This document shows, one piece after another, positions 1-64,000 of a stretch of 64,000 bases of DNA (positions are counted from its first letter, which is position 1; the number at the start of each line of letters is the position of its first letter). Source of the stretch: Candidatus Woesebacteria bacterium (GTDB lineage: Bacteria; Patescibacteriota; Microgenomatia; UBA1400; MFAQ01); the NCBI GenBank assembly GCA_035389185.1, contig DAOORK010000001.1, forward strand, positions 759,419 to 823,418, in the 5' to 3' direction. The notes below the pieces were generated by a model. That model did not search any database. It was not told the origin of the DNA and saw only the letters and a program-made list of their open reading frames with translations. Made by a program: the position numbers and the translations under genes.

Positions 1-15
1 CAAAAAAATAAACTG

Positions 16-1710
16 GTGGAAAAACTGTTACCGTTGGTAGCAAAGGATAAGGTGTCAGGTTTTGTTTCCAATTACTGGGGTCATGTCGGGTGGGAAGAAG
101 ATGCTTCAACGACAAATCCTTGGTTGGCGATTGCTGACAGAGTTGGTTTGGCGCAGGAAAGAGTAATAAGAAATGGTGGAAAGGTAAGTTTCATTTTCCC
201 CAATGGTTATGTACACTCAGAGACAATTTGGCACAATCCACCCGGAAAAAGCAAAATCGACACAATCTACGGTCTAAGAAACGCAGCTTTTGCAACGTCT
301 GAGTCAAGCAGAACTGATGGTTATATGAGCGGCCACATTCACAGGATGGGGGTTGGAAAAGAACTATATAGCGGTTCAAAAGCGGCGGTGTACTATATTT
401 CATCCGGAACGGCGAAAGGATCTTCTTTGGAAGTGCCGCCTGATCGTTTTGGAGTCAAACTGGGGGCACCCTTAACAGACCCTCTCGGCCAAGGTGTAAT
501 CGTGGAACCGAGAACAAAAACAAGAAAAGAAAAGAGCTATCCGTTTGCCTCTTTGGAACAAGGAAGTATGGCTAATGACGCTCTGAGACTTTTAGATTGG
601 ACAGAGAAAATGGGGATGACACAAGAGCTGCTTGAAAAAATTAGAGTCGAAGTAGAAGAAAAACCAAAAATAACTTTGGTTGCCGGAAAAAGCAGGGTAA
701 GCGGAGACGAATATGCGGAAGACAAACCAGATGAAACGGTAAAAATTGGTCGTGAATTTGTTAAAAATCCATATTCTAAGCAAGATATGAGATCACCTTA
801 TGATTCTCTGACATACAACGTAGCCTCTAAATTGCCGGTGACTCTACATCTAATTTCGAATGCTCGATTGGGAAGTAGTTCCGAAGGGTTTGATGAACTG
901 GAAAAGTATCACCGGGAACAAATTATTGATGATCCACACTCACTGGTAGTCTTTTTGCGTAACATGATTGATAAGGACGCAGGGAGTTCTCCTCATCGAG
1001 AAGAAATTCTGAATAAATTTATGAGAATTATCAAAGGAGCCAAAGATCAGACTTTGGCCATTATGATGTGTGAGTCTTTAAGAAACAGTAGTTGGAGACG
1101 TAAGGTTAAAACCGGTGAAAAAATGATTTTTACGGGGGAATATACGAGAGATGGAGAGAAGAAGTATAGAAAGGAGATAGAGTACTCAATGCCTCTGGCT
1201 CCCGGATCATACCTTTCCAGCGGAACAGATACACCATTAATTCATCATTTGTCGATGATTAAGCTGACAGTTGGTCCAAGGGGGGCAGGTGTTGCGAGAC
1301 CAACATACACAGGAGCAATGGTAGATAAGTTGATGCATCATGGGTCTTATTCCAGACCAGAGTTTGGTTTGAAACGAATGTACGATCTTTATATTCCGGA
1401 AAAAACAGGATTCGTTGCCGGAGGACATATGCCCCATGCAGGAGCAATGACGTTTTATGACGGTAGTAATCCGGAAACCAAAACGCCGATATTGGTGGCA
1501 CCGGGGTGGTTCTCAAAATACGCTGACTCAATGGGTAAGGGAAACGTAATGCCGGGAGCAGATCCTGGTCAAGCAATAATTTTTATGCCGGGAAACTACA
1601 TGGCGTATCCAACTATAGATGCTGCTGAAACAAAACTCATGCAAGATTCCTACAAAATGTTGTTTGGGTTGGAGTGGTTAGGTATAACTGACCAGGTATT
1701 GGGGAAGTAA
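16..1710 (+). CDS. hypothetical Gly/His-rich protein; reading frame is open to base 1 so the true start may lie upstream of the window (GTG at 16 is the first in-window start)
   Basis: 564-aa ORF with no recognisable motifs; no stop between base 1 and 16 in frame. Confidence 0.45.
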   Translation: MEKLLPLVAKDKVSGFVSNYWGHVGWEEDASTTNPWLAIADRVGLAQERVIRNGGKVSFIFPNGYVHSETIWHNPPGKSKIDTIYGLRNAAFATSESSRTDGYMSGHIHRMGVGKELYSGSKAAVYYISSGTAKGSSLEVPPDRFGVKLGAPLTDPLGQGVIVEPRTKTRKEKSYPFASLEQGSMANDALRLLDWTEKMGMTQELLEKIRVEVEEKPKITLVAGKSRVSGDEYAEDKPDETVKIGREFVKNPYSKQDMRSPYDSLTYNVASKLPVTLHLISNARLGSSSEGFDELEKYHREQIIDDPHSLVVFLRNMIDKDAGSSPHREEILNKFMRIIKGAKDQTLAIMMCESLRNSSWRRKVKTGEKMIFTGEYTRDGEKKYRKEIEYSMPLAPGSYLSSGTDTPLIHHLSMIKLTVGPRGAGVARPTYTGAMVDKLMHHGSYSRPEFGLKRMYDLYIPEKTGFVAGGHMPHAGAMTFYDGSNPETKTPILVAPGWFSKYADSMGKGNVMPGADPGQAIIFMPGNYMAYPTIDAAETKLMQDSYKMLFGLEWLGITDQVLGK

Positions 1711-1759
1711 AAAGACAGCCTGTAAAGTAATATTTACTACACGTATGTTATATTAAGTT

Positions 1760-2131
1760 ATGGCAAAGTTGTTGATTGTTGAGGACGACTTAATTCTTGA
1801 CGAAGCTTACCGGAAAAAGTATTCCGGACAGTATGATATCAGGGTAGAAACGGAGGGAGAAGGAGGAATTAAGGCGATAAAGAGTTGGAAGCCTGATGTG
1901 GTATTGTTGGACCTGTACTTGCCCGGTAAGTCAAGCGGTCTGGATGTTTTGAGTTTTTTAAAAAAGGATGTAAGTACGGCTAGGATTCCGGTTCTGGTAA
2001 TTACTAATTTGCCCGATGCGACAGAAAAAGTGAAGGCAATGGGAGCTGATGAGTGTTTCATGAAAACTGACGTGGATCTGGATTTAATTGAGAAATCACT
2101 TCGGGATATTTTGACAAAAGCAACGAGGTAA
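1760..2131 (+). CDS. single-domain response regulator (REC/CheY-like receiver)
   Basis: LIVEDD...phospho-acceptor D in VVLLDLYLPG...K motif; 123 aa, no output domain. Confidence 0.85.
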   Translation: MAKLLIVEDDLILDEAYRKKYSGQYDIRVETEGEGGIKAIKSWKPDVVLLDLYLPGKSSGLDVLSFLKKDVSTARIPVLVITNLPDATEKVKAMGADECFMKTDVDLDLIEKSLRDILTKATR

Positions 2132-2132
2132 A

Positions 2133-4253
2133 ATGAAAGGCCTGAATGACGAGGTGAAAATTAGCGGCCAGTTTAGAGTTTTTTTGTTGATGGTAACGAC
2201 AGTGGTTCTTCTTTTGGGGTCATTGTGGATATGGATATATGTGTTTCAGTCGGTGGAAGAACAACGAAAAGCGGAATTTAATAGGGTGGTTGAGACGACA
2301 AAAGAGGAGGTTATAAACTCACTTTTTTTGGTTGTGGAAAGACTATATGACTTGAGAGGTTTTATCACGAGTGGAGGAGTAGACCTAGAAAAATGGAACA
2401 GTTATTTATTGGCAACCGGGGTAGATAATAGACAACCCGGTATTTACACTTTTGGCTACGCTCCTCGGGTAGAAAAAAAGGAGCTAGAGTCGTTTTTGGA
2501 AAAGATAAGAAGAGAAGAAAAGAGTCCAATGTATGAAAACTTTTCTGTTTACCCAGTTGCAGATAATGCCGATTATTTTCCAATACAATATATTTTTACG
2601 AGAGACGAAGATCTAAAGTCATTTTTGGGATATGATCTTGGATCGTCAACAACTCAAACCGCGGCAATAAAACAGGCAGTGTTTGAGGATACATCAGTAA
2701 TAACAGATTTGCTTAGTGTGGGGATGGTGATTCCGGGAAATGAAAAAGTTGGGTATGAAGTGATGTTGCCGGTATATAGTCGAGAGGATATCGGTGAGTT
2801 GCCGATGGATGAGAGAAACAAATATTTTGTGGGTTTGGTAGGTACTTGGATTTTTCCCGAGAGTTTGATACCAATGGCAGAGAAAGAAGAAATCTTACGT
2901 TTGGGAAATATAAAAGTCACCGTATTTGATGGAGATAGAGAGATGTTTTTGGTGGGAAATGAAAAGGTTAGGGAGGCTGAAGTTGTTGACTCCCATGAAG
3001 TAATACTGCTTAACAAAAAGTTTAGATTCGAGTTCGCGGCCGCAAAATCGATGATATTATCGCCTTTCACGGAAAGATTACCTTTGCTGACGGGGATTGG
3101 TTTGATTATCGTGAATTTGATGTGGATGACGACGATTTACTCTGTTTTGATAGCTAGGAGACGGGCCTTGCATTTGGCAGAAGAGGCAACCGGTGATTTG
3201 GTAAAGTTTAAACAAGCTGTGGAGGGTGTGTCGGATCAGGTGATTATCACAGATATTGATGGAGTAATGATTTACGTAAATGGAGCAACAGAAAAAGCGT
3301 CAGGTTATAAAAAAGAGGATCTTGTGGGAAAAAAGATTGAGTTTTTGCATGAGTCAACGAATGATTTTTCTAAAAAGGTTTGGAAAACAATCAAAGAAAA
3401 CAAAAAACCATTTTGGGGGGAAACTCTGAATAAAAGGAAAAACGGAGAAGTTTATGAGGCGGAAGTAGAAGTATCGCCGATTTTTGATGAAGCGGGTGAA
3501 TTAATTTATTTTGTTGGAGTAGAACGTGATTTAACAAGGATGAGAGCTATGGAAAAGATGAAGAGAGAGTTTCTTTCGCTCGCCAGTCATCAGTTGAGAA
3601 CCCCCCTTTCGGCAGTGAAATGGTTTGGTAAAATGTTGCTTTCTGGTGAGGCCGGAAAGCTGAACCCTGATCAAAAGGGATATGTTGAAAAAATTTATGA
3701 ATCTAATGAAAGAGAGATAGATTTGGTGAATTCTTTGTTAAATGTTAGTCGAATTGAGTCGGGGAAGATAGTAGTTGTACCACGTCAGACTGATTTAAAA
3801 ACGATGGTGGAAACGGTAGTGATCGATCTAAGACAGGAAGCGGATAAAGGGAGAAAGAAAATAACTTTAGTATTGGATCGGAAGATTCCTGAGATGATGA
3901 TTGACGGGGACTTGATAAGACATGCTTATTCAAATCTGATATTGAATGCGATTAGATATACCAAGACGGGGGGTAAGATTTTGGTTAAAGTGTACTTGGA
4001 TAAAAACAAGGTAATGTCTGAAGTAAAAGATAATGGAATAGGTATTCCAAGGGTGGAACAAAAAAGAGTCTTTGAGAAATTTTTTAGGGCAGCAAATGCA
4101 CTGAAGAAGGTGACTGACGGAAACGGGTTAGGACTATATTTATCAAAAACAATTATCGAGTCTTCCGGGGGGAAGATAGGATTTAAGAGTGTGGAAAATA
4201 AAGGAAGTACTTTTTGGTTCTCGCTTCCGGTAAAAAGCCAAGAAAGAAAGTAG
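2133..4253 (+). CDS. sensor histidine kinase (2 TM flanking ~270-aa extracytoplasmic sensor domain, PAS, HisKA, HATPase_c)
   Basis: H-box SHQLRTPLSAV, N-box LILNAIRYT, G1 VKDNGIGIP, G2 GNGLGLYL; PAS-like VSDQVIITDIDGVMIYVNGATEKASGY; starts 2 nt after REC gene. Confidence 0.85.
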   Translation: MKGLNDEVKISGQFRVFLLMVTTVVLLLGSLWIWIYVFQSVEEQRKAEFNRVVETTKEEVINSLFLVVERLYDLRGFITSGGVDLEKWNSYLLATGVDNRQPGIYTFGYAPRVEKKELESFLEKIRREEKSPMYENFSVYPVADNADYFPIQYIFTRDEDLKSFLGYDLGSSTTQTAAIKQAVFEDTSVITDLLSVGMVIPGNEKVGYEVMLPVYSREDIGELPMDERNKYFVGLVGTWIFPESLIPMAEKEEILRLGNIKVTVFDGDREMFLVGNEKVREAEVVDSHEVILLNKKFRFEFAAAKSMILSPFTERLPLLTGIGLIIVNLMWMTTIYSVLIARRRALHLAEEATGDLVKFKQAVEGVSDQVIITDIDGVMIYVNGATEKASGYKKEDLVGKKIEFLHESTNDFSKKVWKTIKENKKPFWGETLNKRKNGEVYEAEVEVSPIFDEAGELIYFVGVERDLTRMRAMEKMKREFLSLASHQLRTPLSAVKWFGKMLLSGEAGKLNPDQKGYVEKIYESNEREIDLVNSLLNVSRIESGKIVVVPRQTDLKTMVETVVIDLRQEADKGRKKITLVLDRKIPEMMIDGDLIRHAYSNLILNAIRYTKTGGKILVKVYLDKNKVMSEVKDNGIGIPRVEQKRVFEKFFRAANALKKVTDGNGLGLYLSKTIIESSGGKIGFKSVENKGSTFWFSLPVKSQERK

Positions 4254-4273
4254 GTTAATGTTATGATGAAATT

Positions 4274-5956
4274 GTGACCATAGATAACTCTCAACTGTAT
4301 AAATCTCTCTCAGAGATGGGAGTGATTGATAAAGAGCAATTGGATGATACTTTTGAGGATGCAAAAGAAACGGGTGAAGCATTGCCTGAGCTATTGTTAC
4401 AGAGAGACTTGATATCGGATGAAAATCTGGGAATGTTGACGGCGGATCTTTTGAAAGTGCCATTTATTAGTTTGAACAAGGTTTCTCTTAATAAAGAGGT
4501 ACTAAAGACGCTGTCTGAGGAAATGGCAAGAGCAAAAGGAATCGTCATTTTTAAAATTGATAAAGAGGGAACTCATGTGGCAATGAGTGATCCAAAAGAC
4601 TTAGTTAGCCTTTCTTTTTTGAAGAAAGTAATCAAAGGTTCGATTAAAATTTATTACGCTACTAATCGAGACATCAGACAGGCTTTGTTTGCTTACCGGG
4701 AAGATGTTAAGCGAGTTTTTGAGGAAATTATCAACAAAAATGTGAGTGAAATCAAAGAGGGAGAGACAGAAGCACCGATTATTGAGTTGGTGGAGACGAT
4801 AATGACATACGCTTATCAAAGCCGTGCTTCAGATGTCCATATTGAACCAACAGAAGAAGCAACCCAGTTGAGATTTAGAGTTGACGGGGTACTTCATGAT
4901 GTAATTATGCTGCCTAAGCGAATAGAGGATCAATTGGTAAGCAGAGTAAAGATTTTGTCTTCTTTGCCAACAGATGAGCACCTGATGGCACTCGACGGTA
5001 AGTTTGATTTTGAGGTTCCGGATATGGAGAGGATTGATGTTCGTGTATCAATAGTGCCGTCAACTCATGGGGAACGAGTGGTGATGAGAATACTGGCCGG
5101 AGATATAAGACGTTTTGCTTTGCTGGATCTGGGCATTTCGGAGAAAGATATTGAAAAAGTGAGAAAGGCATACAGTAAGCCATTCGGAATGGTATTGGCA
5201 ACAGGACCAACCGGTTCCGGCAAAACGACAACACTGTATTCATTTTTGAAGATCCTGAACAAAAGAAATATAAATATTATGACGATTGAGGATCCTGTTG
5301 AGTACCAGATACAGGGAGTAAACCAGATCCAAGTTAATCAAAAAACTAATTTAACATTTGCGGCAGGATTAAAGAGTATTGTTCGTCAAGATCCTAATGT
5401 TATTTTGGTTGGAGAGATACGTGATGAAGATACTGCTTCAATTGCGGTAAACGCGGCAATGACCGGACACTTGGTACTGTCAACTTTGCATACCAGTGAC
5501 GCGGCAACGACGATTCCGCGATTGCTGGAGATGAAGGTTGAGCCATTTTTGATCGCTTCGTCGGTGAGTTTGATTGTGGGTCAGAGATTAGTAAGAAAGG
5601 TTTGCACAAGTTGCCGAATGAGTGTTTTTGATGACGAGATGAAAGCGGCTATCGATGAGTTACCAAAAGACTTGATAAAGAAACATCTCGGAAAGATTAA
5701 TGTTGATACGAGACTGTATCGAGGAAAGGGCTGTCCTGTTTGTCAAAATACCGGATACACCGGTCGGGTGGGGATTTTTGAGATGATACCAATGACACCA
5801 GCGATTAAAGAAGCGATTATGAACAAAGCCGATGCCGGAGAAATAAAGAAAATAGCTATCAAAGAGGGAATGACGACGATGGTGGAAGACGGCCTCGAGA
5901 AGATGAAGATGGGTATTACAACTCCTGAGGAGTTATTAAGAGTAATAAAAGAATAA
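4274..5956 (+). CDS. pilB: type IV pilus assembly ATPase PilB/GspE family
   Basis: Walker A GPTGSGKTTTLYS, Asp/His boxes, C-terminal CxxC...CxxC zinc motif (CTSC...CPVC), N-terminal GSPII-like domain. Confidence 0.9.
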   Translation: MTIDNSQLYKSLSEMGVIDKEQLDDTFEDAKETGEALPELLLQRDLISDENLGMLTADLLKVPFISLNKVSLNKEVLKTLSEEMARAKGIVIFKIDKEGTHVAMSDPKDLVSLSFLKKVIKGSIKIYYATNRDIRQALFAYREDVKRVFEEIINKNVSEIKEGETEAPIIELVETIMTYAYQSRASDVHIEPTEEATQLRFRVDGVLHDVIMLPKRIEDQLVSRVKILSSLPTDEHLMALDGKFDFEVPDMERIDVRVSIVPSTHGERVVMRILAGDIRRFALLDLGISEKDIEKVRKAYSKPFGMVLATGPTGSGKTTTLYSFLKILNKRNINIMTIEDPVEYQIQGVNQIQVNQKTNLTFAAGLKSIVRQDPNVILVGEIRDEDTASIAVNAAMTGHLVLSTLHTSDAATTIPRLLEMKVEPFLIASSVSLIVGQRLVRKVCTSCRMSVFDDEMKAAIDELPKDLIKKHLGKINVDTRLYRGKGCPVCQNTGYTGRVGIFEMIPMTPAIKEAIMNKADAGEIKKIAIKEGMTTMVEDGLEKMKMGITTPEELLRVIKE

Positions 5957-6999
5957 TGGCAGTTTCAGCCGATGACAAACTATTTTTAACAAAGCGCCTG
6001 GCAATAATGATCAAAGCGGGAGTGCCGATGGATGAGACCTTGATGACCATGGCCGAACAATCACCATCTGATTTGGCTAAAGTGCTTAATAAAGTAAAAA
6101 AAGATGTAGATAATGGTACGAGTTTGGGAGAAGCATTCGAGAAGTATCCAAAAATATTCGATAAGTTTTTTGTTTCTTTGGTTAAAGCCGGTGATGTTTC
6201 GGGTACTTTGGAAGAAGCCTTGGAGTTTTTGGCGGAACAGATGGGAAAAAATATTCTCCTCAAGAAAAAAGTGCAAGGAGCTTTGGCTTATCCAATGTTG
6301 GTTTTGGCGGCAACTTTTATGATGGGTATTGGTATTTCTTGGTTTGTTTTACCGCAGCTTGTGGACATGTTCGCATCGTTTGAGGTAAATCTTCCTTGGT
6401 CAACAAGATTACTCATGGGTTTTGCTGAGTTTATGAAAAACTACGGCATGATTGCTGTTCCGGCACTAATTGGTGTATTTTTTGCACTAACGGCACTTGT
6501 CCAGATAAAAAGTATAAGGAGGTTGTGGGACAGATTTGTTTTGAAAATACCTTTTTGGGGAAAGGTGGTGATTGATGGCCAGATGGGTGAGTTTAGCCGG
6601 AATATGGGTACCTTACTTAAAAGCGGTATACCGGTAACTGATGCTTTTACCGTGACGGCCAATACACTGTCGAATCGAAAATTTATTGAGGATCTTGGAG
6701 AGGTAAAAGAAGAAGTCCAAGAAGGAAAAACAATTGCCGAAGCCATGAGCCGAAAAGAGTATTGGGAGTTTGGAAAACTAGCGATTCGAATGATTGGTGT
6801 GGGTGAGAAGAGCGGAAATCTGGAGGAAATGTTTGCTTATTTGGCTACGTACTATGAAGAAGAAATTGACAATACAAGTAAAAATTTGACAACACTTTTG
6901 GAACCGGTGTTGTTACTATTCATCGGATTGGTAGTAGGTTTTGTGGCGATGGCGATTATCAGCCCGATCTACACAATGGTGGGTAGTTTGGGAAGTTAA
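5956..6999 (+). CDS. pilC: type IV pilus platform protein PilC/GspF family
   Basis: two T2SSF-like repeats, 3 TM; ATGA overlap with pilB stop (translational coupling). Confidence 0.85.
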   Translation: MAVSADDKLFLTKRLAIMIKAGVPMDETLMTMAEQSPSDLAKVLNKVKKDVDNGTSLGEAFEKYPKIFDKFFVSLVKAGDVSGTLEEALEFLAEQMGKNILLKKKVQGALAYPMLVLAATFMMGIGISWFVLPQLVDMFASFEVNLPWSTRLLMGFAEFMKNYGMIAVPALIGVFFALTALVQIKSIRRLWDRFVLKIPFWGKVVIDGQMGEFSRNMGTLLKSGIPVTDAFTVTANTLSNRKFIEDLGEVKEEVQEGKTIAEAMSRKEYWEFGKLAIRMIGVGEKSGNLEEMFAYLATYYEEEIDNTSKNLTTLLEPVLLLFIGLVVGFVAMAIISPIYTMVGSLGS

Positions 7000-7000
7000 T

Positions 7001-7429
7001 ATGAAAGGGGTAACTTTTTTGGAACTAATTTTAGTTATAGCAATACTGTTACTTTTGGGAGTGATTTCGGTTCCTTTTACGGGAAGATTTTTGGTCAGAA
7101 ATAATCAGCAGACAGCAGTTTATCGGGTTATGTCTGAGACATGGAAAGCTCAAGATTTTGCATCGAGCGGGAGAGAGATTAACGGAAATAGAGTGTGGGG
7201 AGTTTGTTTATCCGGAACAAAATTTCGATTGTTTAACGGAAATTGTACGAGTCCTACCTTTAAAGAAGATTATGATATGCCGGTTGGAGTAAGTATTTCG
7301 GGTATAGAAAGCGTAACCTTTGATAACTTGACCGGAGAGCCTTCCGGGGTGACAACTATCACGATAAGTAATGAAGCGAGGAGTAACACAATTACCATTA
7401 ATGCTGTGGGGATGATAGAAGAAAATTGA
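7001..7429 (+). CDS. prepilin-like minor pilin/pseudopilin
   Basis: N-terminus MKG|VTFLELILVIAILLL, class III signal with Glu at +5; start taken at ATG 7001 rather than ORF-track 6941, which would overlap pilC. Confidence 0.6.
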   Translation: MKGVTFLELILVIAILLLLGVISVPFTGRFLVRNNQQTAVYRVMSETWKAQDFASSGREINGNRVWGVCLSGTKFRLFNGNCTSPTFKEDYDMPVGVSISGIESVTFDNLTGEPSGVTTITISNEARSNTITINAVGMIEEN

Positions 7430-7430
7430 T

Positions 7431-9239
7431 ATGAATAAAAAGAGATTACAGTCTGGCTTTGGATTATTGGAGGTGATTTTGGCGTCCGGACTGTGGTTAA
7501 TTTTGGCTGCCGCGGGAACAATGATGCTCGCCGGGAGTTTGAGACTAAATTCACAGTCGACAGATAATGATCAAGCTGTTTTATTGGCTACGGAAGGTTT
7601 GGAAGCGGTTAGAACCATCAAAAAAAATGGATGGATGTCTCCTTTTCTGGCAACCGATTGTTTGGCAGGGTGCGGAGTGGCGACAGTTTCCGGTACTTGG
7701 GGATTTGGAGGATCGAGTAACACTATCGGAAAATACACAAGAAAGATAACCGTAAGCCCGGTGAGCCGAGACACTGAAGGTAATGTTGTGGGAAGCGGTG
7801 GTGCAGTGGACACAAATACATATAAAGTGGAGTCTAAAGTTACTTGGCAGAGAACCCCTGTTGTATCCGGATCGGTGACTTTGATAACGTATTTAACAAA
7901 CTACATTAAGTCAATTGTGTCCACCTTGACGGGGGGGTTGTTAATCTATGGAGATGGAACTACCGTACCGCAGTATCGATTGTTTGATAGGGTAACAAAC
8001 TTTTCGACAGAACAAAGCGGTCCGATCGGAGGAGCAGGGGGTACTTTCCAGATGGATACGTCTCCGATAAAAACTGAGGCTGTTGCCGGTTATGTAACCG
8101 GGTCCGGTGCCCTACAGATAATGTGCTTTGACGGAGTAACCTGGAGTAACGAGTGGAGTGTAAATGTCGGCGGGACGGCTAGCACAAGAAGATTTGATGT
8201 TGCTTATGAAAATAACTCGGGTGATGTGTTGGTGCTTTATAGCGGAAATACAGTTAGTAACGAACTGCGTTACCGAGTCAAGTCTGGGGCAAGTGATTGT
8301 GGAAGCTCTGCCTGGTCGGCAGAAAACAGTTTAAATTCAGCAAGAACAAATGGAGTGATTCATTGGGTGAAAATGGCTGTAGATAGGAGATTATCTTCAG
8401 ACTTGATCGGAGCAATTTGGGCTGATGAAAATGCTGACCTTTCGTCGATGGTTTGGAACGGGAGCGCCTGGGTAAATGAACCTAGTGCACTCCTAGCGAC
8501 AGATCTGGAAGTAGTATCAACGGCACAAGATGTTGAGGATTTTGATTTGGAATATGAATCTTTGTCGGGTGACCTGATGGTTGTTTGGGCAATTTCGGCG
8601 GGGAATAATGGGACAAACGGTGTTAGATATGCGACCTGCACCGGAGGTACGGCTAATTGTACTTGGACACTAAACTTAACACCACCCACTTTTAAAGATG
8701 ATGCCACTAATTTGGACTTGGCTGCTGATCCAATAACTGACCAATTGGTCTTTGCTTCAATTGGAGATGCAGGGTCTGACCTGCAAATAGGATTCTGGGA
8801 TGGAACCGGGTGGTCAAACAAGGCAAATCTGGATACTTCGGCAGGAACTCCACTTGCGGGTACAAAAATAGTTTCTTCGGGCTGGCTGGCAAGCGGTACT
8901 ACCAGTCGTTTTGTGGTGGTGTACACAGACTCATCAGAGAGTGGAATAAATTGGTATGTAAGTAATGCCGCCGGTGTACCAAACGGACAGAAAGAATTTT
9001 TAACTTTACCGGTAATTGGCTATCCTAAAAAATGGATAGAGATTAAAACTGATCCTGTCGATAAGGCTCAACTGATCGCTGTGATTTCTGATGTAAATAA
9101 TGATTTGTATGCAAAAAAACTATTCATGACGACGAAGACAGCTTTTGAATGGAGTGATTTAGAAGGAGGAACGGCACTAGAAACAGGATTGACTCAGTCA
9201 ATCAACAAGCCGTTTGCATTTAGTTTTTGGAAACAATGA
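7431..9239 (+). CDS. large (602 aa) prepilin-like protein
   Basis: N-terminus MNKKRLQSG|FGLLEVILASG (G-1, E+5, hydrophobic helix) followed by ~570-aa Gly/Ser/Thr-rich globular region. Confidence 0.6.
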   Translation: MNKKRLQSGFGLLEVILASGLWLILAAAGTMMLAGSLRLNSQSTDNDQAVLLATEGLEAVRTIKKNGWMSPFLATDCLAGCGVATVSGTWGFGGSSNTIGKYTRKITVSPVSRDTEGNVVGSGGAVDTNTYKVESKVTWQRTPVVSGSVTLITYLTNYIKSIVSTLTGGLLIYGDGTTVPQYRLFDRVTNFSTEQSGPIGGAGGTFQMDTSPIKTEAVAGYVTGSGALQIMCFDGVTWSNEWSVNVGGTASTRRFDVAYENNSGDVLVLYSGNTVSNELRYRVKSGASDCGSSAWSAENSLNSARTNGVIHWVKMAVDRRLSSDLIGAIWADENADLSSMVWNGSAWVNEPSALLATDLEVVSTAQDVEDFDLEYESLSGDLMVVWAISAGNNGTNGVRYATCTGGTANCTWTLNLTPPTFKDDATNLDLAADPITDQLVFASIGDAGSDLQIGFWDGTGWSNKANLDTSAGTPLAGTKIVSSGWLASGTTSRFVVVYTDSSESGINWYVSNAAGVPNGQKEFLTLPVIGYPKKWIEIKTDPVDKAQLIAVISDVNNDLYAKKLFMTTKTAFEWSDLEGGTALETGLTQSINKPFAFSFWKQ

Positions 9240-9757
9240 AAAAACATATTAACAGTTCCGGTTTTAGTTTAATCGAGTTGATTTTGTATGTGGCTCTTTT
9301 GGGAATAATTGTGAGCGGAATGGTGACCTTTGGTTTGAATGTGGTGCAAATAAGAATAAAAAACAGAGTGGAACAAGAAGTAATTGCCAACACTCGTTTG
9401 GTGACAAGAAGAATAAATTATGAGATTCGTAACTCTTCGGCAGTGAACAGTGTTACTGCAGAGAGCATTTCTTTGGCAAGTGGCGACTCTGCGAGGAATC
9501 CAACAGTAATCTCTTTGAGCGGAGGAACAGTGACGATAGGATATGGGAGTACAGGAAGTTGTTCCACAATTGTTCCTTGTCCGCTAACAAGCAGAAATAC
9601 GACAGTACAGAGTTTGTTATTTGCTGATATGAGCAGTGGAGTATCACCCCAATCGGTGAAGTATGAAGTGGTGGTAAAAGGAGAGGTTGCCGGTGCGGGT
9701 AAGTCATATTATTACAAAGAGTACGCGACGGGGAGCGCGGAAGTTAGATCAAAATGA
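9236..9757 (+). CDS. prepilin-like minor pilin
   Basis: MKKHINSSG|FSLIELILYVALLGIIV; ATGA overlap with preceding gene; ORF-track start 9227 is an alternative. Confidence 0.6.
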   Translation: MKKHINSSGFSLIELILYVALLGIIVSGMVTFGLNVVQIRIKNRVEQEVIANTRLVTRRINYEIRNSSAVNSVTAESISLASGDSARNPTVISLSGGTVTIGYGSTGSCSTIVPCPLTSRNTTVQSLLFADMSSGVSPQSVKYEVVVKGEVAGAGKSYYYKEYATGSAEVRSK

Positions 9758-10296
9758 ATACGAGACAAATCTGCCACCCATATTCTTTGTTGGCCACCGA
9801 TAATCCGGCTTCTCCTGCGAAAGCCGGTTATCTCGATACTCGACACGAAATTTTGAACAGTAGTTCAAAACCATGCATTTCGTGTCTGCGTAGCGTGGCA
9901 CAAAGAACAAAGGTTCCGATTGGTAGTATTCATGAAGGGTATGTGGCTTTGGTGACGGTGCTGATTATTGGGGCAGTGATGGTGATTGTGGGCATGGCCG
10001 TGGTGATGAATTCAATTAATACCGGACAAGGGGTGCTATCGGAGATTAGGAAGGAGTCGAGTATTGGTCTGGTAGAGTCGTGCGTTGAGGACGCATTGTT
10101 GAGAATAAATAAGAATAATATATTGGGTTCGAGCATCGTTTTACCTGAAGGTTCGTGTACTGTTACAATAAACTCACAGTCGGGCAGTGATTGGGATTTT
10201 ACAGTCAGCGGTGTTGGGGACGGATACTTGAAGAGCATAAGAGTCGTAGCGTCTCGAACAACAAAGGTGACTGTTATTAGCTGGAAAGAGATATGA
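9754..10296 (+). CDS. putative PilX-like minor pilin/pilus assembly protein (start uncertain)
   Basis: hydrophobic helix YVALVTVLIIGAVMVIVGMAVVM without Glu+5, ~100-aa globular tail; N-terminal 55 residues of the ORF are probably not translated. Confidence 0.35.
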   Translation: MNTRQICHPYSLLATDNPASPAKAGYLDTRHEILNSSSKPCISCLRSVAQRTKVPIGSIHEGYVALVTVLIIGAVMVIVGMAVVMNSINTGQGVLSEIRKESSIGLVESCVEDALLRINKNNILGSSIVLPEGSCTVTINSQSGSDWDFTVSGVGDGYLKSIRVVASRTTKVTVISWKEI

Positions 10297-11507
10297 AAAC
10301 TGCCATTTACATAACCAGAAACAAAGTATGGGCCGGAGATTCTGCCTATGATTGGGATGGGATAAACATGGATGAGGTGTGGATGAGAATCAAGAGAGAA
10401 AAAAAGATTAATGAAGCAAGAATTATTTTGGGTAATGATGTTTCTTTTGTGACATCGATGAGACTAGAGGAGACGATGGTTAATCGGATGAGTGCTCTGC
10501 GGATGGCCAAGTCGTGGTTGCCGTTTGAGATTGACGACGACTGTTTTGATTGGAAAGAAGTAGAGATAGCTCTAGGAGAAAAGTGGCTTCAATTGATTGC
10601 AATACAAAAAGAGTTTTTGACAAGTTTGTCAGCTGCGGTGAAAAAAAACGGCGTGCGGGTGGACATGGTAACGGCAATAGGTGTGCTATTGGCAGACAAA
10701 ACTACGGAGCGAGAAGTGCCGGTAGTAGTGAAATGGACAGGAAAAGAGGACTTGTTGGTGGTTGCTGTCAAAGGATTAGTGGATATTGTGACTAGTGATG
10801 TCAGTGAAGATGATTTAATGGTTTACGCCAAACAAAAATGGGGCTTGGCGGTTAACCCTGAACAACTGAGCTTTAGCGAAGCGGAAACTGATTTAACAAA
10901 AGAGGTTTATGCTGAGAGAGCAAAGGGAGAGGATAGATTGGTACTAAATTTGCCGATATTGAAAGAGATTGTTCTGACGGGAGACGCGAGTATGGGTGCA
11001 GAAAAGGGAAGTTTGGAGACAACAGAAGAACCGAGACCAGAGAAGAAAAAATCTCGCTTGGGACTTTATCTACTTATTTTATTGGTTGTTTTGAGTGTTT
11101 GTGCGGGAATTTTGTGGAAGATAGGGAAACTGCCATTCTTGCCGGGAGAGAGCCGTGAGAAGGTTGATAGAACAGAGGAGGTCGTTAGTCCAACGCCAAC
11201 AGCGAGCCCGACAGAGGAGCCTAAACCAGACTTGTCTTTATTTTCGGTTCAAGTATTGAATGGAAGCGGAGTGAGCGGGGAAGCCGCGAAAGTCAAAGAG
11301 GTGCTGCTGGGGATGGGCTTTACATCGGTGGATGTGGGTAATACAACGACGACTAATGAGAGTTTGATTAGGACAAAAGAAACGGTTCCTTCGTCGGTAG
11401 GTAACCTGGTGATAAAAAGTATTAAAGATTACACACTGATGAACTCAGATGTTTTGACAAGCGATGGGGAATATGATTTGATAATTGTATTGGGTGGTAA
11501 TTATTAA
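10293..11507 (+). CDS. pilus-locus bitopic membrane protein with C-terminal LytR_C-like domain
   Basis: ~250-aa cytoplasmic part, TM LGLYLLILLVVLSVCAGILW, Pro/Thr linker, C-terminal FSVQVLNGSGVSGEAAKVKEVLLGMGFTSVDVGNT...DLIIVLG (LytR_C signature). Confidence 0.45.
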   Translation: MKTAIYITRNKVWAGDSAYDWDGINMDEVWMRIKREKKINEARIILGNDVSFVTSMRLEETMVNRMSALRMAKSWLPFEIDDDCFDWKEVEIALGEKWLQLIAIQKEFLTSLSAAVKKNGVRVDMVTAIGVLLADKTTEREVPVVVKWTGKEDLLVVAVKGLVDIVTSDVSEDDLMVYAKQKWGLAVNPEQLSFSEAETDLTKEVYAERAKGEDRLVLNLPILKEIVLTGDASMGAEKGSLETTEEPRPEKKKSRLGLYLLILLVVLSVCAGILWKIGKLPFLPGESREKVDRTEEVVSPTPTASPTEEPKPDLSLFSVQVLNGSGVSGEAAKVKEVLLGMGFTSVDVGNTTTTNESLIRTKETVPSSVGNLVIKSIKDYTLMNSDVLTSDGEYDLIIVLGGNY

Positions 11508-11518
11508 GACAAAGAATT

Positions 11519-11977
11519 ATGAAGACTAAACATAGTGGTTTTACTTTGATTGAGCTGTTGGTAGTGATTTTGATTATTTCAATTCTTTCGGTAACGGTTT
11601 TTGTGGCCTTGAATCCTTCAAAAAGATTCGCTGATGCTCGGGATGCAAGGAGAACTTCCGATGTGAATTCGATCTTGACGGCGGTTCATGAGTATATCGT
11701 GGATAACGGTGGAGTGTCTCCCTCGGGATTATCAGCTACAGAACGGCAGTTGGGTACAGCGACAACGGGATGCGACGTGAACTGTTTAACTCCTCAAACG
11801 CCGGCGGCCTGTCTGGATTTATCGACTTCTTTGTCTCCTTATTTGAAGACAATACCGACAGATCCAAAAGTAGGAACAGCGGCGATCACGGGTTACAAGA
11901 TTGTAAAAGATGCAAACGGTATGGTTACCGTTACTGCTTGTGCCTCTGAAAGTGCGGCGATTTCGGTTACCAGATAG
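11519..11977 (+). CDS. type IV (major) pilin
   Basis: canonical MKTKHSG|FTLIELLVVILIISILSV prepilin signal with E+5; 152 aa; Cys pair near C-terminus. Confidence 0.8.
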   Translation: MKTKHSGFTLIELLVVILIISILSVTVFVALNPSKRFADARDARRTSDVNSILTAVHEYIVDNGGVSPSGLSATERQLGTATTGCDVNCLTPQTPAACLDLSTSLSPYLKTIPTDPKVGTAAITGYKIVKDANGMVTVTACASESAAISVTR

Positions 11978-12004
11978 CTTGAGGCTGTTTGGTATGATTA
12001 GGAT

Positions 12005-12895
12005 ATGAGTGAAAGAAAAGTAAAGAAAGCTGTTATCACGGCCGCGGGTTTGGGGACAAGATTCCTACCTGCCACAAAGAATATCCCGAAAGAAATGCTC
12101 CCGATTGTGGATCTGCCAATTATTCACTATATTGCTGAAGAGTGTGTTGAAGCAGGGATTGAAGACATTATTGTGGTGATTCGTCCGGGAAACGAAGCGG
12201 CGATGACCTATTTCTCACCCAATCCTGAGTTGGAACGTCAGCTAGCCGCTACAGGCAAGGAAAAGCAGTTGGAGAGGTATTACAAGGTCGCAGGGAAGGC
12301 TAATTTTATCTTTGTTCACCAAAACACATCATTGCCTTACGGTAACGGTAGTCCTGTGCTGACGGTGAAGAATTTGGTGGGTAACGACCCGTTTGTGGTG
12401 TGCTTTGGAGATGATCTGGTGCTAAACCCGGGTGGACCAGGCGCGGTGAAGCAGATGGTTGATCTGTTTGAGGCTAATGAAGATGCACACGGAATCCTGG
12501 CAACAGTGAGAATGCCACGCGAAGAGATTACCCGATTAGGCATGGTGGAGACGGTGGATGGAACCGACGAAGGCAGGATTAAAAGAGTGGTTGAGAAACC
12601 AAAACTGGAAGAAGTGACATCAGATTTGGCTGAGTTTGGAAGAATGGTGTTTTCACCGGCGATATTTGATTATTTGAAAGCCGATGGAACGGGAAAAGAC
12701 GGGGAGCTATGGCTGATTGATGCAATCGAAAAACTATTAGTGGAGAAACCGGTGTATGCAAAGACAGTTCAAGGTGAGTTTTTGACCACGGGAGATCCAT
12801 TGCGTTTCCTAAAAGCTTCATATAAGTTTGCCATGCAGAGACCGGAAATTGCATCCGACTTGAAAGAGTTCTTGAAAAAAGAGATTTTGGGATAA
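12005..12895 (+). CDS. galU: UTP--glucose-1-phosphate uridylyltransferase
   Basis: KAVITAAGLGTRFLPATKNIPKEMLPIVD nucleotidyltransferase signature; 296 aa. Confidence 0.85.
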   Translation: MSERKVKKAVITAAGLGTRFLPATKNIPKEMLPIVDLPIIHYIAEECVEAGIEDIIVVIRPGNEAAMTYFSPNPELERQLAATGKEKQLERYYKVAGKANFIFVHQNTSLPYGNGSPVLTVKNLVGNDPFVVCFGDDLVLNPGGPGAVKQMVDLFEANEDAHGILATVRMPREEITRLGMVETVDGTDEGRIKRVVEKPKLEEVTSDLAEFGRMVFSPAIFDYLKADGTGKDGELWLIDAIEKLLVEKPVYAKTVQGEFLTTGDPLRFLKASYKFAMQRPEIASDLKEFLKKEILG

Positions 12896-12900
12896 AAAAA

Positions 12901-12926
12901 CCACCCCTGTGGGGTGGTTGGCGGAT
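12901..12926 (-). terminator. hairpin ccacccctgtggggtgg with A-run on plus / U-run on minus
   Basis: GC stem 7 bp; terminates the 12930..13268 (-) gene, weaker for galU. Confidence 0.5.
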
Positions 12927-12929
12927 CAA

Positions 12930-13268
12930 TTATTCATGAAGATGGAGTCTGTCGAATCCCAGCTTCATGAGTAAACGCATGGTTTTTTCCATGAGCTCTT
13001 TGTTGGTGATTTCATTGAAGTGGAGAGCGACACCTTTTGGTTCAATGACGATGCTTATTTTGAATGGACTATCAAGTGCGCCATCGGGGGATGATGGATC
13101 ATCGGCAAAGGCGAATGCTACATAATGATCCTGGTAATCCGCATCATGACCGATGAAGTAGGTTGGAGCGATACCTTCGTTGAGAATTGAGCCGAAGAAT
13201 GTCTCAAAAAGGGAGGTTGTCCCTTGCGATTTAACGTACCATTCTCCGTTTTGGGAAAAGATCTCCAT
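12930..13268 (-). CDS. hypothetical protein
   Basis: 112-aa ORF between two terminators. Confidence 0.4.
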   Translation of the reverse strand: MEIFSQNGEWYVKSQGTTSLFETFFGSILNEGIAPTYFIGHDADYQDHYVAFAFADDPSSPDGALDSPFKISIVIEPKGVALHFNEITNKELMEKTMRLLMKLGFDRLHLHE

Positions 13269-13413
13269 AAACCTCCGTTTCTTAAAGGGCTAGTTTGCCG
13301 ATTTTAGCCTATATGTTTTTAAAAAGCAAGAGTATGGTAAAATTGAGGCGCAATGGAACAAGTTTCTGTTCAAATGTCGACTAACCCGGGTAAAAAAGAC
13401 TCGGGAACTAACT

Positions 13414-13671
13414 ATGCAAATCGTATTACAGGCAATCATGTATTTTGGCGTCGGCTTTGTCGAGATGTTTTTGGCCACCCAAAGAACCTACTGGATTTCA
13501 AAAGGCAGATCACGCGCTGCGGCCCTCTTAGTGTTTTTTGAGAACTTTATTGCCATGTTTGTGATCTATCAGGTGGCGAATAATTTGCATAATAACTGGG
13601 GTTTGATTGCGGTGTATTCTTTGGGAAATGCTTTGGGGACGTATATTAACCTGGAAAAGGTGCCTTTTTAA
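13414..13671 (+). CDS. small membrane protein (2 TM), hypothetical
   Basis: 85 aa, hydrophobic; followed by terminator. Confidence 0.4.
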   Translation: MQIVLQAIMYFGVGFVEMFLATQRTYWISKGRSRAAALLVFFENFIAMFVIYQVANNLHNNWGLIAVYSLGNALGTYINLEKVPF

Positions 13672-13681
13672 CCAAGAAAAA

Positions 13682-13712
13682 CCGCCCCGGTGAGGGGGCG
13701 GTGTTTGTTTTA
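13682..13712. terminator. bidirectional intrinsic terminator ccgccccggtgagggggcgg + U-tract
   Basis: 10-bp GC stem flanked by A-run and T-run; sits between convergent genes. Confidence 0.6.
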
Positions 13713-15029
13713 GGAAACCTCGGCGATCAAGTCGTCGAGAAGCGGAAGAACAGGCTTGGTATAAACCGAGCTGTTTTCAACGATGGTGTTTTTGAGGACC
13801 ATCAAGAGTCTGTCGTACGAGTAGCTCATATAATCGGTCAAGTATGACCAACGAGCGAGATCTTCGCGAGACAGTTTTGAAAAGGCTTTCTCAAGAACGG
13901 CCCATGACTCTTCGAAACGAGGAGCCCGAGAGATACGAAGGAAAAAACTGCGAACCTTCTTTGTGATCAAACTGGGAACGAAGAAGGCAGTCATAACCAC
14001 GATAATCGAAGGTGTAAAGCTTAAACCAAGATCGGTAGCTTGGGCAACTTTGTAGCCCATCAGCCGAGACATGGTCGGGAACAAGTGGTCATCACGACTG
14101 TAAACGCTGTTGCCGAAATTACTGTTGGCAAAGTTATTGATGTGCTGGATAGCGGTTGGAGCAGTTTTTCCATTGCCAATATCAATCATCGCTTTGCGAG
14201 GGGTGACGATAACATCGATCGTCTTTCGGTTGATTTCGTAGAACTCTGAACCACTGAAGTCGTGTTGGTCTGGGCTTTCGGCGACATCGGCGTTGGCCAG
14301 AAGATGGCGTGGCGCTAGTGTGCAACCGTTTGTGTCCAAGCGATCGGCGAAGCGACAGGCAAGGACTGCCCAGCCGTATTTTTTACCTTCGACCTCAACC
14401 AACTCATAGTACCAAGGGTCTCTCTTTGATCCGTCGGCACACTCTACCGTTTTCAGGTAGTGTGTGTGAGAGGTAATGGCGTAGGCGATCAAGAGCCGGA
14501 GATTTTTTTCGAGGATACCGTCGGTGAGCTCGTAGAAGAGCCAGGCGCCGACTTCGGCGTGACCACCAAGCCATTCTGAGTCTTGGTATCGAGGGGTAAT
14601 GGCAGTGCCGATATCGTGAAAAGCACCGGCAATAATGCCAGCGAGGACTTCGGCAGGTTGGTAGGTGGCAACGTTTTTATCCGTGGCCAGAGCGAAGGCG
14701 GCGAGAAGATCGCGACGGGCATGACCGAAGTCGTGTCCAGGACTGCCGGCGTTAGTGAACGGTGACAAAACCTCAATCAGAATACTGAGAGAGGCAGTGT
14801 TTAGGGGCGAGTAGTTCTTCTGAGCCCTTTTTACCAGCCGGATGTAGTCTTCTCGATTGCCGATTTTCCGGAGCAGGTTGATGAATTTGATGATCGTTGG
14901 ACGGTCAACCTGGATGTCCAGGTCTTTATCTTCCAGAGGAGCCCCTGCCTTGGTCATTTGAAAACGAGCAGAAGCATTCTTGACGAGAGAAACAAGACCA
15001 AAATAAATCTTTTTTAGAAAAGCAAACAT
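13710..15029 (-). CDS. HD-superfamily-like metal-dependent phosphohydrolase, paralogue A
   Basis: ordered motifs GHDFGH...AFHDIG...GGHAEVGAWLFY...AITSHTHY...ADRLDTNG (H..HD..H..H..D pattern); strong SD aaggag. Confidence 0.5.
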   Translation of the reverse strand: MFAFLKKIYFGLVSLVKNASARFQMTKAGAPLEDKDLDIQVDRPTIIKFINLLRKIGNREDYIRLVKRAQKNYSPLNTASLSILIEVLSPFTNAGSPGHDFGHARRDLLAAFALATDKNVATYQPAEVLAGIIAGAFHDIGTAITPRYQDSEWLGGHAEVGAWLFYELTDGILEKNLRLLIAYAITSHTHYLKTVECADGSKRDPWYYELVEVEGKKYGWAVLACRFADRLDTNGCTLAPRHLLANADVAESPDQHDFSGSEFYEINRKTIDVIVTPRKAMIDIGNGKTAPTAIQHINNFANSNFGNSVYSRDDHLFPTMSRLMGYKVAQATDLGLSFTPSIIVVMTAFFVPSLITKKVRSFFLRISRAPRFEESWAVLEKAFSKLSREDLARWSYLTDYMSYSYDRLLMVLKNTIVENSSVYTKPVLPLLDDLIAEVS

Positions 15030-15087
15030 TGTGAACTCCTTATGAGATGGGATTGGACGAGAAAAAGATTGTCAACGTACGGTGAGG

Positions 15088-15116
15088 ATTATATCCTATA
15101 TTAAGAGTTTTGTCAA
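15088..15116 (-). promoter_or_regulatory. consensus sigma70-type promoter TTGACA-N17-TATAAT (minus strand) in front of HD paralogue A
   Basis: reverse complement reads ttgacaaaactcttaatataggatataat; perfect -35 and -10 with 17-nt spacer. Confidence 0.55.
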
Positions 15117-15125
15117 CAATCTGGG

Positions 15126-16367
15126 CTAGGAAATGTCGTCGATGATGTCGGTGATTAGGCCTCGAGAGAACTTGAGTACGGGTGAGTCGCTTTGACGAAT
15201 TTTTTGGTGAAGCATATCGAGCCATTCGGGATAGTTTTCTTCGGCATAGGTAAAACCTTTGGCCCAGTGAGATTGTTCTTCGGGAGTCAGAACATCCCAA
15301 AGTTTTTCGACGTCGTTGAGAGTGGACTTGATGACAGGAGAAAGGGACATACGAGTGACAAAGCGACGGAAACGGGGAAAGTCTGGTTTGCCAGTTTGAT
15401 GACGAACGATATCGATCATGGTTTCGGTTTGGTTGATTTTGTAGGTAATAAGCTTTTTCATGACTGGAAACCGGTCGTCGTGCTGACTGTAGGGGGTGAG
15501 CCTTTTGGCACTTAAAGCAAAGTTTTCCATGTGCTTAAGAGTAGAAGGCATATTATTTTCGGAGATAATAGTGTCGGGTTTGAATAGGAAACTAAGGGAT
15601 TCTTTGTTTAGCTCGTACCAACTGTCACCGGTGAAGTCACGACCCTCCTGACGGGAGCCTTCGACGTTGGCAATGATGTGACGACAGAAAAGGGTGACTC
15701 CGTTGGTGTCGAGGCGATCTGAAAAGCGGGTGATCCAGATAGAAACACCGACGGGATGACCGTCGTCTTCAAATAGGTGGTCTACCCAGGGTTGGCGAGT
15801 ATAACCATTCTTGGTTTCAACAGGTTTGAGCTGATGAGTGTGAGCGGCGATAGCATAAGCGGCAAGACGGCGGATGTGCTCGGGGAGATAGGATACAGAG
15901 AGATTATAAAAAAGCCAGGCACCAATCTCGGCATGACCGCATTCCCAGAAGTAGTCCTGATAGCGAGGCCAGATGCCGGTGCCGATATCGTGATAGGCAG
16001 CACTAAAAAAAGCGGCAGTGAGATCGCAAGGATAGGCTTTGGCGGCGTAGGGGTCGGTGCCGGCCATAGCGGCGCCACTTAGCAGGTCGCGATAAAGATG
16101 ACCAAGGTCGTGGCCTGGTTTACCGAGCACAGCATATTGATGAAGATGGTGAAATATGTTTTTGAGAGTTTTTGGTTCGGGAACAAAGTTTGAATCTTGC
16201 TTACAGAGATCGAGATATTTTTGCCGGTCTTCCAGGGGGCGCAGAGTAGAGTCGACCCATTGAGAAATTTCAAGCTGGAATTCTCGACTTTGGAGCTTTT
16301 TTTTGAGAACTTGAGGTGAAAGAGGGTGACGAAAAAAATTAAGGTTGATTTTGAAAGATAAAGGCAT
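15126..16367 (-). CDS. HD-superfamily-like metal-dependent phosphohydrolase, paralogue B
   Basis: GHDLGH...AYHDIG...CGHAEIGAWLFY...AIAAHTHQ...SDRLDTNG; collinear with paralogue A; start set at MPLSFKIN (ORF-track start 16430 would overlap the MBL gene by 37 nt). Confidence 0.5.
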   Translation of the reverse strand: MPLSFKINLNFFRHPLSPQVLKKKLQSREFQLEISQWVDSTLRPLEDRQKYLDLCKQDSNFVPEPKTLKNIFHHLHQYAVLGKPGHDLGHLYRDLLSGAAMAGTDPYAAKAYPCDLTAAFFSAAYHDIGTGIWPRYQDYFWECGHAEIGAWLFYNLSVSYLPEHIRRLAAYAIAAHTHQLKPVETKNGYTRQPWVDHLFEDDGHPVGVSIWITRFSDRLDTNGVTLFCRHIIANVEGSRQEGRDFTGDSWYELNKESLSFLFKPDTIISENNMPSTLKHMENFALSAKRLTPYSQHDDRFPVMKKLITYKINQTETMIDIVRHQTGKPDFPRFRRFVTRMSLSPVIKSTLNDVEKLWDVLTPEEQSHWAKGFTYAEENYPEWLDMLHQKIRQSDSPVLKFSRGLITDIIDDIS

Positions 16368-16393
16368 AAAACAGTTTAGCCTATTTGGATGAA

Positions 16394-16972
16394 TTAGAGA
16401 AGGAAGGACTCTCCGTGGCCAGAGAAACATTCGGTGCCTGATGGAAGTTTGCGGATAGTTTTGAGGGATTTTTGAAGATCTTTGGCACTGGAGTAGGCAT
16501 GGTCGACAGCCCCAACTGAGTCGGCAAAAAGAGTATCGCCAGAGAAGAGATGGGGCTTGCTGTAGAGACAGACGGAGCCTGGGGTGTGACCCGGCGTATG
16601 AATGACAGTAAGCATAGCAGAGCCGATTTTGAGGCTATTGGGGAGGCTCTGGGATGGTGGTAATTTGAGAGGAGGAGCGGAAGAAAAGCGAGCGGCGGAT
16701 TTGGCTGCATTTTGGTAGAGAAAAACGTCTTGGGGATTAAGGTAAATAGGAAGGTTGAAGTTGAGCTTGAGTTCGAGGCAAGCTAGGCAGTGATCGAAGT
16801 GGCCGTGCGTAAGGATAATGCACACAGGCTTGAGCTGAAGGCGGAGAATTTCTTCGGTGATAAAGTCGCCTTCGTCGCCAGGATCAATGATGGCGCAGTC
16901 GCGGGTTTGGGGGTCAAAAAAGAGATAACAGTTTTCGCGCATTTCACCCACGATTAGAGTCTTGATTTCCAT
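16394..16972 (-). CDS. MBL-fold metallo-hydrolase (glyoxalase-II-like)
   Basis: HGHFDHCLAC zinc motif (HxHxDH), HTPGHTPGS, 192 aa. Confidence 0.8.
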   Translation of the reverse strand: MEIKTLIVGEMRENCYLFFDPQTRDCAIIDPGDEGDFITEEILRLQLKPVCIILTHGHFDHCLACLELKLNFNLPIYLNPQDVFLYQNAAKSAARFSSAPPLKLPPSQSLPNSLKIGSAMLTVIHTPGHTPGSVCLYSKPHLFSGDTLFADSVGAVDHAYSSAKDLQKSLKTIRKLPSGTECFSGHGESFLL

Positions 16973-16998
16973 AGTTTGATTGTAACAGCCACAAAAAA

Positions 16999-17018
16999 GC
17001 CCCCGTAAGAACGGGGGC
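16999..17018 (-). terminator. intrinsic terminator gcccccgtaagaacgggggc
   Basis: 7-bp GC stem, U-run on minus strand; follows vWA gene stop. Confidence 0.6.
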
Positions 17019-17028
17019 GGGATTTAAT

Positions 17029-17838
17029 TTAAGGGGTGACAAAGAAATTCGCGGAGCTGACGGGATTGCCAGCTTGGGAATTGTGAACGCGAGAACCGAC
17101 GGAGCTGCTGTAAAGCTTGAGAACTTTGGCAATGCCGTCTTTTGTTTGTTCGACTTTGACGATGTTACCATCGAGAAAGCCCATACTTTTGGCGATCTGC
17201 TCAAATGGGTAATTTTCATTTACGCCAATGAAAGCGGCTACAAAGTGCGGTTTTGTGTTGAATTCTTTGAGGAAAGCTGCGACTTCGATGGCCTTACGCT
17301 TGGAATCGTTATCGCCACCATCGGTAAGAATGAGGGTGACTTCCTGAACTCCGGTGGCGCCGTTGGCAAATAATGTCGAGGCGAAGGTCATGGTCTGGGT
17401 GATGCCGTCGTAGGTGGCGTCGAAGAGGGGGGTTGACCCATCGGTGGTGTAGTCGTTTCGGGTGAGCTCAACGAAGTCTTGAATGCGGATGAAGTCTTGA
17501 ATGGTACGCAGGCCCAAAGAACCACCTCGGTTGGAAAATTCATGAACCGCGATGTATATTTCCTGACCGGTTTTGTTGCGCAGAATTTTGAAATCACCGA
17601 CACAATCGTTGATACCGTTGATGATGGTATCTTCGAAACCTTTGAGCGAATAGGTGGAGTCAACGATGAGGTTGAGAACCAAAGGTGTCACGGACTCGTA
17701 CAGTTCGACCTGGGTGCCGATCGTGCTGGGCAAAGTATTGGCGTTGAGATTGGCAAGCAGTGCCTGAGACGAGGTCTGAGTGATGTGCTTGTTGTTGGCG
17801 GCTTCGATAATTGCCTGTTTGGGATCGTTTGTACTCAT
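17029..17838 (-). CDS. vWA (von Willebrand factor A) domain protein with intact MIDAS
   Basis: DxSxS motif LIVDSTYSL, downstream Thr, TDGGDN motif; 269 aa, no TM. Confidence 0.7.
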   Translation of the reverse strand: MSTNDPKQAIIEAANNKHITQTSSQALLANLNANTLPSTIGTQVELYESVTPLVLNLIVDSTYSLKGFEDTIINGINDCVGDFKILRNKTGQEIYIAVHEFSNRGGSLGLRTIQDFIRIQDFVELTRNDYTTDGSTPLFDATYDGITQTMTFASTLFANGATGVQEVTLILTDGGDNDSKRKAIEVAAFLKEFNTKPHFVAAFIGVNENYPFEQIAKSMGFLDGNIVKVEQTKDGIAKVLKLYSSSVGSRVHNSQAGNPVSSANFFVTP

Positions 17839-17861
17839 ATTTCTCCTTTTTGGGAAAGTAA

Positions 17862-17885
17862 GGGGGAGTTGTCTCCCCCTTTTTG
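17862..17885. terminator. hairpin gggggagttgtctccccc + T5 between isochorismatase-like and vWA genes
   Basis: 7-bp G/C stem with T-run on plus and A-run on minus; may partially insulate vWA from the upstream genes. Confidence 0.35.
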
Positions 17886-17889
17886 AAAA

Positions 17890-18846
17890 CTATCCGATCG
17901 GATCGGTACTCTTGACGAGCTTGAGGCCATGCTTGGTAGAAAACTCCGCGAAGGCCTGATTGGCCATGTCTTCGAAGCTACCAACAGGTGAGGTGCAGTC
18001 TTCCAGGATACGAATCCGAGAAAGAACTTCCGGGGCTTTGGAACCAAAGTAACGAATGATCGAAACGATGGTTTCGTAGACACAGTGACTCTTGGCCTGT
18101 CCAGCGATGTAGATCAAATCGTATTTTTGGAGAAGGTTGAGGAAGTCGCTGTTGATACCGGCGTTTTTGTCACCGCTATAAGGGACTTCAGGTTCCATAA
18201 TGGAGTAGTTCTCTGTTTGGGGAACACTACCTTTGATCTCAAAGTGAGGCTGACTGACACGAGCACCGGAGTGAAAGTAGATGGCTTCCATGAGTGAGGG
18301 TTCGAGGGCATGTTCCGGGGCTCCAAGAGGAGTATGGAACGGCCAAACTGCAAGAGTTTTCTTGCTGTTTTGCTCGAGAGTGGTGAGATAGTATTCACTC
18401 CACTTCATCTTCTTTCCCGGGGCGTATTCGTAGTCGAAATCGAAGATGGGTTTGACCTTACCGTCTTTGAGGTTGGCGAGGGTCACCAGGGTGAAGTTGA
18501 AAGAGTTTACCAGTTCACCGGTTGAAGTGTCGATCCACCAAGAGGGGAAGAAGATCTGCAGAGGCAGATGACTATCCAGACTGGCGGCGATGTAGGTTAA
18601 GTTTTCGACATTGCGATAGATCCACTCGATGGTTCGCTGGGTGTCTGCGACGGCACCAGGAACAGCTAGAGGACGGCCGGGTTCGATAAAACCGATCTGG
18701 GCATCGACCAAGAGGAGCATGACTTTCATTTTGTCTTTGGTGAAGTTGGGGAGCTTGGTGGCGTGGCCAGCGAGGTAAGCTTTTTCAAGCTCCGGGTGGC
18801 GCAGGATACCAACGAGCTCTGGGTGGTAGAAACTAGGGTTTTTCAT
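17890..18846 (-). CDS. isochorismatase-family (cysteine hydrolase) protein
   Basis: LLLVDAQIGF (Asp), ...IAGQAKSHCVYETI (catalytic Cys); 318 aa with extra central insertion; SD aaggag. Confidence 0.6.
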   Translation of the reverse strand: MKNPSFYHPELVGILRHPELEKAYLAGHATKLPNFTKDKMKVMLLLVDAQIGFIEPGRPLAVPGAVADTQRTIEWIYRNVENLTYIAASLDSHLPLQIFFPSWWIDTSTGELVNSFNFTLVTLANLKDGKVKPIFDFDYEYAPGKKMKWSEYYLTTLEQNSKKTLAVWPFHTPLGAPEHALEPSLMEAIYFHSGARVSQPHFEIKGSVPQTENYSIMEPEVPYSGDKNAGINSDFLNLLQKYDLIYIAGQAKSHCVYETIVSIIRYFGSKAPEVLSRIRILEDCTSPVGSFEDMANQAFAEFSTKHGLKLVKSTDPIG

Positions 18847-18857
18847 ATTTCTCCTTT

Positions 18858-20738
18858 TTATGAATGGGTGAGATTGAGATAACTGACTTGATAATCACTA
18901 GTGATGAGGAAGTGTTTCTCCCCACCCAGGTGGTCAATCTTGTCAGAGGAACAAACAATTCTGTCGGTGTTGGGAATGGTATCAAAATTACCATTTTCCA
19001 GGTTTTCGATGACGATTCCTTGATCGGTTGGCCAAAACACTTTATGGTCGTTGAAGGCTAAGGTGTGGAGATTGTTGTTGGGGTAGCCTGATAAAGGAAG
19101 AATACGATCGTAGGTGATCTGCCCGAAGTTATTGATAACGTTGGATAGAACAATCAAACGACCGCCTCGATTAACGGTACGCCGCAGCAGTATTGAGTCT
19201 CGACTAAAATGAACACAAAGATCCTGTAAAGAATCAGAGTTTTTTAGTGGAGGAACCTGTACTTCGTAGCGTTTGCCGTTGCTGATCAGTTGGAACTGGT
19301 ATTCAGCGAAAAAACGAGAAAGAGTAAGAACCAGTTTTCCTTCGCCATCTGCCCAGAACCAGGTTTGATTCGGGGCAATACTTATAGGTAATGAATCACT
19401 TAATACACTGTCGTTTACCAGCCTACTGATGGTGAGGTCACTGCCAGAGAGCTTTAACAGCCCTTGGCTAGTACCGCGGAAAGCGGCGAGTCGATTACCA
19501 AGGTAGATGGAAGTGTTTAGGGGAATCCAGGACGAGCCTGGAGCACTGATGGGGGTTAGGTAAACGATGTCACTGTCTTCGATATTGATGGCCAGATAAT
19601 CGTTACCGACGATGTCGAAACGGATAACTTTACCTTCAGGATCGAAGTTGATCGGTACCTTGACTGCCGTACTTGTTTGGGGGCGAATCCAGAGGAAAAG
19701 ACCGGTTTTTTCTTCGGAGATAGCGTAGAGAGTAGTCCCTTGCATCTTGGCGAAGATGATTCGACCGATACTTTTTATCATGGCTTCAAAATAATAGACA
19801 GGTCTAAAGTCGATGGCTGGAGTTTTGTGAGTACAGACAGGACATGCCTTTCTGGAGTTTGGATAGAAAGACCCACACGAATTACACTCGATGAGAGAGC
19901 TTTGAAAGTTTTTGAGGTCGTCAAGCTTTGGAGCAAGATAGTGATGTTTGGCGAAAACTTCATCAAAAAGGTGAAGTAAGTTATCGTCAATTGTCTCCGG
20001 ATGGGGACACAGTTTGGGGTAATTAACCCCAGATGTGAATAACCAGACTCCTTTTGAGGCCCGATCATGAAACTCAGTATACTTGGGGTGAATCTGCGAG
20101 TATGGATTGACGTTAAAGAGACTCCAGAAAAGGATAGTGTTGAAGCTATACCAGTCTGAGCTTTCGGTGAAGCTGATTTTTCCGGTGCTGACCTCTTTGT
20201 AGAGATCAGGACAAAGAAATAGATCTGTCCATACCGGACAGCGATAGCCTCCCATTTGCCAGGAGTCGGTGTCAAAACTGAAGGTTTCGATACCGTTTCT
20301 ACCGGCAACAAAAGCAATATTCCTGCCTGAAACATCCCCAACAACGATTTGCTGTTGATGAATGAGAGCGATGTCTTTGTAAGCGGAACTGAGGATGGCG
20401 ACTAGAGTAGGAGTGTTGATCTTGAGATCGCGGCGAAGCACGCGGTTGAAAAGCACGCCTGCTTCGCGGAAGTTCTTGGGTAAAAGCTTCATACCGTAGC
20501 CACAAAGGTCGCGACCATTTTTGGTGAGTCTGGACTGAGGAACAATGAAGTTGTTGGGTAGGTGCGGTTTGTTACGCAACATGAACTCAACCTTTTTAAC
20601 CTGGTCGGGTTCAGTTGTCTTCCAGATTTTGATTGCTTGATCGTTATATTTAACGACGACGGCTTGGCCACCATTTCCTAGAGTGTCGTTGACATTCAGG
20701 GAAATTTCTTGGCCATCGAGCTGATATCTTTCAGCCAT
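18858..20738 (-). CDS. protein-kinase-like (ePK-fold) domain protein with Cys4 zinc-ribbon and C-terminal beta-rich (propeller-like) domain
   Basis: Gly loop GNGGQAVVV, Lys in QAIKIWK, catalytic-loop-like VGDVSGRNI (D..N), FDTDSW (DFG-like), SDWYSFNTILF (APE-like); CNSCGSFYPNSRKACPVCTHK zinc ribbon; start codon immediately follows the PP2C stop, with SD inside PP2C 3' end. Confidence 0.6.
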   Translation of the reverse strand: MAERYQLDGQEISLNVNDTLGNGGQAVVVKYNDQAIKIWKTTEPDQVKKVEFMLRNKPHLPNNFIVPQSRLTKNGRDLCGYGMKLLPKNFREAGVLFNRVLRRDLKINTPTLVAILSSAYKDIALIHQQQIVVGDVSGRNIAFVAGRNGIETFSFDTDSWQMGGYRCPVWTDLFLCPDLYKEVSTGKISFTESSDWYSFNTILFWSLFNVNPYSQIHPKYTEFHDRASKGVWLFTSGVNYPKLCPHPETIDDNLLHLFDEVFAKHHYLAPKLDDLKNFQSSLIECNSCGSFYPNSRKACPVCTHKTPAIDFRPVYYFEAMIKSIGRIIFAKMQGTTLYAISEEKTGLFLWIRPQTSTAVKVPINFDPEGKVIRFDIVGNDYLAINIEDSDIVYLTPISAPGSSWIPLNTSIYLGNRLAAFRGTSQGLLKLSGSDLTISRLVNDSVLSDSLPISIAPNQTWFWADGEGKLVLTLSRFFAEYQFQLISNGKRYEVQVPPLKNSDSLQDLCVHFSRDSILLRRTVNRGGRLIVLSNVINNFGQITYDRILPLSGYPNNNLHTLAFNDHKVFWPTDQGIVIENLENGNFDTIPNTDRIVCSSDKIDHLGGEKHFLITSDYQVSYLNLTHS

Positions 20739-21485
20739 TTAAATCTCCTTTTTTTGAATGAAACAGACACTGACATTGTCGATTGTTTCGGCCCTGATAC
20801 AAGCGATGCGGTTGAGATTGAGTTGAAGGCTAACACTTGTCTTTGAGTGGTCGTGAAGTTCCTCAATAAGCTGAGGAAGATCGTTTAGTCCATCCGAGGC
20901 CATACCAACAAGAGAAATGTTTCCTGATGGGAAAAGAGTAGTTTTGAAACCTGTTGGAGTAATTCGATCGATTTCATCGCTGCCGTTGAAGCCAAATCTT
21001 TTATAAAGATTGTAGGCTGGGTAGGCAGGTCTGTTATCAGGTGAATGGATGGTTTCAAAGATTTTGTCGTTTAGATAGAATGATCCATCGCCAACCGAAA
21101 GAAACATGACCTCACTTGGGGTGGCGATAATACCAAGGGCGGTGCACATGAGATAGTTGGCAATAAAGCCAGGTATATCTGTGTCAGAATTATCGAAAAA
21201 TTGACAATCGACTTGCCATTGGAGAAAGTCCAGGTAGTTTTTGAATAGACTACCGGCGAGGGATGGGAGAGGTGTTTTTTGAAGCACCATCTCGCTTGCC
21301 TTCCGGACCAGATAATGGTTGGAAAGTAGCGCACCGACCTCAGAGTATTTCCCCGCGTGGCAACCATCGTTAATAAAAATGACGGCATTTTCTCCATCAG
21401 ACCAAGACGAGATTGCATCTTGGTTGTTTTTTCCTTCACGGAAGTAATTGAGTCCTTGTGCCGATGCACAACTTAGGGTCCACAT
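20739..21485 (-). CDS. PP2C-family Ser/Thr protein phosphatase
   Basis: NQDA, FINDGCHAG, SVGDGSFYL, MASDGL metal-binding motifs; 248 aa. Confidence 0.75.
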   Translation of the reverse strand: MWTLSCASAQGLNYFREGKNNQDAISSWSDGENAVIFINDGCHAGKYSEVGALLSNHYLVRKASEMVLQKTPLPSLAGSLFKNYLDFLQWQVDCQFFDNSDTDIPGFIANYLMCTALGIIATPSEVMFLSVGDGSFYLNDKIFETIHSPDNRPAYPAYNLYKRFGFNGSDEIDRITPTGFKTTLFPSGNISLVGMASDGLNDLPQLIEELHDHSKTSVSLQLNLNRIACIRAETIDNVSVCFIQKKEI

Positions 21486-21532
21486 ATTTTCTCCTTAAAT
21501 TAAATTTTTAGAGTGCATAAGAAACAGGGGAG

Positions 21533-21562
21533 ATTATACAACCTCCAGTCTCTTATATTCAA
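21533..21562 (-). promoter_or_regulatory. near-consensus promoter TTGAAT-N18-TATAAT (minus strand) upstream of PP2C-kinase operon
   Basis: reverse complement cttgaatataagagactggaggttgtataat. Confidence 0.45.
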
Positions 21563-21666
21563 GTTCTAAGATATCTTAGTGTACTTTGTACACTTATGAT
21601 ACTACCAAATCAGAGTATGTCAAGTAGTGCGGTTTCTAAAAAGTATAGGTGATTGATGAATAACTC

Positions 21667-21695
21667 TTGCTTAAATATTATAGGAAACATATAAT
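21667..21695 (+). promoter_or_regulatory. promoter TTGCTT-N17-TATAAT upstream of deacetylase gene
   Basis: ttgcttaaatattataggaaacatataat. Confidence 0.45.
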
Positions 21696-21746
21696 ATGCA
21701 ATAAGAACCTTGAAATATTATCTGTATAAATTTACGCTTTGAGGAG

Positions 21747-22796
21747 ATGATGATGAAAAGACCAATCGGAATATTTTTGTTTTTGATTTTTATTTTGATG
21801 AGCTGTTCGATATCACCGAGTACTAGTATGGCTACGGCCGATGATTTATTGACGCCTGATATTTACCTCTCAACTGTGACTTCGACACCTAGTCCAACAA
21901 TAGAGCCGGTGTTGGTGAGTGAAAGACAAAAAATCAGGTTAATTATGGAAGGGTACGGTGTGGTTGAAGAAAGTCAGTTGAACGATGAATATTGGGAGAG
22001 ATTGGCCTCCCAGGTTTCAAAGTATGGGGAAGCCAAGAGGATTCTGACTTTGGAGTATCACGGTGATAACTATAATATGTATGACGGTACTTACTCGATG
22101 AATCCCGAAGAATTTGAGTCAGAGATGCGTTATCTACTGGACAATGATTACCATTTTGTTACTGGTCCAGAGTTGGTAGGCTATCTTGAGGGATGGCTAA
22201 AACTGCCAACTAGATCGATAATTTTGACTACAGACTCCGGAGGAAACTCCGACGAATCGATGCCAAGAATGATTGCTTTATTTGGTAATCTTGAGGCTGA
22301 GTATGGAGTAGCGCCACACATGATTTCCTTTATCTGGACAACCAGCATGGATCCGGAACTGGAAATTCAGTGCAGAGATGATGCTTGTTGGCAAACATTT
22401 CGGGAAGCTATTCAGTCTGGATATTTCACTATTGGTTCACACACAGAGACTCATAGAGATTTTTCAACTCTGACTGACGTTGATACTACTTGGGACTTGG
22501 AAACGGCAGCAAAAACAATAAATAGCAACTTGGGAATTAATGTTTATGGAATATCGTGGCCATTTGAAAAATGTTCCACGAACCCGACACTAGTATCCAA
22601 CATGGGATACAAGTTTGCTTTCGGTGGTTTCAGCCGTGATAGATACCAACTGTTCACTTACTCAAGAGACAATGAGCCGTTGTGTTTACCACGACTTTTC
22701 CCGCCGAATAGACACGGAATATCCGGCAGGCCTAGCGGGATGACATTGGCCCAAATGCTGGATGAGATGATGAACGCGTTTGCACCTTTGGAATAA
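21747..22796 (+). CDS. lipoprotein, polysaccharide deacetylase (NodB/CE4)-like
   Basis: lipobox LMSC after signal peptide; TTDSGGNSD and IGSHTETH NodB-like motifs. Confidence 0.5.
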   Translation: MMMKRPIGIFLFLIFILMSCSISPSTSMATADDLLTPDIYLSTVTSTPSPTIEPVLVSERQKIRLIMEGYGVVEESQLNDEYWERLASQVSKYGEAKRILTLEYHGDNYNMYDGTYSMNPEEFESEMRYLLDNDYHFVTGPELVGYLEGWLKLPTRSIILTTDSGGNSDESMPRMIALFGNLEAEYGVAPHMISFIWTTSMDPELEIQCRDDACWQTFREAIQSGYFTIGSHTETHRDFSTLTDVDTTWDLETAAKTINSNLGINVYGISWPFEKCSTNPTLVSNMGYKFAFGGFSRDRYQLFTYSRDNEPLCLPRLFPPNRHGISGRPSGMTLAQMLDEMMNAFAPLE

Positions 22797-22802
22797 ATGA
22801 TT

Positions 22803-22828
22803 GCCCTGACTTCGGTCGGGGCTTTTTT
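22803..22828 (+). terminator. intrinsic terminator gccctgacttcggtcggggc + T6
   Basis: stem-loop plus U-tract directly after stop. Confidence 0.65.
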
Positions 22829-22833
22829 GTGTC

Positions 22834-22862
22834 TTGAAATATCTTATAAAAATGTGTATAAT
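22834..22862 (+). promoter_or_regulatory. extended -10 promoter TTGAAA-N17-TGnTATAAT
   Basis: cttgaaatatcttataaaaatgtgtataat. Confidence 0.5.
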
Positions 22863-22908
22863 GCTTTTTTGAACTTTGAAAACAATCTTATCTCTCGAGG
22901 AGGAGACG

Positions 22909-24414
22909 ATGAAAAATAACCTTTACGGGTTAATTGTTTTAATATTATTGGTAGGGTTTTTGGCGACCCCTATAAATCGGGTAAGCGCTGAGAGTTCATC
23001 TCTTGTCCTTGATACCAGAACCGAAGTAGCTCTAAGAGCCGCTTCACTGGCAACCGAGACGATGACCGGAGTGTACTCTTGGAAAGACTATCGTTCTTGT
23101 TCAAGCTTTGTGTCTACCTACCTTAAGCAATTGGCTTTTCCGGTAGACGGCATGAAAGGACAGTACGAATACTACGACGATCCATTTCCCTGGTCGGGGA
23201 CGATTGAACAAACCGACTGGATCAGGAGAAATGCTTCTGAGTATGTTCAGGATGCACCACTAATCGACTTTTTGGAAGGAAAACTGTGGGATCAAATCAA
23301 GCCCGGGGACATCATATATCTCCAGACAGCGATTGGTCATAACGGTTATAACACTTACTACCATGTTGTTGTGTTGGTGGGTTACCACGAAGATGGTTCA
23401 CCCCAGTTTGCCGAAATCTCTCCCGGAAGTAGCGCTTCCTTTGAAAGAAGCTTTGAAGAAATGACAAGCTTTTATCAAAAGGACATGAAGGGGCAATGGG
23501 ATGTTGAACCATACCAAACAAATCCGACAGTTGTTCCTGGACCACTAATGGTTACTTGGTTTGACCCCTTGGCCTATCTGAATAGCGGGCTGTGGTTAAA
23601 ATCCGGTGTAGTTGTCCCCAATAGTGAAATATTGAGCGATAACTTTTCTACTGTCATAACGGTGAACCTTTACGATGGAACGACCGCAATTTTTGAGAAA
23701 ACACCGGAAATGACAAGTGGCTGGAACCAGGTTACGATTGACGGCAAAAAAGAGTTTTATGCAGTTATTGGTCGTTTCTTGCCCACAAACAACACAATTG
23801 GTAATACGTTTTTCCAAAGTCACGAGAACGAAATTTATGACAGTGATTTTGGAGTATATATCTCTGAGGATGGGGTTTACCAAAACACATGGACACCTCA
23901 GATGATTGCCAGAGTGACGACGTTTAGCTACATCTCCGGTTTTGGCGGATTGGACGGCTCAACTGACACGGCTATAATGACACCTCTGGTATACGACTCT
24001 AATGGTGATGCTGTGGATGCGACTTTCCATTCTTCGTTCACAATTCACAGAATTCCTGATGTAGAAAATCAAGATATGCTTCTTAGAACCGACCTTCTGG
24101 AAGCGGCAAACAATCTTGATGGCGACAACTACGGTCCGATCCCTGTCCCAAAAGGAAATCTTTCTTCTGGATGTGTCAACTACGATGTGCAAACGTGGGC
24201 GATACTAAAGGAGTATTTAAGTGGTGAGCTGGATGGGGGAGTTGGAGTTGTTCTGAGTTATCCTGGTTTTGACCAAGATATTCTTCCCAACTTCGACCTG
24301 TTTAGCAGCCCCTTTTTGGGTGAAATCTTCTCCGAGTGGTGTCCTCTATCTGGAGAAATTAAATGTGATCCTTACGATAGAAGAGACTATCGGGATACGT
24401 ACCTTGATGATTAG
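22909..24414 (+). CDS. secreted protein with putative papain-fold (NlpC/P60/CHAP-like) cysteine peptidase N-domain
   Basis: signal peptide after start at 22909 (SD gaggagg); Cys in YRSCSSFVSTY and His in YHVVVLVGYHED spaced as in NlpC/P60 Cys-His dyads; long C-terminal beta-rich region. Confidence 0.35.
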   Translation: MKNNLYGLIVLILLVGFLATPINRVSAESSSLVLDTRTEVALRAASLATETMTGVYSWKDYRSCSSFVSTYLKQLAFPVDGMKGQYEYYDDPFPWSGTIEQTDWIRRNASEYVQDAPLIDFLEGKLWDQIKPGDIIYLQTAIGHNGYNTYYHVVVLVGYHEDGSPQFAEISPGSSASFERSFEEMTSFYQKDMKGQWDVEPYQTNPTVVPGPLMVTWFDPLAYLNSGLWLKSGVVVPNSEILSDNFSTVITVNLYDGTTAIFEKTPEMTSGWNQVTIDGKKEFYAVIGRFLPTNNTIGNTFFQSHENEIYDSDFGVYISEDGVYQNTWTPQMIARVTTFSYISGFGGLDGSTDTAIMTPLVYDSNGDAVDATFHSSFTIHRIPDVENQDMLLRTDLLEAANNLDGDNYGPIPVPKGNLSSGCVNYDVQTWAILKEYLSGELDGGVGVVLSYPGFDQDILPNFDLFSSPFLGEIFSEWCPLSGEIKCDPYDRRDYRDTYLDD

Positions 24415-24484
24415 TAATCAACCCTTCCCAAACCGGGGAGGGTTTTTTAATGGTAGAATCGAGATGTACTTTACAAGGAGGATT

Positions 24485-24829
24485 ATGGAAATATTGTTTT
24501 TTAATTTTCCCAAAAATGTGTCTTATGACAGTGATTTGATATTACAGTTCCAGATTGTGGCGCAGACACTGTCAAGAGAAGCGCCGAAGATTGATTTTCA
24601 CTGTATTAATGAAGAAAGTCCTAAAGTGCATATTTTGGTGGTGAGTGTTCCTAAAAGAATGAAAGACAATGAGAGACGACAGCTGGCTTGGCATATCTTG
24701 TGGTTTTTGCACCGACACTCGCTTGATGCTGGATCAGATGTGCGCTATCCCGGTTTCAAAAAAAATGGGATCTTTACCATAAATGATTTCCCGGAGTTGT
24801 TGGCTAAACCTCACCCCTCAGTAAAATGA
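24485..24829 (+). CDS. hypothetical protein
   Basis: SD aggagg then ATG 24485; 114 aa; followed by terminator. Confidence 0.35.
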   Translation: MEILFFNFPKNVSYDSDLILQFQIVAQTLSREAPKIDFHCINEESPKVHILVVSVPKRMKDNERRQLAWHILWFLHRHSLDAGSDVRYPGFKKNGIFTINDFPELLAKPHPSVK

Positions 24830-24842
24830 GGGGCTTTTTTTT
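24813..24842 (+). terminator. intrinsic terminator cccctcagtaaaatgagggg + T9
   Basis: stem-loop overlapping stop codon. Confidence 0.65.
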
Positions 24843-24857
24843 ATATACAATGAAGTT

Positions 24858-25493
24858 ATGAAATATAAATATTTTTTGTTTGATTGGGATGGCAGTTTGG
24901 CAAATAATTTACCAATTTGGTTTTCCGGCTATAAGAAAATATTTTCCAAACACGGAATTGAGGTGAATTATGAAGTAATTTCTCGTGAGGTTTTGGGAGA
25001 CTGGGAGGGTCCTAAAAGACTGGGAATAGGGGACGTTGATGAGTTTTTTCGAGAGCTGGAGACGGAGGTTTTGGATAAATTGAACGAAGCGAAATTAAAT
25101 CCTGGAGTGATGCCTATTTTGGAACAGATTAAGGCCAATGGGGGCAAAATCGGGGTAGTGACGGCGTCTAGAAAAAGATGGGTAAAAACAGCTTTGAGAA
25201 ATAATAATTTGAGGGATTTGGTGGATGTATTTTTGGGGAAAGAGGATGTAACGTATGCCAAACCGGATCCTGAAAGTCTATTGAAAGCACTAAAATTGAT
25301 GGAAGGAAAGGCAGAAGAAGCGATTATGATTGGCGATAATGGCAAAGATGTTGTGGCCGGAAAAAGAGCCGGGATGGAAACGGCATTGTATTTTCCCGAT
25401 AGGTACAGTGAGTTTTATACAAAAGAGGTTCAAACGAGATGGGGAGCAACATATATGATTGAGGACTTTGACGAATTAAAGAAGTTTTTGTAG
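24858..25493 (+). CDS. HAD-superfamily hydrolase (subfamily IA, phosphatase-like)
   Basis: motif I FLFDWDGSL, motif II VVTASRK, motif III/IV K...GDNGKDVVAGKRAG. Confidence 0.75.
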   Translation: MKYKYFLFDWDGSLANNLPIWFSGYKKIFSKHGIEVNYEVISREVLGDWEGPKRLGIGDVDEFFRELETEVLDKLNEAKLNPGVMPILEQIKANGGKIGVVTASRKRWVKTALRNNNLRDLVDVFLGKEDVTYAKPDPESLLKALKLMEGKAEEAIMIGDNGKDVVAGKRAGMETALYFPDRYSEFYTKEVQTRWGATYMIEDFDELKKFL

Positions 25494-25512
25494 GGGGTTG
25501 GTATAAGAAAAA

Positions 25513-25540
25513 CCCGCCTTTTGGGCGGGTGGTTTTATTT
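25513..25540. terminator. bidirectional terminator cccgccttttgggcggg
   Basis: A-run/T-run flanked GC stem between convergent genes. Confidence 0.6.
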
Positions 25541-25984
25541 GGCGTCGTTGACATTGACTATTAAAAAGACAATGACAAGGTTGATGACGATGTAGAGAAG
25601 AAGGCTGGGAAGAGTCAGGTAGTTTACGGAACGAAAACAGTATATCAGTGTTTCGACAAGGACGAATAGATTCGTTCCGATCCAAACAAGAGTGAGTGAA
25701 AGGAAGCTGTTGGGCGTCATTTTGATACCAAACTCTGGTTTGTAATGAAGAATGATAGTCGAGATACTTTGGCTAAGGCCAAAAGTGCCCATAAAAATGA
25801 ATAAACAGCCAAGGAGGGAAAAAGCAAGATCGAAGAACAAAGAATAATTTAGTAGATAGATGAAGTTAACGTAGCCAATGACTATAGCGAGTATGTCACC
25901 AAGGGTGAACAATATAATCTTGGCAGTGGAGTAATTATTTATTCGAGGATGTTTTTCGGCGAACGTTTGGAATCTATTTTCCAT
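25535..25984 (-). CDS. polytopic membrane protein, hypothetical
   Basis: 149 aa, 4 predicted TM. Confidence 0.45.
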   Translation of the reverse strand: MENRFQTFAEKHPRINNYSTAKIILFTLGDILAIVIGYVNFIYLLNYSLFFDLAFSLLGCLFIFMGTFGLSQSISTIILHYKPEFGIKMTPNSFLSLTLVWIGTNLFVLVETLIYCFRSVNYLTLPSLLLYIVINLVIVFLIVNVNDAK

Positions 25985-26052
25985 TTATACCTCTCAGTCT
26001 TAAGGTGCGGTGGTGTGTATTTTAGGCCATTTGGGCTGTATGTCAATAAAAA

Positions 26053-26071
26053 CCCGCCTTTATGAGGCGGG
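26053..26071 (-). terminator. terminator cccgcctttatgaggcggg
   Basis: GC stem then U-run on minus. Confidence 0.5.
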
Positions 26072-26341
26072 GTCGGGGTTGACGAACAGGAAGATAGAGG
26101 TGAGGCCAAAAGTTTTGATTGTTTCAATGACTGCTTCTTTTTGTTCTTTGGTTAGTCCATGGTGACTAATAATCTCAAAGTTAAAAGAGGGGTTAACAGT
26201 CTCTTGGGGTAGGAGATAAAAACGATGGCTGACCCATGAACTTTGGTCTTGTTCGTTAGCCCAGTTTTGAAGTTGGACGTGGATGGATCTGGTATTTGAT
26301 TGATCTTGAACAACGGCGGAGAAGACAGTTCTAACTGACAT
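26060..26341 (-). CDS. hypothetical protein
   Basis: start moved to MSVRTVF preceded by SD aaggagg (ORF-track start 26440 lacks SD). Confidence 0.35.
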   Translation of the reverse strand: MSVRTVFSAVVQDQSNTRSIHVQLQNWANEQDQSSWVSHRFYLLPQETVNPSFNFEIISHHGLTKEQKEAVIETIKTFGLTSIFLFVNPDPAS

Positions 26342-26430
26342 ATGGCCTCCTTGTGAACGTGCGTTGAGTCTCATTCTACACATTTTTTGATAGTTTGACG
26401 AGATGATTTTGTGATTGGTATGATGAAGGT

Positions 26431-27168
26431 ATGAAAGCAATAAAATTTTCGTTAGGTTTGGGGAGCGTGGTGGCGATTTTGGCTCTTTTGTACTTCTTCC
26501 CTTGGAAAAACATTACCTGGGGTAAAGTGGTGATGAGTCCAGAGAGAATCGTTACGGTGACGGGATATGCGGAGTCTCAAGAACAAAATCAGATTGCGGA
26601 GTTTAGTGCCGGGGTGAGTTCGATAAAAGACAATAAAGATGAAGCTGTAAAAGAGGTTAATGACAAAATCAACGCCATCACAATAGCGGTGAAGGAGTTT
26701 GGAGTGAGTTCGGATGATATCCAAACCCAGTCGATGAGTGTGTACCAAGGACAGGAAACCTATTATGACAATGGAGTACAAAAAAGCAGACCCGGACAAT
26801 GGAATGTCAACAATACAATCGTGATTACACTAAGAGATACAGCAAAGGCTAACGGGCTGACGGACTTACTGACCAAGAGTGGGGCAACAAATGTTTATGG
26901 ACCAAACTTTCAACTGGACACAAGTAAAAAAGCAGAGGATTCCTTGATGGCCGCGGCAATTGCTGATGCTAGAGTCAAGGCGGAAGCAATGGCCAAGGCG
27001 AGTGACACCAGTTTGAATAAAGTGATTAGTGTGACTGAAGGAAGCAGCGGATCGACGGCTTATCCACTACTCTACGCGAAGGCTGATGGGATGGGGGGAG
27101 GAGCTTCACTTGAGGCTGGAACATCAAAAATAAGTAAGACGGTGACGGTGGTTTGGAGTCTTAAGTAG
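26431..27168 (+). CDS. SIMPL/DUF541-family periplasmic protein
   Basis: N-terminal TM anchor; characteristic two-lobed DUF541 pattern (VTVTGYAES..., ...KAEAMAKA...). Confidence 0.7.
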   Translation: MKAIKFSLGLGSVVAILALLYFFPWKNITWGKVVMSPERIVTVTGYAESQEQNQIAEFSAGVSSIKDNKDEAVKEVNDKINAITIAVKEFGVSSDDIQTQSMSVYQGQETYYDNGVQKSRPGQWNVNNTIVITLRDTAKANGLTDLLTKSGATNVYGPNFQLDTSKKAEDSLMAAAIADARVKAEAMAKASDTSLNKVISVTEGSSGSTAYPLLYAKADGMGGGASLEAGTSKISKTVTVVWSLK

Positions 27169-27170
27169 GA

Positions 27171-27201
27171 CTTGCACAAAACCATCTCGATTGGTATACT
27201 A
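27171..27201 (+). promoter_or_regulatory. promoter-like TTGCAC-N17-TATACT
   Basis: ttgcacaaaaccatctcgattggtatact located ~85 nt upstream of terminator at 27286. Confidence 0.35.
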
Positions 27202-27285
27202 TCACTTGTCCTTAGCAGACAATATGATTTTTACTCAAAAGATAACAACAAAGTCTCCTTAGATTTTTTGTTGCCTTTTGTGCAA

Positions 27286-27315
27286 AAACAGCTTCGCTAA
27301 GGCGAAGCTTTTTTA
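27286..27315 (+). terminator. intrinsic terminator agcttcgctaaggcgaagct + T6
   Basis: 8-bp stem, tetraloop, U-tract. Confidence 0.6.
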
Positions 27316-27351
27316 ATAGATGCACATTTTTAACAATCCGAAAAGATATAC

Positions 27352-27424
27352 GGGCCGTTAGCTCATCTGGTAGAGCGCTACATTTGCAATGTAGAGGTGG
27401 CCGGTCCGAGTCCGGCACGGTCCA
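27352..27424 (+). tRNA. tRNA-Ala (anticodon TGC)
   Basis: cloverleaf: acceptor GGGCCGT/ACGGTCC with diagnostic G3:U70, D-stem GCTC/GAGC, anticodon loop TTTGCAA, T-stem GCCGG/CCGGC; CC of CCA encoded. Confidence 0.9.
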
Positions 27425-27596
27425 CCCTCCTCATAGGCGAGTAGGTACTGAAATTCGAGAACTGGTGATTGACTCTAAAGAAACTTCCATTTAGAATCGA
27501 CCACGAGCTCTTGGAGCTCTAGTAAGGATTGCTCCTTGAAAAGTGAATAGATTATGCAAGTAGATCGCATGAATTCAAATTCAATTTGAAATTTTT

Positions 27597-30822
<3,226 letters not shown>

Positions 30823-30887
30823 ATTTATCATGCTATCTTTTTGCAATCGTCTATTCACTATTCAGGGAGTAATACATACTTTAATAT

Positions 30888-30961
30888 CGTATTAGGTATC
30901 AAGTATTAAGTATTATGTATTGGGAAATGCATAATACGTACTGCATAATACGTAATACGAG
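30888..30961. repeat. palindromic array of GTATTA(N)GTATTATGTAT-family repeats in 23S-5S spacer
   Basis: cgtattaggtatcaagtattaagtattatgtatt ... cataatacgtactgcataatacgtaatacg (second half is reverse complement of first). Confidence 0.6.
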
Positions 30962-31033
30962 AAACCTTGAAATTTGATAAACGATTATCACTGGAGAAGA
31001 TAGGAGAGAATTAATAACTTTTCTCTATTATCT

Positions 31034-31153
31034 TGTCCGGTGATCTGAGCGATTTGGAACCACCTCTTCCCATTTCGAACAGAGAAGTGAAACAGGTCAG
31101 CGTCGATGATAGTGACTGGGCAACCTTTTGCGAAAGTAGATCATCGCCGGGCA
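31034..31153 (+). rRNA. rrf: 5S rRNA
   Basis: CCATTTCGAACAGAGAAGTGAAAC and GCGAAAGTAG conserved blocks; terminal helix TGTCCGG/CCGGGCA; ~120 nt. Confidence 0.85.
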
Positions 31154-31161
31154 AACAAAGA

Positions 31162-31185
31162 ACTCACCTTAGGGTGAGTTTTTTG
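31162..31185 (+). terminator. rRNA operon terminator actcaccttagggtgagt + T6
   Basis: stem-loop and U-tract 9 nt after 5S. Confidence 0.65.
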
Positions 31186-31186
31186 T

Positions 31187-31400
31187 TAGCTCATCAGACT
31201 TGATCGGATAGATACGAGCTTGCTCGTCTTCTCCTCAATAATATTATTATTGAGGTATCCAGACTGCGCTTCCTCGTATATCTACGCCCATAATTCGAAT
31301 CGAATTATGGTCTTGATATCATCGCCAAGTCTGATGAGAATATATATATAAACTACCGGAAGGTGGTTTTTTTGTTGGTTCATCAGACTTGATTAAATAA
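31187..31400. repeat. direct/inverted repeat unit (G)TTrGyTCATCAGACTTGAT x2 direct plus one inverted copy, enclosing two perfect palindromes
   Basis: 31187-31209 and 31375-31397 direct copies each immediately after a terminator U-tract; inverted copy atcgccaagtctgatgag ~31320-31340; palindromes cctcaataatattattattgagg and ccataattcgaatcgaattatgg. Confidence 0.45.
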
Positions 31401-31404
31401 AAAA

Positions 31405-31421
31405 GGCCCTCGTGAGAGGGC
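31405..31421 (-). terminator. terminator ggccctcgtgagagggc
   Basis: followed by U-run on minus strand after stop of 31437 gene. Confidence 0.5.
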
Positions 31422-31436
31422 TGAAGAAAAGAAAGC

Positions 31437-31688
31437 TTACGATTTTGGAGAAATGGCGACTATTCTGGTAATTTTGTAGGTCACATCTGCCAAGTTCTTG
31501 CGACGTTTATGATGTTGATCGATAAAATCTTCTTCCATTTTTATTTCGAGTTTTTTGCGGTCGTCACCGATCGGTCTAGACTCCAACATCATCATTCTTT
31601 TTCCGTGTTGCTGCCATTCATTGTTCCAGGTGCTAACTGTTTTGATGTAATACACCATAAAAGGGTATAGAACAGGTTTTTCTGCCAT
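31437..31688 (-). CDS. hypothetical protein
   Basis: 83-aa ORF with own terminator. Confidence 0.35.
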   Translation of the reverse strand: MAEKPVLYPFMVYYIKTVSTWNNEWQQHGKRMMMLESRPIGDDRKKLEIKMEEDFIDQHHKRRKNLADVTYKITRIVAISPKS

Positions 31689-31945
31689 ACAGCCTCCATA
31701 TATTTAAAGTTCTTTGAGATTATAGCACCCACAAAATAGTGTGTATTTTTAAAAACAATTATTATTGTGGAGAATGTTGATAGGATAAATTACAATGAAG
31801 ATATTAACAGTTTAAAAGAAATGAAAAAACAACTGGGAGGGTTTGAAAACTTTGTTTACTATTTATTTATGCTTTTCACCTTGGGAGGTTTGTATGTCTA
31901 TAAAGTGGTAGTGAAGAAGGCTTTGTGTGAAATGACAGAACAGTA

Positions 31946-32440
31946 ATGAAAAAAGGAGGATGGTTAATTCTGGGGATGTTGGTTGGTGTTGTGGTGGTCG
32001 CCCAGGTGTTTTTGGCAGGACTGCGATTTGAAAAATTGGAGTATTTAAGGATGGTAGATGGAGATACTTTTTGGGTTAGAAATCTGCGAGATGGGAGTGA
32101 ATGGAGAGTACGCCTTTGGGGTGTGGATACACCTGGTACAAAGGAGTGTTATTCCGATGAGGCAACAAAAATACTGGAAAAAGAGCTGACAACCAAGAAG
32201 ATACGGTATGAGAGGTTTGGGTATGACAGCTATGGAAGGATACTGGCTAAAGTGTATGTCGATGGAGTGAATGTGGAAGAGTTGTTGGTGGCTACGGGAG
32301 CGGCGGTTCCTTATGAAGCATTTGAAGTGCACGATAAACTAAAGCCGAGTAAAGAATACATTGACAGTTTGAAAAAACTTGAAGAGAAGGCAAAAACTGA
32401 GAAGCTGGGAGTCTGGTCTGATGGGTGTGATAGCATGTAA
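31946..32440 (+). CDS. SNase-like (staphylococcal/micrococcal nuclease family) thermonuclease with N-terminal membrane anchor
   Basis: VDGDTFWV...RVRLWGVDTPGTKE...YGRILA catalytic/Ca-binding signatures. Confidence 0.8.
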   Translation: MKKGGWLILGMLVGVVVVAQVFLAGLRFEKLEYLRMVDGDTFWVRNLRDGSEWRVRLWGVDTPGTKECYSDEATKILEKELTTKKIRYERFGYDSYGRILAKVYVDGVNVEELLVATGAAVPYEAFEVHDKLKPSKEYIDSLKKLEEKAKTEKLGVWSDGCDSM

Positions 32441-32444
32441 ACAT

Positions 32445-32909
32445 ATGGGAAAAGAAATGGAAACAGAAGATTGGAAAAAAGATACGACAAATTGGTTCGC
32501 CGATGAAGGATGGGAAGATTTGGGGGACGGATGTTATGTGTTTGATGATAAAAATGGATGGGGTTGGTTTGAGTATCGAGATTTTGAACAAATTGGTGAA
32601 ACAAGCAGTTTTGTAGAACTGGAACTGGGACGAGACCTTAACGAGATGTACGTACTGCAACAAGAGATAATTGATGGCAAAGTGGAACATCGTTTGATTG
32701 TGCCGCCATTTAAAGATTATTACTGGAATCCTAGAGATAGTTGGTGTGGAGTGATCTATGGCAACGATGGGAGGATGGAGAAGAATAGAAATGTAAAGGG
32801 TTTGCCAAAGAGAATTGATATGGATAAGACGATAGAACTGTTTCTGAAACAGGTAGCGGAGAAAGATTTTTCGAAACCGGTACTAGTGAAAATAAACGAG
32901 AAAAAATGA
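32445..32909 (+). CDS. hypothetical Trp/acidic-rich protein
   Basis: in-frame ATG right after nuclease stop; 154 aa. Confidence 0.4.
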   Translation: MGKEMETEDWKKDTTNWFADEGWEDLGDGCYVFDDKNGWGWFEYRDFEQIGETSSFVELELGRDLNEMYVLQQEIIDGKVEHRLIVPPFKDYYWNPRDSWCGVIYGNDGRMEKNRNVKGLPKRIDMDKTIELFLKQVAEKDFSKPVLVKINEKK

Positions 32910-33430
32910 AGAGTGTAGAACTGGGAGAATACACTTCAAAAAACGAAGTTGTAGAAGGGGTAGATATGTGGAGAAAGAACTTGGGTTTGGAAGTGGAGGA
33001 GATAAATGCTGAAAAACCGTGGGGAGCTTATTGGAAAATAAAGAAAGAGTCCTTGGGGTTATTTTTGGAGTTATTTTTTCCAGAGATGATTGGGAGTGAT
33101 ACACAGATGGATTTGAGCCCAAAGTTTTTGTTGGTTGCGCCGAAAGAGAAACTATCTTGGCAGTATCACGATAGAAGAGCCGAAGAGTGGAAAGTAGTAA
33201 TCGGAGAGGTAAGGGTGAAACTTAGTGAAACTGATGAAGAACCTGAAGATGGAAAGCTTTACACAGAGGGAGATGTGATTGACTTGAAGCGCGAGGTAAG
33301 GCACCGACTGATTGGAGAAGATGGTTGGGGGTTGGTGGCAGAGGTATGGGTACATACCGATCCAGATAGCCCATCTGACGAGGAAGATATTGTGAGACTG
33401 GCGGATGATTACGGAAGAGAGAGAAGGTAA
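32906..33430 (+). CDS. cupin-domain protein (mannose-6-phosphate isomerase type II-like cupin)
   Basis: EKPWGAYWKI...SWQYHDRRAEEWKVVIGEVRV matches PMI-type cupin motif; acidic tail. Confidence 0.5.
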   Translation: MKSVELGEYTSKNEVVEGVDMWRKNLGLEVEEINAEKPWGAYWKIKKESLGLFLELFFPEMIGSDTQMDLSPKFLLVAPKEKLSWQYHDRRAEEWKVVIGEVRVKLSETDEEPEDGKLYTEGDVIDLKREVRHRLIGEDGWGLVAEVWVHTDPDSPSDEEDIVRLADDYGRERR

Positions 33431-33435
33431 AAAAA

Positions 33436-33454
33436 GCCCCTCGTGAAGAGGGGC
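33436..33454. terminator. bidirectional hairpin gcccctcgtgaagaggggc
   Basis: A7 upstream on plus means U-run for minus gene. Confidence 0.55.
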
Positions 33455-33463
33455 GAAAGTATA

Positions 33464-33979
33464 TTAGAGAAGGATTATTAACGCCAGTATACCGAGGATC
33501 ATAACGTAGAATAGGGCAAATAAAAGTAAGAGGAGAAAAGATAGGATAATATTGTTTATGAGGCTGTGTTCGGTAGTGACGGTAACTGGATCTTGGGTGG
33601 AGTAGAGGGAGACACGATGTTTTTGAACTTGATATAAACCTGGGTCAAGATCAGTGATGGCATAGTGGGAGGTGTCTTCACCAACTGCCGGGGGAATCTC
33701 AAGTGCCTCGATGACTACACCAGTTTGAATGTTTTTTAGGCAGAATGATTTATTTTTATTTCCTTGAATGACCAGACCTTCTGGCTGAAAAACGGTGATT
33801 TTTTCTGTCACGGGAACACTTAGGATCGTGTTTGGCCCAACTTCAGTTGTTTTTGGACGCAATTCCTCATTGGAGGCAAAACCCCAGCCAATCAGGGCGA
33901 CGATACCGAAGATGATGGTTAAACTGAGGAAGAGTTTGTAGCCGGGAGAGTTTTTATCGATTGATTTTTTTGTGGACAC
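33464..33979 (-). CDS. membrane-anchored hypothetical protein (N- and C-terminal TM)
   Basis: 171 aa. Confidence 0.4.
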   Translation of the reverse strand: MSTKKSIDKNSPGYKLFLSLTIIFGIVALIGWGFASNEELRPKTTEVGPNTILSVPVTEKITVFQPEGLVIQGNKNKSFCLKNIQTGVVIEALEIPPAVGEDTSHYAITDLDPGLYQVQKHRVSLYSTQDPVTVTTEHSLINNIILSFLLLLLFALFYVMILGILALIILL

Positions 33980-34260
33980 AGGAAGCTCCTCTTATCTAGA
34001 ATTAAAGTACAGGGTATTTTACCCTATAAGGGTAGATTCGGCAACTGTTAATGAAATATCTGTCCCTGTGCTTCCTCTTATATTCGCTCATAGTTTCGTT
34101 TCAGGTTTCACCTTCGCTGTGAAGATACGATTACGAATATTCAAGCACACTTCACTTTGATGTTTGAATATCAAGAATATTGTTGTGTTATGAGGCTAGG
34201 AAAGACAGTTTCGTGGTACAATATACGAGTCTAAAAGACAGGAAAGGAATTTTTATTAAA

Positions 34261-35385
34261 ATGAGCAAAGCTCAAACTGAAATTATTATTAAGAAAAATG
34301 TGTCCGTAATGGACAAGCTGATGGAGGGTGCCGCAAGCTTCCCTGGTGCTTTGAAAAAAGGCCAGAAGGTAGAAGGTGTGGTTTCTTCGATCGGTAAAAA
34401 GATGGTGCTTATTGATATCGGAGCCAAGACCGAAGGTGTGGTTTCCGGTGAAGATTTGGTAGAAGCCTACGATGTTTTGGCCGAACTTAAAGTTGGCGAC
34501 AAAACTGAAGCCTATGTGAAGTTTCCTGAGAATGATCAGGGTCAGATTATCCTATCTCTCAAACAAGCCGCCGAAGAAAACCGCTGGTCTCGCTTCAAGA
34601 AGTTGATGGATGAAGAAAAAGAAGTGGAAGTTATCGGTGTTGAGGTTAATAAGGGCGGAATGGTGGTTAAAGTGGGTGAGATTCGAGGATTTGTGCCTAC
34701 TTCACAGTTTGGTGAGAAGTTCCTGGGCAACATGGAAGAGCTTTTGAACAAAGCTTTCAAGGTCCGCGTTATTGAGGTGGATAAGGATCAAAATAGACTT
34801 ATTTTCTCTGAGAAGATGGTGTCTGATTCAGAGTCTTTGGCCAAAAAAGGCGAGGCTTTGGAGATGGTATCAGTGAATGATAAGTTTGAAGGAACTGTGT
34901 CCGGCATTATGCCTTTTGGTGTCTTTGTAACAGTTAGTGTACCGATGAAGGACAAAGATGGTGAAACTGCCAAGGTTGAAGGTTTGATTCATATTTCCGA
35001 GATTTCTTGGGAGAAGGTGGAAGATCCAAACGAGATGTTTAAGGTCGGCCAAGAAGTTAAGGTTCAGGTTATCGGTATCGATAAAGGTGCCGGAAAACTT
35101 AATTTGTCTATCAAACAGATGACAAATGACCCTTGGAAAGAAATCGAAAAGAACTATGCTGTGGGTACAAAACACACAGGTAAAGTCGTTCGTATCGCTC
35201 CTTACGGTATCTTCGTGAACTTCGAGAAGGGTGTTGACGGTTTGATTCACGTTTCGAAGAAACCTGCCGACAAAGAGTTCGCTATGGGTGAAGAAGTCGA
35301 GGTATTTGTAGAAATGATTGATGTGAAGTCGAGAAGAATGTCTTTGGGTGTAGTACTAACTGAAGTACCTGTTGCGTACAAATAA
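34261..35385 (+). CDS. rpsA: 30S ribosomal protein S1 (four S1 domains)
   Basis: repeated S1 motifs G.V..I..FG.FV...G..GL.H.SE; start placed at ATG 34261 (ORF-track TTG 34180 is an alternative). Confidence 0.85.
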   Translation: MSKAQTEIIIKKNVSVMDKLMEGAASFPGALKKGQKVEGVVSSIGKKMVLIDIGAKTEGVVSGEDLVEAYDVLAELKVGDKTEAYVKFPENDQGQIILSLKQAAEENRWSRFKKLMDEEKEVEVIGVEVNKGGMVVKVGEIRGFVPTSQFGEKFLGNMEELLNKAFKVRVIEVDKDQNRLIFSEKMVSDSESLAKKGEALEMVSVNDKFEGTVSGIMPFGVFVTVSVPMKDKDGETAKVEGLIHISEISWEKVEDPNEMFKVGQEVKVQVIGIDKGAGKLNLSIKQMTNDPWKEIEKNYAVGTKHTGKVVRIAPYGIFVNFEKGVDGLIHVSKKPADKEFAMGEEVEVFVEMIDVKSRRMSLGVVLTEVPVAYK

Positions 35386-35440
35386 CGTAATTTAAAGAGC
35401 GGGCCATGGGCCCGCTCTTGGTAACAATTAACAAGATATA

Positions 35441-35593
35441 CTAAATAATATGTCGAAAACTAAAATGATAGTAAAAGAGGATCAAATACTTGTAGATGTA
35501 GAAACAATTTTCAAAGAGATTGAAGCCGCAGGCGGAGATTGGAAAAAAGTGTGGGAAGAATTTAAGGCTTACCTAAAAGACGTTAAAGGCGAG
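35441..35593 (+). CDS. small ORF (50 aa), hypothetical
   Basis: MSKTKMIVKEDQILVDVETIFKEIEAAGGDWKKVWEEFKAYLKDVKGEEK; below ORF-track cutoff. Confidence 0.25.
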
Positions 35594-35641
35594 GAAAAAT
35601 AATTTGTTCGACGGTTTGAATTGTTGTAGTAGAATCTAGCT

Positions 35642-36187
35642 ATGAAAGAAAAAGATATTCGTGAAGGTCAACCGTATCCTTTGGCAAAGATGGAGGTGTT
35701 AAAAAAGGTTAGTGACTGTGGCTCTTTGGGGGATATGGAAAGCTGGAAGAGCTCGTACCCAGAGATTGAGTTTCCGGAAGTGATTACTTTTGGGGATCGT
35801 GATGACGGCGGTTGGGAGACGGAGATTGACTGGGAAGAGAGAAGTATTGAAGAAAAAGTGTTGTATGTGATGATAGCCGAGGAGAAAGAGATTGCCGTGG
35901 AGTACGTGATTGAGTCTGAAGTAAATGAGGTGTGCGAAGGAAGGGAGTGTCAGGGGACTTTTAAGGTTAGACAGTTGATTGATGATCCTCACAAAATATT
36001 CGTTATGTGGGCAGAAAGGTGTTTTGCTGAAGGGGAGCTGTCTGAGGACGCGGTAAGGGCTTTTGTGGAGTATAGCATTGCTGACGACAATTGCCGGAGA
36101 GAGTACGTGGATGATGCCGATTTTGAGGATATCAGAGTAAAAGAGATCTCGGTTAAATTAAGAGATACAAAAAGAACTCATTGCTGA
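35642..36187 (+). CDS. acidic Cys-containing hypothetical protein
   Basis: 181 aa. Confidence 0.4.
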   Translation: MKEKDIREGQPYPLAKMEVLKKVSDCGSLGDMESWKSSYPEIEFPEVITFGDRDDGGWETEIDWEERSIEEKVLYVMIAEEKEIAVEYVIESEVNEVCEGRECQGTFKVRQLIDDPHKIFVMWAERCFAEGELSEDAVRAFVEYSIADDNCRREYVDDADFEDIRVKEISVKLRDTKRTHC

Positions 36188-36300
36188 GTTCTTTAAGGAG
36201 GAGGTTACTTTTGGTAACGCTCTAGCTTAATGATCGCTCATCAAGCTGATTTTTACTGTAACAAATATTACATACTTTGTCAAGTGGGCGGATAAATTAA

Positions 36301-36323
36301 AGCCCCGGGGTTTGGCCGGGGCT
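36301..36323. terminator. bidirectional terminator agccccggggtttggccggggct
   Basis: 8-bp GC stem with T-run. Confidence 0.6.
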
Positions 36324-36331
36324 TTTGGTAT

Positions 36332-37021
36332 TTAGGAAGCAAGTTCAGCTTTGGTGATTCTGCGTATGAAGGTGGATGAACCATCTCCATCAACTTCGTC
36401 TTCTGGCTTCCAGGTGATTTGTTCGCCAGAGTTTAGATAGCGAAGTCCGTTTTCCCGTTTGGGGCATCCCTCGCAGTGAATATTATAGTCAAACAAAGGG
36501 TTTGTGCTTGCGACAGCACCGAAGCCGCGAAGGGCGGAAAACCATTTAACTTGACCTGGCAGGTACTCTTCGTCGGTTTGAACATACTCCTCGACGATGA
36601 GATAAAAAATCCCGTGCTGTTGTTGAATGCCGATACTAAAATGCCGATCGGCAACATCAAGACAAACAATATTGTTGGGCCAGCGGGGAGCTAGGCCAAC
36701 ACTTTCACCTTCAATGATGGTGATGTTTTTTTCGTAAACACCCTCACCGATCGTTTTTTTGGCGATGTGTTTGCTGGGATTGTTGGGATCGATGGTAAAA
36801 CAGGAGTGTTCGCCAATAACACTGAGATTAATCTTCAGTTTCGATCCAATGAGAAAAGCTCCCAGACGGCCAGTGACGGCCGGTTTGATGTCTTTGCCTT
36901 CTTTGGTGACCCAAAGGGCGGAGTGTGGAATGCTATCGATCGAGGTGATGATTTTGGTAGCCATTAGAAAGTCCCCTCCTTGGGGAGTAAAGCTGAACTT
37001 GAATTGGAAGGTACAGCCCAT
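36332..37021 (-). CDS. hypothetical protein (possible start at MATKIIT, 36964)
   Basis: 229 aa, CxxC-like HCEGCP near C-terminus. Confidence 0.4.
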   Translation of the reverse strand: MGCTFQFKFSFTPQGGDFLMATKIITSIDSIPHSALWVTKEGKDIKPAVTGRLGAFLIGSKLKINLSVIGEHSCFTIDPNNPSKHIAKKTIGEGVYEKNITIIEGESVGLAPRWPNNIVCLDVADRHFSIGIQQQHGIFYLIVEEYVQTDEEYLPGQVKWFSALRGFGAVASTNPLFDYNIHCEGCPKRENGLRYLNSGEQITWKPEDEVDGDGSSTFIRRITKAELAS

Positions 37022-37080
37022 CGTTGGGCTTAAAACAAGGCCTATAATAGCATAAAGTGGCTAAAAAGTCAAGCTAGGGC

Positions 37081-38397
37081 CTATTTTTTGGAAAGAGGAA
37101 TCTCTCTGATAGTCTTGTGTGTTTGGGGAGAGAAGATTTTGTCGTAGCCTAAAGTTTTGGCTTCTTTGAGCATTTTGTCGGTGAAACCAACCCTTCTGAT
37201 CTCTCCTAATAGGCCAAGTTCGCCAAAACTGATGGAGTTGTCGGGAAGAGGCACATCCTTGGCAGAAGAGATGATGGCAAGAGCAATGCCAAGATCTGCT
37301 CCCGGATCTTTGACGTCCATACCGCCAGTAACATTGACAAAAACATCCTTTTCGCTTAAAGGGAGATGGAGATGTTTGGTAAGAATAGCGCAGATAAGCT
37401 GAAGTCTGTTGGTAGAGACTCCTTTGGCAATGCGACGGGGGACGGGGAGAGGTGAGGAGACAACGAGAGCTTGGATTTCGATAGTCAGCGGTCTGGTGCC
37501 TTCCATAATCATGGTAAGACATGAGCCTGGAGCATTTTTAATACGGCCATCCAATAAAATAGCACCGGGGTCTTTGACTTCTTCCAGGCCTAAGCTTGTC
37601 ATTTGAAAAATACCGGTCTCGTCGGTGGGACCAAAGCGATTTTTGATAGTTCTGAGTAAGCGTAAAAGGTGCTGTCTATCGCCACTTAATTCAAGAACTG
37701 TATCAACCATGTGTTCAAGCATTTTTGGGCCGGCGATGTCACCAACTTTGGTGACATGACCGACAATAATCAGAGGAACACCGTGTTCTTTGGCTGTTTG
37801 AATAAGCAGTGAGGCACTGTCTCTGATCTGTGATGGAGAGCCTGGAGTAGTAGCGTTTTGGTTGGTGTAAACAGACTGTATAGAGTCGATAATGACCAAG
37901 GAATTTTTATTTTTGGCAATGGTTTCGCAAATCTCGTCGACAAGAGAAGTACTTAAAAGATGAAGATTGGCGGTGTCTTTTTTGGAGAGTCTTTTGATAC
38001 GGGTGGCTACCTGGGCGGGATTTTCTTCGGAACAGACATAGTAAACATCTTGGGGCACGGATAGAGCGAGTTGGGTGAGAAGGGTGGACTTGCCAATGCC
38101 GGGCTGACCGGCCAATAGATAAACTCCGCCGCGAGTAAGCCCGGGGCCTAGGACGCGGTCAAACTCACCAATGCCTGTTGAAAAAGTGTAGCCTTGCTCG
38201 GAGGTTAGGGCTTCTTTGACGGTGAAAGACTCGGCAGGCTTGACGGAAGTTTTTTTGGTGCCTCCTCTTGGGGTTTTGAGAAAGGGGGTGGCTTCAACGA
38301 GAGTGTTCCATTCGTGGCAAGCAGGGCATTGACCTGCCCATTTGGCAAACTCGTTGCCACAGCTATTACAGAAAAAAACAGTTGAGGATTTTGGCAT
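37081..38397 (-). CDS. radA: DNA repair protein RadA/Sms
   Basis: N-terminal C4 zinc finger CNSCGNEFAKWAGQCPAC, Walker A GQPGIGKST, KNRFG motif, C-terminal Lon-protease-like domain. Confidence 0.9.
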   Translation of the reverse strand: MPKSSTVFFCNSCGNEFAKWAGQCPACHEWNTLVEATPFLKTPRGGTKKTSVKPAESFTVKEALTSEQGYTFSTGIGEFDRVLGPGLTRGGVYLLAGQPGIGKSTLLTQLALSVPQDVYYVCSEENPAQVATRIKRLSKKDTANLHLLSTSLVDEICETIAKNKNSLVIIDSIQSVYTNQNATTPGSPSQIRDSASLLIQTAKEHGVPLIIVGHVTKVGDIAGPKMLEHMVDTVLELSGDRQHLLRLLRTIKNRFGPTDETGIFQMTSLGLEEVKDPGAILLDGRIKNAPGSCLTMIMEGTRPLTIEIQALVVSSPLPVPRRIAKGVSTNRLQLICAILTKHLHLPLSEKDVFVNVTGGMDVKDPGADLGIALAIISSAKDVPLPDNSISFGELGLLGEIRRVGFTDKMLKEAKTLGYDKIFSPQTHKTIREIPLSKK

Positions 38398-38400
38398 ATT

Positions 38401-38436
38401 CGTATTATGTATTAAGTATTATGTATTATGTATGAG
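38401..38436 (+). repeat. GTATTATGTAT-family repeat copy B
   Basis: cgtattatgtattaagtattatgtattatgtatgag; lies between radA start and four-helix-bundle gene stop (overlaps its last codons). Confidence 0.6.
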
Positions 38437-38794
38437 AATTAAGATATTTGATAAGGGAGTTTATGAGTTTGCTGACAATGATTGTTTGTTCAGCAATCGT
38501 GGTAAAGTCTTTCTGTTTTATATAACCGATGTCTTTGGCAATAAGCAGTTGGTTTTGAACTTCGGTAAGGGACCCGAGTGCTTGATGGAAAAATTGTCTT
38601 TTTTCTAAAGATGACCTTCGGGAAAAACCTTCGGCAATATTTGAAGATACAGATACGGAAGCCCGTCGAATTTGGTTTGTAAGACTGTATTGTTCGTCTT
38701 TGGGAAATGATTTGGTGATGTTGTATATGAACAAATCGAGGGAGTGAGCTTCTTTCCAAGCGTTTAGATCAGTAAAAGATTTTATGATCCCCAT
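38426..38794 (-). CDS. four-helix-bundle protein (family first described as '23S rRNA intervening-sequence protein')
   Basis: W.EAH.L...IY.ITK.FPK.E.YSLTNQIRRASVSV.SNIAEGF.R.S..E...F...ALGSL.E....L.IA.DIGY signature; 122 aa. Confidence 0.8.
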   Translation of the reverse strand: MGIIKSFTDLNAWKEAHSLDLFIYNITKSFPKDEQYSLTNQIRRASVSVSSNIAEGFSRRSSLEKRQFFHQALGSLTEVQNQLLIAKDIGYIKQKDFTTIAEQTIIVSKLINSLIKYLNSHT

Positions 38795-38836
38795 ACAAAT
38801 ACATAATACATGATTCCTGATACAAAATACGTATCC
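38795..38836 (-). repeat. GTATTATGTAT-family repeat copy C (inverted relative to B)
   Basis: reverse complement reads ggatacgtattttgtatcaggaatcatgtattatgtatttgtat. Confidence 0.55.
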
Positions 38837-39371
38837 CTAAGGGGGTATTTTGACGGGGTTTTGAAGCTAAAAAGAGTATAGGATAACCCGGAAATCGGTT
38901 ATAGGTTGATAAGCTTGACAGGTTGTGATATATTGTCGGTTAGGTCAAGTAAATTCAAAAAAACTAATGAAAAATCTGCTCAACAAATTAGTAAATACGC
39001 GTAAAAGGACCGTCCGGGTGAACCGGAACCTACATCGCGAAACCGTTTCTTTTCAGATTGCAAAAATGGGAAGAATGGGACAGCAACTAGTGGTTGCAAG
39101 CCGCTAATTCCTCAAACACTTTAAAATCGATATTTTTAGGCAAGAAAAAAGCATTATCACCGTAGCCTAACTCGAATGACAATGCTTTTTTGCATTGGTT
39201 AATGAAAGGACAGTTTTCATCAACCACCTACAGATTAACATCGGCAAAAATCACTGTCAACTATAACAAAAGGCCTCAGAGTTGGGTGTGATGACGAGTT
39301 GGGCAGGCACGTCATCACCCCTATTGTGAGGCTTTTTGGTAACAAAAAGCAGTTTCAGGAAGGGAGAGAAG

Positions 39372-39602
39372 ATGAAGTGGAAGTATCTGATTATTGGAGT
39401 ATCGAGGGATGGTTGGGTGACATCTTTCAATGACGAAGGGAAGGCACTACTTGCAGATCCTTCACAGGAGTCAACTTATATAAATCGTGCGATGAAAGTT
39501 ATCGGTGAAAATGGATGGGAACTGGTAATAGTAATTCCAGAAGGTGTCATGGGATTGGTTCCTCACGGAGATAGATACATATTTAAGAAAAAAGTTGAGT
39601 AA
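39372..39602 (+). CDS. small hypothetical protein (DUF4177-like size/shape)
   Basis: MKWKYLIIG...; SD ggaagggagag; ORF-track TTG 39336 alternative. Confidence 0.4.
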   Translation: MKWKYLIIGVSRDGWVTSFNDEGKALLADPSQESTYINRAMKVIGENGWELVIVIPEGVMGLVPHGDRYIFKKKVE

Positions 39603-39613
39603 ACAATAATATC

Positions 39614-39636
39614 CCCGGCGAAGAGCCGGGTTTTTT
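39614..39636 (+). terminator. intrinsic terminator cccggcgaagagccggg + T6
   Basis: stem-loop with U-tract. Confidence 0.65.
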
Positions 39637-39650
39637 GTGGCTAGGGGGAA

Positions 39651-39686
39651 CGTATTATGAATTATGTATTAAGTATTATGTATGAG
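39651..39686 (+). repeat. GTATTATGTAT-family repeat copy D
   Basis: cgtattatgaattatgtattaagtattatgtatgag, ~90% identical to copy B, 8 nt from stop of giant membrane protein gene. Confidence 0.6.
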
Positions 39687-39694
39687 AGGGGAAA

Positions 39695-42600
39695 TTACTT
39701 TTTATGGCGACGGCAAAGGGCGATAACTATGGCGATAAGGGGGATGAGGATGAGGACAGTAAGCCCGAGGAACTCGAGGTACTGTGGAAGGTAGAGGATT
39801 ACAATATTTGACATGCCTTCGGGAAGTATCCAAGAGTTGTGCCAGGAAGAGTTTGTTGGCGTTAGTTTGGTGAGGAACGGTGCAGTAAGCGGGGAAGCGA
39901 GTGCAAGGAGCCATGAGGACATTTGGATGTCTCTTGATGCGACAGAGAAGGCTTTCCAAGAGGAAGATCGAGTTTGGTAGAGATTGAGAATTGAGCCTTT
40001 GTCGGCAGTGACGGAGAGTGTGTAAAGGAAAGAGTATGGATGAGTGGATGAATTAAGAACTGCTTGGCTTGGAGTAGATGCAGCCCCGATGCCGATTGAC
40101 TGAAGAAAATGGAGAGGAACTGGACGAATGGAGATAGATTTTAGGAGATTGCTGGTGATGGCTCTGCCAAAAGATTGATTTGCCAGATGAAGAGTGTAAC
40201 CGGCGCTTTCCTCTGGATTGGCAACGGGCTGGATAACGTACTGAACCTCTTTGGTTTTAGCTAGACGTTCTTGGATATCACAACGGCGAGAAGTAAAGTT
40301 TTCCAGACAGATGGTGGTTGCCAGACCCTTTTGGAAACGATAATCGAAGGCAAAAAGATAGTTGAGAGAGTGAGGCAGATGACGGAGATTGAGGATGTCA
40401 CATTCATCGGCGTTTTGGCTTTGATAGAGAATGCCATCGGAGGTTATCTGTTTGACAGTAAGACCGTCGTTCCATTGATCGCAGTTGAGATTTTCCGGGA
40501 AAAGAGTGTTGCTATCCGGAGTTTCTTTTAGGTCGAACTGAGTGTCGGTATCGGGAAGAGATATTTGGATTCGCTGAAGATCGCCTTTGAGGGTAATTTG
40601 TTTTTCGGAAATGTGAGGAAGAGCGACAGAAGCTGAATAGATTTGCGGAAGAACGGCGGCTTGGATGTCGCTGTAATCAATTTCTTTGGGGGACTTGGTT
40701 TCACCGGCTTCGAGAAGAAGATTAACCTGTTGGTATGACCCGGTAGACTTGGCAAAAAGACGGGTGCGAGTAGTTTTTTCCGAGGACTGGAGACTTTGGG
40801 GAAGATTGATGGCCAAAAGATTTTTACCCGAAATATTGACGTTGCCGGTAGTGAGAGTTGGTGAAGAGTAGGAGAAAGATAGGGAGATGAGACTTCCCTT
40901 GCTAATAAAAGGAAGGGGCGCGGAAAGACAGCCGGTGACATCGGTACCAATAAGGGAGACACTGTTGGCGGTGATTAGCTTCTCGACTTTGCGATTGGGT
41001 TTTATGGTGTAGCACTGGTCTGGAGTAGCTTGACTAAGATTGTTGGTGAGATCGTAACTGACGCTTTCTGAGCTACTGTAGAGAGAGGCCGTGAAGGATT
41101 TTTGGGTGGGTAGGTAAACTGTGGTTAGAGGATAAAAGTCGGAGAAACTTTCGAGTTCTGCCGGTAGTTGAAGTTCAAAGTAGTTTTGGTTGAGTTCGAG
41201 AATAAAACCGGATCCGACGGTTCCAGGAATGGAAACAGAAATGGAGTCGGCTTGGAGATCGATCTGGTTGTTGTCGAGAAAAATGGTAGGGATGATAGGG
41301 GTGAGACGAATATCAAGACTGTTACCGAGTTTACGATACTCAATTTCGACGGGAAGGAGAGCTTCGGTGTCGCTAAGGGAAGGAATAGTGATTGTGTCAC
41401 CGGCTTGGGCGGAAACAGGCAAACCAAGGTTGAGGTAGTTGCCTTTTTTGGTCCAGTCGGTGTTGGGACGAAGTGAGAGCGAGGTAAAAGGATACTGAGT
41501 GGATGTAGCGGAACCGGCGGAGAGAAAGTTTTGGGGAGAGTCCGGAAGACTCACCTTGTAAAGAGAGATCCGGTCACCAAACTGTTTATCTAAGGTGAAC
41601 TTTTTGGAGTTTCCGAGGAATTGTTTGAGAGTGATTAAACCAGAGTCGGTTGCGTTTTCGGCGAGAGAGACATACTCGTCGACGAGAAGCCAGTTGAGGG
41701 AGTATTTGTCGAGAACAGTTTCGAAGTCTACTTGATTGCCGGAGTAGAGAGCGGTGCTCATTTCTTCGTAGTAATGTTCGCTATTTTTGTCCCAGACATC
41801 AAAAGCACGGTCCATTAAGGGCTGACGGAGACCGTACCAGAGGAAACCAGAACCGCGATAACCCCAGTCGTAGTGCCCCCAACCCCAAAAAGAGAACTGA
41901 GGGAAATTGGCGATACGGGTGGCCGGATCTTGGGTTTTCATGTAAGCAAAAAGATCAAAGTATTCTTGGGGAATTGTTTGTCTCATGGCAGGAGAAAGGA
42001 GATTGCCGGAGAAAGCGGGGGACATAAACAGGATCAGGGAGAAGGTAACGGTAAAAAGAGTGAAGTAGTAAGTGAATCTGGTGTGGAGAAAAGAGAAGAG
42101 GTCAAGAAGGAAGATGGTACCTATGGAGAAGAAAAAAGAATAAGCGAGAGAAAGAGGAATGGAAAATTTGGTGAAAGGAGAACGAAAAAGTTCACCAATA
42201 AGAGGGATTTTGTTGTTGACTAAGAGTCCGCCACCCATGAGGAAAAATAGACAAAGGGCAAGGACGCCGATAAAAGATTTGGTCCAGGTGAAGTGTTTTT
42301 TGAATGAGTAGTAGAGGCCAGTGATAACAAGAATAAAAGAGAGATAGCCGATGATATTGACGATAGGGATATTGAGATGGTTGCGCCAGACTGAAAGGAG
42401 ATAGGTGTATTTGTTGTCTTGGCCGAGGTCGAGGTAGTTGAAGAGGTAGCCCTTCAAAAGAGCTGTGTCGCTGAAGGTGGCAAACTGAAGATTTCGGGCA
42501 TAGGTCTCAGGAGAGGAGAGGAGGTTGTTTTTGGCCTGCTCGGCGACGTGACCATTGGTGAGAACAAAAAAGGCGACCGGGAGAAGCCAGAAAAGGTGAG

Positions 42601-43372
42601 GGATGATGAGTGAAAGAAGGGAAAGGAGAGTTGTCTTTAGATGTTTAATTTTGGCTTTTTGCTGGGTGAGGAACTCAATAAGGAAAGGCAAGACAGTGAC
42701 AAAAAAGACGAGGAAAATGGTCTCGACATAGAAGCTAGGGGCAGAGAGAAAAGAAATAATAAAGAGAATAAAGAAGTTTTTGGGAGAAGGATGGGTGAGA
42801 TAGGAAATAACGAAGTAGAGAAGCCAAGGGAGGGCGCCGTAGAATTGGGTGAAAGTCTCGAAGGGGACGAAAAATGTCTGCAGGGTGTTGAGGTTTAAAA
42901 GGTAAAAAAGAGCGCCGAGGAAGGAAGCAAATTGGATAGAGCGGGAGTCGAGCTTGCCTTTGAAAAGGTGATTATAAAAAAGAAGGTAAACACCCAAGGG
43001 GCCGGCAATTAGGGGTAAAAAGGTGGTGATGTAGCGAATGAGATCAACAGGAACATGGGAGAGAAATAGGATAGCAATAAAGAGGACGCGGGGAAGATCG
43101 GCGGCGTGGGCCATGCCTCCGAGAAGCCCAGGACCTCGGTATTCCTGCCAGACAGAGAAGAAAGTGCGGCGAAGGTTTTCTACTATATCAAACTCGGGGT
43201 GAAGGTTGTCCCAGCCGGTGAGAAAGGTACCCGGTTCGTAGTTGAGGAAGACCAGGAGACCGACGATAAAAAGAAGTGCAATGATGGGCCAGATGCGAGC
43301 AAGAGCTTTCCCTAGGTGACGGATTTGTTTGAGGGGAAAACGGTGTTTGGGTTTGGTAATATTCTTGGCCAC
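39695..43372 (-). CDS. giant (1225 aa) polytopic membrane protein, putative GT-C-fold glycosyltransferase-like
   Basis: ~14 TM N-terminal half with periplasmic loops (GWDNLHPEF...), ~600-aa extracytoplasmic middle, C-terminal TM cluster; GTG start. Confidence 0.55.
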   Translation of the reverse strand: MAKNITKPKHRFPLKQIRHLGKALARIWPIIALLFIVGLLVFLNYEPGTFLTGWDNLHPEFDIVENLRRTFFSVWQEYRGPGLLGGMAHAADLPRVLFIAILFLSHVPVDLIRYITTFLPLIAGPLGVYLLFYNHLFKGKLDSRSIQFASFLGALFYLLNLNTLQTFFVPFETFTQFYGALPWLLYFVISYLTHPSPKNFFILFIISFLSAPSFYVETIFLVFFVTVLPFLIEFLTQQKAKIKHLKTTLLSLLSLIIPHLFWLLPVAFFVLTNGHVAEQAKNNLLSSPETYARNLQFATFSDTALLKGYLFNYLDLGQDNKYTYLLSVWRNHLNIPIVNIIGYLSFILVITGLYYSFKKHFTWTKSFIGVLALCLFFLMGGGLLVNNKIPLIGELFRSPFTKFSIPLSLAYSFFFSIGTIFLLDLFSFLHTRFTYYFTLFTVTFSLILFMSPAFSGNLLSPAMRQTIPQEYFDLFAYMKTQDPATRIANFPQFSFWGWGHYDWGYRGSGFLWYGLRQPLMDRAFDVWDKNSEHYYEEMSTALYSGNQVDFETVLDKYSLNWLLVDEYVSLAENATDSGLITLKQFLGNSKKFTLDKQFGDRISLYKVSLPDSPQNFLSAGSATSTQYPFTSLSLRPNTDWTKKGNYLNLGLPVSAQAGDTITIPSLSDTEALLPVEIEYRKLGNSLDIRLTPIIPTIFLDNNQIDLQADSISVSIPGTVGSGFILELNQNYFELQLPAELESFSDFYPLTTVYLPTQKSFTASLYSSSESVSYDLTNNLSQATPDQCYTIKPNRKVEKLITANSVSLIGTDVTGCLSAPLPFISKGSLISLSFSYSSPTLTTGNVNISGKNLLAINLPQSLQSSEKTTRTRLFAKSTGSYQQVNLLLEAGETKSPKEIDYSDIQAAVLPQIYSASVALPHISEKQITLKGDLQRIQISLPDTDTQFDLKETPDSNTLFPENLNCDQWNDGLTVKQITSDGILYQSQNADECDILNLRHLPHSLNYLFAFDYRFQKGLATTICLENFTSRRCDIQERLAKTKEVQYVIQPVANPEESAGYTLHLANQSFGRAITSNLLKSISIRPVPLHFLQSIGIGAASTPSQAVLNSSTHPYSFLYTLSVTADKGSILNLYQTRSSSWKAFSVASRDIQMSSWLLALASPLTAPFLTKLTPTNSSWHNSWILPEGMSNIVILYLPQYLEFLGLTVLILIPLIAIVIALCRRHKK

Positions 43373-43514
43373 AGTTCAGTTTAACAAAAAACCCAACGAA
43401 GGGGGAGGAAGCCGGTGTGACTTGAAAATTGGCCCATAAGTTTGTATAATACGCGTGTTCTTTTACAACAACTAAAAAACAATAAAGGAAAGGAATCACA
43501 AACAGGAGGAATGA

Positions 43515-44570
43515 ATGAAGAACGTATTAAAAGCGTTTTTGGTCACAGTATTTCTGTTCATGTTGTTTGCCCCAAACCCTGTGTCGGCTGACGATTACGT
43601 CGGTAATGCCCTAGAGGCATTACAAAACGGAAACGTTTATGTTGATCCAGAACTGATTGGCACTCTGAGTGTAGATAACGATACAGCAAGTAAATTGCAG
43701 TCGAAACTGTTCGAAGGAGACAATTTGGTGCTGGTCATGTTACCAGCAGAAGCAGAGACAGGGACAGATATCTACGCAATTGCCCAACGTTTGTCCGAGG
43801 GATTGGGAGATCAGAAAATCATCGGGCTAGCTGTCGGCAATAAGGTGATTGGATATGGGCCAACGTTACCTTCAGGGGTAGCGGCAGATATGATGAGACG
43901 AGCGGACAATGTGTCCAATAATTCTTTAACGGCTCTAGTTACGTTCTCTCAGAATATTCATGCATGGCAAGAGGTTCATCCTCAACCAACACCCACACCA
44001 ACTCCGATACCAACTCCAGTACCCCAGCCAACTTCTGCCGAAGACGGTCAGAAATCATGGGTTATCGGCGGAATCTCTATGTTCGTTGTGGTGATCATCG
44101 CGATTGTGGTCTTAATCAAGGCACGACCAGTGATGACCAAAATCAGCCGAGTTCAGTCGTTTGCACCTTTGAAGAAACTGATCGAAAACATTCAAGAGAA
44201 TGCGAATGAGATCAGAGACACTCAGGTGAGAATTGAATTGAATGAGGCCTGTCTGGTGGCTGATGGCGTTGTGGAAAATCTCCAAAACGCGAGTAAGCCC
44301 CAGGGCTACATCGAAGAAAAATTCCCCGAACTACTGAAGAACATGGATGAACAGACCATGGCCTTACTGGGTCATGAGTCTAGAAAACATCCGTTAAACC
44401 AGGAGATTTTGGGGAAGTTGAAACAAGTATTGCTGGGTTATGATGATATCTTCTTGAAGTTTCAAGAAGGCGATGAGGATGCCGCAAGGTTGTTGGCTAC
44501 AATCATCGATTCGCAACAAACAGCTATTTCCACCTTGGGCTATCTGCCCGAGGATCATAAAAATAACTAG
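43515..44570 (+). CDS. membrane-anchored secreted protein with Pro/Thr linker (possibly TPM-like N-domain)
   Basis: signal peptide, PTPTPTPIPTPVPQPT linker, single TM, cytoplasmic coiled tail. Confidence 0.4.
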   Translation: MKNVLKAFLVTVFLFMLFAPNPVSADDYVGNALEALQNGNVYVDPELIGTLSVDNDTASKLQSKLFEGDNLVLVMLPAEAETGTDIYAIAQRLSEGLGDQKIIGLAVGNKVIGYGPTLPSGVAADMMRRADNVSNNSLTALVTFSQNIHAWQEVHPQPTPTPTPIPTPVPQPTSAEDGQKSWVIGGISMFVVVIIAIVVLIKARPVMTKISRVQSFAPLKKLIENIQENANEIRDTQVRIELNEACLVADGVVENLQNASKPQGYIEEKFPELLKNMDEQTMALLGHESRKHPLNQEILGKLKQVLLGYDDIFLKFQEGDEDAARLLATIIDSQQTAISTLGYLPEDHKNN

Positions 44571-44579
44571 GAGGAACGA

Positions 44580-45881
44580 ATGACAGAAAACGGAAACAAA
44601 GAAGATATTTTTGCAGGAATTGGAACCCCACCTGAGAAAATTGAGTCTTCGGAGCAGAGTTCCACTGTGGCGGCCCAGATCACCAATGATGTGGAGATTA
44701 AAGCCCAGCGGATGAAAGCAGAACTTGACGCTCAGCAAGAGGCGATGATCAAACAACAAAACTTGACCACAAAACGCATTGGTGATGTGGTTGGCTTTAG
44801 ATTGCAAACGGTTTTGGACGGCTGGTTTACCCCCGATCTGATCGCCAAGGCATCGTCCGATATCGCTCTGCGAAAAAATCTACGTCTCAACGTGGATTCG
44901 GCTGCTGTTTACGGCGTGGTGCCCGACAATGTTGTGGCCCAGTTTATAGACTCAGCGGCAACCAAAGCGACAGGTCAGGCTCGTCTCGAAGTAGCAAAAA
45001 CATTGGATGTGGCGACGGGAATTACCCGGAACATTTCCGATGATCGCGGGGTTTCAGCAGAAGAAGTGTCTAAAAAGGCACAGAAACTGCTTAAAATCTG
45101 GCGTGATACTAAGGTACTCGAGGCATTATTTGAGCGCCTGTTCCGTCAAACGGTTAACCGAGTGGTGGATTACCAAACTCGCCTGCAGAGTGTTAGCCAA
45201 GAGCTGGCCAAAAAGCAGGTGGTCCTGGAAAATGTGTCGACTTCTATGGTTGTTCGTCAGCAGATGGTGATAAAGAGTCTTTATGACACTTGTGTCGCCG
45301 GAATAGCTCTCGAAACAATCCTGGATCGAGAAACAAAGTACCTGCATGAGCTTGAGGAAAAAAAAGCTCAAGATACTGAAACGCCTCCTCAGGTTTGGGC
45401 CGAAAAGATTGATGATCAAATGAATTTGATTCAGATCATCACCAAACGGCTCGTCGATGAGAAGGCTTTTGCTATTAAACTCATCGGTCTCAATTCGATC
45501 TTGCGAAGCACCCGGAAGAACATCGCGGCTATTAAGGCTGATGTCGTGTTTTCACGCACCAACCTGATGGCTTCCTTGGGAATCCAACTTGGTTTGGTGG
45601 TCGATATGATCTCAACTTTGCGTATCAGTAAGGCGGCTCAAGATGTTCGTAGAGCAGAAGCCGAAGCGGCTAATCAAGTGGGAGTTGGAAGCCAGGCCTT
45701 GAATGAGGCCGGGAATAAATCTCTCCTTGAAGTTGATACTACGATCAAAAGCCTGCACGCGACTGTAAATGCTGCCCTTATGGGTATTCAGAATACCAAG
45801 GACAACATGCAACGCGTTCAGGAGATGACGGCAAAGGCTGAAAGCGAGTTCAGTAATATGTTCTCGCAGATGTCCGCGTAA
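44580..45881 (+). CDS. coiled-coil protein, TelA-like (toxic anion resistance family) candidate
   Basis: 433 aa all-helical, size and heptad pattern resemble TelA/KlaB; no catalytic motif. Confidence 0.3.
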   Translation: MTENGNKEDIFAGIGTPPEKIESSEQSSTVAAQITNDVEIKAQRMKAELDAQQEAMIKQQNLTTKRIGDVVGFRLQTVLDGWFTPDLIAKASSDIALRKNLRLNVDSAAVYGVVPDNVVAQFIDSAATKATGQARLEVAKTLDVATGITRNISDDRGVSAEEVSKKAQKLLKIWRDTKVLEALFERLFRQTVNRVVDYQTRLQSVSQELAKKQVVLENVSTSMVVRQQMVIKSLYDTCVAGIALETILDRETKYLHELEEKKAQDTETPPQVWAEKIDDQMNLIQIITKRLVDEKAFAIKLIGLNSILRSTRKNIAAIKADVVFSRTNLMASLGIQLGLVVDMISTLRISKAAQDVRRAEAEAANQVGVGSQALNEAGNKSLLEVDTTIKSLHATVNAALMGIQNTKDNMQRVQEMTAKAESEFSNMFSQMSA

Positions 45882-45967
45882 CTGATTAGTGTTATGAAAA
45901 GTCCCGAGGTGGCATAACTGTTGCCTGGGACTTTTTTAACAAATCCAAAATTTCAAAGGAGAATGTT

Positions 45968-46930
45968 TTGAAAACAAGGAAAGTGCAATTTGTAATCAGT
46001 TTGTTTATCTTGGTGGCCTTGGTTTTGACGGCCTGTTCGGTGTCCACAAAAACGGCCACCTGTGCCTACATCGTAGGTGCAGGCTATGGTGATTATGATG
46101 CCAGTATCCACGAGATCGTCTACCCCGGACAGACAGTTAAAGGTGGTGTTGATGGTGAAGTGATTCAATATGTTCCCTGCAATAGCAGGAACTACATCAT
46201 CAATGATGGTTCTAAGACGATGGTGGGTGGAGCACAGGTTGGTGATCAACATATCTTGATCAAAGCAACAACCAACACCGGAGTACAGATCTCGATTGCC
46301 GCTACAGCCTATTGGACACTGAACCAGTCACCTGAGGTGCTGAAAGACTTCTACACCGTTTGTCAGAAATACGAGTGTTATTCGGAGGCAGATGAGTCCG
46401 GAAACTCAAACTTCTCGACCGATGGCTGGAATGGCATGCTCGCGGAAAACTTTGGTCCCAGTATGGAAGCGGCCGCCCGTAAAGCTGCTTTTGTAGTGGA
46501 TGACTCGATTTGGCAGGTTAATGATCCTGTACAGTATCAGGCTTTGGCTGACAAGATGTCCGAGTACTTTGGAGGTGAGATTCAAGCACGGTTTGGCTTC
46601 GCTGAAGACTTTTTCTGCGGAAGCGGAAACTCACAATGGAGTGATCCAAATCAACCTGGTGTAGGCGAGTTTACCTGTTCTCCTGTGCGTTTTACAGTGG
46701 AAGATGTTAAACCATTGGAAAATGCTGCGGATACGGGTACTCCGGCTCAGTTGCAGTTGAACGCAGGTCGTCTTTCGAGCGCTGAAGCTCTGTATGGTGA
46801 GGATGCTAGTTACTGGCTTGGTTTGCAAGACACGATCGCGGCCTGTAAGGATGCAGGAATCACCTGTGTCTTTAACATCGGCGGCGGAAGTATGCCTGTG
46901 TCAGTGCCTGTCACGTCTAGTGGACAGTAG
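45968..46930 (+). CDS. lipoprotein, hypothetical
   Basis: lipobox LVLTAC; Cys-rich 320 aa. Confidence 0.5.
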   Translation: MKTRKVQFVISLFILVALVLTACSVSTKTATCAYIVGAGYGDYDASIHEIVYPGQTVKGGVDGEVIQYVPCNSRNYIINDGSKTMVGGAQVGDQHILIKATTNTGVQISIAATAYWTLNQSPEVLKDFYTVCQKYECYSEADESGNSNFSTDGWNGMLAENFGPSMEAAARKAAFVVDDSIWQVNDPVQYQALADKMSEYFGGEIQARFGFAEDFFCGSGNSQWSDPNQPGVGEFTCSPVRFTVEDVKPLENAADTGTPAQLQLNAGRLSSAEALYGEDASYWLGLQDTIAACKDAGITCVFNIGGGSMPVSVPVTSSGQ

Positions 46931-46962
46931 CTCGATTCTAAATAAATAGAACATGTAAGTTT

Positions 46963-46990
46963 GCGGGTGACGAAAGTCACCCGCTTTTTT
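46963..46990 (+). terminator. intrinsic terminator gcgggtgacgaaagtcacccgc + T6
   Basis: 9-bp stem with GAAA loop. Confidence 0.7.
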
Positions 46991-47016
46991 GTGGGAAAAA
47001 AGTAAGATCTAAAAAA

Positions 47017-47034
47017 CCCCGCATATAGCGGGGT
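47017..47034 (-). terminator. terminator ccccgcatatagcgggg
   Basis: A6 upstream on plus means U-run on minus after 47047 gene. Confidence 0.55.
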
Positions 47035-47046
47035 CTTGAGAAATTT

Positions 47047-47754
47047 TTACTTTATCATGGCGATTAGGCCGAGGACGTCGACTTCGAAATCTTCTTTAGT
47101 ATCTTCGAATTCTTTGGGGTCGTTGATAGTATCTGAATCAACCTTGTCCCAGGGGGTGGCTAGGAGAATATCGCAGATACGTCGATCTCGAAGATGATTT
47201 TCCCAGAGCGTTTCGGCGATGCTTTTGAGAAGCCAGAAGCGGATGTAAAACCCATAAGCGGATGGATCTTTGACTGTCTGACAATAGCACTGGTAGGCAT
47301 TGGCGGCTTCGATGGCCGTATTGAGAACATTGTTTCTTTTGGAATTATCGACAGCCTTTGAAGCTCCGGCAGTCACCAAGACAGCAAACAAACCGCCCAA
47401 ACTACCATCTCCCTGGGCAACAAAACCTCGATGATTTCCCCAGACATTGAGTGCCGTGAAGTGAGCTGCGATCTTGGCCCAAAAGTTTTGGGGATCGATG
47501 GCCATGGCAAGTTTTTGATATTGTTTCGACTTTTCCCATTCTTCGATGAAGGCGAAACAAAGCGAGGATAGGCCGTAGATAAATTTCTGATCGTCTTCAA
47601 CGGTCGGGTTTTGCTGTTCAGCCATCGATAGATAGGTGATGGCTTTGCGCATTAGGCGAGTTCGCTCGTCACCTATAACTCCGGTGGCGTCGCCAAAGTT
47701 TTCCCAGCCTTTGTTGATGTAGCTATCAATCTTTGATGCAGGTGAGTCACTCAT
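47047..47754 (-). CDS. hypothetical protein
   Basis: 235 aa helical. Confidence 0.4.
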   Translation of the reverse strand: MSDSPASKIDSYINKGWENFGDATGVIGDERTRLMRKAITYLSMAEQQNPTVEDDQKFIYGLSSLCFAFIEEWEKSKQYQKLAMAIDPQNFWAKIAAHFTALNVWGNHRGFVAQGDGSLGGLFAVLVTAGASKAVDNSKRNNVLNTAIEAANAYQCYCQTVKDPSAYGFYIRFWLLKSIAETLWENHLRDRRICDILLATPWDKVDSDTINDPKEFEDTKEDFEVDVLGLIAMIK

Positions 47755-47886
47755 AACATCTCCTTAAGGTGCAGAATTGTATTGGTATTGTACATCTACT
47801 ATAGGTTGAAGTCAATCAACAACGACATAAAATTAAGGAGAAAATGGAAATCTGGATATATGTTTATCATGTGAGATAATTTCCCT

Positions 47887-49470
47887 ATGCGTAGATTATT
47901 TAAGATCAATAAATCGTTTCTGAATGAGGTAGACAAGTTGTTTGCAGAAAACTTCGGGTTACCAGAGGTTGATAAACAAATGGCGATTTATTTTACTCAC
48001 GAAAAAGAAGAGAATAAAGAAGTCCATCTAAAATTAAAGAAACGACAATGTATTGTTAGATTCGTAAACAATATTTGGAAAGAAAAAACTGTTCCGGTTG
48101 AGTTCTCGACAAACGGGAAAGGATTTAGATCTCTTTTGAAATTGCTTCGAGACGCGGAATATATAAAAGCAACAGTCGGAAAAGTTGTAACACTGACTTA
48201 TGGAGAAGAAGATAAAGATAGCATCGAGGTTGTACTAAATTCTTTTATTGGTGATATTTTTTATACCCCTCAAACTGGTGAACTTAAATCGTGTGATCGG
48301 ATGTTAAAGAAGCTACTTGATAAAAAAATGATAGCTGAAATCGACAGGACTGAGATTCCTGAAACGATAGAAGAACTTTCATTAGAGAAGGTCCAGATAA
48401 TTGATGATCTGGGAATAATTAGAAAAGAAGTGTACGATTTTTGTCATGAAAGTGGTATTAATGTGGCGAATGCATCGGTGTCGTTAGGAGAACAGATTGA
48501 CTCTTTTAAAAATAATTATGAGATGTATGAAGACATTTTTAAACAATTAACGGGAGTGGATCTATTGGGAAAAGCATCGATAAGTGATACTTCTCTATAT
48601 GAGCCATTGTCAATCGTGATTCCAAGTTATAAATCAGAGGCGACAATAAAAAAGACACTAGCCTCGATTCAATCACAAGACCTTCCCTTGGAAAAGCTAA
48701 GAAAGACCGAAGTAATTATTGTTGATGATGGATCGGATGTTTCTGTTGAAGATATTCTTAAAGAATATGAAGGGGAAATCTTAACAAAATTAAGAGTAGT
48801 GAGATTAGTTAACAACTCTGGACTTTCAGTGGCAAGAAATATTGGTGTAGATATTGCGTGTAACAGAACGGTTTTGTTTTTGGATTCAGACGTTTTATTG
48901 TCAAAAAATTATTTATTGGAAGTATCTGTTCGGAATCAGATTATTCCAAATGCAGTGTTTGTAGCCTTTAAGGAGAATATTGATCCTAGTGACGAACGGA
49001 CGCGAATGAATACGATTGAAAAAGGATTGGATAGACCCGATATATCAAGAGACATGAGAATATCAAAAAATATTAGTGAAGAATCAAAAGGAATGATAAA
49101 CATTACCAGAAAAAAAGGTGTTGAGATTTTATCTGAGACAAATTATTTTAAAGATTTTGGATTTGGACGAAAGGTGGGAATTTTTGATTTGCCTTCGATG
49201 GTGATTGGACATAATATGAGTACTAGAGTTAAGACATTTTTGAGGACTGGCGGTTTTTCAAAAGAGTTTAAGGGTTGGGGGATGGAAGATAGTTATTTTG
49301 GAGCGAGAATGGTGGCAAATCGAAATTTTGTTATCCCGATTTTGAGTAGTGGTGTTTTCCATGTTGATCACCCTGTGAGGTCTGGGTCAGATGAAAAGAA
49401 GCAAAAAGAATTGATAAATAACATAAAAAGATACACACAATTACTGAATAAACCCTTTGATGCTGATTGA
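47887..49470 (+). CDS. family 2 glycosyltransferase with ~230-aa N-terminal extension of unknown function
   Basis: GT2 core SIVIPSYKSE...VIIVDDGSD...LDSDVLL (DxD); 527 aa. Confidence 0.7.
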   Translation: MRRLFKINKSFLNEVDKLFAENFGLPEVDKQMAIYFTHEKEENKEVHLKLKKRQCIVRFVNNIWKEKTVPVEFSTNGKGFRSLLKLLRDAEYIKATVGKVVTLTYGEEDKDSIEVVLNSFIGDIFYTPQTGELKSCDRMLKKLLDKKMIAEIDRTEIPETIEELSLEKVQIIDDLGIIRKEVYDFCHESGINVANASVSLGEQIDSFKNNYEMYEDIFKQLTGVDLLGKASISDTSLYEPLSIVIPSYKSEATIKKTLASIQSQDLPLEKLRKTEVIIVDDGSDVSVEDILKEYEGEILTKLRVVRLVNNSGLSVARNIGVDIACNRTVLFLDSDVLLSKNYLLEVSVRNQIIPNAVFVAFKENIDPSDERTRMNTIEKGLDRPDISRDMRISKNISEESKGMINITRKKGVEILSETNYFKDFGFGRKVGIFDLPSMVIGHNMSTRVKTFLRTGGFSKEFKGWGMEDSYFGARMVANRNFVIPILSSGVFHVDHPVRSGSDEKKQKELINNIKRYTQLLNKPFDAD

Positions 49471-49528
49471 GAAAATGGGATTGTAAGACTATTTTCGTTC
49501 CAAGATAAATATAGTGTTTGTTGACTAA

Positions 49529-50389
49529 CTACATTAAATCTGAATTAATTAAGAAACAAAGGTATGAATAGATTTGGAGCATCTGGCCGTTGTCAGTTCT
49601 TTCTTGTAAAACAGTATAAGCATTTTTGGGGTTAAAAAACTGTCTGTTAGTCGTTTCTAAGGGTATCCATTTCTTGTGATATTGTGTGATGTGTGATGTG
49701 GTTAACGGAATTTGAGAGACTGGCGGAAATTCTGAAATTGCTTGCCCAGTCAGATTGGTAACTTTGATATACCCAAAGACCCTGATGTTGTTAATTTCAA
49801 CACCACCTTCTTCTTGGGCTTCTCTTTGAAGTGTCTCTTGCCATGTTTCTCCATTTTCGATGTGTCCACCAAGAGGATTCCACCATCCATTTTTATCGAA
49901 GGTAAGCAATATACCCTTGTCATTTTCGGAAAAAGTAAGGGGAGTTGAGATATAAATATCAGAAGGGAGAATCTTACTTGGATGAAAAACGACATCTGCA
50001 GTAAGGTTACCTTTCCTGATGGTATAAGGGATGAACTTTCCTTGTTGAAGAAGATTATTTTTAATTTGATTGAGATCTATGTTGGATGGAATATCAATTG
50101 TTTTGGGATTAAGGTTGTTTTTGGGGAAAAGCAGTTTTGCTACAGAAAAACCTGCATAATTAAGAGAAATAATGTCATTTGAAGATTTTTGATGTTTTTC
50201 AATGAGACTTAGTAATTTCCAGAGATATTCTCTAATCGAAGGAGCGCTCCACTTTTTTCTTGAATCAAGGTCGATATCGGACAAATTTGATACAGGCTGA
50301 GAAATACTATCTGCTGATATATCCAGGGGGAATGGGATAACTTTTGTCAGTGGAAAACCCTTAGTTGAAAGTTGAAGAGAAACAGGCAT
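49529..50389 (-). CDS. NUDIX hydrolase domain protein with N-terminal extension
   Basis: Nudix box GGHIENGETWQETLQREAQEEGG in C-terminal half. Confidence 0.65.
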   Translation of the reverse strand: MPVSLQLSTKGFPLTKVIPFPLDISADSISQPVSNLSDIDLDSRKKWSAPSIREYLWKLLSLIEKHQKSSNDIISLNYAGFSVAKLLFPKNNLNPKTIDIPSNIDLNQIKNNLLQQGKFIPYTIRKGNLTADVVFHPSKILPSDIYISTPLTFSENDKGILLTFDKNGWWNPLGGHIENGETWQETLQREAQEEGGVEINNIRVFGYIKVTNLTGQAISEFPPVSQIPLTTSHITQYHKKWIPLETTNRQFFNPKNAYTVLQERTDNGQMLQIYSYLCFLINSDLM

Positions 50390-50390
50390 A

Positions 50391-50915
50391 TTAGTTAGTA
50401 ATGCCAGCTTTTTTTTTAAAGGTTTTTAATTCATCTGATTTTCCAAGCCATGGGATTATGTCACAAGCTTCGGCAATGGTGAATGCCTTGACAAAATTGA
50501 TGCGCTCGCTCATCTTTTCAGTTTCTTTTTCTTGAGACTTGAGAGTAAGATCTTGACTATTTTTTTCGAGTTTAATGAAAAACCTGGTTTGTAAGATGTC
50601 CACTAAGGAGGTTCCTTCAGAATTTGGTTCACTAACAAAATAGTAGCCGAAGAATCGTAATTTGTCAGAAATGTCAGTGATATCTTGACCAGCTTCTTCG
50701 CTAACTTCTCTGACGGCCGTCTCAACAAAAGTTTCTCCTAATTCTGGATGACCTCCAGGAAACTGCCATTTTTGACCATCTTTTGAGACAAGAATGATTT
50801 TGTTATCCGCAGTGAGAATCCAGACATACACTTGATTGACTTTGGTTGACTGATGTTCGTTCTTAATAACATCGCCTCCGACCCAACAAAAAGAGGTATT
50901 TAGTTTTGTATCCAT
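50391..50915 (-). CDS. NUDIX hydrolase
   Basis: Nudix box GGHPELGETFVETAVREVSEEAGQ. Confidence 0.75.
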   Translation of the reverse strand: MDTKLNTSFCWVGGDVIKNEHQSTKVNQVYVWILTADNKIILVSKDGQKWQFPGGHPELGETFVETAVREVSEEAGQDITDISDKLRFFGYYFVSEPNSEGTSLVDILQTRFFIKLEKNSQDLTLKSQEKETEKMSERINFVKAFTIAEACDIIPWLGKSDELKTFKKKAGITN

Positions 50916-50985
50916 AATTAGTTGATTATGATAATGTGTTTACAATTATAGATTAGTTGCCGAGATTAGGTTAAACTACAAAGTA

Positions 50986-51669
50986 ATGTTTGAGGGAAAT
51001 GAAAATATAAGAAGTGCAGAAAAAAAGGAAGCTCTTGGAGAAAGAGAGACATATGCATTAGTGATGGTAAAACCGCATGCGATGAGAGAGTCCGTCGATA
51101 CGGTGATAATGGATTTGTTTAGTGGAGGATTTGAGAAGCATTTGCCATATTTAAAGTTGTCGGAAGAGACCAAAAGGGTATTAGTTGATTTGAAGGTGTT
51201 GAGTTCTGAATATCGAGATTTAAGAGATGAAAGGTATTCTAGAATACTTGATATTTTGTATCAGAAAGAGGAGGGAAAACCGCAACACTCAATAATTAAG
51301 GAAGAATATACAGGTCCATGTTTGTTTATTATTCTTTCTTCATCTCTGACTGCCGATGTGTGTTATGGAGGACTTCAGGCATTAAAGGGTAAAGAACAAC
51401 TATTGAATGATTTTGGAGAAATAATTGATGAGGGTAATGGAATTCGGGGAGTGATGATTCAACCAAGAAAGATGATGGATCTTGACCACTTGAATGAAGC
51501 AGATATCAAAATAATCACTCAAAACGTGGTGCATGTAGCCGATAGGGAAAATGAAGCGGCAAGTGTAATCAGAATACTATTATCTCCGACAGAAGTTGAA
51601 CGACTGGGGACACTAGCTCCAGGTTTTAAAAAATTTATGAATAAAAATGCACCAGTTAGTATTATTTGA
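50986..51669 (+). CDS. nucleoside-diphosphate-kinase-like protein (divergent, extended)
   Basis: N-terminal ETYALVMVKPHAMRESVDTVIMDLFSGGF resembles NDK fold start; NVVHVADRENEAASVIRILL aligns to NDK N.IHGSDS.E.A.REI..FF with catalytic His retained but GSD changed to VAD; 227 aa versus ~145 typical. Confidence 0.4.
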   Translation: MFEGNENIRSAEKKEALGERETYALVMVKPHAMRESVDTVIMDLFSGGFEKHLPYLKLSEETKRVLVDLKVLSSEYRDLRDERYSRILDILYQKEEGKPQHSIIKEEYTGPCLFIILSSSLTADVCYGGLQALKGKEQLLNDFGEIIDEGNGIRGVMIQPRKMMDLDHLNEADIKIITQNVVHVADRENEAASVIRILLSPTEVERLGTLAPGFKKFMNKNAPVSII

Positions 51670-52300
51670 CATTGGGAACACCTTAATATATAGGGATAAG
51701 GATTTGATTGAATTTGATGTTGAATTGATAGAAATGTTTTTTAGAATAAACAAAAAGAAGGTTATTGATGTGATTAAAAATAAGCTTTTAGTTAGTCCAG
51801 GATTTTACGATTATTCATTAATTCGGATGAAAGATTTGGAAGAAGAGAGAACTTTCACTCATGGTTTTTTTATGTCAGTTTTTAAAGATTTGAAGATTTC
51901 TCTTGAGAAGTTGGATGGCTTTATTGCGAATCGTGAATCCGAACAAAGATACAAGGTGTTTCCCAGGGTTCGAGAGATGTTGTCTGAGCTAAGAAAACGA
52001 GGGTATATCTTGGGAGTGGCTTCAAACGGAAGACCTTCAAGAAGAAGTGTATTACAGCAAATGGAGTTAATGGATTATTTTGATCAAGACCAGATATATA
52101 TATCCGATGAGATGGGAGTTAATAAACCGAGTGAGGGATTTTTTGAGTATATTGAGAAGAAGTCAGGGTTTACTGAGTTTGTTTTATGTGATGACGAAAT
52201 TGCAAATATTGTTACAGTCTCTAAACATGGATGGAGAACGATAGAGATGGATCATAACAAAGATGTTTACAATGAAGTATTGTCAAAGATAATACGATGA
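51647..52300 (+). CDS. HAD-superfamily hydrolase
   Basis: motif I LVLFDIGNTL, motif II GVASNG, motif III/IV ...ISDEMGVNKP.. Confidence 0.65.
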   Translation: MHQLVLFDIGNTLIYRDKDLIEFDVELIEMFFRINKKKVIDVIKNKLLVSPGFYDYSLIRMKDLEEERTFTHGFFMSVFKDLKISLEKLDGFIANRESEQRYKVFPRVREMLSELRKRGYILGVASNGRPSRRSVLQQMELMDYFDQDQIYISDEMGVNKPSEGFFEYIEKKSGFTEFVLCDDEIANIVTVSKHGWRTIEMDHNKDVYNEVLSKIIR

Positions 52301-53427
52301 TGAAAATTTGTGAATATATTCCGACAGCGAGTTTTTTTGTAGGAGGGGGTGAAGTGTACCCAATGATTCAGGCTAAAGCCTTAGCTAGTATAGGTGAAGA
52401 TGTAACTTTGGTGGTTCTTAAGACAGATTTGGAGACGGATTATTTTAAAAAATTCAAAGAAGAAAACACAAACATAAAATTCGTATATCTTGAGTCGCCC
52501 TTTGAGCAGTTTTTGCCTTATGCAAAGAGAGAAGTAAACCATGATGCGATCCATGAGCTTTATTTTTCTTTGAGTAGGAGTATGTCGCAACTATGCTGTG
52601 AAAAGAAGTTTGATGCAGTTATTGTTCATTACGGTCCGGGAGTTATATCCGTACCTAAGGAAACAAAAGAGATTTTGTTTCTGCACGGAGTGCCATCGAC
52701 TTTACAGATAATAAATAAAACTGCTGTGTTGGTTGCTGATAAATTGTTTGCAGTGAGTAAATCTGTTGCTGAAGGATGGAAAGAATTGTTCGGTATCAAT
52801 GGACCAGTTGATGTTTTATATAATGCGGTAGATGCTGAAAAATTTTATCCAGATGAAAATATAGTTAAAGACATTGACCTTTTATATTTGGGAAGACTGA
52901 TTGAAATTAAAGGGGTACAGTATTTACTTAGAGCTGTTGCCATTTTGAATGAAAAGAATAATATTAATGTTAGATTGGTTATCGTTGGGGATGGCCCTTA
53001 TCGAAGAGATTTAGAAAAATTAACAGTGAAGTTGGGGATCGAAGACAATGTTGAATTTCTGGGGTTTTTGGATGAAGAGAAAAAGAGAGATATTTATAAT
53101 AGGGCGAGGATTTGTGTTTTTCCTTCGTATGCAAAAGAGGGAGTATTAACAACGATGTTGGAGGCAGCTGCATGTGGCAGTGCAATCGTAACAACAAATT
53201 CATGCGGAATGATTGATTTTTTGGAAGATGGAAAAGATGGCTTACTTTGTAAACCTAAAGACGGCAAAGATTTAGCAAGGAAAATTGAGATGATTTTAAG
53301 CGATAAAGAATTAATGACGATACTAGGTCATCAAGCACGCGAAAAAATTTTTAGAGACTGGAGTTGGAAAAAACATGTTGATAAGTTAAGTCAGGTGTTA
53401 TATCAATTAAAAGTAAAAGAGGAATGA
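52297..53427 (+). CDS. family 4 glycosyltransferase (GT-B, Glycos_transf_1)
   Basis: FLGFLDEE...VFPSYAKEGVLTTMLEAAACGSAIVTT..EDG.DG motif; ATGA overlap with HAD gene. Confidence 0.8.
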   Translation: MMKICEYIPTASFFVGGGEVYPMIQAKALASIGEDVTLVVLKTDLETDYFKKFKEENTNIKFVYLESPFEQFLPYAKREVNHDAIHELYFSLSRSMSQLCCEKKFDAVIVHYGPGVISVPKETKEILFLHGVPSTLQIINKTAVLVADKLFAVSKSVAEGWKELFGINGPVDVLYNAVDAEKFYPDENIVKDIDLLYLGRLIEIKGVQYLLRAVAILNEKNNINVRLVIVGDGPYRRDLEKLTVKLGIEDNVEFLGFLDEEKKRDIYNRARICVFPSYAKEGVLTTMLEAAACGSAIVTTNSCGMIDFLEDGKDGLLCKPKDGKDLARKIEMILSDKELMTILGHQAREKIFRDWSWKKHVDKLSQVLYQLKVKEE

Positions 53428-54299
53428 ACATTATATTCAAATCTGGAGGGGCTTCTTTGAAGATTATTTCTTCTAATGAATTGGGTGAAAAAATTTTAGC
53501 AACGAAGTTTTTTTATGACTACATTCCGGGATTGGTAATGTCTAAAGCAGCAATGGTGAGTGATGGAGAAGTTGAACTATATGAAAACTCTAAGTTTAAT
53601 TTCGAGTTTAAAGACGGTGTAGGGGAAATACATTTTAGTTTGGGTAAAAATTTAAGCATGATGGATTTGGTCACACTAATTGATTATTTACTTGAGTATT
53701 TTCGACAGAAAATGGGGGTTTATTGTCTACATGGAAGTGCAATTTCAATTAAGGGGAATGGAGTTTGGTTTATGGGGCCAATAAGTGGATTGGGTAAAAC
53801 AACCTTAGCTTTGAACATGTGCTTGCGTAATGATTGCAAATTTATTGGAGATGAAAAAATTCTTCTTGATAAGAAAGGTAATTTAATTGAGGGGATAAAA
53901 AATATTAATTACAACAAAGAATTATTGACCAAGTCGGTTGCCGTTAATTTTGATGGTATGGTGGAGAAAGATATACAAAATGTACTTGAATTAGAAAAGA
54001 ATCTAGTTCGTTTGAAATTGATTATATTACCAATATTGATGAGAGGAGCTGGATTTATTGAGATTGATAAATGGAAAATTGAGAAATCTTCTTTCCATAT
54101 ATATGAGCAATTATCCTTGAAGATAAGAGCGGTATCTAGACGATTAAATAATTTTGTTGTGCCAATACAATCAATTGATAACGATGAACTGAGCCAGAAG
54201 CGATCTGATTTTGCGAATGAAATTGTGAAAAATGTTGAGGTTTATATGTTAAAAGGGGACGAGAAGTCTGTGGCACAAAAAATTTTAGAACTGGTTTAG
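53424..54299 (+). CDS. HPr-kinase/phosphorylase-like P-loop protein (HprK C-domain-like)
   Basis: LHGSAISIKGNGVWFMGPISGLGKTTLALNM resembles HprK C-terminal Walker-A segment; 4-nt overlap with GT4 gene. Confidence 0.45.
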   Translation: MNIIFKSGGASLKIISSNELGEKILATKFFYDYIPGLVMSKAAMVSDGEVELYENSKFNFEFKDGVGEIHFSLGKNLSMMDLVTLIDYLLEYFRQKMGVYCLHGSAISIKGNGVWFMGPISGLGKTTLALNMCLRNDCKFIGDEKILLDKKGNLIEGIKNINYNKELLTKSVAVNFDGMVEKDIQNVLELEKNLVRLKLIILPILMRGAGFIEIDKWKIEKSSFHIYEQLSLKIRAVSRRLNNFVVPIQSIDNDELSQKRSDFANEIVKNVEVYMLKGDEKSVAQKILELV

Positions 54300-54394
54300 G
54301 ATATTGGGATTTTGGAAAGGTGGAGTGTGAAGTGGCTGAAGTTTGAGGGATGGCCTGTGTAGAAAAGAGAATTGGTTTCATGTAGACTGGGAGT

Positions 54395-54985
54395 GTGAGG
54401 AATAATAGTTTTATTATTTTTTTGATTGGGCTGGCGGTGATACTTGCTGGGGTGTTGGGGTGGTTACTAATTAAAACGGGGACAATAAATATTGTCTTGA
54501 CCTCAAAACCTTCGAGAGTAGTGGAAAAAACGATTAGTAAAAGCAATGAGTTTTTCCCGACAGGCGCTGAAGCGAGTTTGGGAGGGCAAATTAACTGGAA
54601 AAGGAGTATTTTGCAGCCTGTTTTTAGCAAAACATCTGAGGACAAAGACGGAAAGTATTTGGATGTCTTTTTTCAGGCAACGGCTAGCGGTGAAATAACT
54701 GCCGGAAAGGTGTTTGTGATGATGCAAAATCGATATATTGATGAGAATGGAGTTGCGGTAACTATAAGTGATACGGAGCTGATGGGTAAGTTTAAAGAAG
54801 GAGATCAATTTGGAATATATTATGTGTCGCAGATTCCCGATGATTTTTCGGTGTCATCGGAGTATTGTCAGAATCCAAACGGAATGCCGGTGGAGTGTTT
54901 GGTGACGGCGCTTCAGCAAGTAAGTAATCAAAATGGAACGAATATTTTCTATCCGATGATGGTTTTTAGGAAATTGGTGGATTGA
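54395..54985 (+). CDS. membrane-anchored hypothetical protein
   Basis: N-terminal TM, 196 aa. Confidence 0.35.
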   Translation: MRNNSFIIFLIGLAVILAGVLGWLLIKTGTINIVLTSKPSRVVEKTISKSNEFFPTGAEASLGGQINWKRSILQPVFSKTSEDKDGKYLDVFFQATASGEITAGKVFVMMQNRYIDENGVAVTISDTELMGKFKEGDQFGIYYVSQIPDDFSVSSEYCQNPNGMPVECLVTALQQVSNQNGTNIFYPMMVFRKLVD

Positions 54986-55019
54986 TTGACGCAGATGGAA
55001 TAGTGGTTTAATATGAGCT

Positions 55020-56357
55020 ATGGAAAACGGAGAAAGAAAACCAGAGTTATCTGAGAGTATCGTGTACGTGAATGGGTATGAAAATTTGGTCGGTCAACTG
55101 GCCAAGGGGATGGTGGTAAAGGAAAAAGTGTTGTTTCCTAAAGAGGGCGATAATTTTGATCAAGAGGATATCTATAGCTGGATAAATGCGGTGAAACTGC
55201 GCGAGAGTGCGCCAAAAATTGAAGCAACACTAAAAGAAGACAAGGGGGAAAAAATAATTTATCTAAAAACTGAGAAACTGGAGCCCGTGCAGAACTTTGA
55301 TGAAGAAGCAGACAAGGATAGACTACTGTACTCAATGGCACTGACCGAGGCAAAAATGAAGGTGATTAAGGGGGTTGCGGAAGAGACCTATCCGGCTGTG
55401 GCTTTTCAGATCGCGGATTATCAGAAGGAGATGGAAAAGGTGCGCAAAGAGATTTTTGAGGTGCGTGATTGGAAGGTGAAGATGAAGGAAGTTTTTGATA
55501 AATTAAATAGAAATAAAGTACTTAAAGGGGCGACGGCAATTGTGATCTTGGGTCTTTTGATAGCGGGCTGTACGAGTGGCCCTGTGGTGAACCCTGAGAC
55601 GACGGATACTTCGGCCGTGCCTACAGAGGTAATGCCGACAGAGATGCCGACACCAACCGAAATACCGATGTCGGCAAGACCGGATTTTGAGTCGATGAGT
55701 GACGATGAGCTACTGCAAACTTTTGAGGAGTATAGAGCTTTGTTTACCGAGCAGATTGATTGCAAACCCGGAGCTGTGGGATTGCCCGAGGCTAAAGAGC
55801 AAGTAAAAATCATAGAGGATAATATTGGAAATACATATTGGAAGTCTGAGCTTTTGGGAGTTTATGAAGCTCCACTTACCGGAAAAGATGGCCTGCAGGC
55901 CGGATATGTGAATTGTCTGTATTTTGCGGCTTCTAATCCGGGGGAGGTTTTTACAATTGCCGGGGGAGGAGAGCTTTGGGGGGAAGATATTATGATGCAG
56001 GTTGATAATCAAGCGTTTGGAATATCTGCACCAACGAGTGTTGAAGGACTAGTAAGAACCGATGATCTGATGGCTAAACTTAGTGTGGGCGAGGAGTATC
56101 TTTTTGCTCCGGAATACAATACGAGAACAGAAGATCATTTAAATAGTCGGGATGTACAAATTAGGGCAGCAAGATATCGTGTGGAAAATGGGGGATATGC
56201 GTCAGCTTTGATGTATTTTATCGAAGAGATAGACATTCAAAATTGGATTCAGAATAATGTTGAATCGAGTTATCCCTATACGAATACATCGCAGTTGATT
56301 CAAAATACTGAAAAACCTGTTTATTCGTGGAGATTAGCACCGTATACAGGAGAGTAG
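55020..56357 (+). CDS. hypothetical protein with central TM/lipobox-like segment
   Basis: 445 aa; VILGLLIAGCTSGP in the middle of the protein. Confidence 0.4.
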   Translation: MENGERKPELSESIVYVNGYENLVGQLAKGMVVKEKVLFPKEGDNFDQEDIYSWINAVKLRESAPKIEATLKEDKGEKIIYLKTEKLEPVQNFDEEADKDRLLYSMALTEAKMKVIKGVAEETYPAVAFQIADYQKEMEKVRKEIFEVRDWKVKMKEVFDKLNRNKVLKGATAIVILGLLIAGCTSGPVVNPETTDTSAVPTEVMPTEMPTPTEIPMSARPDFESMSDDELLQTFEEYRALFTEQIDCKPGAVGLPEAKEQVKIIEDNIGNTYWKSELLGVYEAPLTGKDGLQAGYVNCLYFAASNPGEVFTIAGGGELWGEDIMMQVDNQAFGISAPTSVEGLVRTDDLMAKLSVGEEYLFAPEYNTRTEDHLNSRDVQIRAARYRVENGGYASALMYFIEEIDIQNWIQNNVESSYPYTNTSQLIQNTEKPVYSWRLAPYTGE

Positions 56358-56361
56358 GTTT

Positions 56362-58416
56362 TTGATAGACTTAATTGTGGGTAAAATACTGCGTTTTGGG
56401 AGCCTACTGATTTTTACAATAATTGCTTTGGGACGAGCTCCTGTGGTTTTGGCCGGCACATATTGTGCAGGCACAACAGTAAGAAGTATCATTAATTACG
56501 GGTGTACAACAGCAAAATATTGTGCAGTTGCTTTTTATACGAACGTTCCTATTTCTTGTCCAAACGACGGTTGTTCTTCTGATTCTTACGACTCAGCGCT
56601 ATCTATGTGTGAAGAAGATGGTGTTAATGTTGGGGTTAATGACTATTGTAACGGAAATGGTTCAGCAGAATCTGTGAGCACAAAAACGACTCAGTGTTAT
56701 GTGTATTGCAATGAGAATAACTGGACATCATGTTCTGAAAGTTGCGGTGGGGGAATAATGACTAATGATTGTGGAGATTCCCAAGATTGCAATACACAAC
56801 CTTGCTGTACCGAGACGGCGCCGGCCAGCCCGACAGCAGTGAGTCCGATGACCGTGGATGGCTACACAGAAAAAACTGGGACAGCAACCTTGACCTGGAC
56901 GGCGGTGACGGCGTGGGGAGAGGAGTGTACCGGAAGCCAGACGAGGGGATACGAGATATGTGTAAGCGGAAATGCGGCGGACCCATGTAATGGACAAACA
57001 CCGATTACTGTTGCAGGAGAAGGGGTAACTTCCTATCAGGCATCGGGAATGACTTCGGCGATCAACTATTGGCAGGTGAGAGCCAAGAATAAAGCTGGAG
57101 AAGTGTCTAGCTGGTCTTCACCACAGAATTTTTGTTATTACGGCTCGGATTCTGTGAATCCATTACCGGCGTTGAGATGGAGCGCTTGTGACGGGGATAC
57201 TCATATGCGTTCACGAACTTGTGAAGTGGGCTGTGATTGTTCAACGGTTTCTTTATCTGAGGTTTGTCAAGCTGAAGTGAGTGGAACATTTTTTGATGCC
57301 AGTTACTCGACTGACTGCGCAACGGGAGACACAACTGCTTCAGGGCTAAGCTTTACCATGACGGATACAGCCGGAACACCTCCAGCCCTGATTTTCTTGT
57401 CACCGACATTTAATGGGACAACAAATTATTTAGGAAATTATGCCGTGACTCTTTACCCGAGAGCATATTATGATTTTGATTTTACCTCCCTATCCACGTT
57501 TTTTGATGTAACGGCCGGGCCAAGAGTATTTTGTGGAACTTCTTCTGAGAAAGATGTTTTGGTTCAGGATAGTGATGCGGATAGAGATTGTTTGACTCAA
57601 CCGTGTACAACCTTGAACAACGTGAGCTTTGGTTTTTGGAAAATATTTGGGGGCTGGTGGCAAGCGGTTGGAGGAAATGCTTATGGCGCGGGGGGAGTCA
57701 AGAGCTATATTCCGCCTCAGATGGCTTCGACTGACCAACGTCTGATTTTGCCAGACACTAATGGCAGATATGGTGTATTGTCGTATGGAACGAAGACAGC
57801 CGAAGAACTGGGACAAAGCAGTGAGGCACGAGTGAGTACTGTACTTTGGGAGGTGCAGAGCTTGTACCAAGGTCTGCGTTTTGACTTTAATTATTACAAA
57901 ACAAGGATGGACGTTTTTACTCAGACAAGTTGGGATGGGGGCGAGATCAACTACAACGATGGAGGAGCGGGCTTCCAAATTTTTGCCCATACCGGAGATG
58001 TGACTTTGGGTGCGCTGAGCTTGAGTGCAGGGCAAAAAGCGATTTTGTTGGTTGATGGCAGTGTAACGGTAAACGGAAACTTACTGACCCCCGAAGGAGC
58101 ATTTTTGTCGATTGTGGCGAGTGAGAATATTGTTTTTAATCCTGGGGTGACGCAGGCACAAGGGTGGTTCGTGGCGGAGACAATAGATTTGCCCTGTTTG
58201 GATGCAAATAGCGATAATGCCTGTGACAAGACAGACACGCAGTTTTTGGGAGAAGGCTCATTTGTGGGGTGGACAAATATTCTTTTGGGCCGAGATCAGG
58301 GACTGTTGAATAATTCTCAACCGTCGGAGAAGTTTACTCTACGGAAGGATATGCTTATTTCGGCGCCAACACCGATGAAGGTGTACACAAAGAGATTTAC
58401 ACCATTTATCCCTTAG
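56362..58416 (+). CDS. secreted Cys-rich protein with FN3-like segment
   Basis: N-terminal hydrophobic signal; >30 Cys in first 300 aa; TLTWTAV...YQASG...YWQVRAKNKAGE fibronectin-III-like pattern. Confidence 0.45.
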   Translation: MIDLIVGKILRFGSLLIFTIIALGRAPVVLAGTYCAGTTVRSIINYGCTTAKYCAVAFYTNVPISCPNDGCSSDSYDSALSMCEEDGVNVGVNDYCNGNGSAESVSTKTTQCYVYCNENNWTSCSESCGGGIMTNDCGDSQDCNTQPCCTETAPASPTAVSPMTVDGYTEKTGTATLTWTAVTAWGEECTGSQTRGYEICVSGNAADPCNGQTPITVAGEGVTSYQASGMTSAINYWQVRAKNKAGEVSSWSSPQNFCYYGSDSVNPLPALRWSACDGDTHMRSRTCEVGCDCSTVSLSEVCQAEVSGTFFDASYSTDCATGDTTASGLSFTMTDTAGTPPALIFLSPTFNGTTNYLGNYAVTLYPRAYYDFDFTSLSTFFDVTAGPRVFCGTSSEKDVLVQDSDADRDCLTQPCTTLNNVSFGFWKIFGGWWQAVGGNAYGAGGVKSYIPPQMASTDQRLILPDTNGRYGVLSYGTKTAEELGQSSEARVSTVLWEVQSLYQGLRFDFNYYKTRMDVFTQTSWDGGEINYNDGGAGFQIFAHTGDVTLGALSLSAGQKAILLVDGSVTVNGNLLTPEGAFLSIVASENIVFNPGVTQAQGWFVAETIDLPCLDANSDNACDKTDTQFLGEGSFVGWTNILLGRDQGLLNNSQPSEKFTLRKDMLISAPTPMKVYTKRFTPFIP

Positions 58417-59294
58417 GAAAGACTTAAACGAAGGCGGAGATGATCCATGGTTTCTTTGATTTTGGTGCGGCGGACGAGGGTATAAAGAGGGAAGATCATG
58501 GAGGTAGGAATTAGTTTGATGACCACTTTTTGGACTTGGGAGACGATTTTGGATTTGAGGCTGGGACGATAGCCGTAACGACGAACGGCGAGGTGGCGGA
58601 CCTTTTGGGTAATTTGGAAGGTGTATTTGGGGTTTTTGAAGGTTTCGGAGTCGATGTGCTGACGATACATGAGGATGAAACTATGAAGATTGGCATAAAG
58701 ACCGTATTTGCCCAGACGGAAAAAGAGATCGAGATCTTCGGCTGGAGTGAGGAGAGGGTTGTACCAGGAGAAGTTTTTGGGGAGCAGACTACGGCGGATC
58801 ATGATACTGGGGTGCTGAAGAGGATTGGCAGTGTACATGAGATCGTGAATACCGATATGAGTAGTAGGGAAGATTTTTTCGCCGGTGACACGGTCATCTT
58901 TGTCGATGGTAAGGCACTGACCACCCACAACAACAACTCCGGGATGGGCGAGAAGGAACTTCACTTGTTTGAGAAAGCGGTTGGGGAGTGAAAAGTCGTC
59001 GGCATCCATGCGGGCTATGAAGCTCCCCTTAGCCTTGGTAAGGCCAAAATTGAGGGTGCGGGCGATTTTGAGGTTGGTTTTGTTGCGAAAAACCCTAAGA
59101 CGAGGCTCTGTTTGGGCGTATTTTTTGAGGATAGCGTAAGAATCATCGGTTGAGGCATCGTCAATAGCGATAATCTCGAAGTTATCGTAGGTTTGGTATC
59201 TAAGGCTTTCTAGAGCTTTAGAAAGGTATTTGGAGGCATTGTGAACCGGCAGGATGACGGATACCAGGGGTGATTGATTAATTTGTTGTCTCAT
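58413..59294 (-). CDS. family 2 glycosyltransferase
   Basis: LVSVILPVHNASKYL...IIAIDDASTDDS...RMDADD (DxD). Confidence 0.8.
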   Translation of the reverse strand: MRQQINQSPLVSVILPVHNASKYLSKALESLRYQTYDNFEIIAIDDASTDDSYAILKKYAQTEPRLRVFRNKTNLKIARTLNFGLTKAKGSFIARMDADDFSLPNRFLKQVKFLLAHPGVVVVGGQCLTIDKDDRVTGEKIFPTTHIGIHDLMYTANPLQHPSIMIRRSLLPKNFSWYNPLLTPAEDLDLFFRLGKYGLYANLHSFILMYRQHIDSETFKNPKYTFQITQKVRHLAVRRYGYRPSLKSKIVSQVQKVVIKLIPTSMIFPLYTLVRRTKIKETMDHLRLRLSLS

Positions 59295-59565
59295 AGTGAT
59301 ATATACAGGTTATTATACTTTTATCCGTTTGTCAAGTACTACAGGGGAATAGGTTCAATTTTCTCTATTCCTCTCGTACTTATCCTTCTGAGGACCGGCT
59401 ACGTCAATTTGCCTGCGCAAATTGCGGCCTATTACACAGCGAAATTTTCTTTGACTACAAAGAAACCAGGCAATTTCGCTTTGCGTAACTTCCTCATAAG
59501 GACAAAGTACTGCGGAATTTAAAGAAAATTTGAGACAAACTGATTATTATTTTGAGCAAAAAAAT

Positions 59566-59585
59566 GCCCCGGGGTGAGCCGGGGC
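59566..59585 (-). terminator. terminator gccccggggtgagccggggc
   Basis: A-run on plus means U-run on minus, just after stop of small ORF 59602..59763. Confidence 0.55.
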
Positions 59586-59601
59586 AAACTGAATATGGAG
59601 C

Positions 59602-59763
59602 CTAAAGTCGGGTGCTGAAGATGAGCAGGCCGACACCGATGAGAAGAATGATGAGTCCGGGCAAGAAGAAGCCGGTGTTAACAGAAACAATGATGAAGAT
59701 TAAAGTTCCGATGGTGATCAGACCCGCGGCAAAGACCTGGAGAATACTTTTATCTTTGGGCAT
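59602..59763 (-). CDS. small membrane protein (53 aa, 2 TM), not in ORF track
   Basis: MPKDKSILQVFAAGLITIGTLIFIIVSVNTGFFLPGLIILLIGVGLLIFSTRL; strong SD aggagg 7 nt upstream; own terminator. Confidence 0.45.
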   Translation of the reverse strand: MPKDKSILQVFAAGLITIGTLIFIIVSVNTGFFLPGLIILLIGVGLLIFSTRL

Positions 59764-59829
59764 AGAACCTCCTATTTAAATGGACTAAAGCTTCCTTTTG
59801 AGCACGAGATTCATGCTCAAGAGAAAACT

Positions 59830-59851
59830 CCCCCGAGCTGGGCTCGGGGGA
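59830..59851 (-). terminator. terminator cccccgagctgggctcggggg
   Basis: 9-bp stem; U-run on minus after stop of 59867 gene. Confidence 0.55.
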
Positions 59852-59866
59852 AAGGTTTGGAAGTAG

Positions 59867-61135
59867 TTAGTTGTTTGGTTGGCAGGTCCAACCTTCGAGG
59901 CTGGATTGCCAGGTAACGTCACCGAACTGGGTATCACCGGTGTACAAGGTGTAAACCGATTCGTCGAGCTCGGGGGGCAGAGTGCCGCAGGCGAGAAGGG
60001 TAACGCTTAGAACATCGTCACGATCGACGACTTCATGGAACGTGGCCTGGAGCATACGCTTCTGGAGGTCGGATTCGCCGACTGTGAAGTCGCCGGACCA
60101 GATCCAGTAGGTTCCCTGGTAGCCTTCGGGGATAGGCATCTCATCGTTCGGGCGAACCTGAACGTGAGTGACATAACCCGGAGTCTGCCAGAACTGGCCG
60201 TAAATGACTTCATTGTTGCCAGTTTTTAGCGTACGGTTTGACTGGATTGTGGAGACAAAGATGCCTTCAGAAGCGGTAAGGCCCCTTGGATCAATCTTTG
60301 TTTCCTCATAGAGCCATGTTGAGGCTTTCCACCAACCGTCGACTTTGTCTGCGGTTTTCCAGCCTGTAGGCAGGGTGTCTCCAGAATTGGCACCGACAAC
60401 GATGAGGTCGTCGATGTTACCAGTGTAGAGTTTTTCGGCAAGGCAGACGCCTTCGGCAAGTGAGCCGTTGAAACGGTCACTGGTGAAGTACATCTGGCCA
60501 AGATACTCAACGTCCACGCTGGCGCCGGGCATGATGACGAACAAGACAGGGTCTTTGGTCGGGTTGTCACGGGTGACCATAAGGATGGTACCCATGACAG
60601 CGTCGCCGTCATCAAGATTGTTTTCAACCATACCGCCTGTCGTGAAGCCTAGATTTTCGGCGAGAGTACAGGTGGTCGGGTTGTCGCTGGTGATGTCCTC
60701 CGTGATGTCGCCGGTAGTCAGGTCGGGGTTAGCTGCAGGAGAACAAGATTCCGGGGCGGTGAAGGGGAGGCTGATGGTAGGGATGGTGAGCTCAGAGCAG
60801 AGCATCAAACCGGCGATAGCGAGGATAGCAAGAATCTTCAAGATGGGCTTCTTAACCAAAAGGAAAAGATAGACACAACCGGAGATTAATACAGTCCACA
60901 ATAGAAACCACCAACCAAGAAAGAATGTGGCGAAAACACCAACGGCGATGACGGCCAGTAGCCACCAGTCTCTGCGGCGGACCGTGAGCCAAGTGAAGGC
61001 GATGACGGCCAGGACAAAGATGAGGCTTAAAACAAAATCAGCGGTGGTAATTGTGCCCAGAAGGGCAAAGATTGAAGTGAACATACGTTCCTCCTTGAAC
61101 GAAAGATATCGCCTTATTGGCGAGTGAATTACCAA
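59867..61135 (-). CDS. membrane protein (4 N-terminal TM) with ~300-aa extracytoplasmic domain
   Basis: 422 aa. Confidence 0.5.
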   Translation of the reverse strand: MVIHSPIRRYLSFKEERMFTSIFALLGTITTADFVLSLIFVLAVIAFTWLTVRRRDWWLLAVIAVGVFATFFLGWWFLLWTVLISGCVYLFLLVKKPILKILAILAIAGLMLCSELTIPTISLPFTAPESCSPAANPDLTTGDITEDITSDNPTTCTLAENLGFTTGGMVENNLDDGDAVMGTILMVTRDNPTKDPVLFVIMPGASVDVEYLGQMYFTSDRFNGSLAEGVCLAEKLYTGNIDDLIVVGANSGDTLPTGWKTADKVDGWWKASTWLYEETKIDPRGLTASEGIFVSTIQSNRTLKTGNNEVIYGQFWQTPGYVTHVQVRPNDEMPIPEGYQGTYWIWSGDFTVGESDLQKRMLQATFHEVVDRDDVLSVTLLACGTLPPELDESVYTLYTGDTQFGDVTWQSSLEGWTCQPNN

Positions 61136-61228
61136 AGTTGGGATTTACTTCCAAATTTTAGTGTGCGTAGAATTGAGATCTACTCTCTGTTTCCTAGTTA
61201 GGCTTGGAAACAGAGGTAAACTTCAAGA

Positions 61229-61678
61229 TTATTTTTTAAGTCGTTTGGCTTTGGCGAAGGAAAGAAGGCCGCCAATATAGGCAAGGCCGGCGAGATTGAA
61301 GAAAATAGCATTTTCGGCACCAGTGTCGACAACGACGTGCTCGGTACAAGTGTCAGCAGATCCGTAAACTGGAGTACAGATAGTGGTTTTGGTGACGGAG
61401 GTCTGAACGGCAACGCTATTTTGGATTGATTTGGTGGCCGCTTTTTCGGTGACAACGGGAAGGGTAGTAGGATTGGAGATAACAGCAGTAGTATTGATTG
61501 AGCCAAAAGTAGACTTGGGAGTTGGGGAAACAATACTGTCGGTGTTGCCTTCAAGCTGGTTAGCGGCAATACCCATGTTATCAACAGGTTTTACGGGAAC
61601 TGATCTTTTGATGAGGGAATAGGTAATTCCGCCCACAAGAACGAGGATGATAAAAATAATCGGTAAGATTGATTTCAT
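61229..61678 (-). CDS. secreted/surface protein with C-terminal tripartite sorting-signal-like tail
   Basis: signal anchor; Thr/Ser/Val-rich; tail VVDTGAEN-AIFFNLAGLAYIGGLLSFA-KAKRLKK (motif, TM, basic). Confidence 0.5.
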   Translation of the reverse strand: MKSILPIIFIILVLVGGITYSLIKRSVPVKPVDNMGIAANQLEGNTDSIVSPTPKSTFGSINTTAVISNPTTLPVVTEKAATKSIQNSVAVQTSVTKTTICTPVYGSADTCTEHVVVDTGAENAIFFNLAGLAYIGGLLSFAKAKRLKK

Positions 61679-61799
61679 ATGCTGGGTAGTATATCAAAGA
61701 AAGGGGAGAATGTCAACCTATAAGAGTTGAGGAGGCTGGTTGACTTTTGAGTAAGATTTGGGCATACTGAGATGGAGAGGATAACAATTAGCTAAAAAA

Positions 61800-62324
61800 A
61801 TGGATACGAATCAATTTCGAGAGTCGGTTAATAAGTCTCAGTTAACTAACGAGACGAAAGAAAAAATATACCGCTTGCTAGAAGACACAAACAACCCTAA
61901 CTCTTGGGAGCAGATCAAAGAGTTGATTATTTTTGAGGCCAAAGAACTAATGAGTTTGACGGATAGAAAAGAAGAAATGGAAGATACTGATATGTATAAG
62001 ACCGATGAAGCGGAGCAAACTATAGAAACACCTGCGGAGCCAGTTGTTGAACAACAGCCAGTGGAGCTTGTGACAGCACCAGTTTGGGAAACTCCGGTCC
62101 AAGAGACACCTGTTCCAGCTACACCTGCTTGGAATCAGCCAAGTCAACAAACAACTGAGCCTGTTCCAGCTACACCTGCTTGGAGTCAGCCAGCAGAACC
62201 AGTACAACAAACAACCGAAGAACCTGTAGAACAGTCGACGCCCCAGTGGGATCAAATGGCAGAACAGCCTGTTCCACCAGCATCTCCGGCACCTTTTCCC
62301 GGTAATGACCAAAATCAGGTATAG
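61800..62324 (+). CDS. hypothetical protein with Pro/Thr/Gln-rich tandem repeats
   Basis: two ~18-aa repeats PVPATPAW(N/S)QP...QQTTE; DNA direct repeat 62107-62140 / 62161-62194. Confidence 0.45.
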   Translation: MDTNQFRESVNKSQLTNETKEKIYRLLEDTNNPNSWEQIKELIIFEAKELMSLTDRKEEMEDTDMYKTDEAEQTIETPAEPVVEQQPVELVTAPVWETPVQETPVPATPAWNQPSQQTTEPVPATPAWSQPAEPVQQTTEEPVEQSTPQWDQMAEQPVPPASPAPFPGNDQNQV

Positions 62325-62340
62325 AGTAACTTAAACAAAA

Positions 62341-62358
62341 ACCCTCCGGATGGAGGGT
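62341..62358. terminator. hairpin accctccggatggagggt
   Basis: between convergent genes. Confidence 0.5.
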
Positions 62359-62384
62359 TGGGAAACTTATTTCAATTTGAAGAT

Positions 62385-62657
62385 TTATATGTTATGTTTT
62401 TGCCTGATGTCTCCAACGCTTTTAAGCAGGTCATTGTGGACCTTGTTGAATTGGGATCGAAGGATCCCCGTGGCGATCAAGGAACCAAGAAAAATGACCC
62501 CGAAGATGATGAGAACGATTGGGAAGTTAGCGACAATGCTCAGAAGAATAACGGGTATACTCACAATGCCCAAGATTGTGGCGAAGACCTGCCTGTCGAG
62601 AATCTTTATTTCTTTTTGGTAAAGAACGATCATGGAAGAAAGATCATATTTGTCCAA
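62385..62657 (-). CDS. small membrane protein (2 TM), TTG start
   Basis: hydrophobic helices; preferred over overlapping plus-strand ORF 62358..62672 that would begin inside the terminator hairpin. Confidence 0.3.
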   Translation of the reverse strand: MDKYDLSSMIVLYQKEIKILDRQVFATILGIVSIPVILLSIVANFPIVLIIFGVIFLGSLIATGILRSQFNKVHNDLLKSVGDIRQKHNI

Positions 62658-62738
62658 TATAGCCTCCAGTGAAAATAGGTTAAAGTTCTAAATGGGAATT
62701 GTATCTTGGTGAAATATGAATGTCAACAATGAAGGAGT

Positions 62739-63365
62739 CTAGTTGACACGATTGGCGTAGACGAAGAAACGTTCGGGTGAGTTCCACATTTGGCAGGTAT
62801 ACAGGATCAGATTCGCATTGTATTCGGTTATTTTTGTACCAGATGACGTTGAGTAAACTTTGTACTCAAAAGGACGTTGGTTCCAATAAATGGTAATGGT
62901 GTCGCCAACAACTAATTTGGGAAGACTGTAAAAAGAGTTGAGTTTTCTAAAAGCGGCAGACCAGTCGAGATAACCCCAACGATGGGCGGCGATGATTATT
63001 GGCCGAGAGGTGTTTTCGGGGGTGCCAAAGTCCGGAACACGCCAGATACCGGTTTTGAGAATCTCTTGCCAGTTGTCTCCTTCGTGGATTTCGCCTTTGA
63101 CTCCAATTTTGTCAATAATCAGACCATTTTCTTTTGGGAGAGAGGGATCGATGTCGGGAAGTTTGGAGGAAATGATTTGAGCTGAGGATGTAGACGGAAG
63201 GTTTTCTGAGGAGACAGTTGAGGCAATAGTTGAGGCAAGTGTGCCTGAAGTTTGGGGAAAAAGGCGATAAAAGAGGTGCGGCCAGGAGGGGAGAAGAGCC
63301 AGGATGATAGCCGAGAGCCAGAGGAAAAGGCCGGTATAGATAAATGGCTTTTGGGACAGGTGCAT
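62739..63365 (-). CDS. sortase-family transpeptidase
   Basis: N-terminal TM anchor; LIIDKIGVKGEIHEG, active-site His in IIIAAHRWGY, catalytic Cys in LILYTCQ (TLxTC), conserved Arg in YANRV. Confidence 0.65.
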   Translation of the reverse strand: MHLSQKPFIYTGLFLWLSAIILALLPSWPHLFYRLFPQTSGTLASTIASTVSSENLPSTSSAQIISSKLPDIDPSLPKENGLIIDKIGVKGEIHEGDNWQEILKTGIWRVPDFGTPENTSRPIIIAAHRWGYLDWSAAFRKLNSFYSLPKLVVGDTITIYWNQRPFEYKVYSTSSGTKITEYNANLILYTCQMWNSPERFFVYANRVN

Positions 63366-63390
63366 ATATTTAGTTTAGCAGGTACAAAAA

Positions 63391-63408
63391 AGCACCCGGA
63401 TGGGTGCT
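63391..63408 (-). terminator. terminator agcacccggatgggtgct
   Basis: A-run/T-run flanks. Confidence 0.55.
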
Positions 63409-63421
63409 TTGATTGATGAAG

Positions 63422-63760
63422 CTATTTTATTTCAGAATTGATCTGTTTCCTGAGGATTTGCTCAGCCTTGGCCTTTTGTGAATATATGAAGGACAGTATT
63501 ACAGCGACGGCTATGGTTACAGGAAATATCAAAGAGAAATAACTGAAACTGATCTGAAATGACAGTTTTATGATCAAATATACCAAATAAGCCACGGATG
63601 CAAAACCAAAAATGAAATTGGCGATGTGATGTTTCCTTTCGTATTTTGTTTCTCTTTCTATCGAATCATTGATTTTTGTCAGCCATCCGATATTGGATGA
63701 AGGGTTATCATCCCTATCAGCTAACTTATTTTGATTGTGTTGATCAACGGACATGGACAA
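63422..63760 (-). CDS. membrane protein, hypothetical
   Basis: 112 aa, 2-3 TM. Confidence 0.4.
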   Translation of the reverse strand: MSMSVDQHNQNKLADRDDNPSSNIGWLTKINDSIERETKYERKHHIANFIFGFASVAYLVYLIIKLSFQISFSYFSLIFPVTIAVAVILSFIYSQKAKAEQILRKQINSEIK

Positions 63761-63847
63761 CCTCCAGTTAAGATCGATTTTAAGGTGAACTTATAGTGGG
63801 GAGAGTATACCCTATAATGGTGAAAAAGTCAAACTGGGGTAAAAAAA

Positions 63848-63863
63848 CACCCCTTGCGGGGTG
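63848..63863 (-). terminator. terminator caccccttgcggggtg
   Basis: A7 on plus means U-run on minus after stop of the partial gene. Confidence 0.5.
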
Positions 63864-63871
63864 TGTGGTGC

Positions 63872-64000
63872 TTATGACGCTTGGTAGGTGTTTGTGAATT
63901 TTAGGAAGCTTTCTCTGCAGATATAGATTCCTAAATTTGAGAGAAAGAAACCGATAACGGTGAAGATAACTAACCACCCAATAGAGGGGATGGCGAGGCT
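63872..64000 (-). CDS. 3' end of membrane protein gene continuing beyond window
   Basis: open frame to window edge ending ...SLAIPSIGWLVIFTVIGFFLSNLGIYICRESFLKFTNTYQAS*; followed by terminator; preferred over ORF-track 63780..63977. Confidence 0.35.
   Translation of the reverse strand, partial: SLAIPSIGWLVIFTVIGFFLSNLGIYICRESFLKFTNTYQAS

Follow-up and report, generated by a model that had tools for sequence, protein, structure and literature searches.

The B. subtilis protein YpgQ is an Mn-dependent (d)NTP pyrophosphohydrolase. Proteins of the YpgQ/YedJ/2PQ7 type (PF01966) comprise about 200 aa and are mononuclear, with four metal ligands (PMC8177086). An extended ligand pattern, H..HD..H..H(H)..D, occurs in YqeK, PgpH, HD-GYP proteins and the HD domain of Cas3, and an HD site is recognised as dinuclear by six residues, H..HD..H..H..D (PMC8177086). 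Here we describe two adjacent genes whose products, HD-A and HD-B, have the extended pattern in common with these dinuclear enzymes. They lie in a 64,000-nt stretch of DNA from a Candidatus Woesebacteria bacterium, hereafter called the window, and the locus comprises the following features.

13681..13702, no strand assigned: GC-rich hairpin with T-runs on both strands, which looks like a bidirectional terminator ending the HD-A transcript
13710..15029, minus strand: HD-A, 439 aa, A-type clade of a divergent, uncharacterised HD-domain family (ORF and AF2 model)
15036..15041, minus strand: Shine-Dalgarno sequence AAGGAG, 6 nt 5' of the HD-A ATG (read directly from the sequence)
15088..15116, minus strand: sigma-70-type promoter of HD-A, perfect TTGACA-N17-TATAAT, beginning 10 nt past the HD-B stop codon
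15126..16367, minus strand: HD-B, 413 aa, B-type clade (ORF, paralogy to HD-A, public annotation P0032)
16394..16972, minus strand: MBL-fold hydrolase, 192 aa, HxHxDH motif (ORF and Pfam Lactamase_B match)
16999..17018, minus strand: terminator-like hairpin, GCCCCCG...CGGGGGC and then TTTTTT, separating the VWA gene from the MBL gene

HD-A was 100% identical to P0001, a protein recorded as hypothetical and assigned to Candidatus Woesebacteria. The longest ORF for HD-B spans 15126..16430 (434 aa), whereas the annotated start (MPLSFK...) yields the shorter form listed above, which agrees with the N-termini of homologues and with the public annotation. Measured from this start, the gap to the MBL gene is 26 nt, and the two genes are probably co-transcribed. 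The MBL ORF matched Pfam Lactamase_B with an E-value of 2e-25, but glyoxalase II models were reached only below their cut-offs (TIGR03413, GloB: 77.4 bits versus 200.8), so that it falls short of an equivalog assignment. The MBL hydrolase that the preliminary description had placed upstream on the same strand is thus indeed there, and its glyoxalase-II-like character holds as a likeness below equivalog cut-offs. Orthologues of the MBL gene also occur near HD genes in Woesebacteria and Collierbacteria loci. A TerY-P-like block (VWA, Ser-Thr kinase-zinc ribbon, PP2C) is located immediately upstream of the MBL/HD unit at 17029..21485, set apart from it by the terminator-like hairpin.

BLASTP aligned HD-A and HD-B over 388 aa with 35% identity (E 4e-75), bearing out the earlier view that they are true paralogues. 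All of the collinear motifs reported for the pair were found (GHDxGH, HDIG, GHAExGAWLFY, AIxxHTH, (A/S)DRLDTNG and RHxxAN). HD-B keeps every family-invariant residue, and HD-A showed a dN/dS of 0.29 compared with its 90% orthologue. Judged by sequence, the two would descend from an ancient duplication, and both are probably active metal-dependent phosphohydrolases. A search of 1.84 billion representatives delimited a small family with a sharp edge: of the 239 clusters found at E ≤ 1e-3, 221 remained at E ≤ 1e-10. Its named members are Patescibacteria (CPR), and the family is likely confined to this group; we go no further than likely because some loci are labelled 'uncultured Pseudomonadales', 'Spirochaetia' or 'Sulfotelmatobacter'.

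Neither HD-A nor HD-B matched a curated family above threshold in Pfam, NCBIfam or PADLOC. Pfam HD (PF01966) gave 16.4 bits for HD-A and 17.0 bits for HD-B, below the gathering threshold of 22, but distant family members (P0098, 23.6 bits; P0121, 25.9 bits) exceeded it. The Cas3-HD model TIGR01596 scored 22.1 and 22.9 bits, about half of its curated cut-off of 43.45, and PADLOC returned only sub-threshold Cas3-HD matches (E 4e-6 to 2e-5). No matches to dGTPase, RelA/SpoT or HD-GYP models were obtained in Pfam or NCBIfam, the HHExxDGxGYP/GYP motif was absent from both proteins and from the family consensus, neither protein matched PHROGs, and single-sequence phmmer against PDB sequences returned nothing relevant. 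Profile searches therefore gave no assignment to a characterised HD family, all scores lying below curated cut-offs. The H...HD...D motif (H103, H138-D139, D229), present in both copies and conserved at 0.97–1.00, nevertheless places them in the HD superfamily, within which this uncharacterised family is a variant. The preliminary description had arrived at the same placement outside the curated families; the unusual His/Asp order that it also claimed was not confirmed, the order being the canonical extended H..HD..H..H..D.

The AF2 model of HD-A (pLDDT 90.9, pTM 0.87) displayed an all-alpha HD fold and an amphipathic-looking N-terminal helix. The best Foldseek matches in the PDB were all HD proteins (Ddi2, YpgQ, 2PJQ, 3B57, the HD domains of PPX/GppA, YedJ and PgpH). 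The top matches had probabilities of 0.9–0.98 and TM-scores relative to the target of up to 0.65, yet every E-value was ≥0.2, and the search returned no match at E ≤ 1e-3. Only HD-domain structures were thus matched, and these weakly, in keeping with the superfamily first proposed. HD-A is predicted by the model to consist of an HD-fold core and a family-specific C-terminal half of about 190 aa, the latter having no structural match. Searching PDB sequences with the family profile aligned the H-N-x-x-H...HD segment of the PDE8A catalytic domain with GHDxGH...HD (E 0.005), and the HD hydrolase 2PQ7 including the HAExGA and ADRLD motifs. The SAMHD1 structure was returned by Foldseek with a probability of 0.12–0.28 and an rmsd of >13 Å, and no Pfam or NCBIfam match pointed to a dGTPase of this kind.

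Conservation among 169 representatives was close to complete at H99 (0.99), H103 (0.99), H138 (1.00), D139 (0.97), H157 (1.00), H188 (0.99) and D229 (1.00). Since H157 and H188 fall between the HD and D motifs, the six-residue dinuclear arrangement is complete, and H103..H138-D139..H157..H188..D229 corresponds to the canonical two-metal HD ligand set. H99 occupies the position of the first histidine in the class I phosphodiesterase H-N-x-x-H motif. Five arginines are near-universal (R106, R147, R226, R230 and R241), of which R147, R230 and R241 are conserved at ≥0.98.

The HD fold is common to the family and the YpgQ/YedJ/2PQ7-type proteins (Foldseek 5DQW, 3GW7, 2PJQ, 3B57, 2QGS and 3DTO; TM-score 0.39–0.65, target). 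Motif I, GHDxGHxxRD in HD-A and HD-B, resembles the HDxxHxxR of these proteins, and motif V is ADRLD-like. In contrast to the roughly 200-aa, four-ligand enzymes, HD-A and HD-B comprise about 420–440 aa with a six-ligand motif, adding the universal H157 and H188 and the C-terminal half. The sequence similarity was not significant (E 0.26), and the (d)NTP pyrophosphohydrolase structure 5DQW matched with an E-value of 0.36 and a TM-score of 0.47 (target), which amounts to a resemblance only. Compared with the dinuclear HD enzymes, the two proteins lack a 7TM or helicase fusion as well as CRISPR or second-messenger neighbours. For PDE8A, H-N-x-x-H...HD against G-H-D-x-G-H...HD suggests an equivalent pairing of acid and metal histidines, but only about 65 residues align and the remaining PDE fold and ligand-binding residues are unmatched.

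The promoter between HD-B and HD-A is the sole perfect TTGACA-N17-TATAAT sequence in the window, in which 0.03 would be expected by chance; 3 of 100 shuffles contained one. Equivalent promoters (TTGACA-N17-TATACT/TACAAT) occupy the same place in four relatives (L001, L005, L016 and L045), so that the claim of a separate promoter for the downstream copy gained comparative support. In L016, a canonical Nudix gene shares its promoter, its leader and its opening ~8 codons with HD-A of L001; a Nudix gene thus occupies the HD-A slot in situ in this relative. The Collierbacteria-type leaders have the form GGTTCGAC...GTCGAACC. No Rfam family was detected in the conserved leaders of L001 and L003, and RNAalifold predicted 12 pairs for seven Collierbacteria-type leaders, whose invariant stems offer no covariation. 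In the window, the MBL, HD-B and HD-A genes would form a unit bounded by a terminator at either end, with the consensus promoter between HD-B and HD-A. HD-A would accordingly be transcribed by read-through from the upstream genes and, in addition, from a strong and conserved promoter of its own. Relatives have a Nudix gene and a leader hairpin of regulatory appearance, both of which were probably lost in this genome.

Comparison of pair and single-copy loci showed that the tandem pair is not the fixed unit it had first appeared to be: copy number varies among relatives, which carry B-Nudix-A, B-A, a lone A behind the MBL gene, or just one copy, and in the closest relative the MBL gene is directly followed by HD-A. 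In a de-duplicated set of 31 distinct loci, a Nudix gene adjoined a family member in 11, and rmlABCD/NTP_transferase genes lay ≤5 genes away in 14, with Pfam matches confirming such neighbours. Both are raw counts, much of this evidence stems from related CPR genomes, and the independent observations are fewer than the loci because several share ancestry (L018, L021, L022 and L042 represent one arrangement). In 19 loci, the gene immediately preceding the HD gene on its upstream side is one termed c2. Its AF2 model (pLDDT 88) matched ADP-ribose pyrophosphatase, a Bdellovibrio NDP-sugar hydrolase and a GDP-mannose hydrolase (E 4e-10, probability 1.0), and 3 of the 27 c2 members matched Pfam NUDIX, whereas 24 were missed, the Nudix box being degenerate in most members. 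The closest known family for this partner (NudF, YffH/NudK and the Bdellovibrio enzyme) does not consist of HD proteins, the Nudix fold being unrelated to HD. Distant c2 homologues reside inside rmlABCD clusters. In L042, the Nudix gene beside the HD gene is canonical, differs from c2 and is missed by the c2 profile. Long fusion members of the HD family (728–991 aa) yielded no hint of function: Pfam recognised no further domain in them, and the c2 Nudix is not related to their N-terminal extensions. A 275-aa ORF in L044 looked spurious and was set aside. The conserved partners of the family are NDP-sugar-hydrolase-type Nudix genes and dTDP-rhamnose/nucleotidyltransferase genes. In the window, tblastn found neither c2 nor the relatives' 273-aa HD protein, and no Nudix gene stands beside the pair, the nearest Nudix-box ORFs being about 33 kb away.

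HD-A and HD-B are most likely phosphohydrolases acting on nucleotides or nucleotide-sugar-derived phosphates, a substrate class that we infer. The arginine-rich two-metal site would bind a polyphosphate-bearing, nucleotide-type substrate, and the reaction would be hydrolysis of a phosphoester or phosphoanhydride bond. The repeated Nudix and rmlABCD/nucleotidyltransferase neighbours, together with the replacement of HD-A by a Nudix gene, point to a role in the turnover or salvage of nucleotides or nucleotide sugars at the cell envelope. Since the family travels with Nudix and sugar-nucleotide genes, it looks like part of nucleotide/sugar-nucleotide housekeeping rather than defence. The fuller proposal, that HD-A and HD-B are two-metal phosphohydrolases in such turnover at the envelope, alongside Nudix and MBL hydrolases, we regard as evenly balanced between right and wrong.

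It is improbable, in our assessment, that the proteins are instead phosphodiesterases for cyclic (di)nucleotides or linear dinucleotides, serving second-messenger turnover like PgpH, HD-GYP proteins or class I PDEs. The dinuclear-type motif, with HxH at its fourth position, does resemble the H..HD..H..HH..D of PDEs (PMC8177086), and the profile match to PDE8A as well as the appearance of PgpH and the HD-GYP protein PA4781 among the Foldseek matches would fit such an activity. However, the Foldseek probabilities for PgpH/HD-GYP were low (0.28–0.54; PA4781 0.28) with poor TM-scores, the GYP motif is missing, and no annotated neighbourhood contained a cyclase, GGDEF or DAC gene, the conserved partners being Nudix and rml genes instead.

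Still less credit is due to the view that HD-A and HD-B are Cas3-HD-like DNases or RNases acting as defence effectors of the adjacent TerY-P-like VWA/kinase/PP2C module, for which both the weak Cas3-HD profile matches and the position of that block would speak, TerY-P modules being associated with restriction and defence systems (PMC10542128). The Cas3-HD scores reached only about half of the cut-off, neither a helicase nor Cascade nor any other defence gene was present in the neighbourhood, none of Cas3, Cascade or CRISPR occurred in those of relatives, and scanning the window with Rfam at gathering thresholds returned no CRISPR families. Moreover, relatives lack the VWA/kinase/PP2C block at their syntenic loci, where the flanks of the HD genes are unchanged, and in the window it lies behind the hairpin; we rejected it as a component of the system for these two reasons. 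Genes that recur next to the family serve housekeeping and envelope functions. The nucleotide-signalling or defence setting suggested in the preliminary description accordingly found no support.

Most CPR bacteria live by anaerobic fermentation, so that an enzyme requiring O2 is less likely in them. A di-iron HD oxygenase of the MIOX/PhnZ/TmpB kind, acting on a sugar or phosphonate tied to envelope glycan synthesis, is the faintest of the prospects: these enzymes use the same six-ligand H..HD..H..H..D set (PMC8177086) and sugar-nucleotide genes are close by, but phmmer, Foldseek and the profile search against the PDB gave no sequence or fold match to them, the many invariant arginines and the PDE-like H99 speak for phosphate chemistry, and the in situ replacement of HD-A is by a hydrolase. 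As HD oxygenases and nucleases also use the six-ligand motif, sequence does not fix the chemistry.

Returning to phosphohydrolases of nucleotide or nucleotide-sugar turnover, one may speculate, tentatively and with more doubt than belief, that the HD family, the c2- or L042-type Nudix genes and the MBL gene form an unrecognised modular turnover/salvage cassette of CPR bacteria, tied to dTDP-rhamnose and envelope glycan, in which HD and Nudix proteins are interchangeable and which bears a structured 5' leader, possibly a riboswitch, in Collierbacteria-type genomes. HD and Nudix catalytic bodies would then swap downstream of a promoter, leader and N-terminal helix that they have in common. We found no paper joining HD, Nudix, dTDP-rhamnose and Patescibacteria.

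CPR/Patescibacteria have tiny genomes, lack de novo nucleotide synthesis and depend on salvage, and their conserved genes are mostly hypothetical. The family would add to the HD superfamily a structurally distinct branch with a six-ligand site and a new C-terminal domain, whereas a role in generic house-cleaning hydrolysis would make it an ordinary find. Retained as one copy or two and provided with its own consensus promoter, the family is a concrete, testable candidate for the management of nucleotide and sugar-nucleotide pools for the CPR cell envelope, a role to which the linkage with NDP-sugar-type Nudix genes and the rhamnose pathway points as well.

MBL, encoding a small MBL-fold hydrolase, and the paralogous HD-domain genes HD-B and HD-A are three consecutive minus-strand ORFs of a CPR/Patescibacteria (Microgenomates) host.

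16394..16972, minus strand: MBL-fold protein, ORF of 192 aa
15126..16430, minus strand: HD-B, longest ORF; annotated start 16367, 413 aa from there (MPLSFK...)
13710..15029, minus strand: HD-A, ORF of 439 aa
17018..16999: terminator-like GC hairpin with T-runs, just upstream of MBL
16979-16987, minus strand: TGTTACAAT, extended −10-like, directly after this hairpin and ending 6 nt before the MBL ATG (16972)
15116..15088: TTGACA-N17-TATAAT, in the 96-nt HD-B/HD-A spacer
6 nt before the HD-A ATG: AAGGAG ribosome-binding site
13702..13681: terminator-like GC hairpin with T-runs, just downstream of HD-A

The HD-B start at 16367 is that of the public entry (P0032) and agrees with homologue N-termini; together with the ORF calls, this showed the coordinates in the preliminary description to be correct. 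HD-A was 100% identical to an annotated hypothetical protein on a 905-kb contig of a Candidatus Woesebacteria MAG (tags PLI45_04430, PLI45_04435). BLASTP aligned HD-A with HD-B at 35% identity over 388 residues (E 4e-75), and all motif blocks previously listed in support of paralogy were found. The sequence contained no terminator-like hairpin between HD-B and HD-A. The hairpin positions and the spacer promoter thus suggest a unit in the order terminator, MBL, HD-B, promoter, HD-A, terminator, in which HD-A would be transcribed from two sources, read-through and its own promoter. Given the distance of TGTTACAAT from the MBL ATG, the MBL/HD-B mRNA could be leaderless.

The claim that the downstream copy has its own promoter was supported at the sequence level, as the perfect TTGACA-N17-TATAAT occurs only once in the 64-kb window (0.03 expected by chance) and the promoter is kept in four loci from relatives, always directly after the stop codon of whichever gene precedes (TTGACA-N17-TATACT in L001 and L005, TTGACA-N17-TACAAT in L016 and L045). 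This conservation of the −35/−10 hexamers indicates that separate promotion of the A-type gene is probably ancestral and no quirk of the window genome. Leaders of relatives are longer, at 130-200 nt, and carry a conserved hairpin; the window HD-A leader is ~52 nt long and lacks the CCGTATATTCACGG hairpin, which is retained in the 90% relative (L045). Further upstream elements were seen in relatives:

Collierbacteria-type leader: L003:7822-8003, L006:7487-7652, L007:7435-7640, L009:7635-7793, L011:1344-1525, L012:100-280, L020:18-142
Promoter cassette: L001:7795-7860, 9420-9485 and 10372-10440; L016:~2262-2330 and ~3425-3490; L006:~6360-6425; L007:~6680-6740

The former, a conserved ~150-nt leader that precedes the HD gene of Collierbacteria-type loci, comprises an invariant 8-bp long-range helix (GGTTCGAC/GTCGAACC) around a hairpin of locus-variable sequence, followed 3′ by CCCCTTCCCC and a ACCGTTAACCCGGTT hairpin. 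It had no Rfam match and is absent from the window; fold z-scores ranged from -2.4 to -4.2, and the stems, being invariant, showed no covariation. We regard it as a candidate cis-regulatory RNA. The recurrent cassette, TTGACA-N17-TATACT followed by CAGACTTACAAAGTCC (5′ hairpin GACTT-ACA-AAGTC), precedes several unrelated adjacent genes in relatives and has one weak match in the window, at 35956; a role as a common 5′ stabiliser or operator is possible, as is an origin as a mobile promoter element.

Curated profile libraries assigned the pair to no family, in line with the earlier suggestion of an undescribed clade. Pfam HD gave 16.4 and 17.0 bits (cut-off 22), NCBIfam Cas3-HD 22-23 bits (cut-off 43.45) and HDIG likewise remained under its cut-off, PADLOC returned only sub-threshold Cas3-HD matches, and PHROGs none. 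Among 5.8 billion proteins, a word-indexed search yielded only 46 relatives, all of them lacking Pfam domains, and a full HMMER profile scan against 1.84 billion cluster representatives gave 239 matches, 221 of them at E<=1e-10; the family is thus small and sharply bounded. Its few named members belong to Woesebacteria, Collierbacteria or "Patescibacteria group", and it occurs mainly or only in CPR bacteria.

Among 169 full-length representatives (HD-A numbering), H99, H103, R106, D107, H138, D139, R147, H157, E159, H188, R226, D229, R230, D232, R241, D314 and W394 were near-universal, and HD-A and HD-B each retain all invariant residues. The ligand motif H103...H138-D139...H157...H188...D229 constitutes the extended H..HD..H..H..D set, which is diagnostic of a dinuclear site in the HD superfamily (PMC8177086). 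The preliminary view that the motif order fits no known HD class is therefore inaccurate at the motif level, but stands at the family level. Comparison of HD-A with its 90% orthologue demonstrated purifying selection (dN 0.065, dS 0.226, dN/dS 0.29). A confident AlphaFold2 model (30-sequence alignment; pLDDT 90.9, pTM 0.87) supported an HD fold class: although Foldseek against the PDB found nothing at E<=1e-3, the top matches were nearly all HD proteins (Ddi2, YpgQ, 2PJQ, 3B57, PPX/GppA HD domains, YedJ, PgpH), with probability up to 0.98 and TM-score up to 0.65 relative to ~200-residue targets. The known fold thus accounts for the N-terminal half only (~residues 90-250), the C-terminal ~190 residues being family-specific. 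In a profile comparison with PDB sequences, GHDxGH...HD of the family aligned with H-N-x-x-H...HD of PDE8A (E 0.005), and the small HD hydrolase 2PQ7 aligned over GHDxGHxxR, HDI, HAExGA and ADRLD (E 0.26). We read the family as a probable, very divergent YpgQ/YedJ-type phosphohydrolase relative with an acquired second metal site. It forms a branch of the well-known HD superfamily that is structurally extended and uncharacterised. The invariant arginines suggest a substrate bearing polyphosphate.

ORFs were called and clustered in 45 gathered loci, and key clusters were confirmed with Pfam. Gene orders, including those with the partner gene c2, were as follows:

Window: MBL, HD-B, HD-A
L045 (HD-A 90% identical): MBL, promoter, HD-A; HD-B absent
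L005 (62% identical): MBL, 273-aa HD gene (other strand), HD-B, HD-A
L001 (54% identical): MBL, 273-aa HD gene, HD-B, 266-aa gene c2, HD-A
Collierbacteria loci: c2 followed by one HD gene only

Copy number and order thus vary, and the pair does not behave as a constant unit. In a neighbour-joining tree, A-type copies formed their own long-stemmed clade and B-type copies lay nearer the single-copy Collierbacteria genes, indicating an old duplication.

c2 lies directly upstream of an HD gene in 19 loci. Matches of 3/27 members to Pfam NUDIX (best E 4e-6) and of its AF2 model (pLDDT 88) to ADP-ribose pyrophosphatase, Bdellovibrio NDP-sugar hydrolase and GDP-mannose hydrolase (E ~4e-10, probability 1.0) assign it, by prediction, to the Nudix fold, within its NDP-sugar-hydrolase branch. 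Several different arrangements (L013, L019, L023, L033, L035, L037, L044; one common to L018/L021/L022/L042) place more distant HD family members beside rmlB, rmlC, rmlD, rmlA or nucleotidyltransferase genes. In L021, L022 and L042 the HD gene has a canonical Nudix gene, not c2, as its divergent partner, and rmlABCD clusters contain distant c2 homologues. After de-duplication at 90% identity (31 loci), a Nudix gene was adjacent in 11/31 and rml/NTP_transferase genes were <=5 genes away in 14/31, several of the others being too short to judge and these loci being phylogenetically related and not independent observations. In the window, a GalU/RmlA-like nucleotidyltransferase (12005..12895) lies four genes downstream, and no Nudix gene adjoins HD-A/HD-B. 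Two adjacent minus-strand Nudix-box ORFs (49529-50389 and 50391-50915; GHIENGETWQETLQREAQEEGGV and GHPELGETFVETAVREVSEE) occur in a low-GC stretch (GC 0.35, 48-54 kb); BLAST related neither to c2 or to the L042-type Nudix partners. In L016, HD-B and c2 are followed by a gene that shares the promoter and first ~8 codons of L001 HD-A and has a homologous ~200-nt leader, but whose body is a canonical Nudix hydrolase, an L042-type relative (34% identity, E 3.5e-21) unrelated to HD-A. This in-situ replacement argues for similar roles of HD-A and a Nudix pyrophosphatase.

For substrate class and physiological role, we infer, with about even confidence, that the pair would be metal-dependent, probably binuclear, phosphohydrolases cleaving nucleotides or nucleotide-sugar-derived phosphates, within a variable MBL/HD/Nudix hydrolase cluster tied to envelope sugar-nucleotide metabolism; nothing found contradicts what is expected of a nucleotide-metabolism hydrolase. 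A cyclic or dinucleotide phosphodiesterase is improbable: the genomic context favours this, like the two readings that follow, less than the phosphohydrolase reading above. A defence nuclease, less probable still, would be tied to the neighbouring four-gene, minus-strand TerY-P-like block (17029-21485):

17029-17838, minus strand: VWA protein
17890-18846, minus strand: 318-aa protein, weakly isochorismatase-like
18858-20738, minus strand: 626-aa Ser/Thr-kinase-like protein, kinase domain followed by a CxxC...CxxC zinc ribbon
20739-21485, minus strand: PP2C phosphatase

The block is missing from syntenic loci of relatives, where MBL adjoins the deacetylase and amidase genes that in the window stand beyond it. 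It is thus an insertion, probably a signalling or defence module, and its non-syntenic distribution rules it out as part of the HD system. An HD di-iron oxygenase is the least probable of the three.

Type IV pilin-like or pseudopilin genes (N-terminal GFTLIELLVV-type motif) and a LytR_C-family protein of 404 aa, so assigned through homology with its Pfam-annotated orthologue in L001, occupy 7431-11977 (plus strand) and also flank the HD locus in relatives. tRNA-Ala(TGC), 23S rRNA (27599-30820) and 5S rRNA follow in order at 27352-31152 (plus strand), directly preceded by protein-coding ORFs; no 16S gene was found in the window. With a match of 3222 nt to a model of only 2925 nt, the 23S gene probably carries ~300 nt of inserted sequence. 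Plus-strand GC skew stays strongly positive over the whole window (0.08-0.41 per 2 kb, cumulative skew monotonic) and persists across 12.9-21.5 kb despite the minus-strand genes there. To our knowledge, such strand asymmetry is unusually strong.

The Nudix/rml linkage, the exchange of HD for Nudix and the structured leaders make the HD family a reasonable target for biochemistry.

Follow-up and report, generated by a model that had tools for sequence, protein, structure and literature searches.

A minus-strand locus of Candidatus Woesebacteria (CPR), at positions 17029-21485 of the 64-kb stretch of DNA analysed here (the window), is a chromosomal copy of a widespread four-gene cassette, in which the genes for a PP2C phosphatase, a kinase, a hydrolase and a vWA protein form one real operon-like unit. 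On balance, we favour the view that this quartet is a TerY-P-like reversible Ser/Thr phospho-switch coupled to nicotinamide salvage, the targets and signal of which we infer.

Anatomy of the operon and its proteins

The four co-directional minus-strand reading frames that the earlier note had described were found at the coordinates it gave (Table 1), its assignment of the products as PP2C, kinase-like, isochorismatase-like and vWA proteins was right in each case, and every motif it had named could be located (GNGGQAVVV, AIKIWK, VGDVSGRNI, Cys4, DSTYS and TDGGDN). Shine-Dalgarno sites are strong at all four genes, and that of the kinase (AAGGAG) indeed sits within the 3' end of the PP2C gene, as had been proposed. 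The PP2C stop codon directly joins the kinase start codon in frame (TAA, then ATG), an 11-nt spacer with AAGGAG separates the kinase and hydrolase genes, and 51 nt with a hairpin inside lie between the hydrolase and vWA genes. The supposed translational coupling of the first three genes is thus strict for PP2C and kinase, whereas kinase and hydrolase are closely spaced with no overlap. Similarly, the near-consensus promoter previously placed at 21533-21562, ~45 nt 5' of the PP2C start codon, is a real match, but a better one exists, and the 16 promoter-like matches in the region are no enrichment over shuffled sequences (12.5 +/- 3.3). The hairpin ahead of the vWA gene, also noticed before, exists; GC-rich hairpins occupy the same position in 7/8 CPR relatives, with differing stem sequences and purine-rich, SD-like 5' arms, and no clear T-tract follows the hairpin. 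A strong intrinsic terminator 3' of the vWA gene ends the operon.

Table 1. Features of the four-gene locus (positions in the window)
Feature	Position	Strand	Basis or detail
Intrinsic terminator	16999..17018	-	8-bp stem, 7 GC pairs, then TTTTTT
Standalone vWA protein, intact MIDAS, 269 aa	17029..17838	-	Pfam VWA
Intercistronic stem-loop GGGGGAG-ACAA-CTCCCCC	17862..17879	-	between hydrolase and vWA genes
PncA/Pnc1-like nicotinamidase-family hydrolase (predicted), 318 aa	17890..18846	-	fold and profile
C-terminal beta-propeller of kinase protein, with stop codon	18858..19787	-	aa 318-626
Cys4 zinc ribbon of kinase protein	19824..19895	-	aa 282-305: C285, C288, C299, C302
Kinase domain	19929..20738	-	about aa 1-270, Pkinase match
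PP2C-type Ser/Thr phosphatase, 248 aa	20739..21485	-	Pfam PP2C_2
Candidate promoter 2, TTGAAT-18-TATAAT	21533..21562	-	10/12 consensus matches
Candidate promoter 1, TTGACA-16-TATCAT	21596..21623	-	11/12 consensus matches

Pfam profile searches returned PP2C_2, Pkinase, Isochorismatase and VWA matches for the four proteins, in line with the earlier assignments. The PP2C lies over the curated cut-off (E=7.6e-12), its family profile matches the bacterial PP2C structure 5d2u, its acidic metal ligands (D23, D40, D133, D198 and D236) are at least 90% conserved in 67 relatives, and in one relative (P0193) PP2C and kinase are fused in a single protein. The kinase-like frame (18858-20738, minus strand, 626 aa) matches Pkinase over residues 19-266 (model positions 6-248 of 263) with a score under the cut-off (E=1.7e-4; 21.5 versus 31.7 bits). 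Its kinase-like character, formerly read from motifs, is borne out by 438 PDB kinases among the matches of the family profile (best E=3.7e-8), by Pkinase matches in 39 of 62 relatives (23-45% identity), and by the catalytic residues G23, G24, K37, D135, N140, D156 and D158, which are invariant or at least 90% conserved in this set. Structure prediction backs the N-lobe of the kinase domain (AF2 pLDDT ~80) but not the C-lobe, which is modelled at low confidence (<50). All four zinc-ribbon cysteines are at least 90% conserved among the 62 relatives, some of which give weak Pfam zinc-ribbon/HypA matches. The C-terminus, until now described as beta-rich, is all-beta in the AF2 model (pLDDT ~85) and a beta-propeller by Foldseek, with matches to WD40, clathrin-terminal-domain and Ycf48 propellers and to the kinase-WD40 protein LRRK2 (E ~1e-7 to 1e-6). 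The vWA protein scores under the Pfam cut-off (E=1.6e-4; 22.4 versus 23.8 bits), its profile matches the vWA protein PTMP1 (4cn8; 1.7e-5), its MIDAS residues (D60, S64, T136 and D173) and the C-terminal S244, S246 and F265 are conserved, and a comparison with 72,556 plasmids gave no BLAST-level similarity. Judged by sequence, kinase, PP2C and vWA protein retain their catalytic or MIDAS residues.

Neither Pfam nor NCBIfam recognised the hydrolase above threshold (Pfam Isochorismatase: only E=0.052). The top Foldseek matches of its AF2 model (pLDDT 78, with low confidence near active-site loops) are the nicotinamidases 3v8e, 2h0r, 2wt9, 3o93 and 3pl1, and profile alignment places D48, K205 and C255 on the catalytic triad and D91-x-H93...H171 on the metal site of PncA/Pnc1. 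By fold, Asp-Lys-Cys triad and Asp/His/His metal site, all in common with PncA/Pnc1, it is a predicted nicotinamidase of this type, and fold, active site and neighbours point to nicotinamide as its substrate. Unlike PncA/Pnc1, the quartet hydrolase has an extended N-terminus and a conserved insertion of ~70 residues (aa 100-165, with W103, W104, W149 and Y153), and is longer by ~100 residues. These additions, the scores under both Pfam and NCBIfam thresholds, the low model confidence at the active-site loops and further Foldseek matches to carbamoylsarcosine and maleamate amidases would fit an enzyme acting on some other amide (for instance a nucleotide, peptide or modified side chain of a protein) that is made, sensed or presented by kinase, PP2C and vWA protein. 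We hold this to be very improbable, since the best structural and profile matches are nicotinamidases, the metal site is the PncA-specific D-x-H...H, and pncB, nadE and NrtR recur beside solo and quartet-linked members alike.

Conservation of the quartet and its NAD-salvage neighbourhood

As the earlier note had supposed, the quartet is conserved and no chance juxtaposition: gene-neighbourhood comparison of 173 loci retrieved with the kinase, which form 109 clusters, found all four genes in 72 of them. The order is either PP2C-kinase-hydrolase-vWA (PKIV) or the permuted hydrolase-vWA-PP2C-kinase (IVPK), with PP2C-kinase and hydrolase-vWA always kept as fixed pairs. Gene order is kept in 8/8 loci of close kinase homologues; of 27 kinase-anchored loci that could be assessed and have a full-length kinase (22 from metagenomes and 5 of these eight), 19 were PKIV and 4 IVPK, and eight GTDB species representatives found via the hydrolase carry the full quartet. 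Carriers comprise CPR bacteria, Chloroflexota, a Polyangiaceae MAG, many unclassified metagenome contigs and phage genomes. Four loci (L001, L003, L007 and L008) share their neighbours and occupy stable syntenic positions, while distant relatives with shorter kinases (L146, L148, L153 and L154) have the order vWA-PP2C-kinase and no hydrolase. Far from being the non-standard insert suspected before, the isochorismatase-like gene is a constant member of the operon of this kinase subfamily. Among the four genes, it shows the highest conservation (81% identity versus about 60%), and it belongs to a family of at least 5795 members, in which quartet-linked and solo hydrolases are indistinguishable at conserved positions. 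Of the 80 GTDB loci with the highest similarity, about 70 have the hydrolase with no triad near it. The enzyme evidently functions without the switch, and the triad could act on a target outside NAD salvage.

In 34/109 clusters, NAD-salvage genes (pncB, nadE, nrtR) accompany the cassette in the same orientation, Nudix genes being also among such neighbours, and same-strand pncB, nadE or nrtR occurs in 22 of 89 non-viral loci. Pfam counts in the quartet flanks include NAD_synthase, NAPRTase_N and NrtR_WHD+NUDIX, each confirmed individually; in one example, the reading frames of pncB-nadE-hydrolase-vWA-PP2C-kinase follow each other with spacing near zero. Besides, NAPRTase is found near solo members of the hydrolase family in 15-18 Chloroflexota loci, and NrtR regulons with pncA are documented in Chloroflexi (PMC2330246). 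The quartet also resembles NrtR-controlled Preiss-Handler operons (PMC2330246) in lying together with pncB, nadE, Nudix genes and nrtR. Since neither the 64-kb window nor the CPR relatives contain pncB, nadE or nrtR, the NAD link of the Woesebacteria copy rests on orthology.

On the other hand, the earlier note had read the locus as a signalling/conflict system with the isochorismatase-like enzyme as a possible effector. Such a TerY-P-type anti-phage or other conflict system would be in keeping with the match of the architecture to the triad of vWA, PP2C and zinc-ribbon kinase, with reports of TerY-P-like modules as stand-alone defence systems (both PMC11090510), and with a distribution over distant phyla and phages that implies horizontal mobility. 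Nevertheless, it appears improbable. The four proteins matched no PADLOC model, the flanks of bacterial copies, in which PADLOC found little, showed no enrichment of defence genes, and the recurrent neighbours are instead the NAD biosynthesis genes pncB, nadE and nrtR. The hydrolase is no obvious conflict effector either: its PncA-like family is very large and has other members beside NAD-salvage genes, and it cannot be told apart from solo housekeeping-type members, is under strong purifying conservation without effector-typical diversification, and catalyses, if it deamidates nicotinamide, a reaction of no obvious toxicity.

Phage copies and known systems

Three huge-phage genomes (462-595 kb; retrieved loci 23-56% GC) carry the quartet, one of them with nadE beside it. 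Among the best 80 hydrolase-bearing IMG/VR loci, about 75 have the quartet complete, in many cases together with pncB or nadE, and some have genes for a portal and a head protease at most 6 kb away. In GenBank phages, hydrolase and kinase occur together in 4/4 records. Together with NARP1-3 as an established phage counter-defence principle (PMC13464706), these occurrences speak for phage-host conflict over NAD as the primary role: the phage cassette would be a regulated NAD reconstitution (nicotinamide to nicotinate, NaMN and NAD) that counters NAD-depleting immunity, and bacterial copies, that of Woesebacteria included, would guard NAD as counterparts or acquisitions. We regard this as rather unlikely, given that bacterial copies lie in NrtR/pncB/nadE contexts at stable syntenic positions and not in defence or prophage islands, that no cultivated phage among the GenBank phages has the cassette, and that some IMG/VR contigs >400 kb have identical counterparts among metagenome contigs and are perhaps bacterial. 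NARP1, NARP2 and NARP3 are phage NAD reconstitution pathways (bioRxiv 10.1101/2024.02.11.579819; PMC13464706). Like these gene sets, which rebuild NAD from breakdown products, the cassette is found in phages with pncB and nadE; however, the NARP enzymes are Adps/Namat, Nampt/Nmnat and PnuC/NadR-like, with no nicotinamidase, and NARP1-3 have no kinase/phosphatase/vWA module.

The label "ternary", which had been attached to the combination of kinase, PP2C and vWA, belongs to MoxR-vWA-VMAP systems; the apt comparison is the TerY-P triad, reportedly described by Anantharaman et al. 2012. This triad consists of a vWA protein (TerY), a PP2C and a Ser/Thr kinase-zinc ribbon fusion (PMC11090510, PMC4978471). 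The quartet resembles it in these three protein families, in the zinc ribbon and beta-rich extension of the kinase and in its tight operon, and the hydrolase-free vWA-PP2C-kinase order of the more distant relatives is a further resemblance. The quartet differs in a constant fourth gene, that of the PncA-like nicotinamidase, which in every case immediately precedes the vWA gene, and in a neighbourhood of NAD salvage rather than ter, McrBC/CoCoNuT or DNA-processing genes. Nor is the zinc-ribbon/propeller fusion non-standard, as had been thought, since kinases of exactly such architecture, with zinc ribbon and beta-rich part and linked to PP2C and standalone vWA proteins, have already been described (PMC7159879). 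The "ternary" systems of comparative genomics, i.e. MoxR-vWA-VMAP, share with the quartet a vWA protein with MIDAS as a putative peptide-binding adaptor (PMC7159879). Membership in them was rejected, as the locus has neither a MoxR AAA+ ATPase nor a VMAP protein. The PpkA-PppA threonine-phosphorylation pathway of the Pseudomonas aeruginosa type VI secretion system, with a vWA domain on the kinase, likewise combines a kinase of the Hanks type with a PP2C and a vWA domain in a post-translational switch that is reversible and acts on a defined output. In that pathway, however, kinase and vWA domain form a single fusion protein and a secretion machine is the output, reached via an FHA protein, whereas the quartet has a standalone vWA protein, no FHA protein and a metabolic enzyme as linked output. 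Literature searches found no pncA operon with kinase, PP2C and vWA genes, and no description of the four-gene unit was found in the searchable literature.

A putative phospho-switch on NAD salvage

If the quartet is a phospho-switch on nicotinamide salvage, the hydrolase would convert nicotinamide to nicotinate and thereby supply NAD synthesis by the Preiss-Handler route. The kinase would sense a signal via its zinc ribbon and beta-propeller and then phosphorylate either the vWA protein, whose conserved tail offers S244-x-S246 as a candidate target, or the nicotinamidase itself, and the PP2C would reset the switch. Through its MIDAS, the vWA protein may hold or release a partner, for which the neighbouring nicotinamidase is the likeliest candidate, and NAD recycling would go up or down, whereas a phage-borne cassette would rebuild NAD during infection. 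Given the defence association of TerY-P-type triads elsewhere (PMC11090510) and the occurrence in phages, the cassette may also have a role in conflict. The joint occurrence of kinase, opposing phosphatase and vWA adaptor with an NAD-recycling enzyme of the nicotinamidase type, in several bacterial phyla and in huge phages, suggests a hitherto undescribed switch on NAD salvage.

The four-gene operon and its signalling proteins

The PP2C, kinase, hydrolase and vWA genes form an operon (see the table), in which every reading frame has an AAGGAG-type ribosome-binding site in front of it. The stop codon of the PP2C gene abuts the start codon of the kinase gene in frame (TAA directly followed by ATG), and the spacers between kinase and hydrolase and between hydrolase and vWA genes measure 11 and 51 nt, respectively. 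Sigma-70-like matches are no commoner in this region than in shuffled sequence, so neither of the two upstream of the operon counts as evidence by itself. The hydrolase-vWA spacer contains a hairpin that, according to the earlier note, may allow separate tuning of the vWA gene. A GC-rich stem-loop occurs at this position in seven of eight CPR loci, with differing stem sequences, an SD-like 5' arm (GGGAGG-type) and no clear T-tract, and the hydrolase and vWA genes almost abut in non-CPR cassettes. This pattern is consistent with separate tuning of the vWA gene but is no proof of it.

Features of the window, in window coordinates
Feature	Position	Strand	Remarks
PP2C ORF, 248 aa	20739-21485	minus	ORF call; Pfam PP2C_2 at E=7.6e-12, above threshold
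Kinase-like ORF, 626 aa	18858-20738	minus	full-length Pkinase match, sub-threshold
Hydrolase ORF, 318 aa	17890-18846	minus	faint Isochorismatase match only (Pfam)
vWA ORF, 269 aa	17029-17838	minus	full-length VWA match, sub-threshold (Pfam)
GC-rich hairpin, 18 nt	17862-17879		between hydrolase and vWA genes
Strong intrinsic terminator	16999-17018		3' of vWA gene
Sigma-70-like match	21533-21562		upstream of operon; 10/12 consensus positions
Sigma-70-like match	21596-21623		upstream of operon; 11/12 consensus positions
Metallo-beta-lactamase-fold gene (192 aa) and two tandem paralogues (~435 aa)	13710-16972		directly downstream of operon terminator
tRNA-Ala, 23S rRNA and 5S rRNA genes in a row	27352-31152		
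Protein-coding ORF	26431-27168		upstream of the tRNA-Ala/23S/5S row, in place of a 16S gene
ORF, 1225 aa	39695-43372	minus	longest of the window
Low-GC stretch	48000-54000		GC 0.35, markedly below rest of window (0.40-0.49)
Positive GC skew	1-64000		all 2-kb bins (0.08-0.41), regardless of gene orientation, minus-strand quartet included

Some features around the operon deserve mention in their own right. The two tandem paralogues behind the operon terminator give weak HD-domain matches, and the metallo-beta-lactamase-fold gene beside them also lies within a few kb of the quartet in three retrieved loci (L004-L006). No 16S rRNA gene was found in the whole 64-kb window, and the 23S rRNA match extends over 3222 nt compared with 2925 nt of the model, implying insertions of about 300 nt. 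The low-GC stretch could represent a foreign island.

A hypothetical protein from a Candidatus Woesebacteria MAG (905-kb contig) has the same sequence as the 626-aa protein (100% identity). A word-indexed search returned just 13 close relatives; an exhaustive profile search gave 215 cluster representatives at E<=1e-30, or 1088 with the limit set at E<=1e-10, and most of the 150 profile matches listed are ~620 aa long and align end to end. Across 62 relatives with 23-45% identity to the window protein, conserved positions (invariant or >=90%) comprise the glycine loop G21-x-G23-G24 (G23, G24), the ATP-anchoring K37, the catalytic D135 and N140, D156 and D158 at the DFG position, D195 of a DxWS motif and R226, besides the four zinc-ribbon cysteines (C285, C288, C299, C302). 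The window protein itself scores 21.5 bits against Pfam Pkinase, below the curated cut-off of 31.7 bits, and 39 of the 62 relatives match this family at E<=0.01 (best 2e-11). The family profile matches 438 solved protein kinases in the PDB, the best at 3.7e-8; its motifs stay in register and align to those of RSK2. In the AF2 model, the N-lobe (pLDDT ~80) and the C-terminal 300 residues are confident and residues 169-270 of the C-lobe fall below 50. Foldseek, whose ranking is dominated by the propeller, related the C-terminal domain to beta-propellers (WD40, clathrin terminal domain, Ycf48) and to LRRK2, a kinase-WD40 protein. Given the low confidence of the modelled C-lobe, we base the kinase assignment on profiles and conserved residues; these bear out the earlier suggestion that the protein is kinase-like, as far as sequence comparison can tell. 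In one relative (P0193, 840 aa), PP2C and kinase are fused.

The partner proteins likewise retain their functional residues. The five acidic positions at which a PP2C would be expected to bind metal (D23, D40, D133, D198 and D236) are conserved among 67 relatives, and its family profile weakly matches one bacterial PP2C structure. The MIDAS residues D60, S64, T136 and D173 of the vWA protein are conserved among 54 relatives, with the motif reading DSTYS (Thr in third position) in the window, and the vWA profile matches the structure of the vWA protein PTMP1. S244, S246 and F265 in the C-terminal tail are conserved in the same 54 relatives, and we speculate that this Ser-x-Ser tail is a candidate phospho-acceptor. 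A tblastn search of all PLSDB plasmids with the vWA protein gave no match at E<=1e-3.

A nicotinamidase-type active site in the hydrolase

The hydrolase belongs to a large family of at least 5795 proteins (word-indexed search), present in at least 579 GTDB species representatives, mostly Chloroflexota, with a typical length of ~307 aa and annotations that vary between nicotinamidase and isochorismatase. Standard family models hardly recognise the window protein: it scores 14.1 bits against Pfam Isochorismatase (cut-off 27 bits), an NCBIfam scan gave no match, and phmmer searches of PDB sequences with single proteins returned nothing useful, profiles being required. In the alignment obtained with the family profile, D48, K205 and C255 coincide with the catalytic Asp-Lys-Cys triad of M. 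tuberculosis PncA and yeast Pnc1, and D91-x-H93 together with H171 coincide with the metal site of PncA (D49/H51/H71). All six residues are invariant in 17 diverse family members. The AF2 model (pLDDT 78) is nearest to yeast Pnc1 and to PncA of Acinetobacter, Streptococcus and M. tuberculosis, with other cysteine amidohydrolases next (best Foldseek matches 3v8e, 2h0r, 2wt9, 3o93 and 3pl1; for the top nicotinamidases, E 9e-6 to 4e-4 and target-normalised TM 0.6-0.7). Judged by these residues, the active site is of the nicotinamidase type, and the reaction would presumably be the conversion of nicotinamide to nicotinate. Relative to PncA, the hydrolase is extended at its N-terminus and has gained a conserved insert of ~70 residues.

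None of the other three proteins is as well conserved among close relatives as the hydrolase (81% identity versus ~60%). In a distance tree, quartet-linked hydrolases form two basal groups. The notion that the operon enzyme is a specialised paralogue was rejected, since among the conserved positions no residue separates quartet-linked hydrolases from solo enzymes, i.e. those encoded away from the kinase, PP2C and vWA genes.

Conservation, NAD-gene neighbours and phage copies

All eight loci with close kinase homologues contain the four genes in unchanged order, save that the vWA gene is frameshifted in one and the contig ends early in another. A kinase search of metagenomes added 69 loci to these eight, and 27 were assessable (full-length kinase, enough flank): 19 are arranged PP2C-kinase-hydrolase-vWA, four hydrolase-vWA-PP2C-kinase, two lack the vWA gene only and two have PP2C-kinase only. 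When pooled, 173 kinase loci collapsed into 109 clusters at 80% identity, 72 of which comprise all four genes. This synteny rules out a chance juxtaposition, the outcome that the earlier note had named as a refutation of its module. PP2C-kinase adjacency was kept in every locus, and the cassette behaves like two fixed pairs, PP2C-kinase and hydrolase-vWA. Where the kinase is more distant and shorter (417-480 aa), the genes stand in a plain vWA-PP2C-kinase order with the hydrolase absent. Viewed from the hydrolase, the best 80 GTDB loci by similarity comprise eight full quartets (a Patescibacteria MAG, Chloroflexia, Candidatus Chlorohelix, a Polyangiaceae MAG and unclassified bacteria), two partial ones and ~70 hydrolases alone, mainly in Anaerolineae.

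Two variants of the arrangement were seen. In six loci on WNF* contigs (L089-L092, L094, L105), whose kinases resemble the relative P0138, PP2C-kinase occurs with hydrolase and vWA genes absent within ~7 kb downstream (L091), indicating that this pair can occur without the other. In the metagenome locus L100 (2504-5468), the vWA gene stands between two nicotinamidase-like paralogues in the order PP2C-kinase-hydrolase-vWA-hydrolase, and pncB and nadE come next.

Beyond the four genes, no conserved neighbour unrelated to NAD emerged. Among the 143 quartet-flanking genes, NAD_synthase, NAPRTase_N and NrtR_WHD+NUDIX were among the most recurrent Pfam families, as confirmed by individual scans, and same-strand pncB, nadE or nrtR genes were found in 22 of 89 non-viral kinase loci, mostly adjacent and always on the strand of the quartet. 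In L116, for instance, the order is pncB-nadE-hydrolase-vWA-PP2C-kinase with near-zero spacing of reading frames; in L030 and L032, it is nrtR-PP2C-kinase-hydrolase-vWA-Nudix-pncB-nadE; and nrtR lies immediately upstream of the PP2C gene in L097, L098, L099, L102 and L122. NrtR regulates NAD genes in response to ADP-ribose, and operons that contain nrtR and pncA are documented in Chloroflexi (PMC2330246). Solo hydrolases have a nicotinate phosphoribosyltransferase gene (pncB-like) within 5 kb in 15-18 Chloroflexota loci. Near the quartet of the window and its CPR relatives, no pncB, nadE or nrtR was found; the CPR copy would be linked to NAD through orthology alone.

Other neighbours were noted as well. 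Three loci, L114 (5558-6220), L119 (4606-5289) and L128 (5567-6238), have a gene for an Ogg-HhH 8-oxoguanine DNA glycosylase upstream of PP2C; it abuts PP2C in L114 and L128, between nadE and the quartet, and sits ~0.7 kb upstream in L119. In triad-less Chloroflexota (Anaerolineae and Chloroflexia MAGs; L022, L050, L054, L061, L063 and L087, at about 4100-8900), a pncB-like gene is followed co-directionally by a nicotinamidase-like gene, with a T2SSE/CpaF-like ATPase gene of the same direction between the two at least in L022 and L063.

The cassette also resides in phages. Scanning IMG/VR with the hydrolase alignment yielded 110 relatives, and ~75 of the best 80 loci hold all four genes, predominantly in the order hydrolase-vWA-PP2C-kinase and in many cases alongside pncB or nadE. 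About 40 near-identical loci lie on contigs of 11-85 kb, at least partly from the human gut, and a human-faeces GenBank fragment labelled Bacteriophage sp. is 98% identical to them. In 50,697 GenBank phage records, hydrolase and kinase matched the same four (tblastn of the window hydrolase, E<=1e-8), namely this faecal fragment and three genomes of 462-595 kb labelled 'uncultured phage'. All three huge genomes contain the cassette (locus GC 23%, 40% and 56%), one of them as a contiguous nadE...hydrolase-vWA-PP2C-kinase. PHROGs annotation of genes flanking viral loci revealed a portal protein, head maturation protease, endonuclease VII, HNH endonucleases and Nudix hydrolases; these genes show that at least some of the contexts are truly those of phages. 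Some very long IMG/VR contigs match metagenome contigs exactly and could come from bacteria. In the abundant gut-associated version (L170, 4325-5818, and the ~40 near-identical loci), the cassette is directly preceded by a gene matching phrog_850 'RNA-binding protein' (E=5.7e-134), and the hydrolase is without the first ~36 residues of bacterial copies. The PncA-like gp275 of phage G (PMC12484599) was considered as a family member and rejected, because the window hydrolase matched the four phage records only; phage G, if in the collection, thus has no relative of it.

Relation to known systems and a possible role in NAD salvage

The earlier note had likened the genes to 'ternary' signalling/conflict systems. 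This label does not fit, as the term denotes MoxR-vWA-VMAP systems (PMC7159879) and neither the operon nor its neighbouring genes were found to encode a MoxR AAA+ ATPase or a VMAP. The same paper also mentions zinc ribbon and beta-rich kinases beside PP2C and standalone vWA proteins. A closer counterpart is the TerY-P triad (PMC11090510, PMC4978471), with which the operon shares a standalone vWA protein with intact MIDAS, a PP2C gene adjoining the kinase gene and a Ser/Thr kinase with a C-terminal zinc ribbon. In contrast to TerY-P, a version of which has been tested experimentally as a defence system, no association with ter genes, DNA-processing or restriction systems or recognised defence models was seen, and the flanks carry NAD genes instead. 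PADLOC found no match for the four proteins and no defence-gene enrichment in their flanks, and for the distant vWA-PP2C-kinase triads it returned nothing but generic kinase models. Full-text literature searches turned up no relevant combination of nicotinamidase, pncA or isochorismatase with vWA, PP2C or kinase, the founding description of TerY-P lying outside their scope.

The reading with the strongest support is a TerY-P-like phospho-switch that is devoted to nicotinamide salvage or at least regulated together with it. The cassette may serve housekeeping NAD homeostasis, a conflict over NAD between phage and host, or both. In such a switch, the propeller and zinc ribbon of the kinase would sense a signal, the kinase would phosphorylate its target, and the vWA protein would bind the nicotinamidase. 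To our knowledge, next to nothing has been described on the post-translational control of NAD salvage in bacteria.

The depletion and rebuilding of NAD has come to be seen as a major front in the conflict between bacteria and phages. A bolder reading, which we regard as rather improbable, is a phosphorylation-gated, Preiss-Handler-based NAD-reconstitution module common to bacteria and huge phages. Here, the kinase would perceive NAD cleavage or an immune effector through its zinc ribbon and propeller, the nicotinamidase would thereupon be freed from its vWA adaptor by the switch, and nicotinamide released by NAD-depleting immunity would be turned back into NAD. This would amount to a fourth kind of NAD-reconstitution pathway (NARP) for phages and to an NAD guard for cells, including genome-reduced CPR bacteria. 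Known phage pathways of this sort rely on other enzymes (PMC13464706), and nicotinamidase/PncA goes unmentioned in two systematic surveys, one of jumbo phages and one of viral NAD-ADPr systems.

In at least 72 distinct lineages, then, a conserved unit joins a nicotinamidase-type enzyme with a vWA adaptor and a eukaryote-like pair of kinase and phosphatase, often within pncB-nadE operons or behind NrtR, and huge phages carry copies too. Should the proposed phospho-switch on nicotinamide salvage hold true, it would provide the first concrete output for TerY-P-type triads, an extra regulatory layer in bacterial NAD homeostasis and a candidate new phage route of NAD reconstitution, and it would bear on how CPR bacteria with their minimal metabolism manage NAD, a cofactor they largely scavenge.

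Follow-up and report, generated by a model that had tools for sequence, protein, structure and literature searches.

The window, that is, the whole 64-kb stretch of DNA that was analysed, carries a short four-helix-bundle (4HB) gene directly in front of radA, and both ends of the 4HB gene lie within tandem repeats of a seven-nucleotide unit. The array that runs into the start codon is called here the 5' arm, the array that runs out of the stop codon is the 3' arm, and the gene together with both arms is referred to as the cassette. Arrays of the same unit were found at two further places of the window, one as a hairpin between the 23S and 5S rRNA genes and one as a solo array named array D. 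The coordinates of all features are presented in Table 1.

Table 1. Features of the 4HB locus and of the rRNA operon in the window (columns: feature, position, strand, content, context).
5' arm	38797..38836	(-)	~4 GTATTAN units, run 38797-38830(-)	ends 2 nt before 4HB ATG
3' arm	38398..38435	(-)	5 complementary NTAATAC units	GTATTAN run 38402-38435(+)
4HB gene	38426..38794	(-)	122 aa, pI 9.4	family PF05635/TIGR02436
radA	37081..38397	(-)	438 aa	co-directional host gene immediately downstream of 4HB gene
Solo array D	39650..39688	(-)	GTATTAN run 39652-39685(+)	between the stop of the 1225-aa ORF and a bidirectional terminator
Spacer hairpin, ORF-less	30887..30960	(+)	GTATTAN at 30889-30922(+), 30932-30958(-)	23S-5S spacer
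23S gene	27599-30820			
5S gene	31036-31152			

By its profile matches, the 122-aa ORF is a member of the four-helix-bundle family PF05635/TIGR02436, in agreement with the family signature recognised in a preliminary description of this DNA. The profile search against PF05635 (23S_rRNA_IVP) gave an E-value of 1.4e-36 and 125.4 bits at a cut-off of 33.8, and the TIGR02436 profile scored 118.9 bits at a cut-off of 24. A sequence match over residues 9-116 (E 6e-21) showed that the ORF is homologous to XCC0516 (PDB 2GSC, chain A). Both homologues of the 4HB protein, XCC0516 and bAvd, are pentamers, XCC0516 in the form of a toroid. The PF05635 family is very large, with at least 5727 relatives returned by one search, and its genes are widespread outside rRNA; to our knowledge, no function has been known for it since 1993. 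Defence-system models gave no match.

The protein also showed weak similarity to bAvd and to the models of Avd, the accessory protein of diversity-generating retroelements (DGR). bAvd is a distant homologue, small, basic and of the same four-helix-bundle fold family. However, both scores were below the cut-off (29.4 against 40 bits for bAvd and 23.7 against 80 bits for NF033474), no RT domain was found among the 55 ORFs of the 64-kb window that are 110 aa or longer, and no template/variable repeat pair was seen there. We know of no Avd genes bracketed by heptamer arrays. The identification as a DGR Avd, whose probability is negligible, was rejected on the basis of the sub-cut-off scores and of the lack of an RT in the window.

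The analysis of tandem repeats (TRF) showed that the flanking repeat is a heptamer, GTATTAN, with a period of 7 and 4-5.6 copies at each of four sites. The sequence GTATTATGTAT, allowing at most one mismatch, was matched 15 times against 0.9 expected, all matches fell into the four array places, and none of 100 shuffles reached this number. On the minus strand the 5' arm reads GTATTTT GTATCAG GAATCAT GTATTAT GTATTTGT, with GTATTT as the last unit before the ATG, and its outer edge was placed near 38836-38841 by the alignment of filled and empty sites described below. The 3' arm consists of CTCATAC ATAATAC ATAATAC TTAATAC ATAATAC G, stops 4 nt short of the radA ATG, and includes the TAA stop together with the last codons of the 4HB gene (TCT CAT ACA TAA, coding for S H T and stop). 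The hairpin of the rRNA operon is made up of five heptamer units, a 6-nt loop and about four inverted units, and begins 67 nt past the 23S end and finishes 76 nt ahead of the 5S gene. As the 23S gene ends at 30820 and the 5S gene starts at 31036, this palindromic array lies in the spacer. Its RNA fold has an energy of -28.3 kcal/mol (z -5.9), and an Rfam search with it returned no family. Array D is a fourth array place, in addition to those of the preliminary description.

The inverted repeats reported earlier around the 4HB gene, the overlap of one of them with its last codons and the palindromic copy between 23S and 5S were all found again, as heptamer arrays of opposite strand at both gene ends, of which the one at 38402-38435(+) covers the stop and final codons, and as inverted arrays in the spacer. 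Their naming as terminal inverted repeats is correct with respect to the inverted pair, though not as a peculiarity of this locus, tandem 7-nt arrays being a feature of the whole family. That the association is incidental, the arrays being slippage-prone repeats or AT-rich promoter or leader motifs beside a short gene, is very improbable. Hexamers resembling a -10 element (CATAAT) are indeed present in the 3' arm a few bases before radA, and an over-representation of heptamers in bacteria is already known (PMC4692102). However, promoter-like matches were not in excess (4, against 3.4 in shuffled sequences), and the repeat, for which a ubiquitous promoter motif had been considered, does not precede most genes and occurs in only four places in the 64 kb.

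The spacer had been described as the place where elements of the intervening sequence (IVS) type normally live. This is wrong, as IVSs lie within helices of the 23S rRNA itself, for example helix 45 (PMC4990558). The cassette is found 7.6 kb from the 23S gene and between protein-coding genes, which is outside the location of an IVS at the tip of helix 9, 25 or 45. In the 23S gene of the window, helices 25 and 45 (near E. coli positions ~540 and ~1170) are free of insertions. The sole large insertion of this gene, of 293 nt at E. coli position 2504 (window 30127-30419), showed a weak match to a group I intron and contains no heptamer array. Moreover, the rRNA operon of the window was compared with 80 other 4HB loci, and similarity beyond short array matches was found in none of them, so no rRNA gene was detected in these 80 loci by the similarity test. 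The movement of the cassette to or from rRNA that had been suggested is not supported by any of the 80 loci. Since IVSs reside inside 23S helices and the 23S insertion is free of arrays, an exchange between cassette and rRNA is a hypothesis and not a finding.

The scan for radA relatives returned orthologous loci for the comparison of filled and empty sites. Seven relatives with RadA 85-92% identical (L088, L090, L092, L093, L095, L098 and L115) have an empty site: they share the left flank up to ...AAATATACCCCC and carry a 38-nt leader directly before radA, with neither a 4HB gene nor an array. The site is filled in three others, L089/L091 (L003 contig) and L096, where the arrays and their position are as in the window. 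In the neighbour-joining tree of RadA, filled and empty states are interspersed, and the nearest relative of the window, L088, is empty. The boundaries of the indel, at ~38398 and ~38838 in the alignment of filled and empty sites, agree within a few bases with the limits 38401-38836 of the preliminary description. Its view of a discrete cassette likewise holds, as the unit of ~440 bp is missing from seven close relatives, and a gene conserved here without repeats was not what was found, L003/L091 and L096 having retained both. The ~440-bp unit, composed of 5' array, ORF and 3' array, has been gained or lost before radA within a shallow clade of Woesebacteria.

Inverted arrays together with a patchy presence and absence on the radA tree are what a DNA-level mobile element, such as a DNA transposon or a MITE-like element, would leave. 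The arrays would then serve as terminal inverted repeats for a recombinase or RT encoded elsewhere, with the 4HB protein as cargo or Avd-like accessory factor; the spacer hairpin, like the solo arrays, would represent a footprint or a truncated copy. We consider this reading unlikely. An identical cassette is present in a second context in L004, with the identical 128-aa protein, the arrays and the left flank, followed on the right by prfA in place of radA, and the similarity to the radA context breaks off precisely where the 3' arm ends; however, L004 is a short Logan contig and possibly chimeric at the repeat. Array D also resembles a 5'-truncated cassette end: its minus-strand sequence, TCTCATACATAATACTTAATACATAATTCATAATACG, nearly repeats the 3' arm together with the four terminal codons of the 4HB gene, and TTCCCC borders it on both sides as a direct repeat. 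L090, L093 and L091 do not have this array at the homologous site. Against a mobile element, the radA junction shows no clean target-site duplication, the 38-nt leader being replaced rather than split, and no transposase, integrase or RT was found within the 64-kb window.

The comparison of the 4HB gene with its orthologues in L096 and L091 gave a dN/dS of ~0.07, with a pS of 0.69-0.77, at which synonymous sites are near saturation. The 3' arm is identical at 33 of 35 positions (~94%) to the arm of L091, where pS = 0.77, and the 19 nt of the 5' arm proximal to the ATG are identical. With synonymous sites near saturation and arms nearly identical, protein and arrays are therefore both maintained, and both are under constraint. 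Strong purifying selection, together with a long stay at conserved junctions, would be unusual for a purely selfish element.

The architecture of the family was analysed in 80 loci of 4HB homologues with 57-73% identity, retrieved from GTDB genomes and nearly all belonging to CPR. At most of 82 CPR loci, heptamer arrays lead into the ATG and emerge again from the stop codon. Period-7 self-similarity, ~28% at baseline, climbs to 60-80% in the last 30 nt ahead of the ATG and likewise between 15 nt upstream and 25 nt downstream of the stop codon; at periods 6 and 8 no rise was seen around the ends of the CPR 4HB genes. In the 487 kb around these genes, 140 arrays of period 7 were detected, against 0-8 for periods 5, 6 and 8-11. 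Start and stop codons share the phase of the arrays. The abundance of heptamer arrays away from 4HB genes in these genomes, where 86 of the 140 do not touch such a gene, would be in keeping with an incidental association. However, the other 54 touch a 4HB gene end, 39% of all arrays lie within 25 nt of such an end, a zone of less than 2% of the sequence examined, and an incidental origin would explain neither the phase of the codons nor the co-variation of the two arms given below. These figures on the co-occurrence of gene and array were obtained only around 4HB genes.

The unit differs between CPR loci (GTATTA, GAATTA, GTAGTA, GTATTT, GAATCA, GGAATC and others) and tracks the subfamily of the protein, GAATTA being found with proteins of 128-131 aa and GTATTA with those of 121-126 aa. 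The two arms of a locus co-vary: the mean cyclic distance, which compares the 5' unit with the reverse complement of the 3' unit independently of phase, was 1.06 against 1.92 for permuted partners, a value that none of 200 permutations reached. This phase-free comparison replaced fixed-register pairing profiles and an ATG-phased consensus, which were diluted by register shifts, and sorting the arrays by the adjoining ORF ends produced too much noise, the ORF calls being crude. In 55 of the 82 loci, the complementarity of the arms is above the 99th percentile of shuffled arms. Strand polarity is also kept across unrelated units, with 474 G against 154 C in the 5' flank and the opposite, 426 C against 226 G, in the 3' flank.

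The neighbours of the CPR cassette are co-directional upstream in 73 and downstream in 68 of 77 loci. Their median distance is 32 nt upstream and 24 nt downstream, so the arrays make up essentially the whole intergenic space. Two junctions recur, thyA-[4HB]-folA and lexA-[4HB]-dinB, and across lineages they are filled by 4HB subfamilies with differing units. The occupation of the same junctions by different subfamilies could be read in favour of a mobile element.

The gene-between-arrays design was also found in 15 plasmid loci sampled outside CPR, 14 from cyanobacteria and one from Riemerella (Bacteroidota). Most of these loci have arrays on both sides, built of units unlike those above (AGGAGTC/GACTCCT, GTAGGGA/TCCCTAC, AAAGGGA/TCCCTTT, AGGGTGT/ACACCCT and GGTTCAA/TTGAACC). 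The exceptions are Pseudanabaena, where direct arrays stand on both sides of the 4HB gene, Nostoc 7120 and Stanieria, where the units of the arms are non-complementary, and Tolypothrix, where the period is 8. The cyanobacterial plasmid genes are located inside cas operons and between nrd genes, and the strand polarity is as in CPR (5' G-rich, 3' C-rich). In total, about 95 relatives were checked, and a 4HB gene between arrays is present in most of the sampled members of the family from CPR, Cyanobacteria and Riemerella. The same pattern, built of unrelated units, was seen in four phyla, which also speaks against an incidental association.

A related system is the ORF of the 23S IVS of Leptospira, reportedly studied by Ralph and McClelland in 1993. 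Two published cases from Gammaproteobacteria, the IVS of Coxiella burnetii and XCC0516 of Xanthomonas campestris, show part of the design, namely the 5' array. In Coxiella, the heptamer GACAGAT is repeated three to four times directly before the ATG of the S23p gene, with a copy number that varies between strains, and the IVS ends in a 28-bp terminal stem within which RNase III cleaves (PMC4990558). The cassette of the window resembles this IVS in the protein family, in an ORF enclosed by inverted repeats able to form a long stem, in tandem heptamers directly before the ATG (about four units, ending 2 nt ahead of it) and in the lack of a good Shine-Dalgarno sequence. Unlike the cassette, the Coxiella element is situated inside 23S helix 45, and its excision by RNase III has been shown; the unit of the window stands before radA between protein genes, whereas its rRNA operon holds only the ORF-less spacer hairpin. 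Moreover, the Coxiella ORF is reported to be decaying (PMC4990558), in contrast to the dN/dS of the 4HB gene. In Xanthomonas, a four-unit GGGAATC array overlaps the annotated start of XCC0516 and lies 6 nt from accB/bccP (PMC4692102 supplement), so this homologue is again slotted next to a host gene. The Xanthomonas repeat differs from the window arrays in its G-rich unit, which was investigated for quadruplex formation, and the authors drew no connection between the repeats and the 4HB family (PMC4692102).

Since 1990, heptamer repeats in intergenic regions have posed a puzzle of their own; the STRR sequences are cyanobacterial intergenic tandem heptamers. Repeats of this type have been described as TAACTGA in Cyanobacteria, Beggiatoaceae and Bacteroidetes (PMC4679880) and at recF/recO in Nostoc (10.1101/2022.06.06.494920). 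The arrays of the window are alike in being tandem 7-nt units in 2-8 or more copies near or overlapping start codons, and with at least three head-to-tail units at 2 and 4 nt from ATGs they are heptamer repeats in the sense of these reports. However, the reported repeats are mostly direct solo arrays ahead of diverse genes, whereas in the window an inverted pair surrounds a gene of one family. Neither the Xanthomonas study (PMC4692102) nor the Beggiatoa TAACTGA paper (PMC4679880) mentions PF05635 or S23p. A full-text literature search returned no paper that links PF05635/S23p genes in general to flanking heptamer arrays, and the only statement of heptamers beside an S23p gene is specific to Coxiella (PMC4990558). 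Already known are therefore 4HB genes outside rRNA, the heptamers of the Coxiella IVS and the over-representation of heptamers in some bacteria. For PF05635 genes between inverted heptamer arrays as a rule across phyla, for their placement in operon slots, for the polymorphism of filled and empty sites and for a link of PF05635 cassettes to orphan heptamers, no statement was found by full-text search.

In our preferred reading, to which we assign a probability of roughly one half, the unit is a non-rRNA copy of an IVS-type 4HB cassette, slotted into an operon, whose arms pair into a stem of the RNase III type. With its start and stop codons embedded in two inverted tandem 7-nt arrays, the cassette would be transcribed together with its neighbours, and the G-rich 5' arm and the C-rich 3' arm would form, at the RNA level, a stem of ~30 bp with interruptions that loops out the 4HB ORF and conceals the AUG. 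RNase III would then cut the paired stem, as it does in the Coxiella IVS, and the cut could release or control the 4HB message and leave radA with a very short leader. The hairpin of the spacer may serve in the processing of pre-rRNA or may derive from a cassette by loss of the ORF. We favour the RNase III stem because the architecture matches that of a studied IVS, and because of the folds, the operon placement and the polarity of the sense strand; the predicted fold of 38396-38842(-), 447 nt, has a terminal stem closed over the AUG (-85.4 kcal/mol, z -3.1).

The arms probably pair in the transcript into such a stem, although three results weaken this assumption. In the stems, 25 G:U and 22 A:C mismatches were counted (13 and 17 outside the N column), with no excess of G:U, and RNA pairing should tolerate G:U far more than A:C. 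The same symmetry would be expected under homogenisation at the DNA level, as in a mobile element. Cyanobacterial members with direct arrays (Pseudanabaena) or with non-complementary units (Nostoc 7120 and Stanieria) cannot form the stem. In 35% of pairs the seventh column of the unit carries a mismatch, which would divide the helix into 6-bp blocks with frequent 1x1 mismatches. An RNase III gene (rnc) was not found within the 64-kb window.

A second reading, possible but tentative and able to coexist with the RNA-stem model, is that the arrays would serve as sites for the 4HB protein, a putative cognate binder of RNA or DNA, which would be autoregulated between its own sites and would also act on the solo arrays, namely the spacer hairpin, array D and the radA leader. 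The solo arrays located within 3 kb of a 4HB gene point in this direction, as their unit is identical to that of the gene in 16 of 38 cases against 2.5 expected, which none of 500 permutations reached. Moreover, relatives without the cassette have no GTATTA arrays in their loci of ~6 kb, and the filled relatives carry extra ones. Within the unit the hexamer is conserved and the seventh base is free, as would be the case in a protein site, and the unit type follows the protein subfamily. The 4HB protein is basic (pI 9.4), and its homologue bAvd binds nucleic acid. Heptamer arrays at start codons are the subject of two papers, both of which call the binding partner unknown (PMC4679880; 10.1101/2022.06.06.494920), and the GGGAATC array of Xanthomonas likewise overlaps the start of XCC0516. 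However, common descent, gene conversion between arrays or an origin of the solo arrays as cassette remnants could equally well account for shared units, a single-strand binder could not read both the G-rich arm and the complementary C-rich arm, and the co-occurrence of genes and arrays refers to the surroundings of 4HB genes only.

Taken further, though with considerable doubt, the 4HB proteins may be the partners of the intergenic heptamers of Cyanobacteria (STRR and others), Xanthomonas, Beggiatoaceae, Bacteroidota and CPR. Each paralogue would recognise a specific 7-nt unit and be placed between its own sites, and by way of solo arrays beside start codons and within rRNA spacers it would tune the processing or translation of the host operon. 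The host operons might often serve DNA metabolism, as with radA, lexA-dinB, thyA-folA and nrdAB, and the 23S IVS would be one landing place among others. If the design is general, the function of PF05635 and the heptamer repeats merge into one testable problem, and intervening sequences would not be a speciality of rRNA, which would be only one site of a cassette found also in mRNA operons. This would also bear on the annotation and prediction of operons in the genomes of CPR and cyanobacteria.

A protein identical to the 4HB protein of the window is also present on the JGI contig Ga0116242_10000012.

Cassettes of the four-helix-bundle (4HB, PF05635/TIGR02436) gene recur at particular operon junctions in the relatives. 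The thymidylate synthase-DHFR junction (thyA side) holds them at three loci (L031, L067 and L020), and the LexA-DinB junction (lexA-dinB) at two (L010 and L056), and the cassettes at these shared junctions differ across CPR lineages in both 4HB subfamily and repeat unit. Together with radA next to the cassette in the window and the nrd genes adjoining the cassette in Nostoc edaphicum, these junctions suggest that the cassettes favour operons of DNA metabolism or the SOS response. Cyanobacterial plasmids carry the 4HB gene within CRISPR-cas operons in Pseudanabaena (L171, cas6-[4HB]-cas4), Picosynechococcus (L172, cmr2-[4HB]-cmr3) and Anabaena 90 (L181, [4HB]-cas4).

The two arms are not complementary in every cassette. 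In the Pseudanabaena locus, long AAAAGCT/AAAAGCC arrays stand in direct orientation on both sides of the 4HB gene, while in Nostoc 7120 and Stanieria (L168, L173) the unit is ACTTCAA upstream versus CCTCTGC downstream. The unit of Tolypothrix (L183) is 8 nt long (CAGGGGAG/CTCCCCTG).

Other CPR genomes also have ORF-less heptamer hairpins like that in the rRNA spacer of the window, adjoining a 4HB gene or in its vicinity, some of them nested directly 3' of the stop codon. Scaffold gaps (runs of N) fall at long heptamer arrays in L084 (3352-3569) and L075 (4062-4269); arrays of this kind cause breaks or confusion in short-read assembly, and many of those in MAGs may be hidden as a result.

Coordinates of the features discussed (positions in the window or in the locus named)
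Feature	Location	Description
rRNA operon	window 26431-31152	gene order tRNA-Ala, 23S, 5S
Insertion in 23S gene	window 30127-30419	293 nt; E. coli position ~2504, domain V
Solo array D region	window 39640-39700	read on the minus strand
1225-aa ORF	window 39695-43372	
ORF-less heptamer hairpin	L036 3363-3440	
ORF-less heptamer hairpin	L076 3369-3445	
ORF-less heptamer hairpin	L057 2391-2440	
ORF-less heptamer hairpin	L020 791-856	

The rRNA operon of the window is preceded by a SIMPL/DUF541 protein gene and has no 16S gene upstream, so the 16S gene is unlinked or lies elsewhere. The insertion in the 23S gene contains neither an ORF nor a heptamer array, and its match to a Group I intron was sub-threshold (24 bits, E 9e-4).

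The short Logan contig L004 (1-900) and the filled radA locus L003 (5540-6430) are identical in the 128-aa 4HB protein, the arrays and the left flank. To the right of the cassette, L004 carries prfA, not radA, and the similarity stops exactly where the 3' array ends. Either the array was the site of a rearrangement, or this short-read contig is chimeric.

The solo array D, which is absent at the homologous site in three relatives, begins on the minus strand with TCTCATACATAA, the same sequence as the 4HB gene's final four codons, and is bordered on either side by TTCCCC. One possibility is that array D represents the end of a truncated cassette, together with a duplication of the target. Its insertion point is exactly where the C-terminal end of the 1225-aa ORF departs from the relatives. 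The product of this ORF, which has no Pfam match, is apparently a multi-pass membrane protein, judging by its sequence, and the JGI gene call gives one 763-aa gene and small ORFs in its place.
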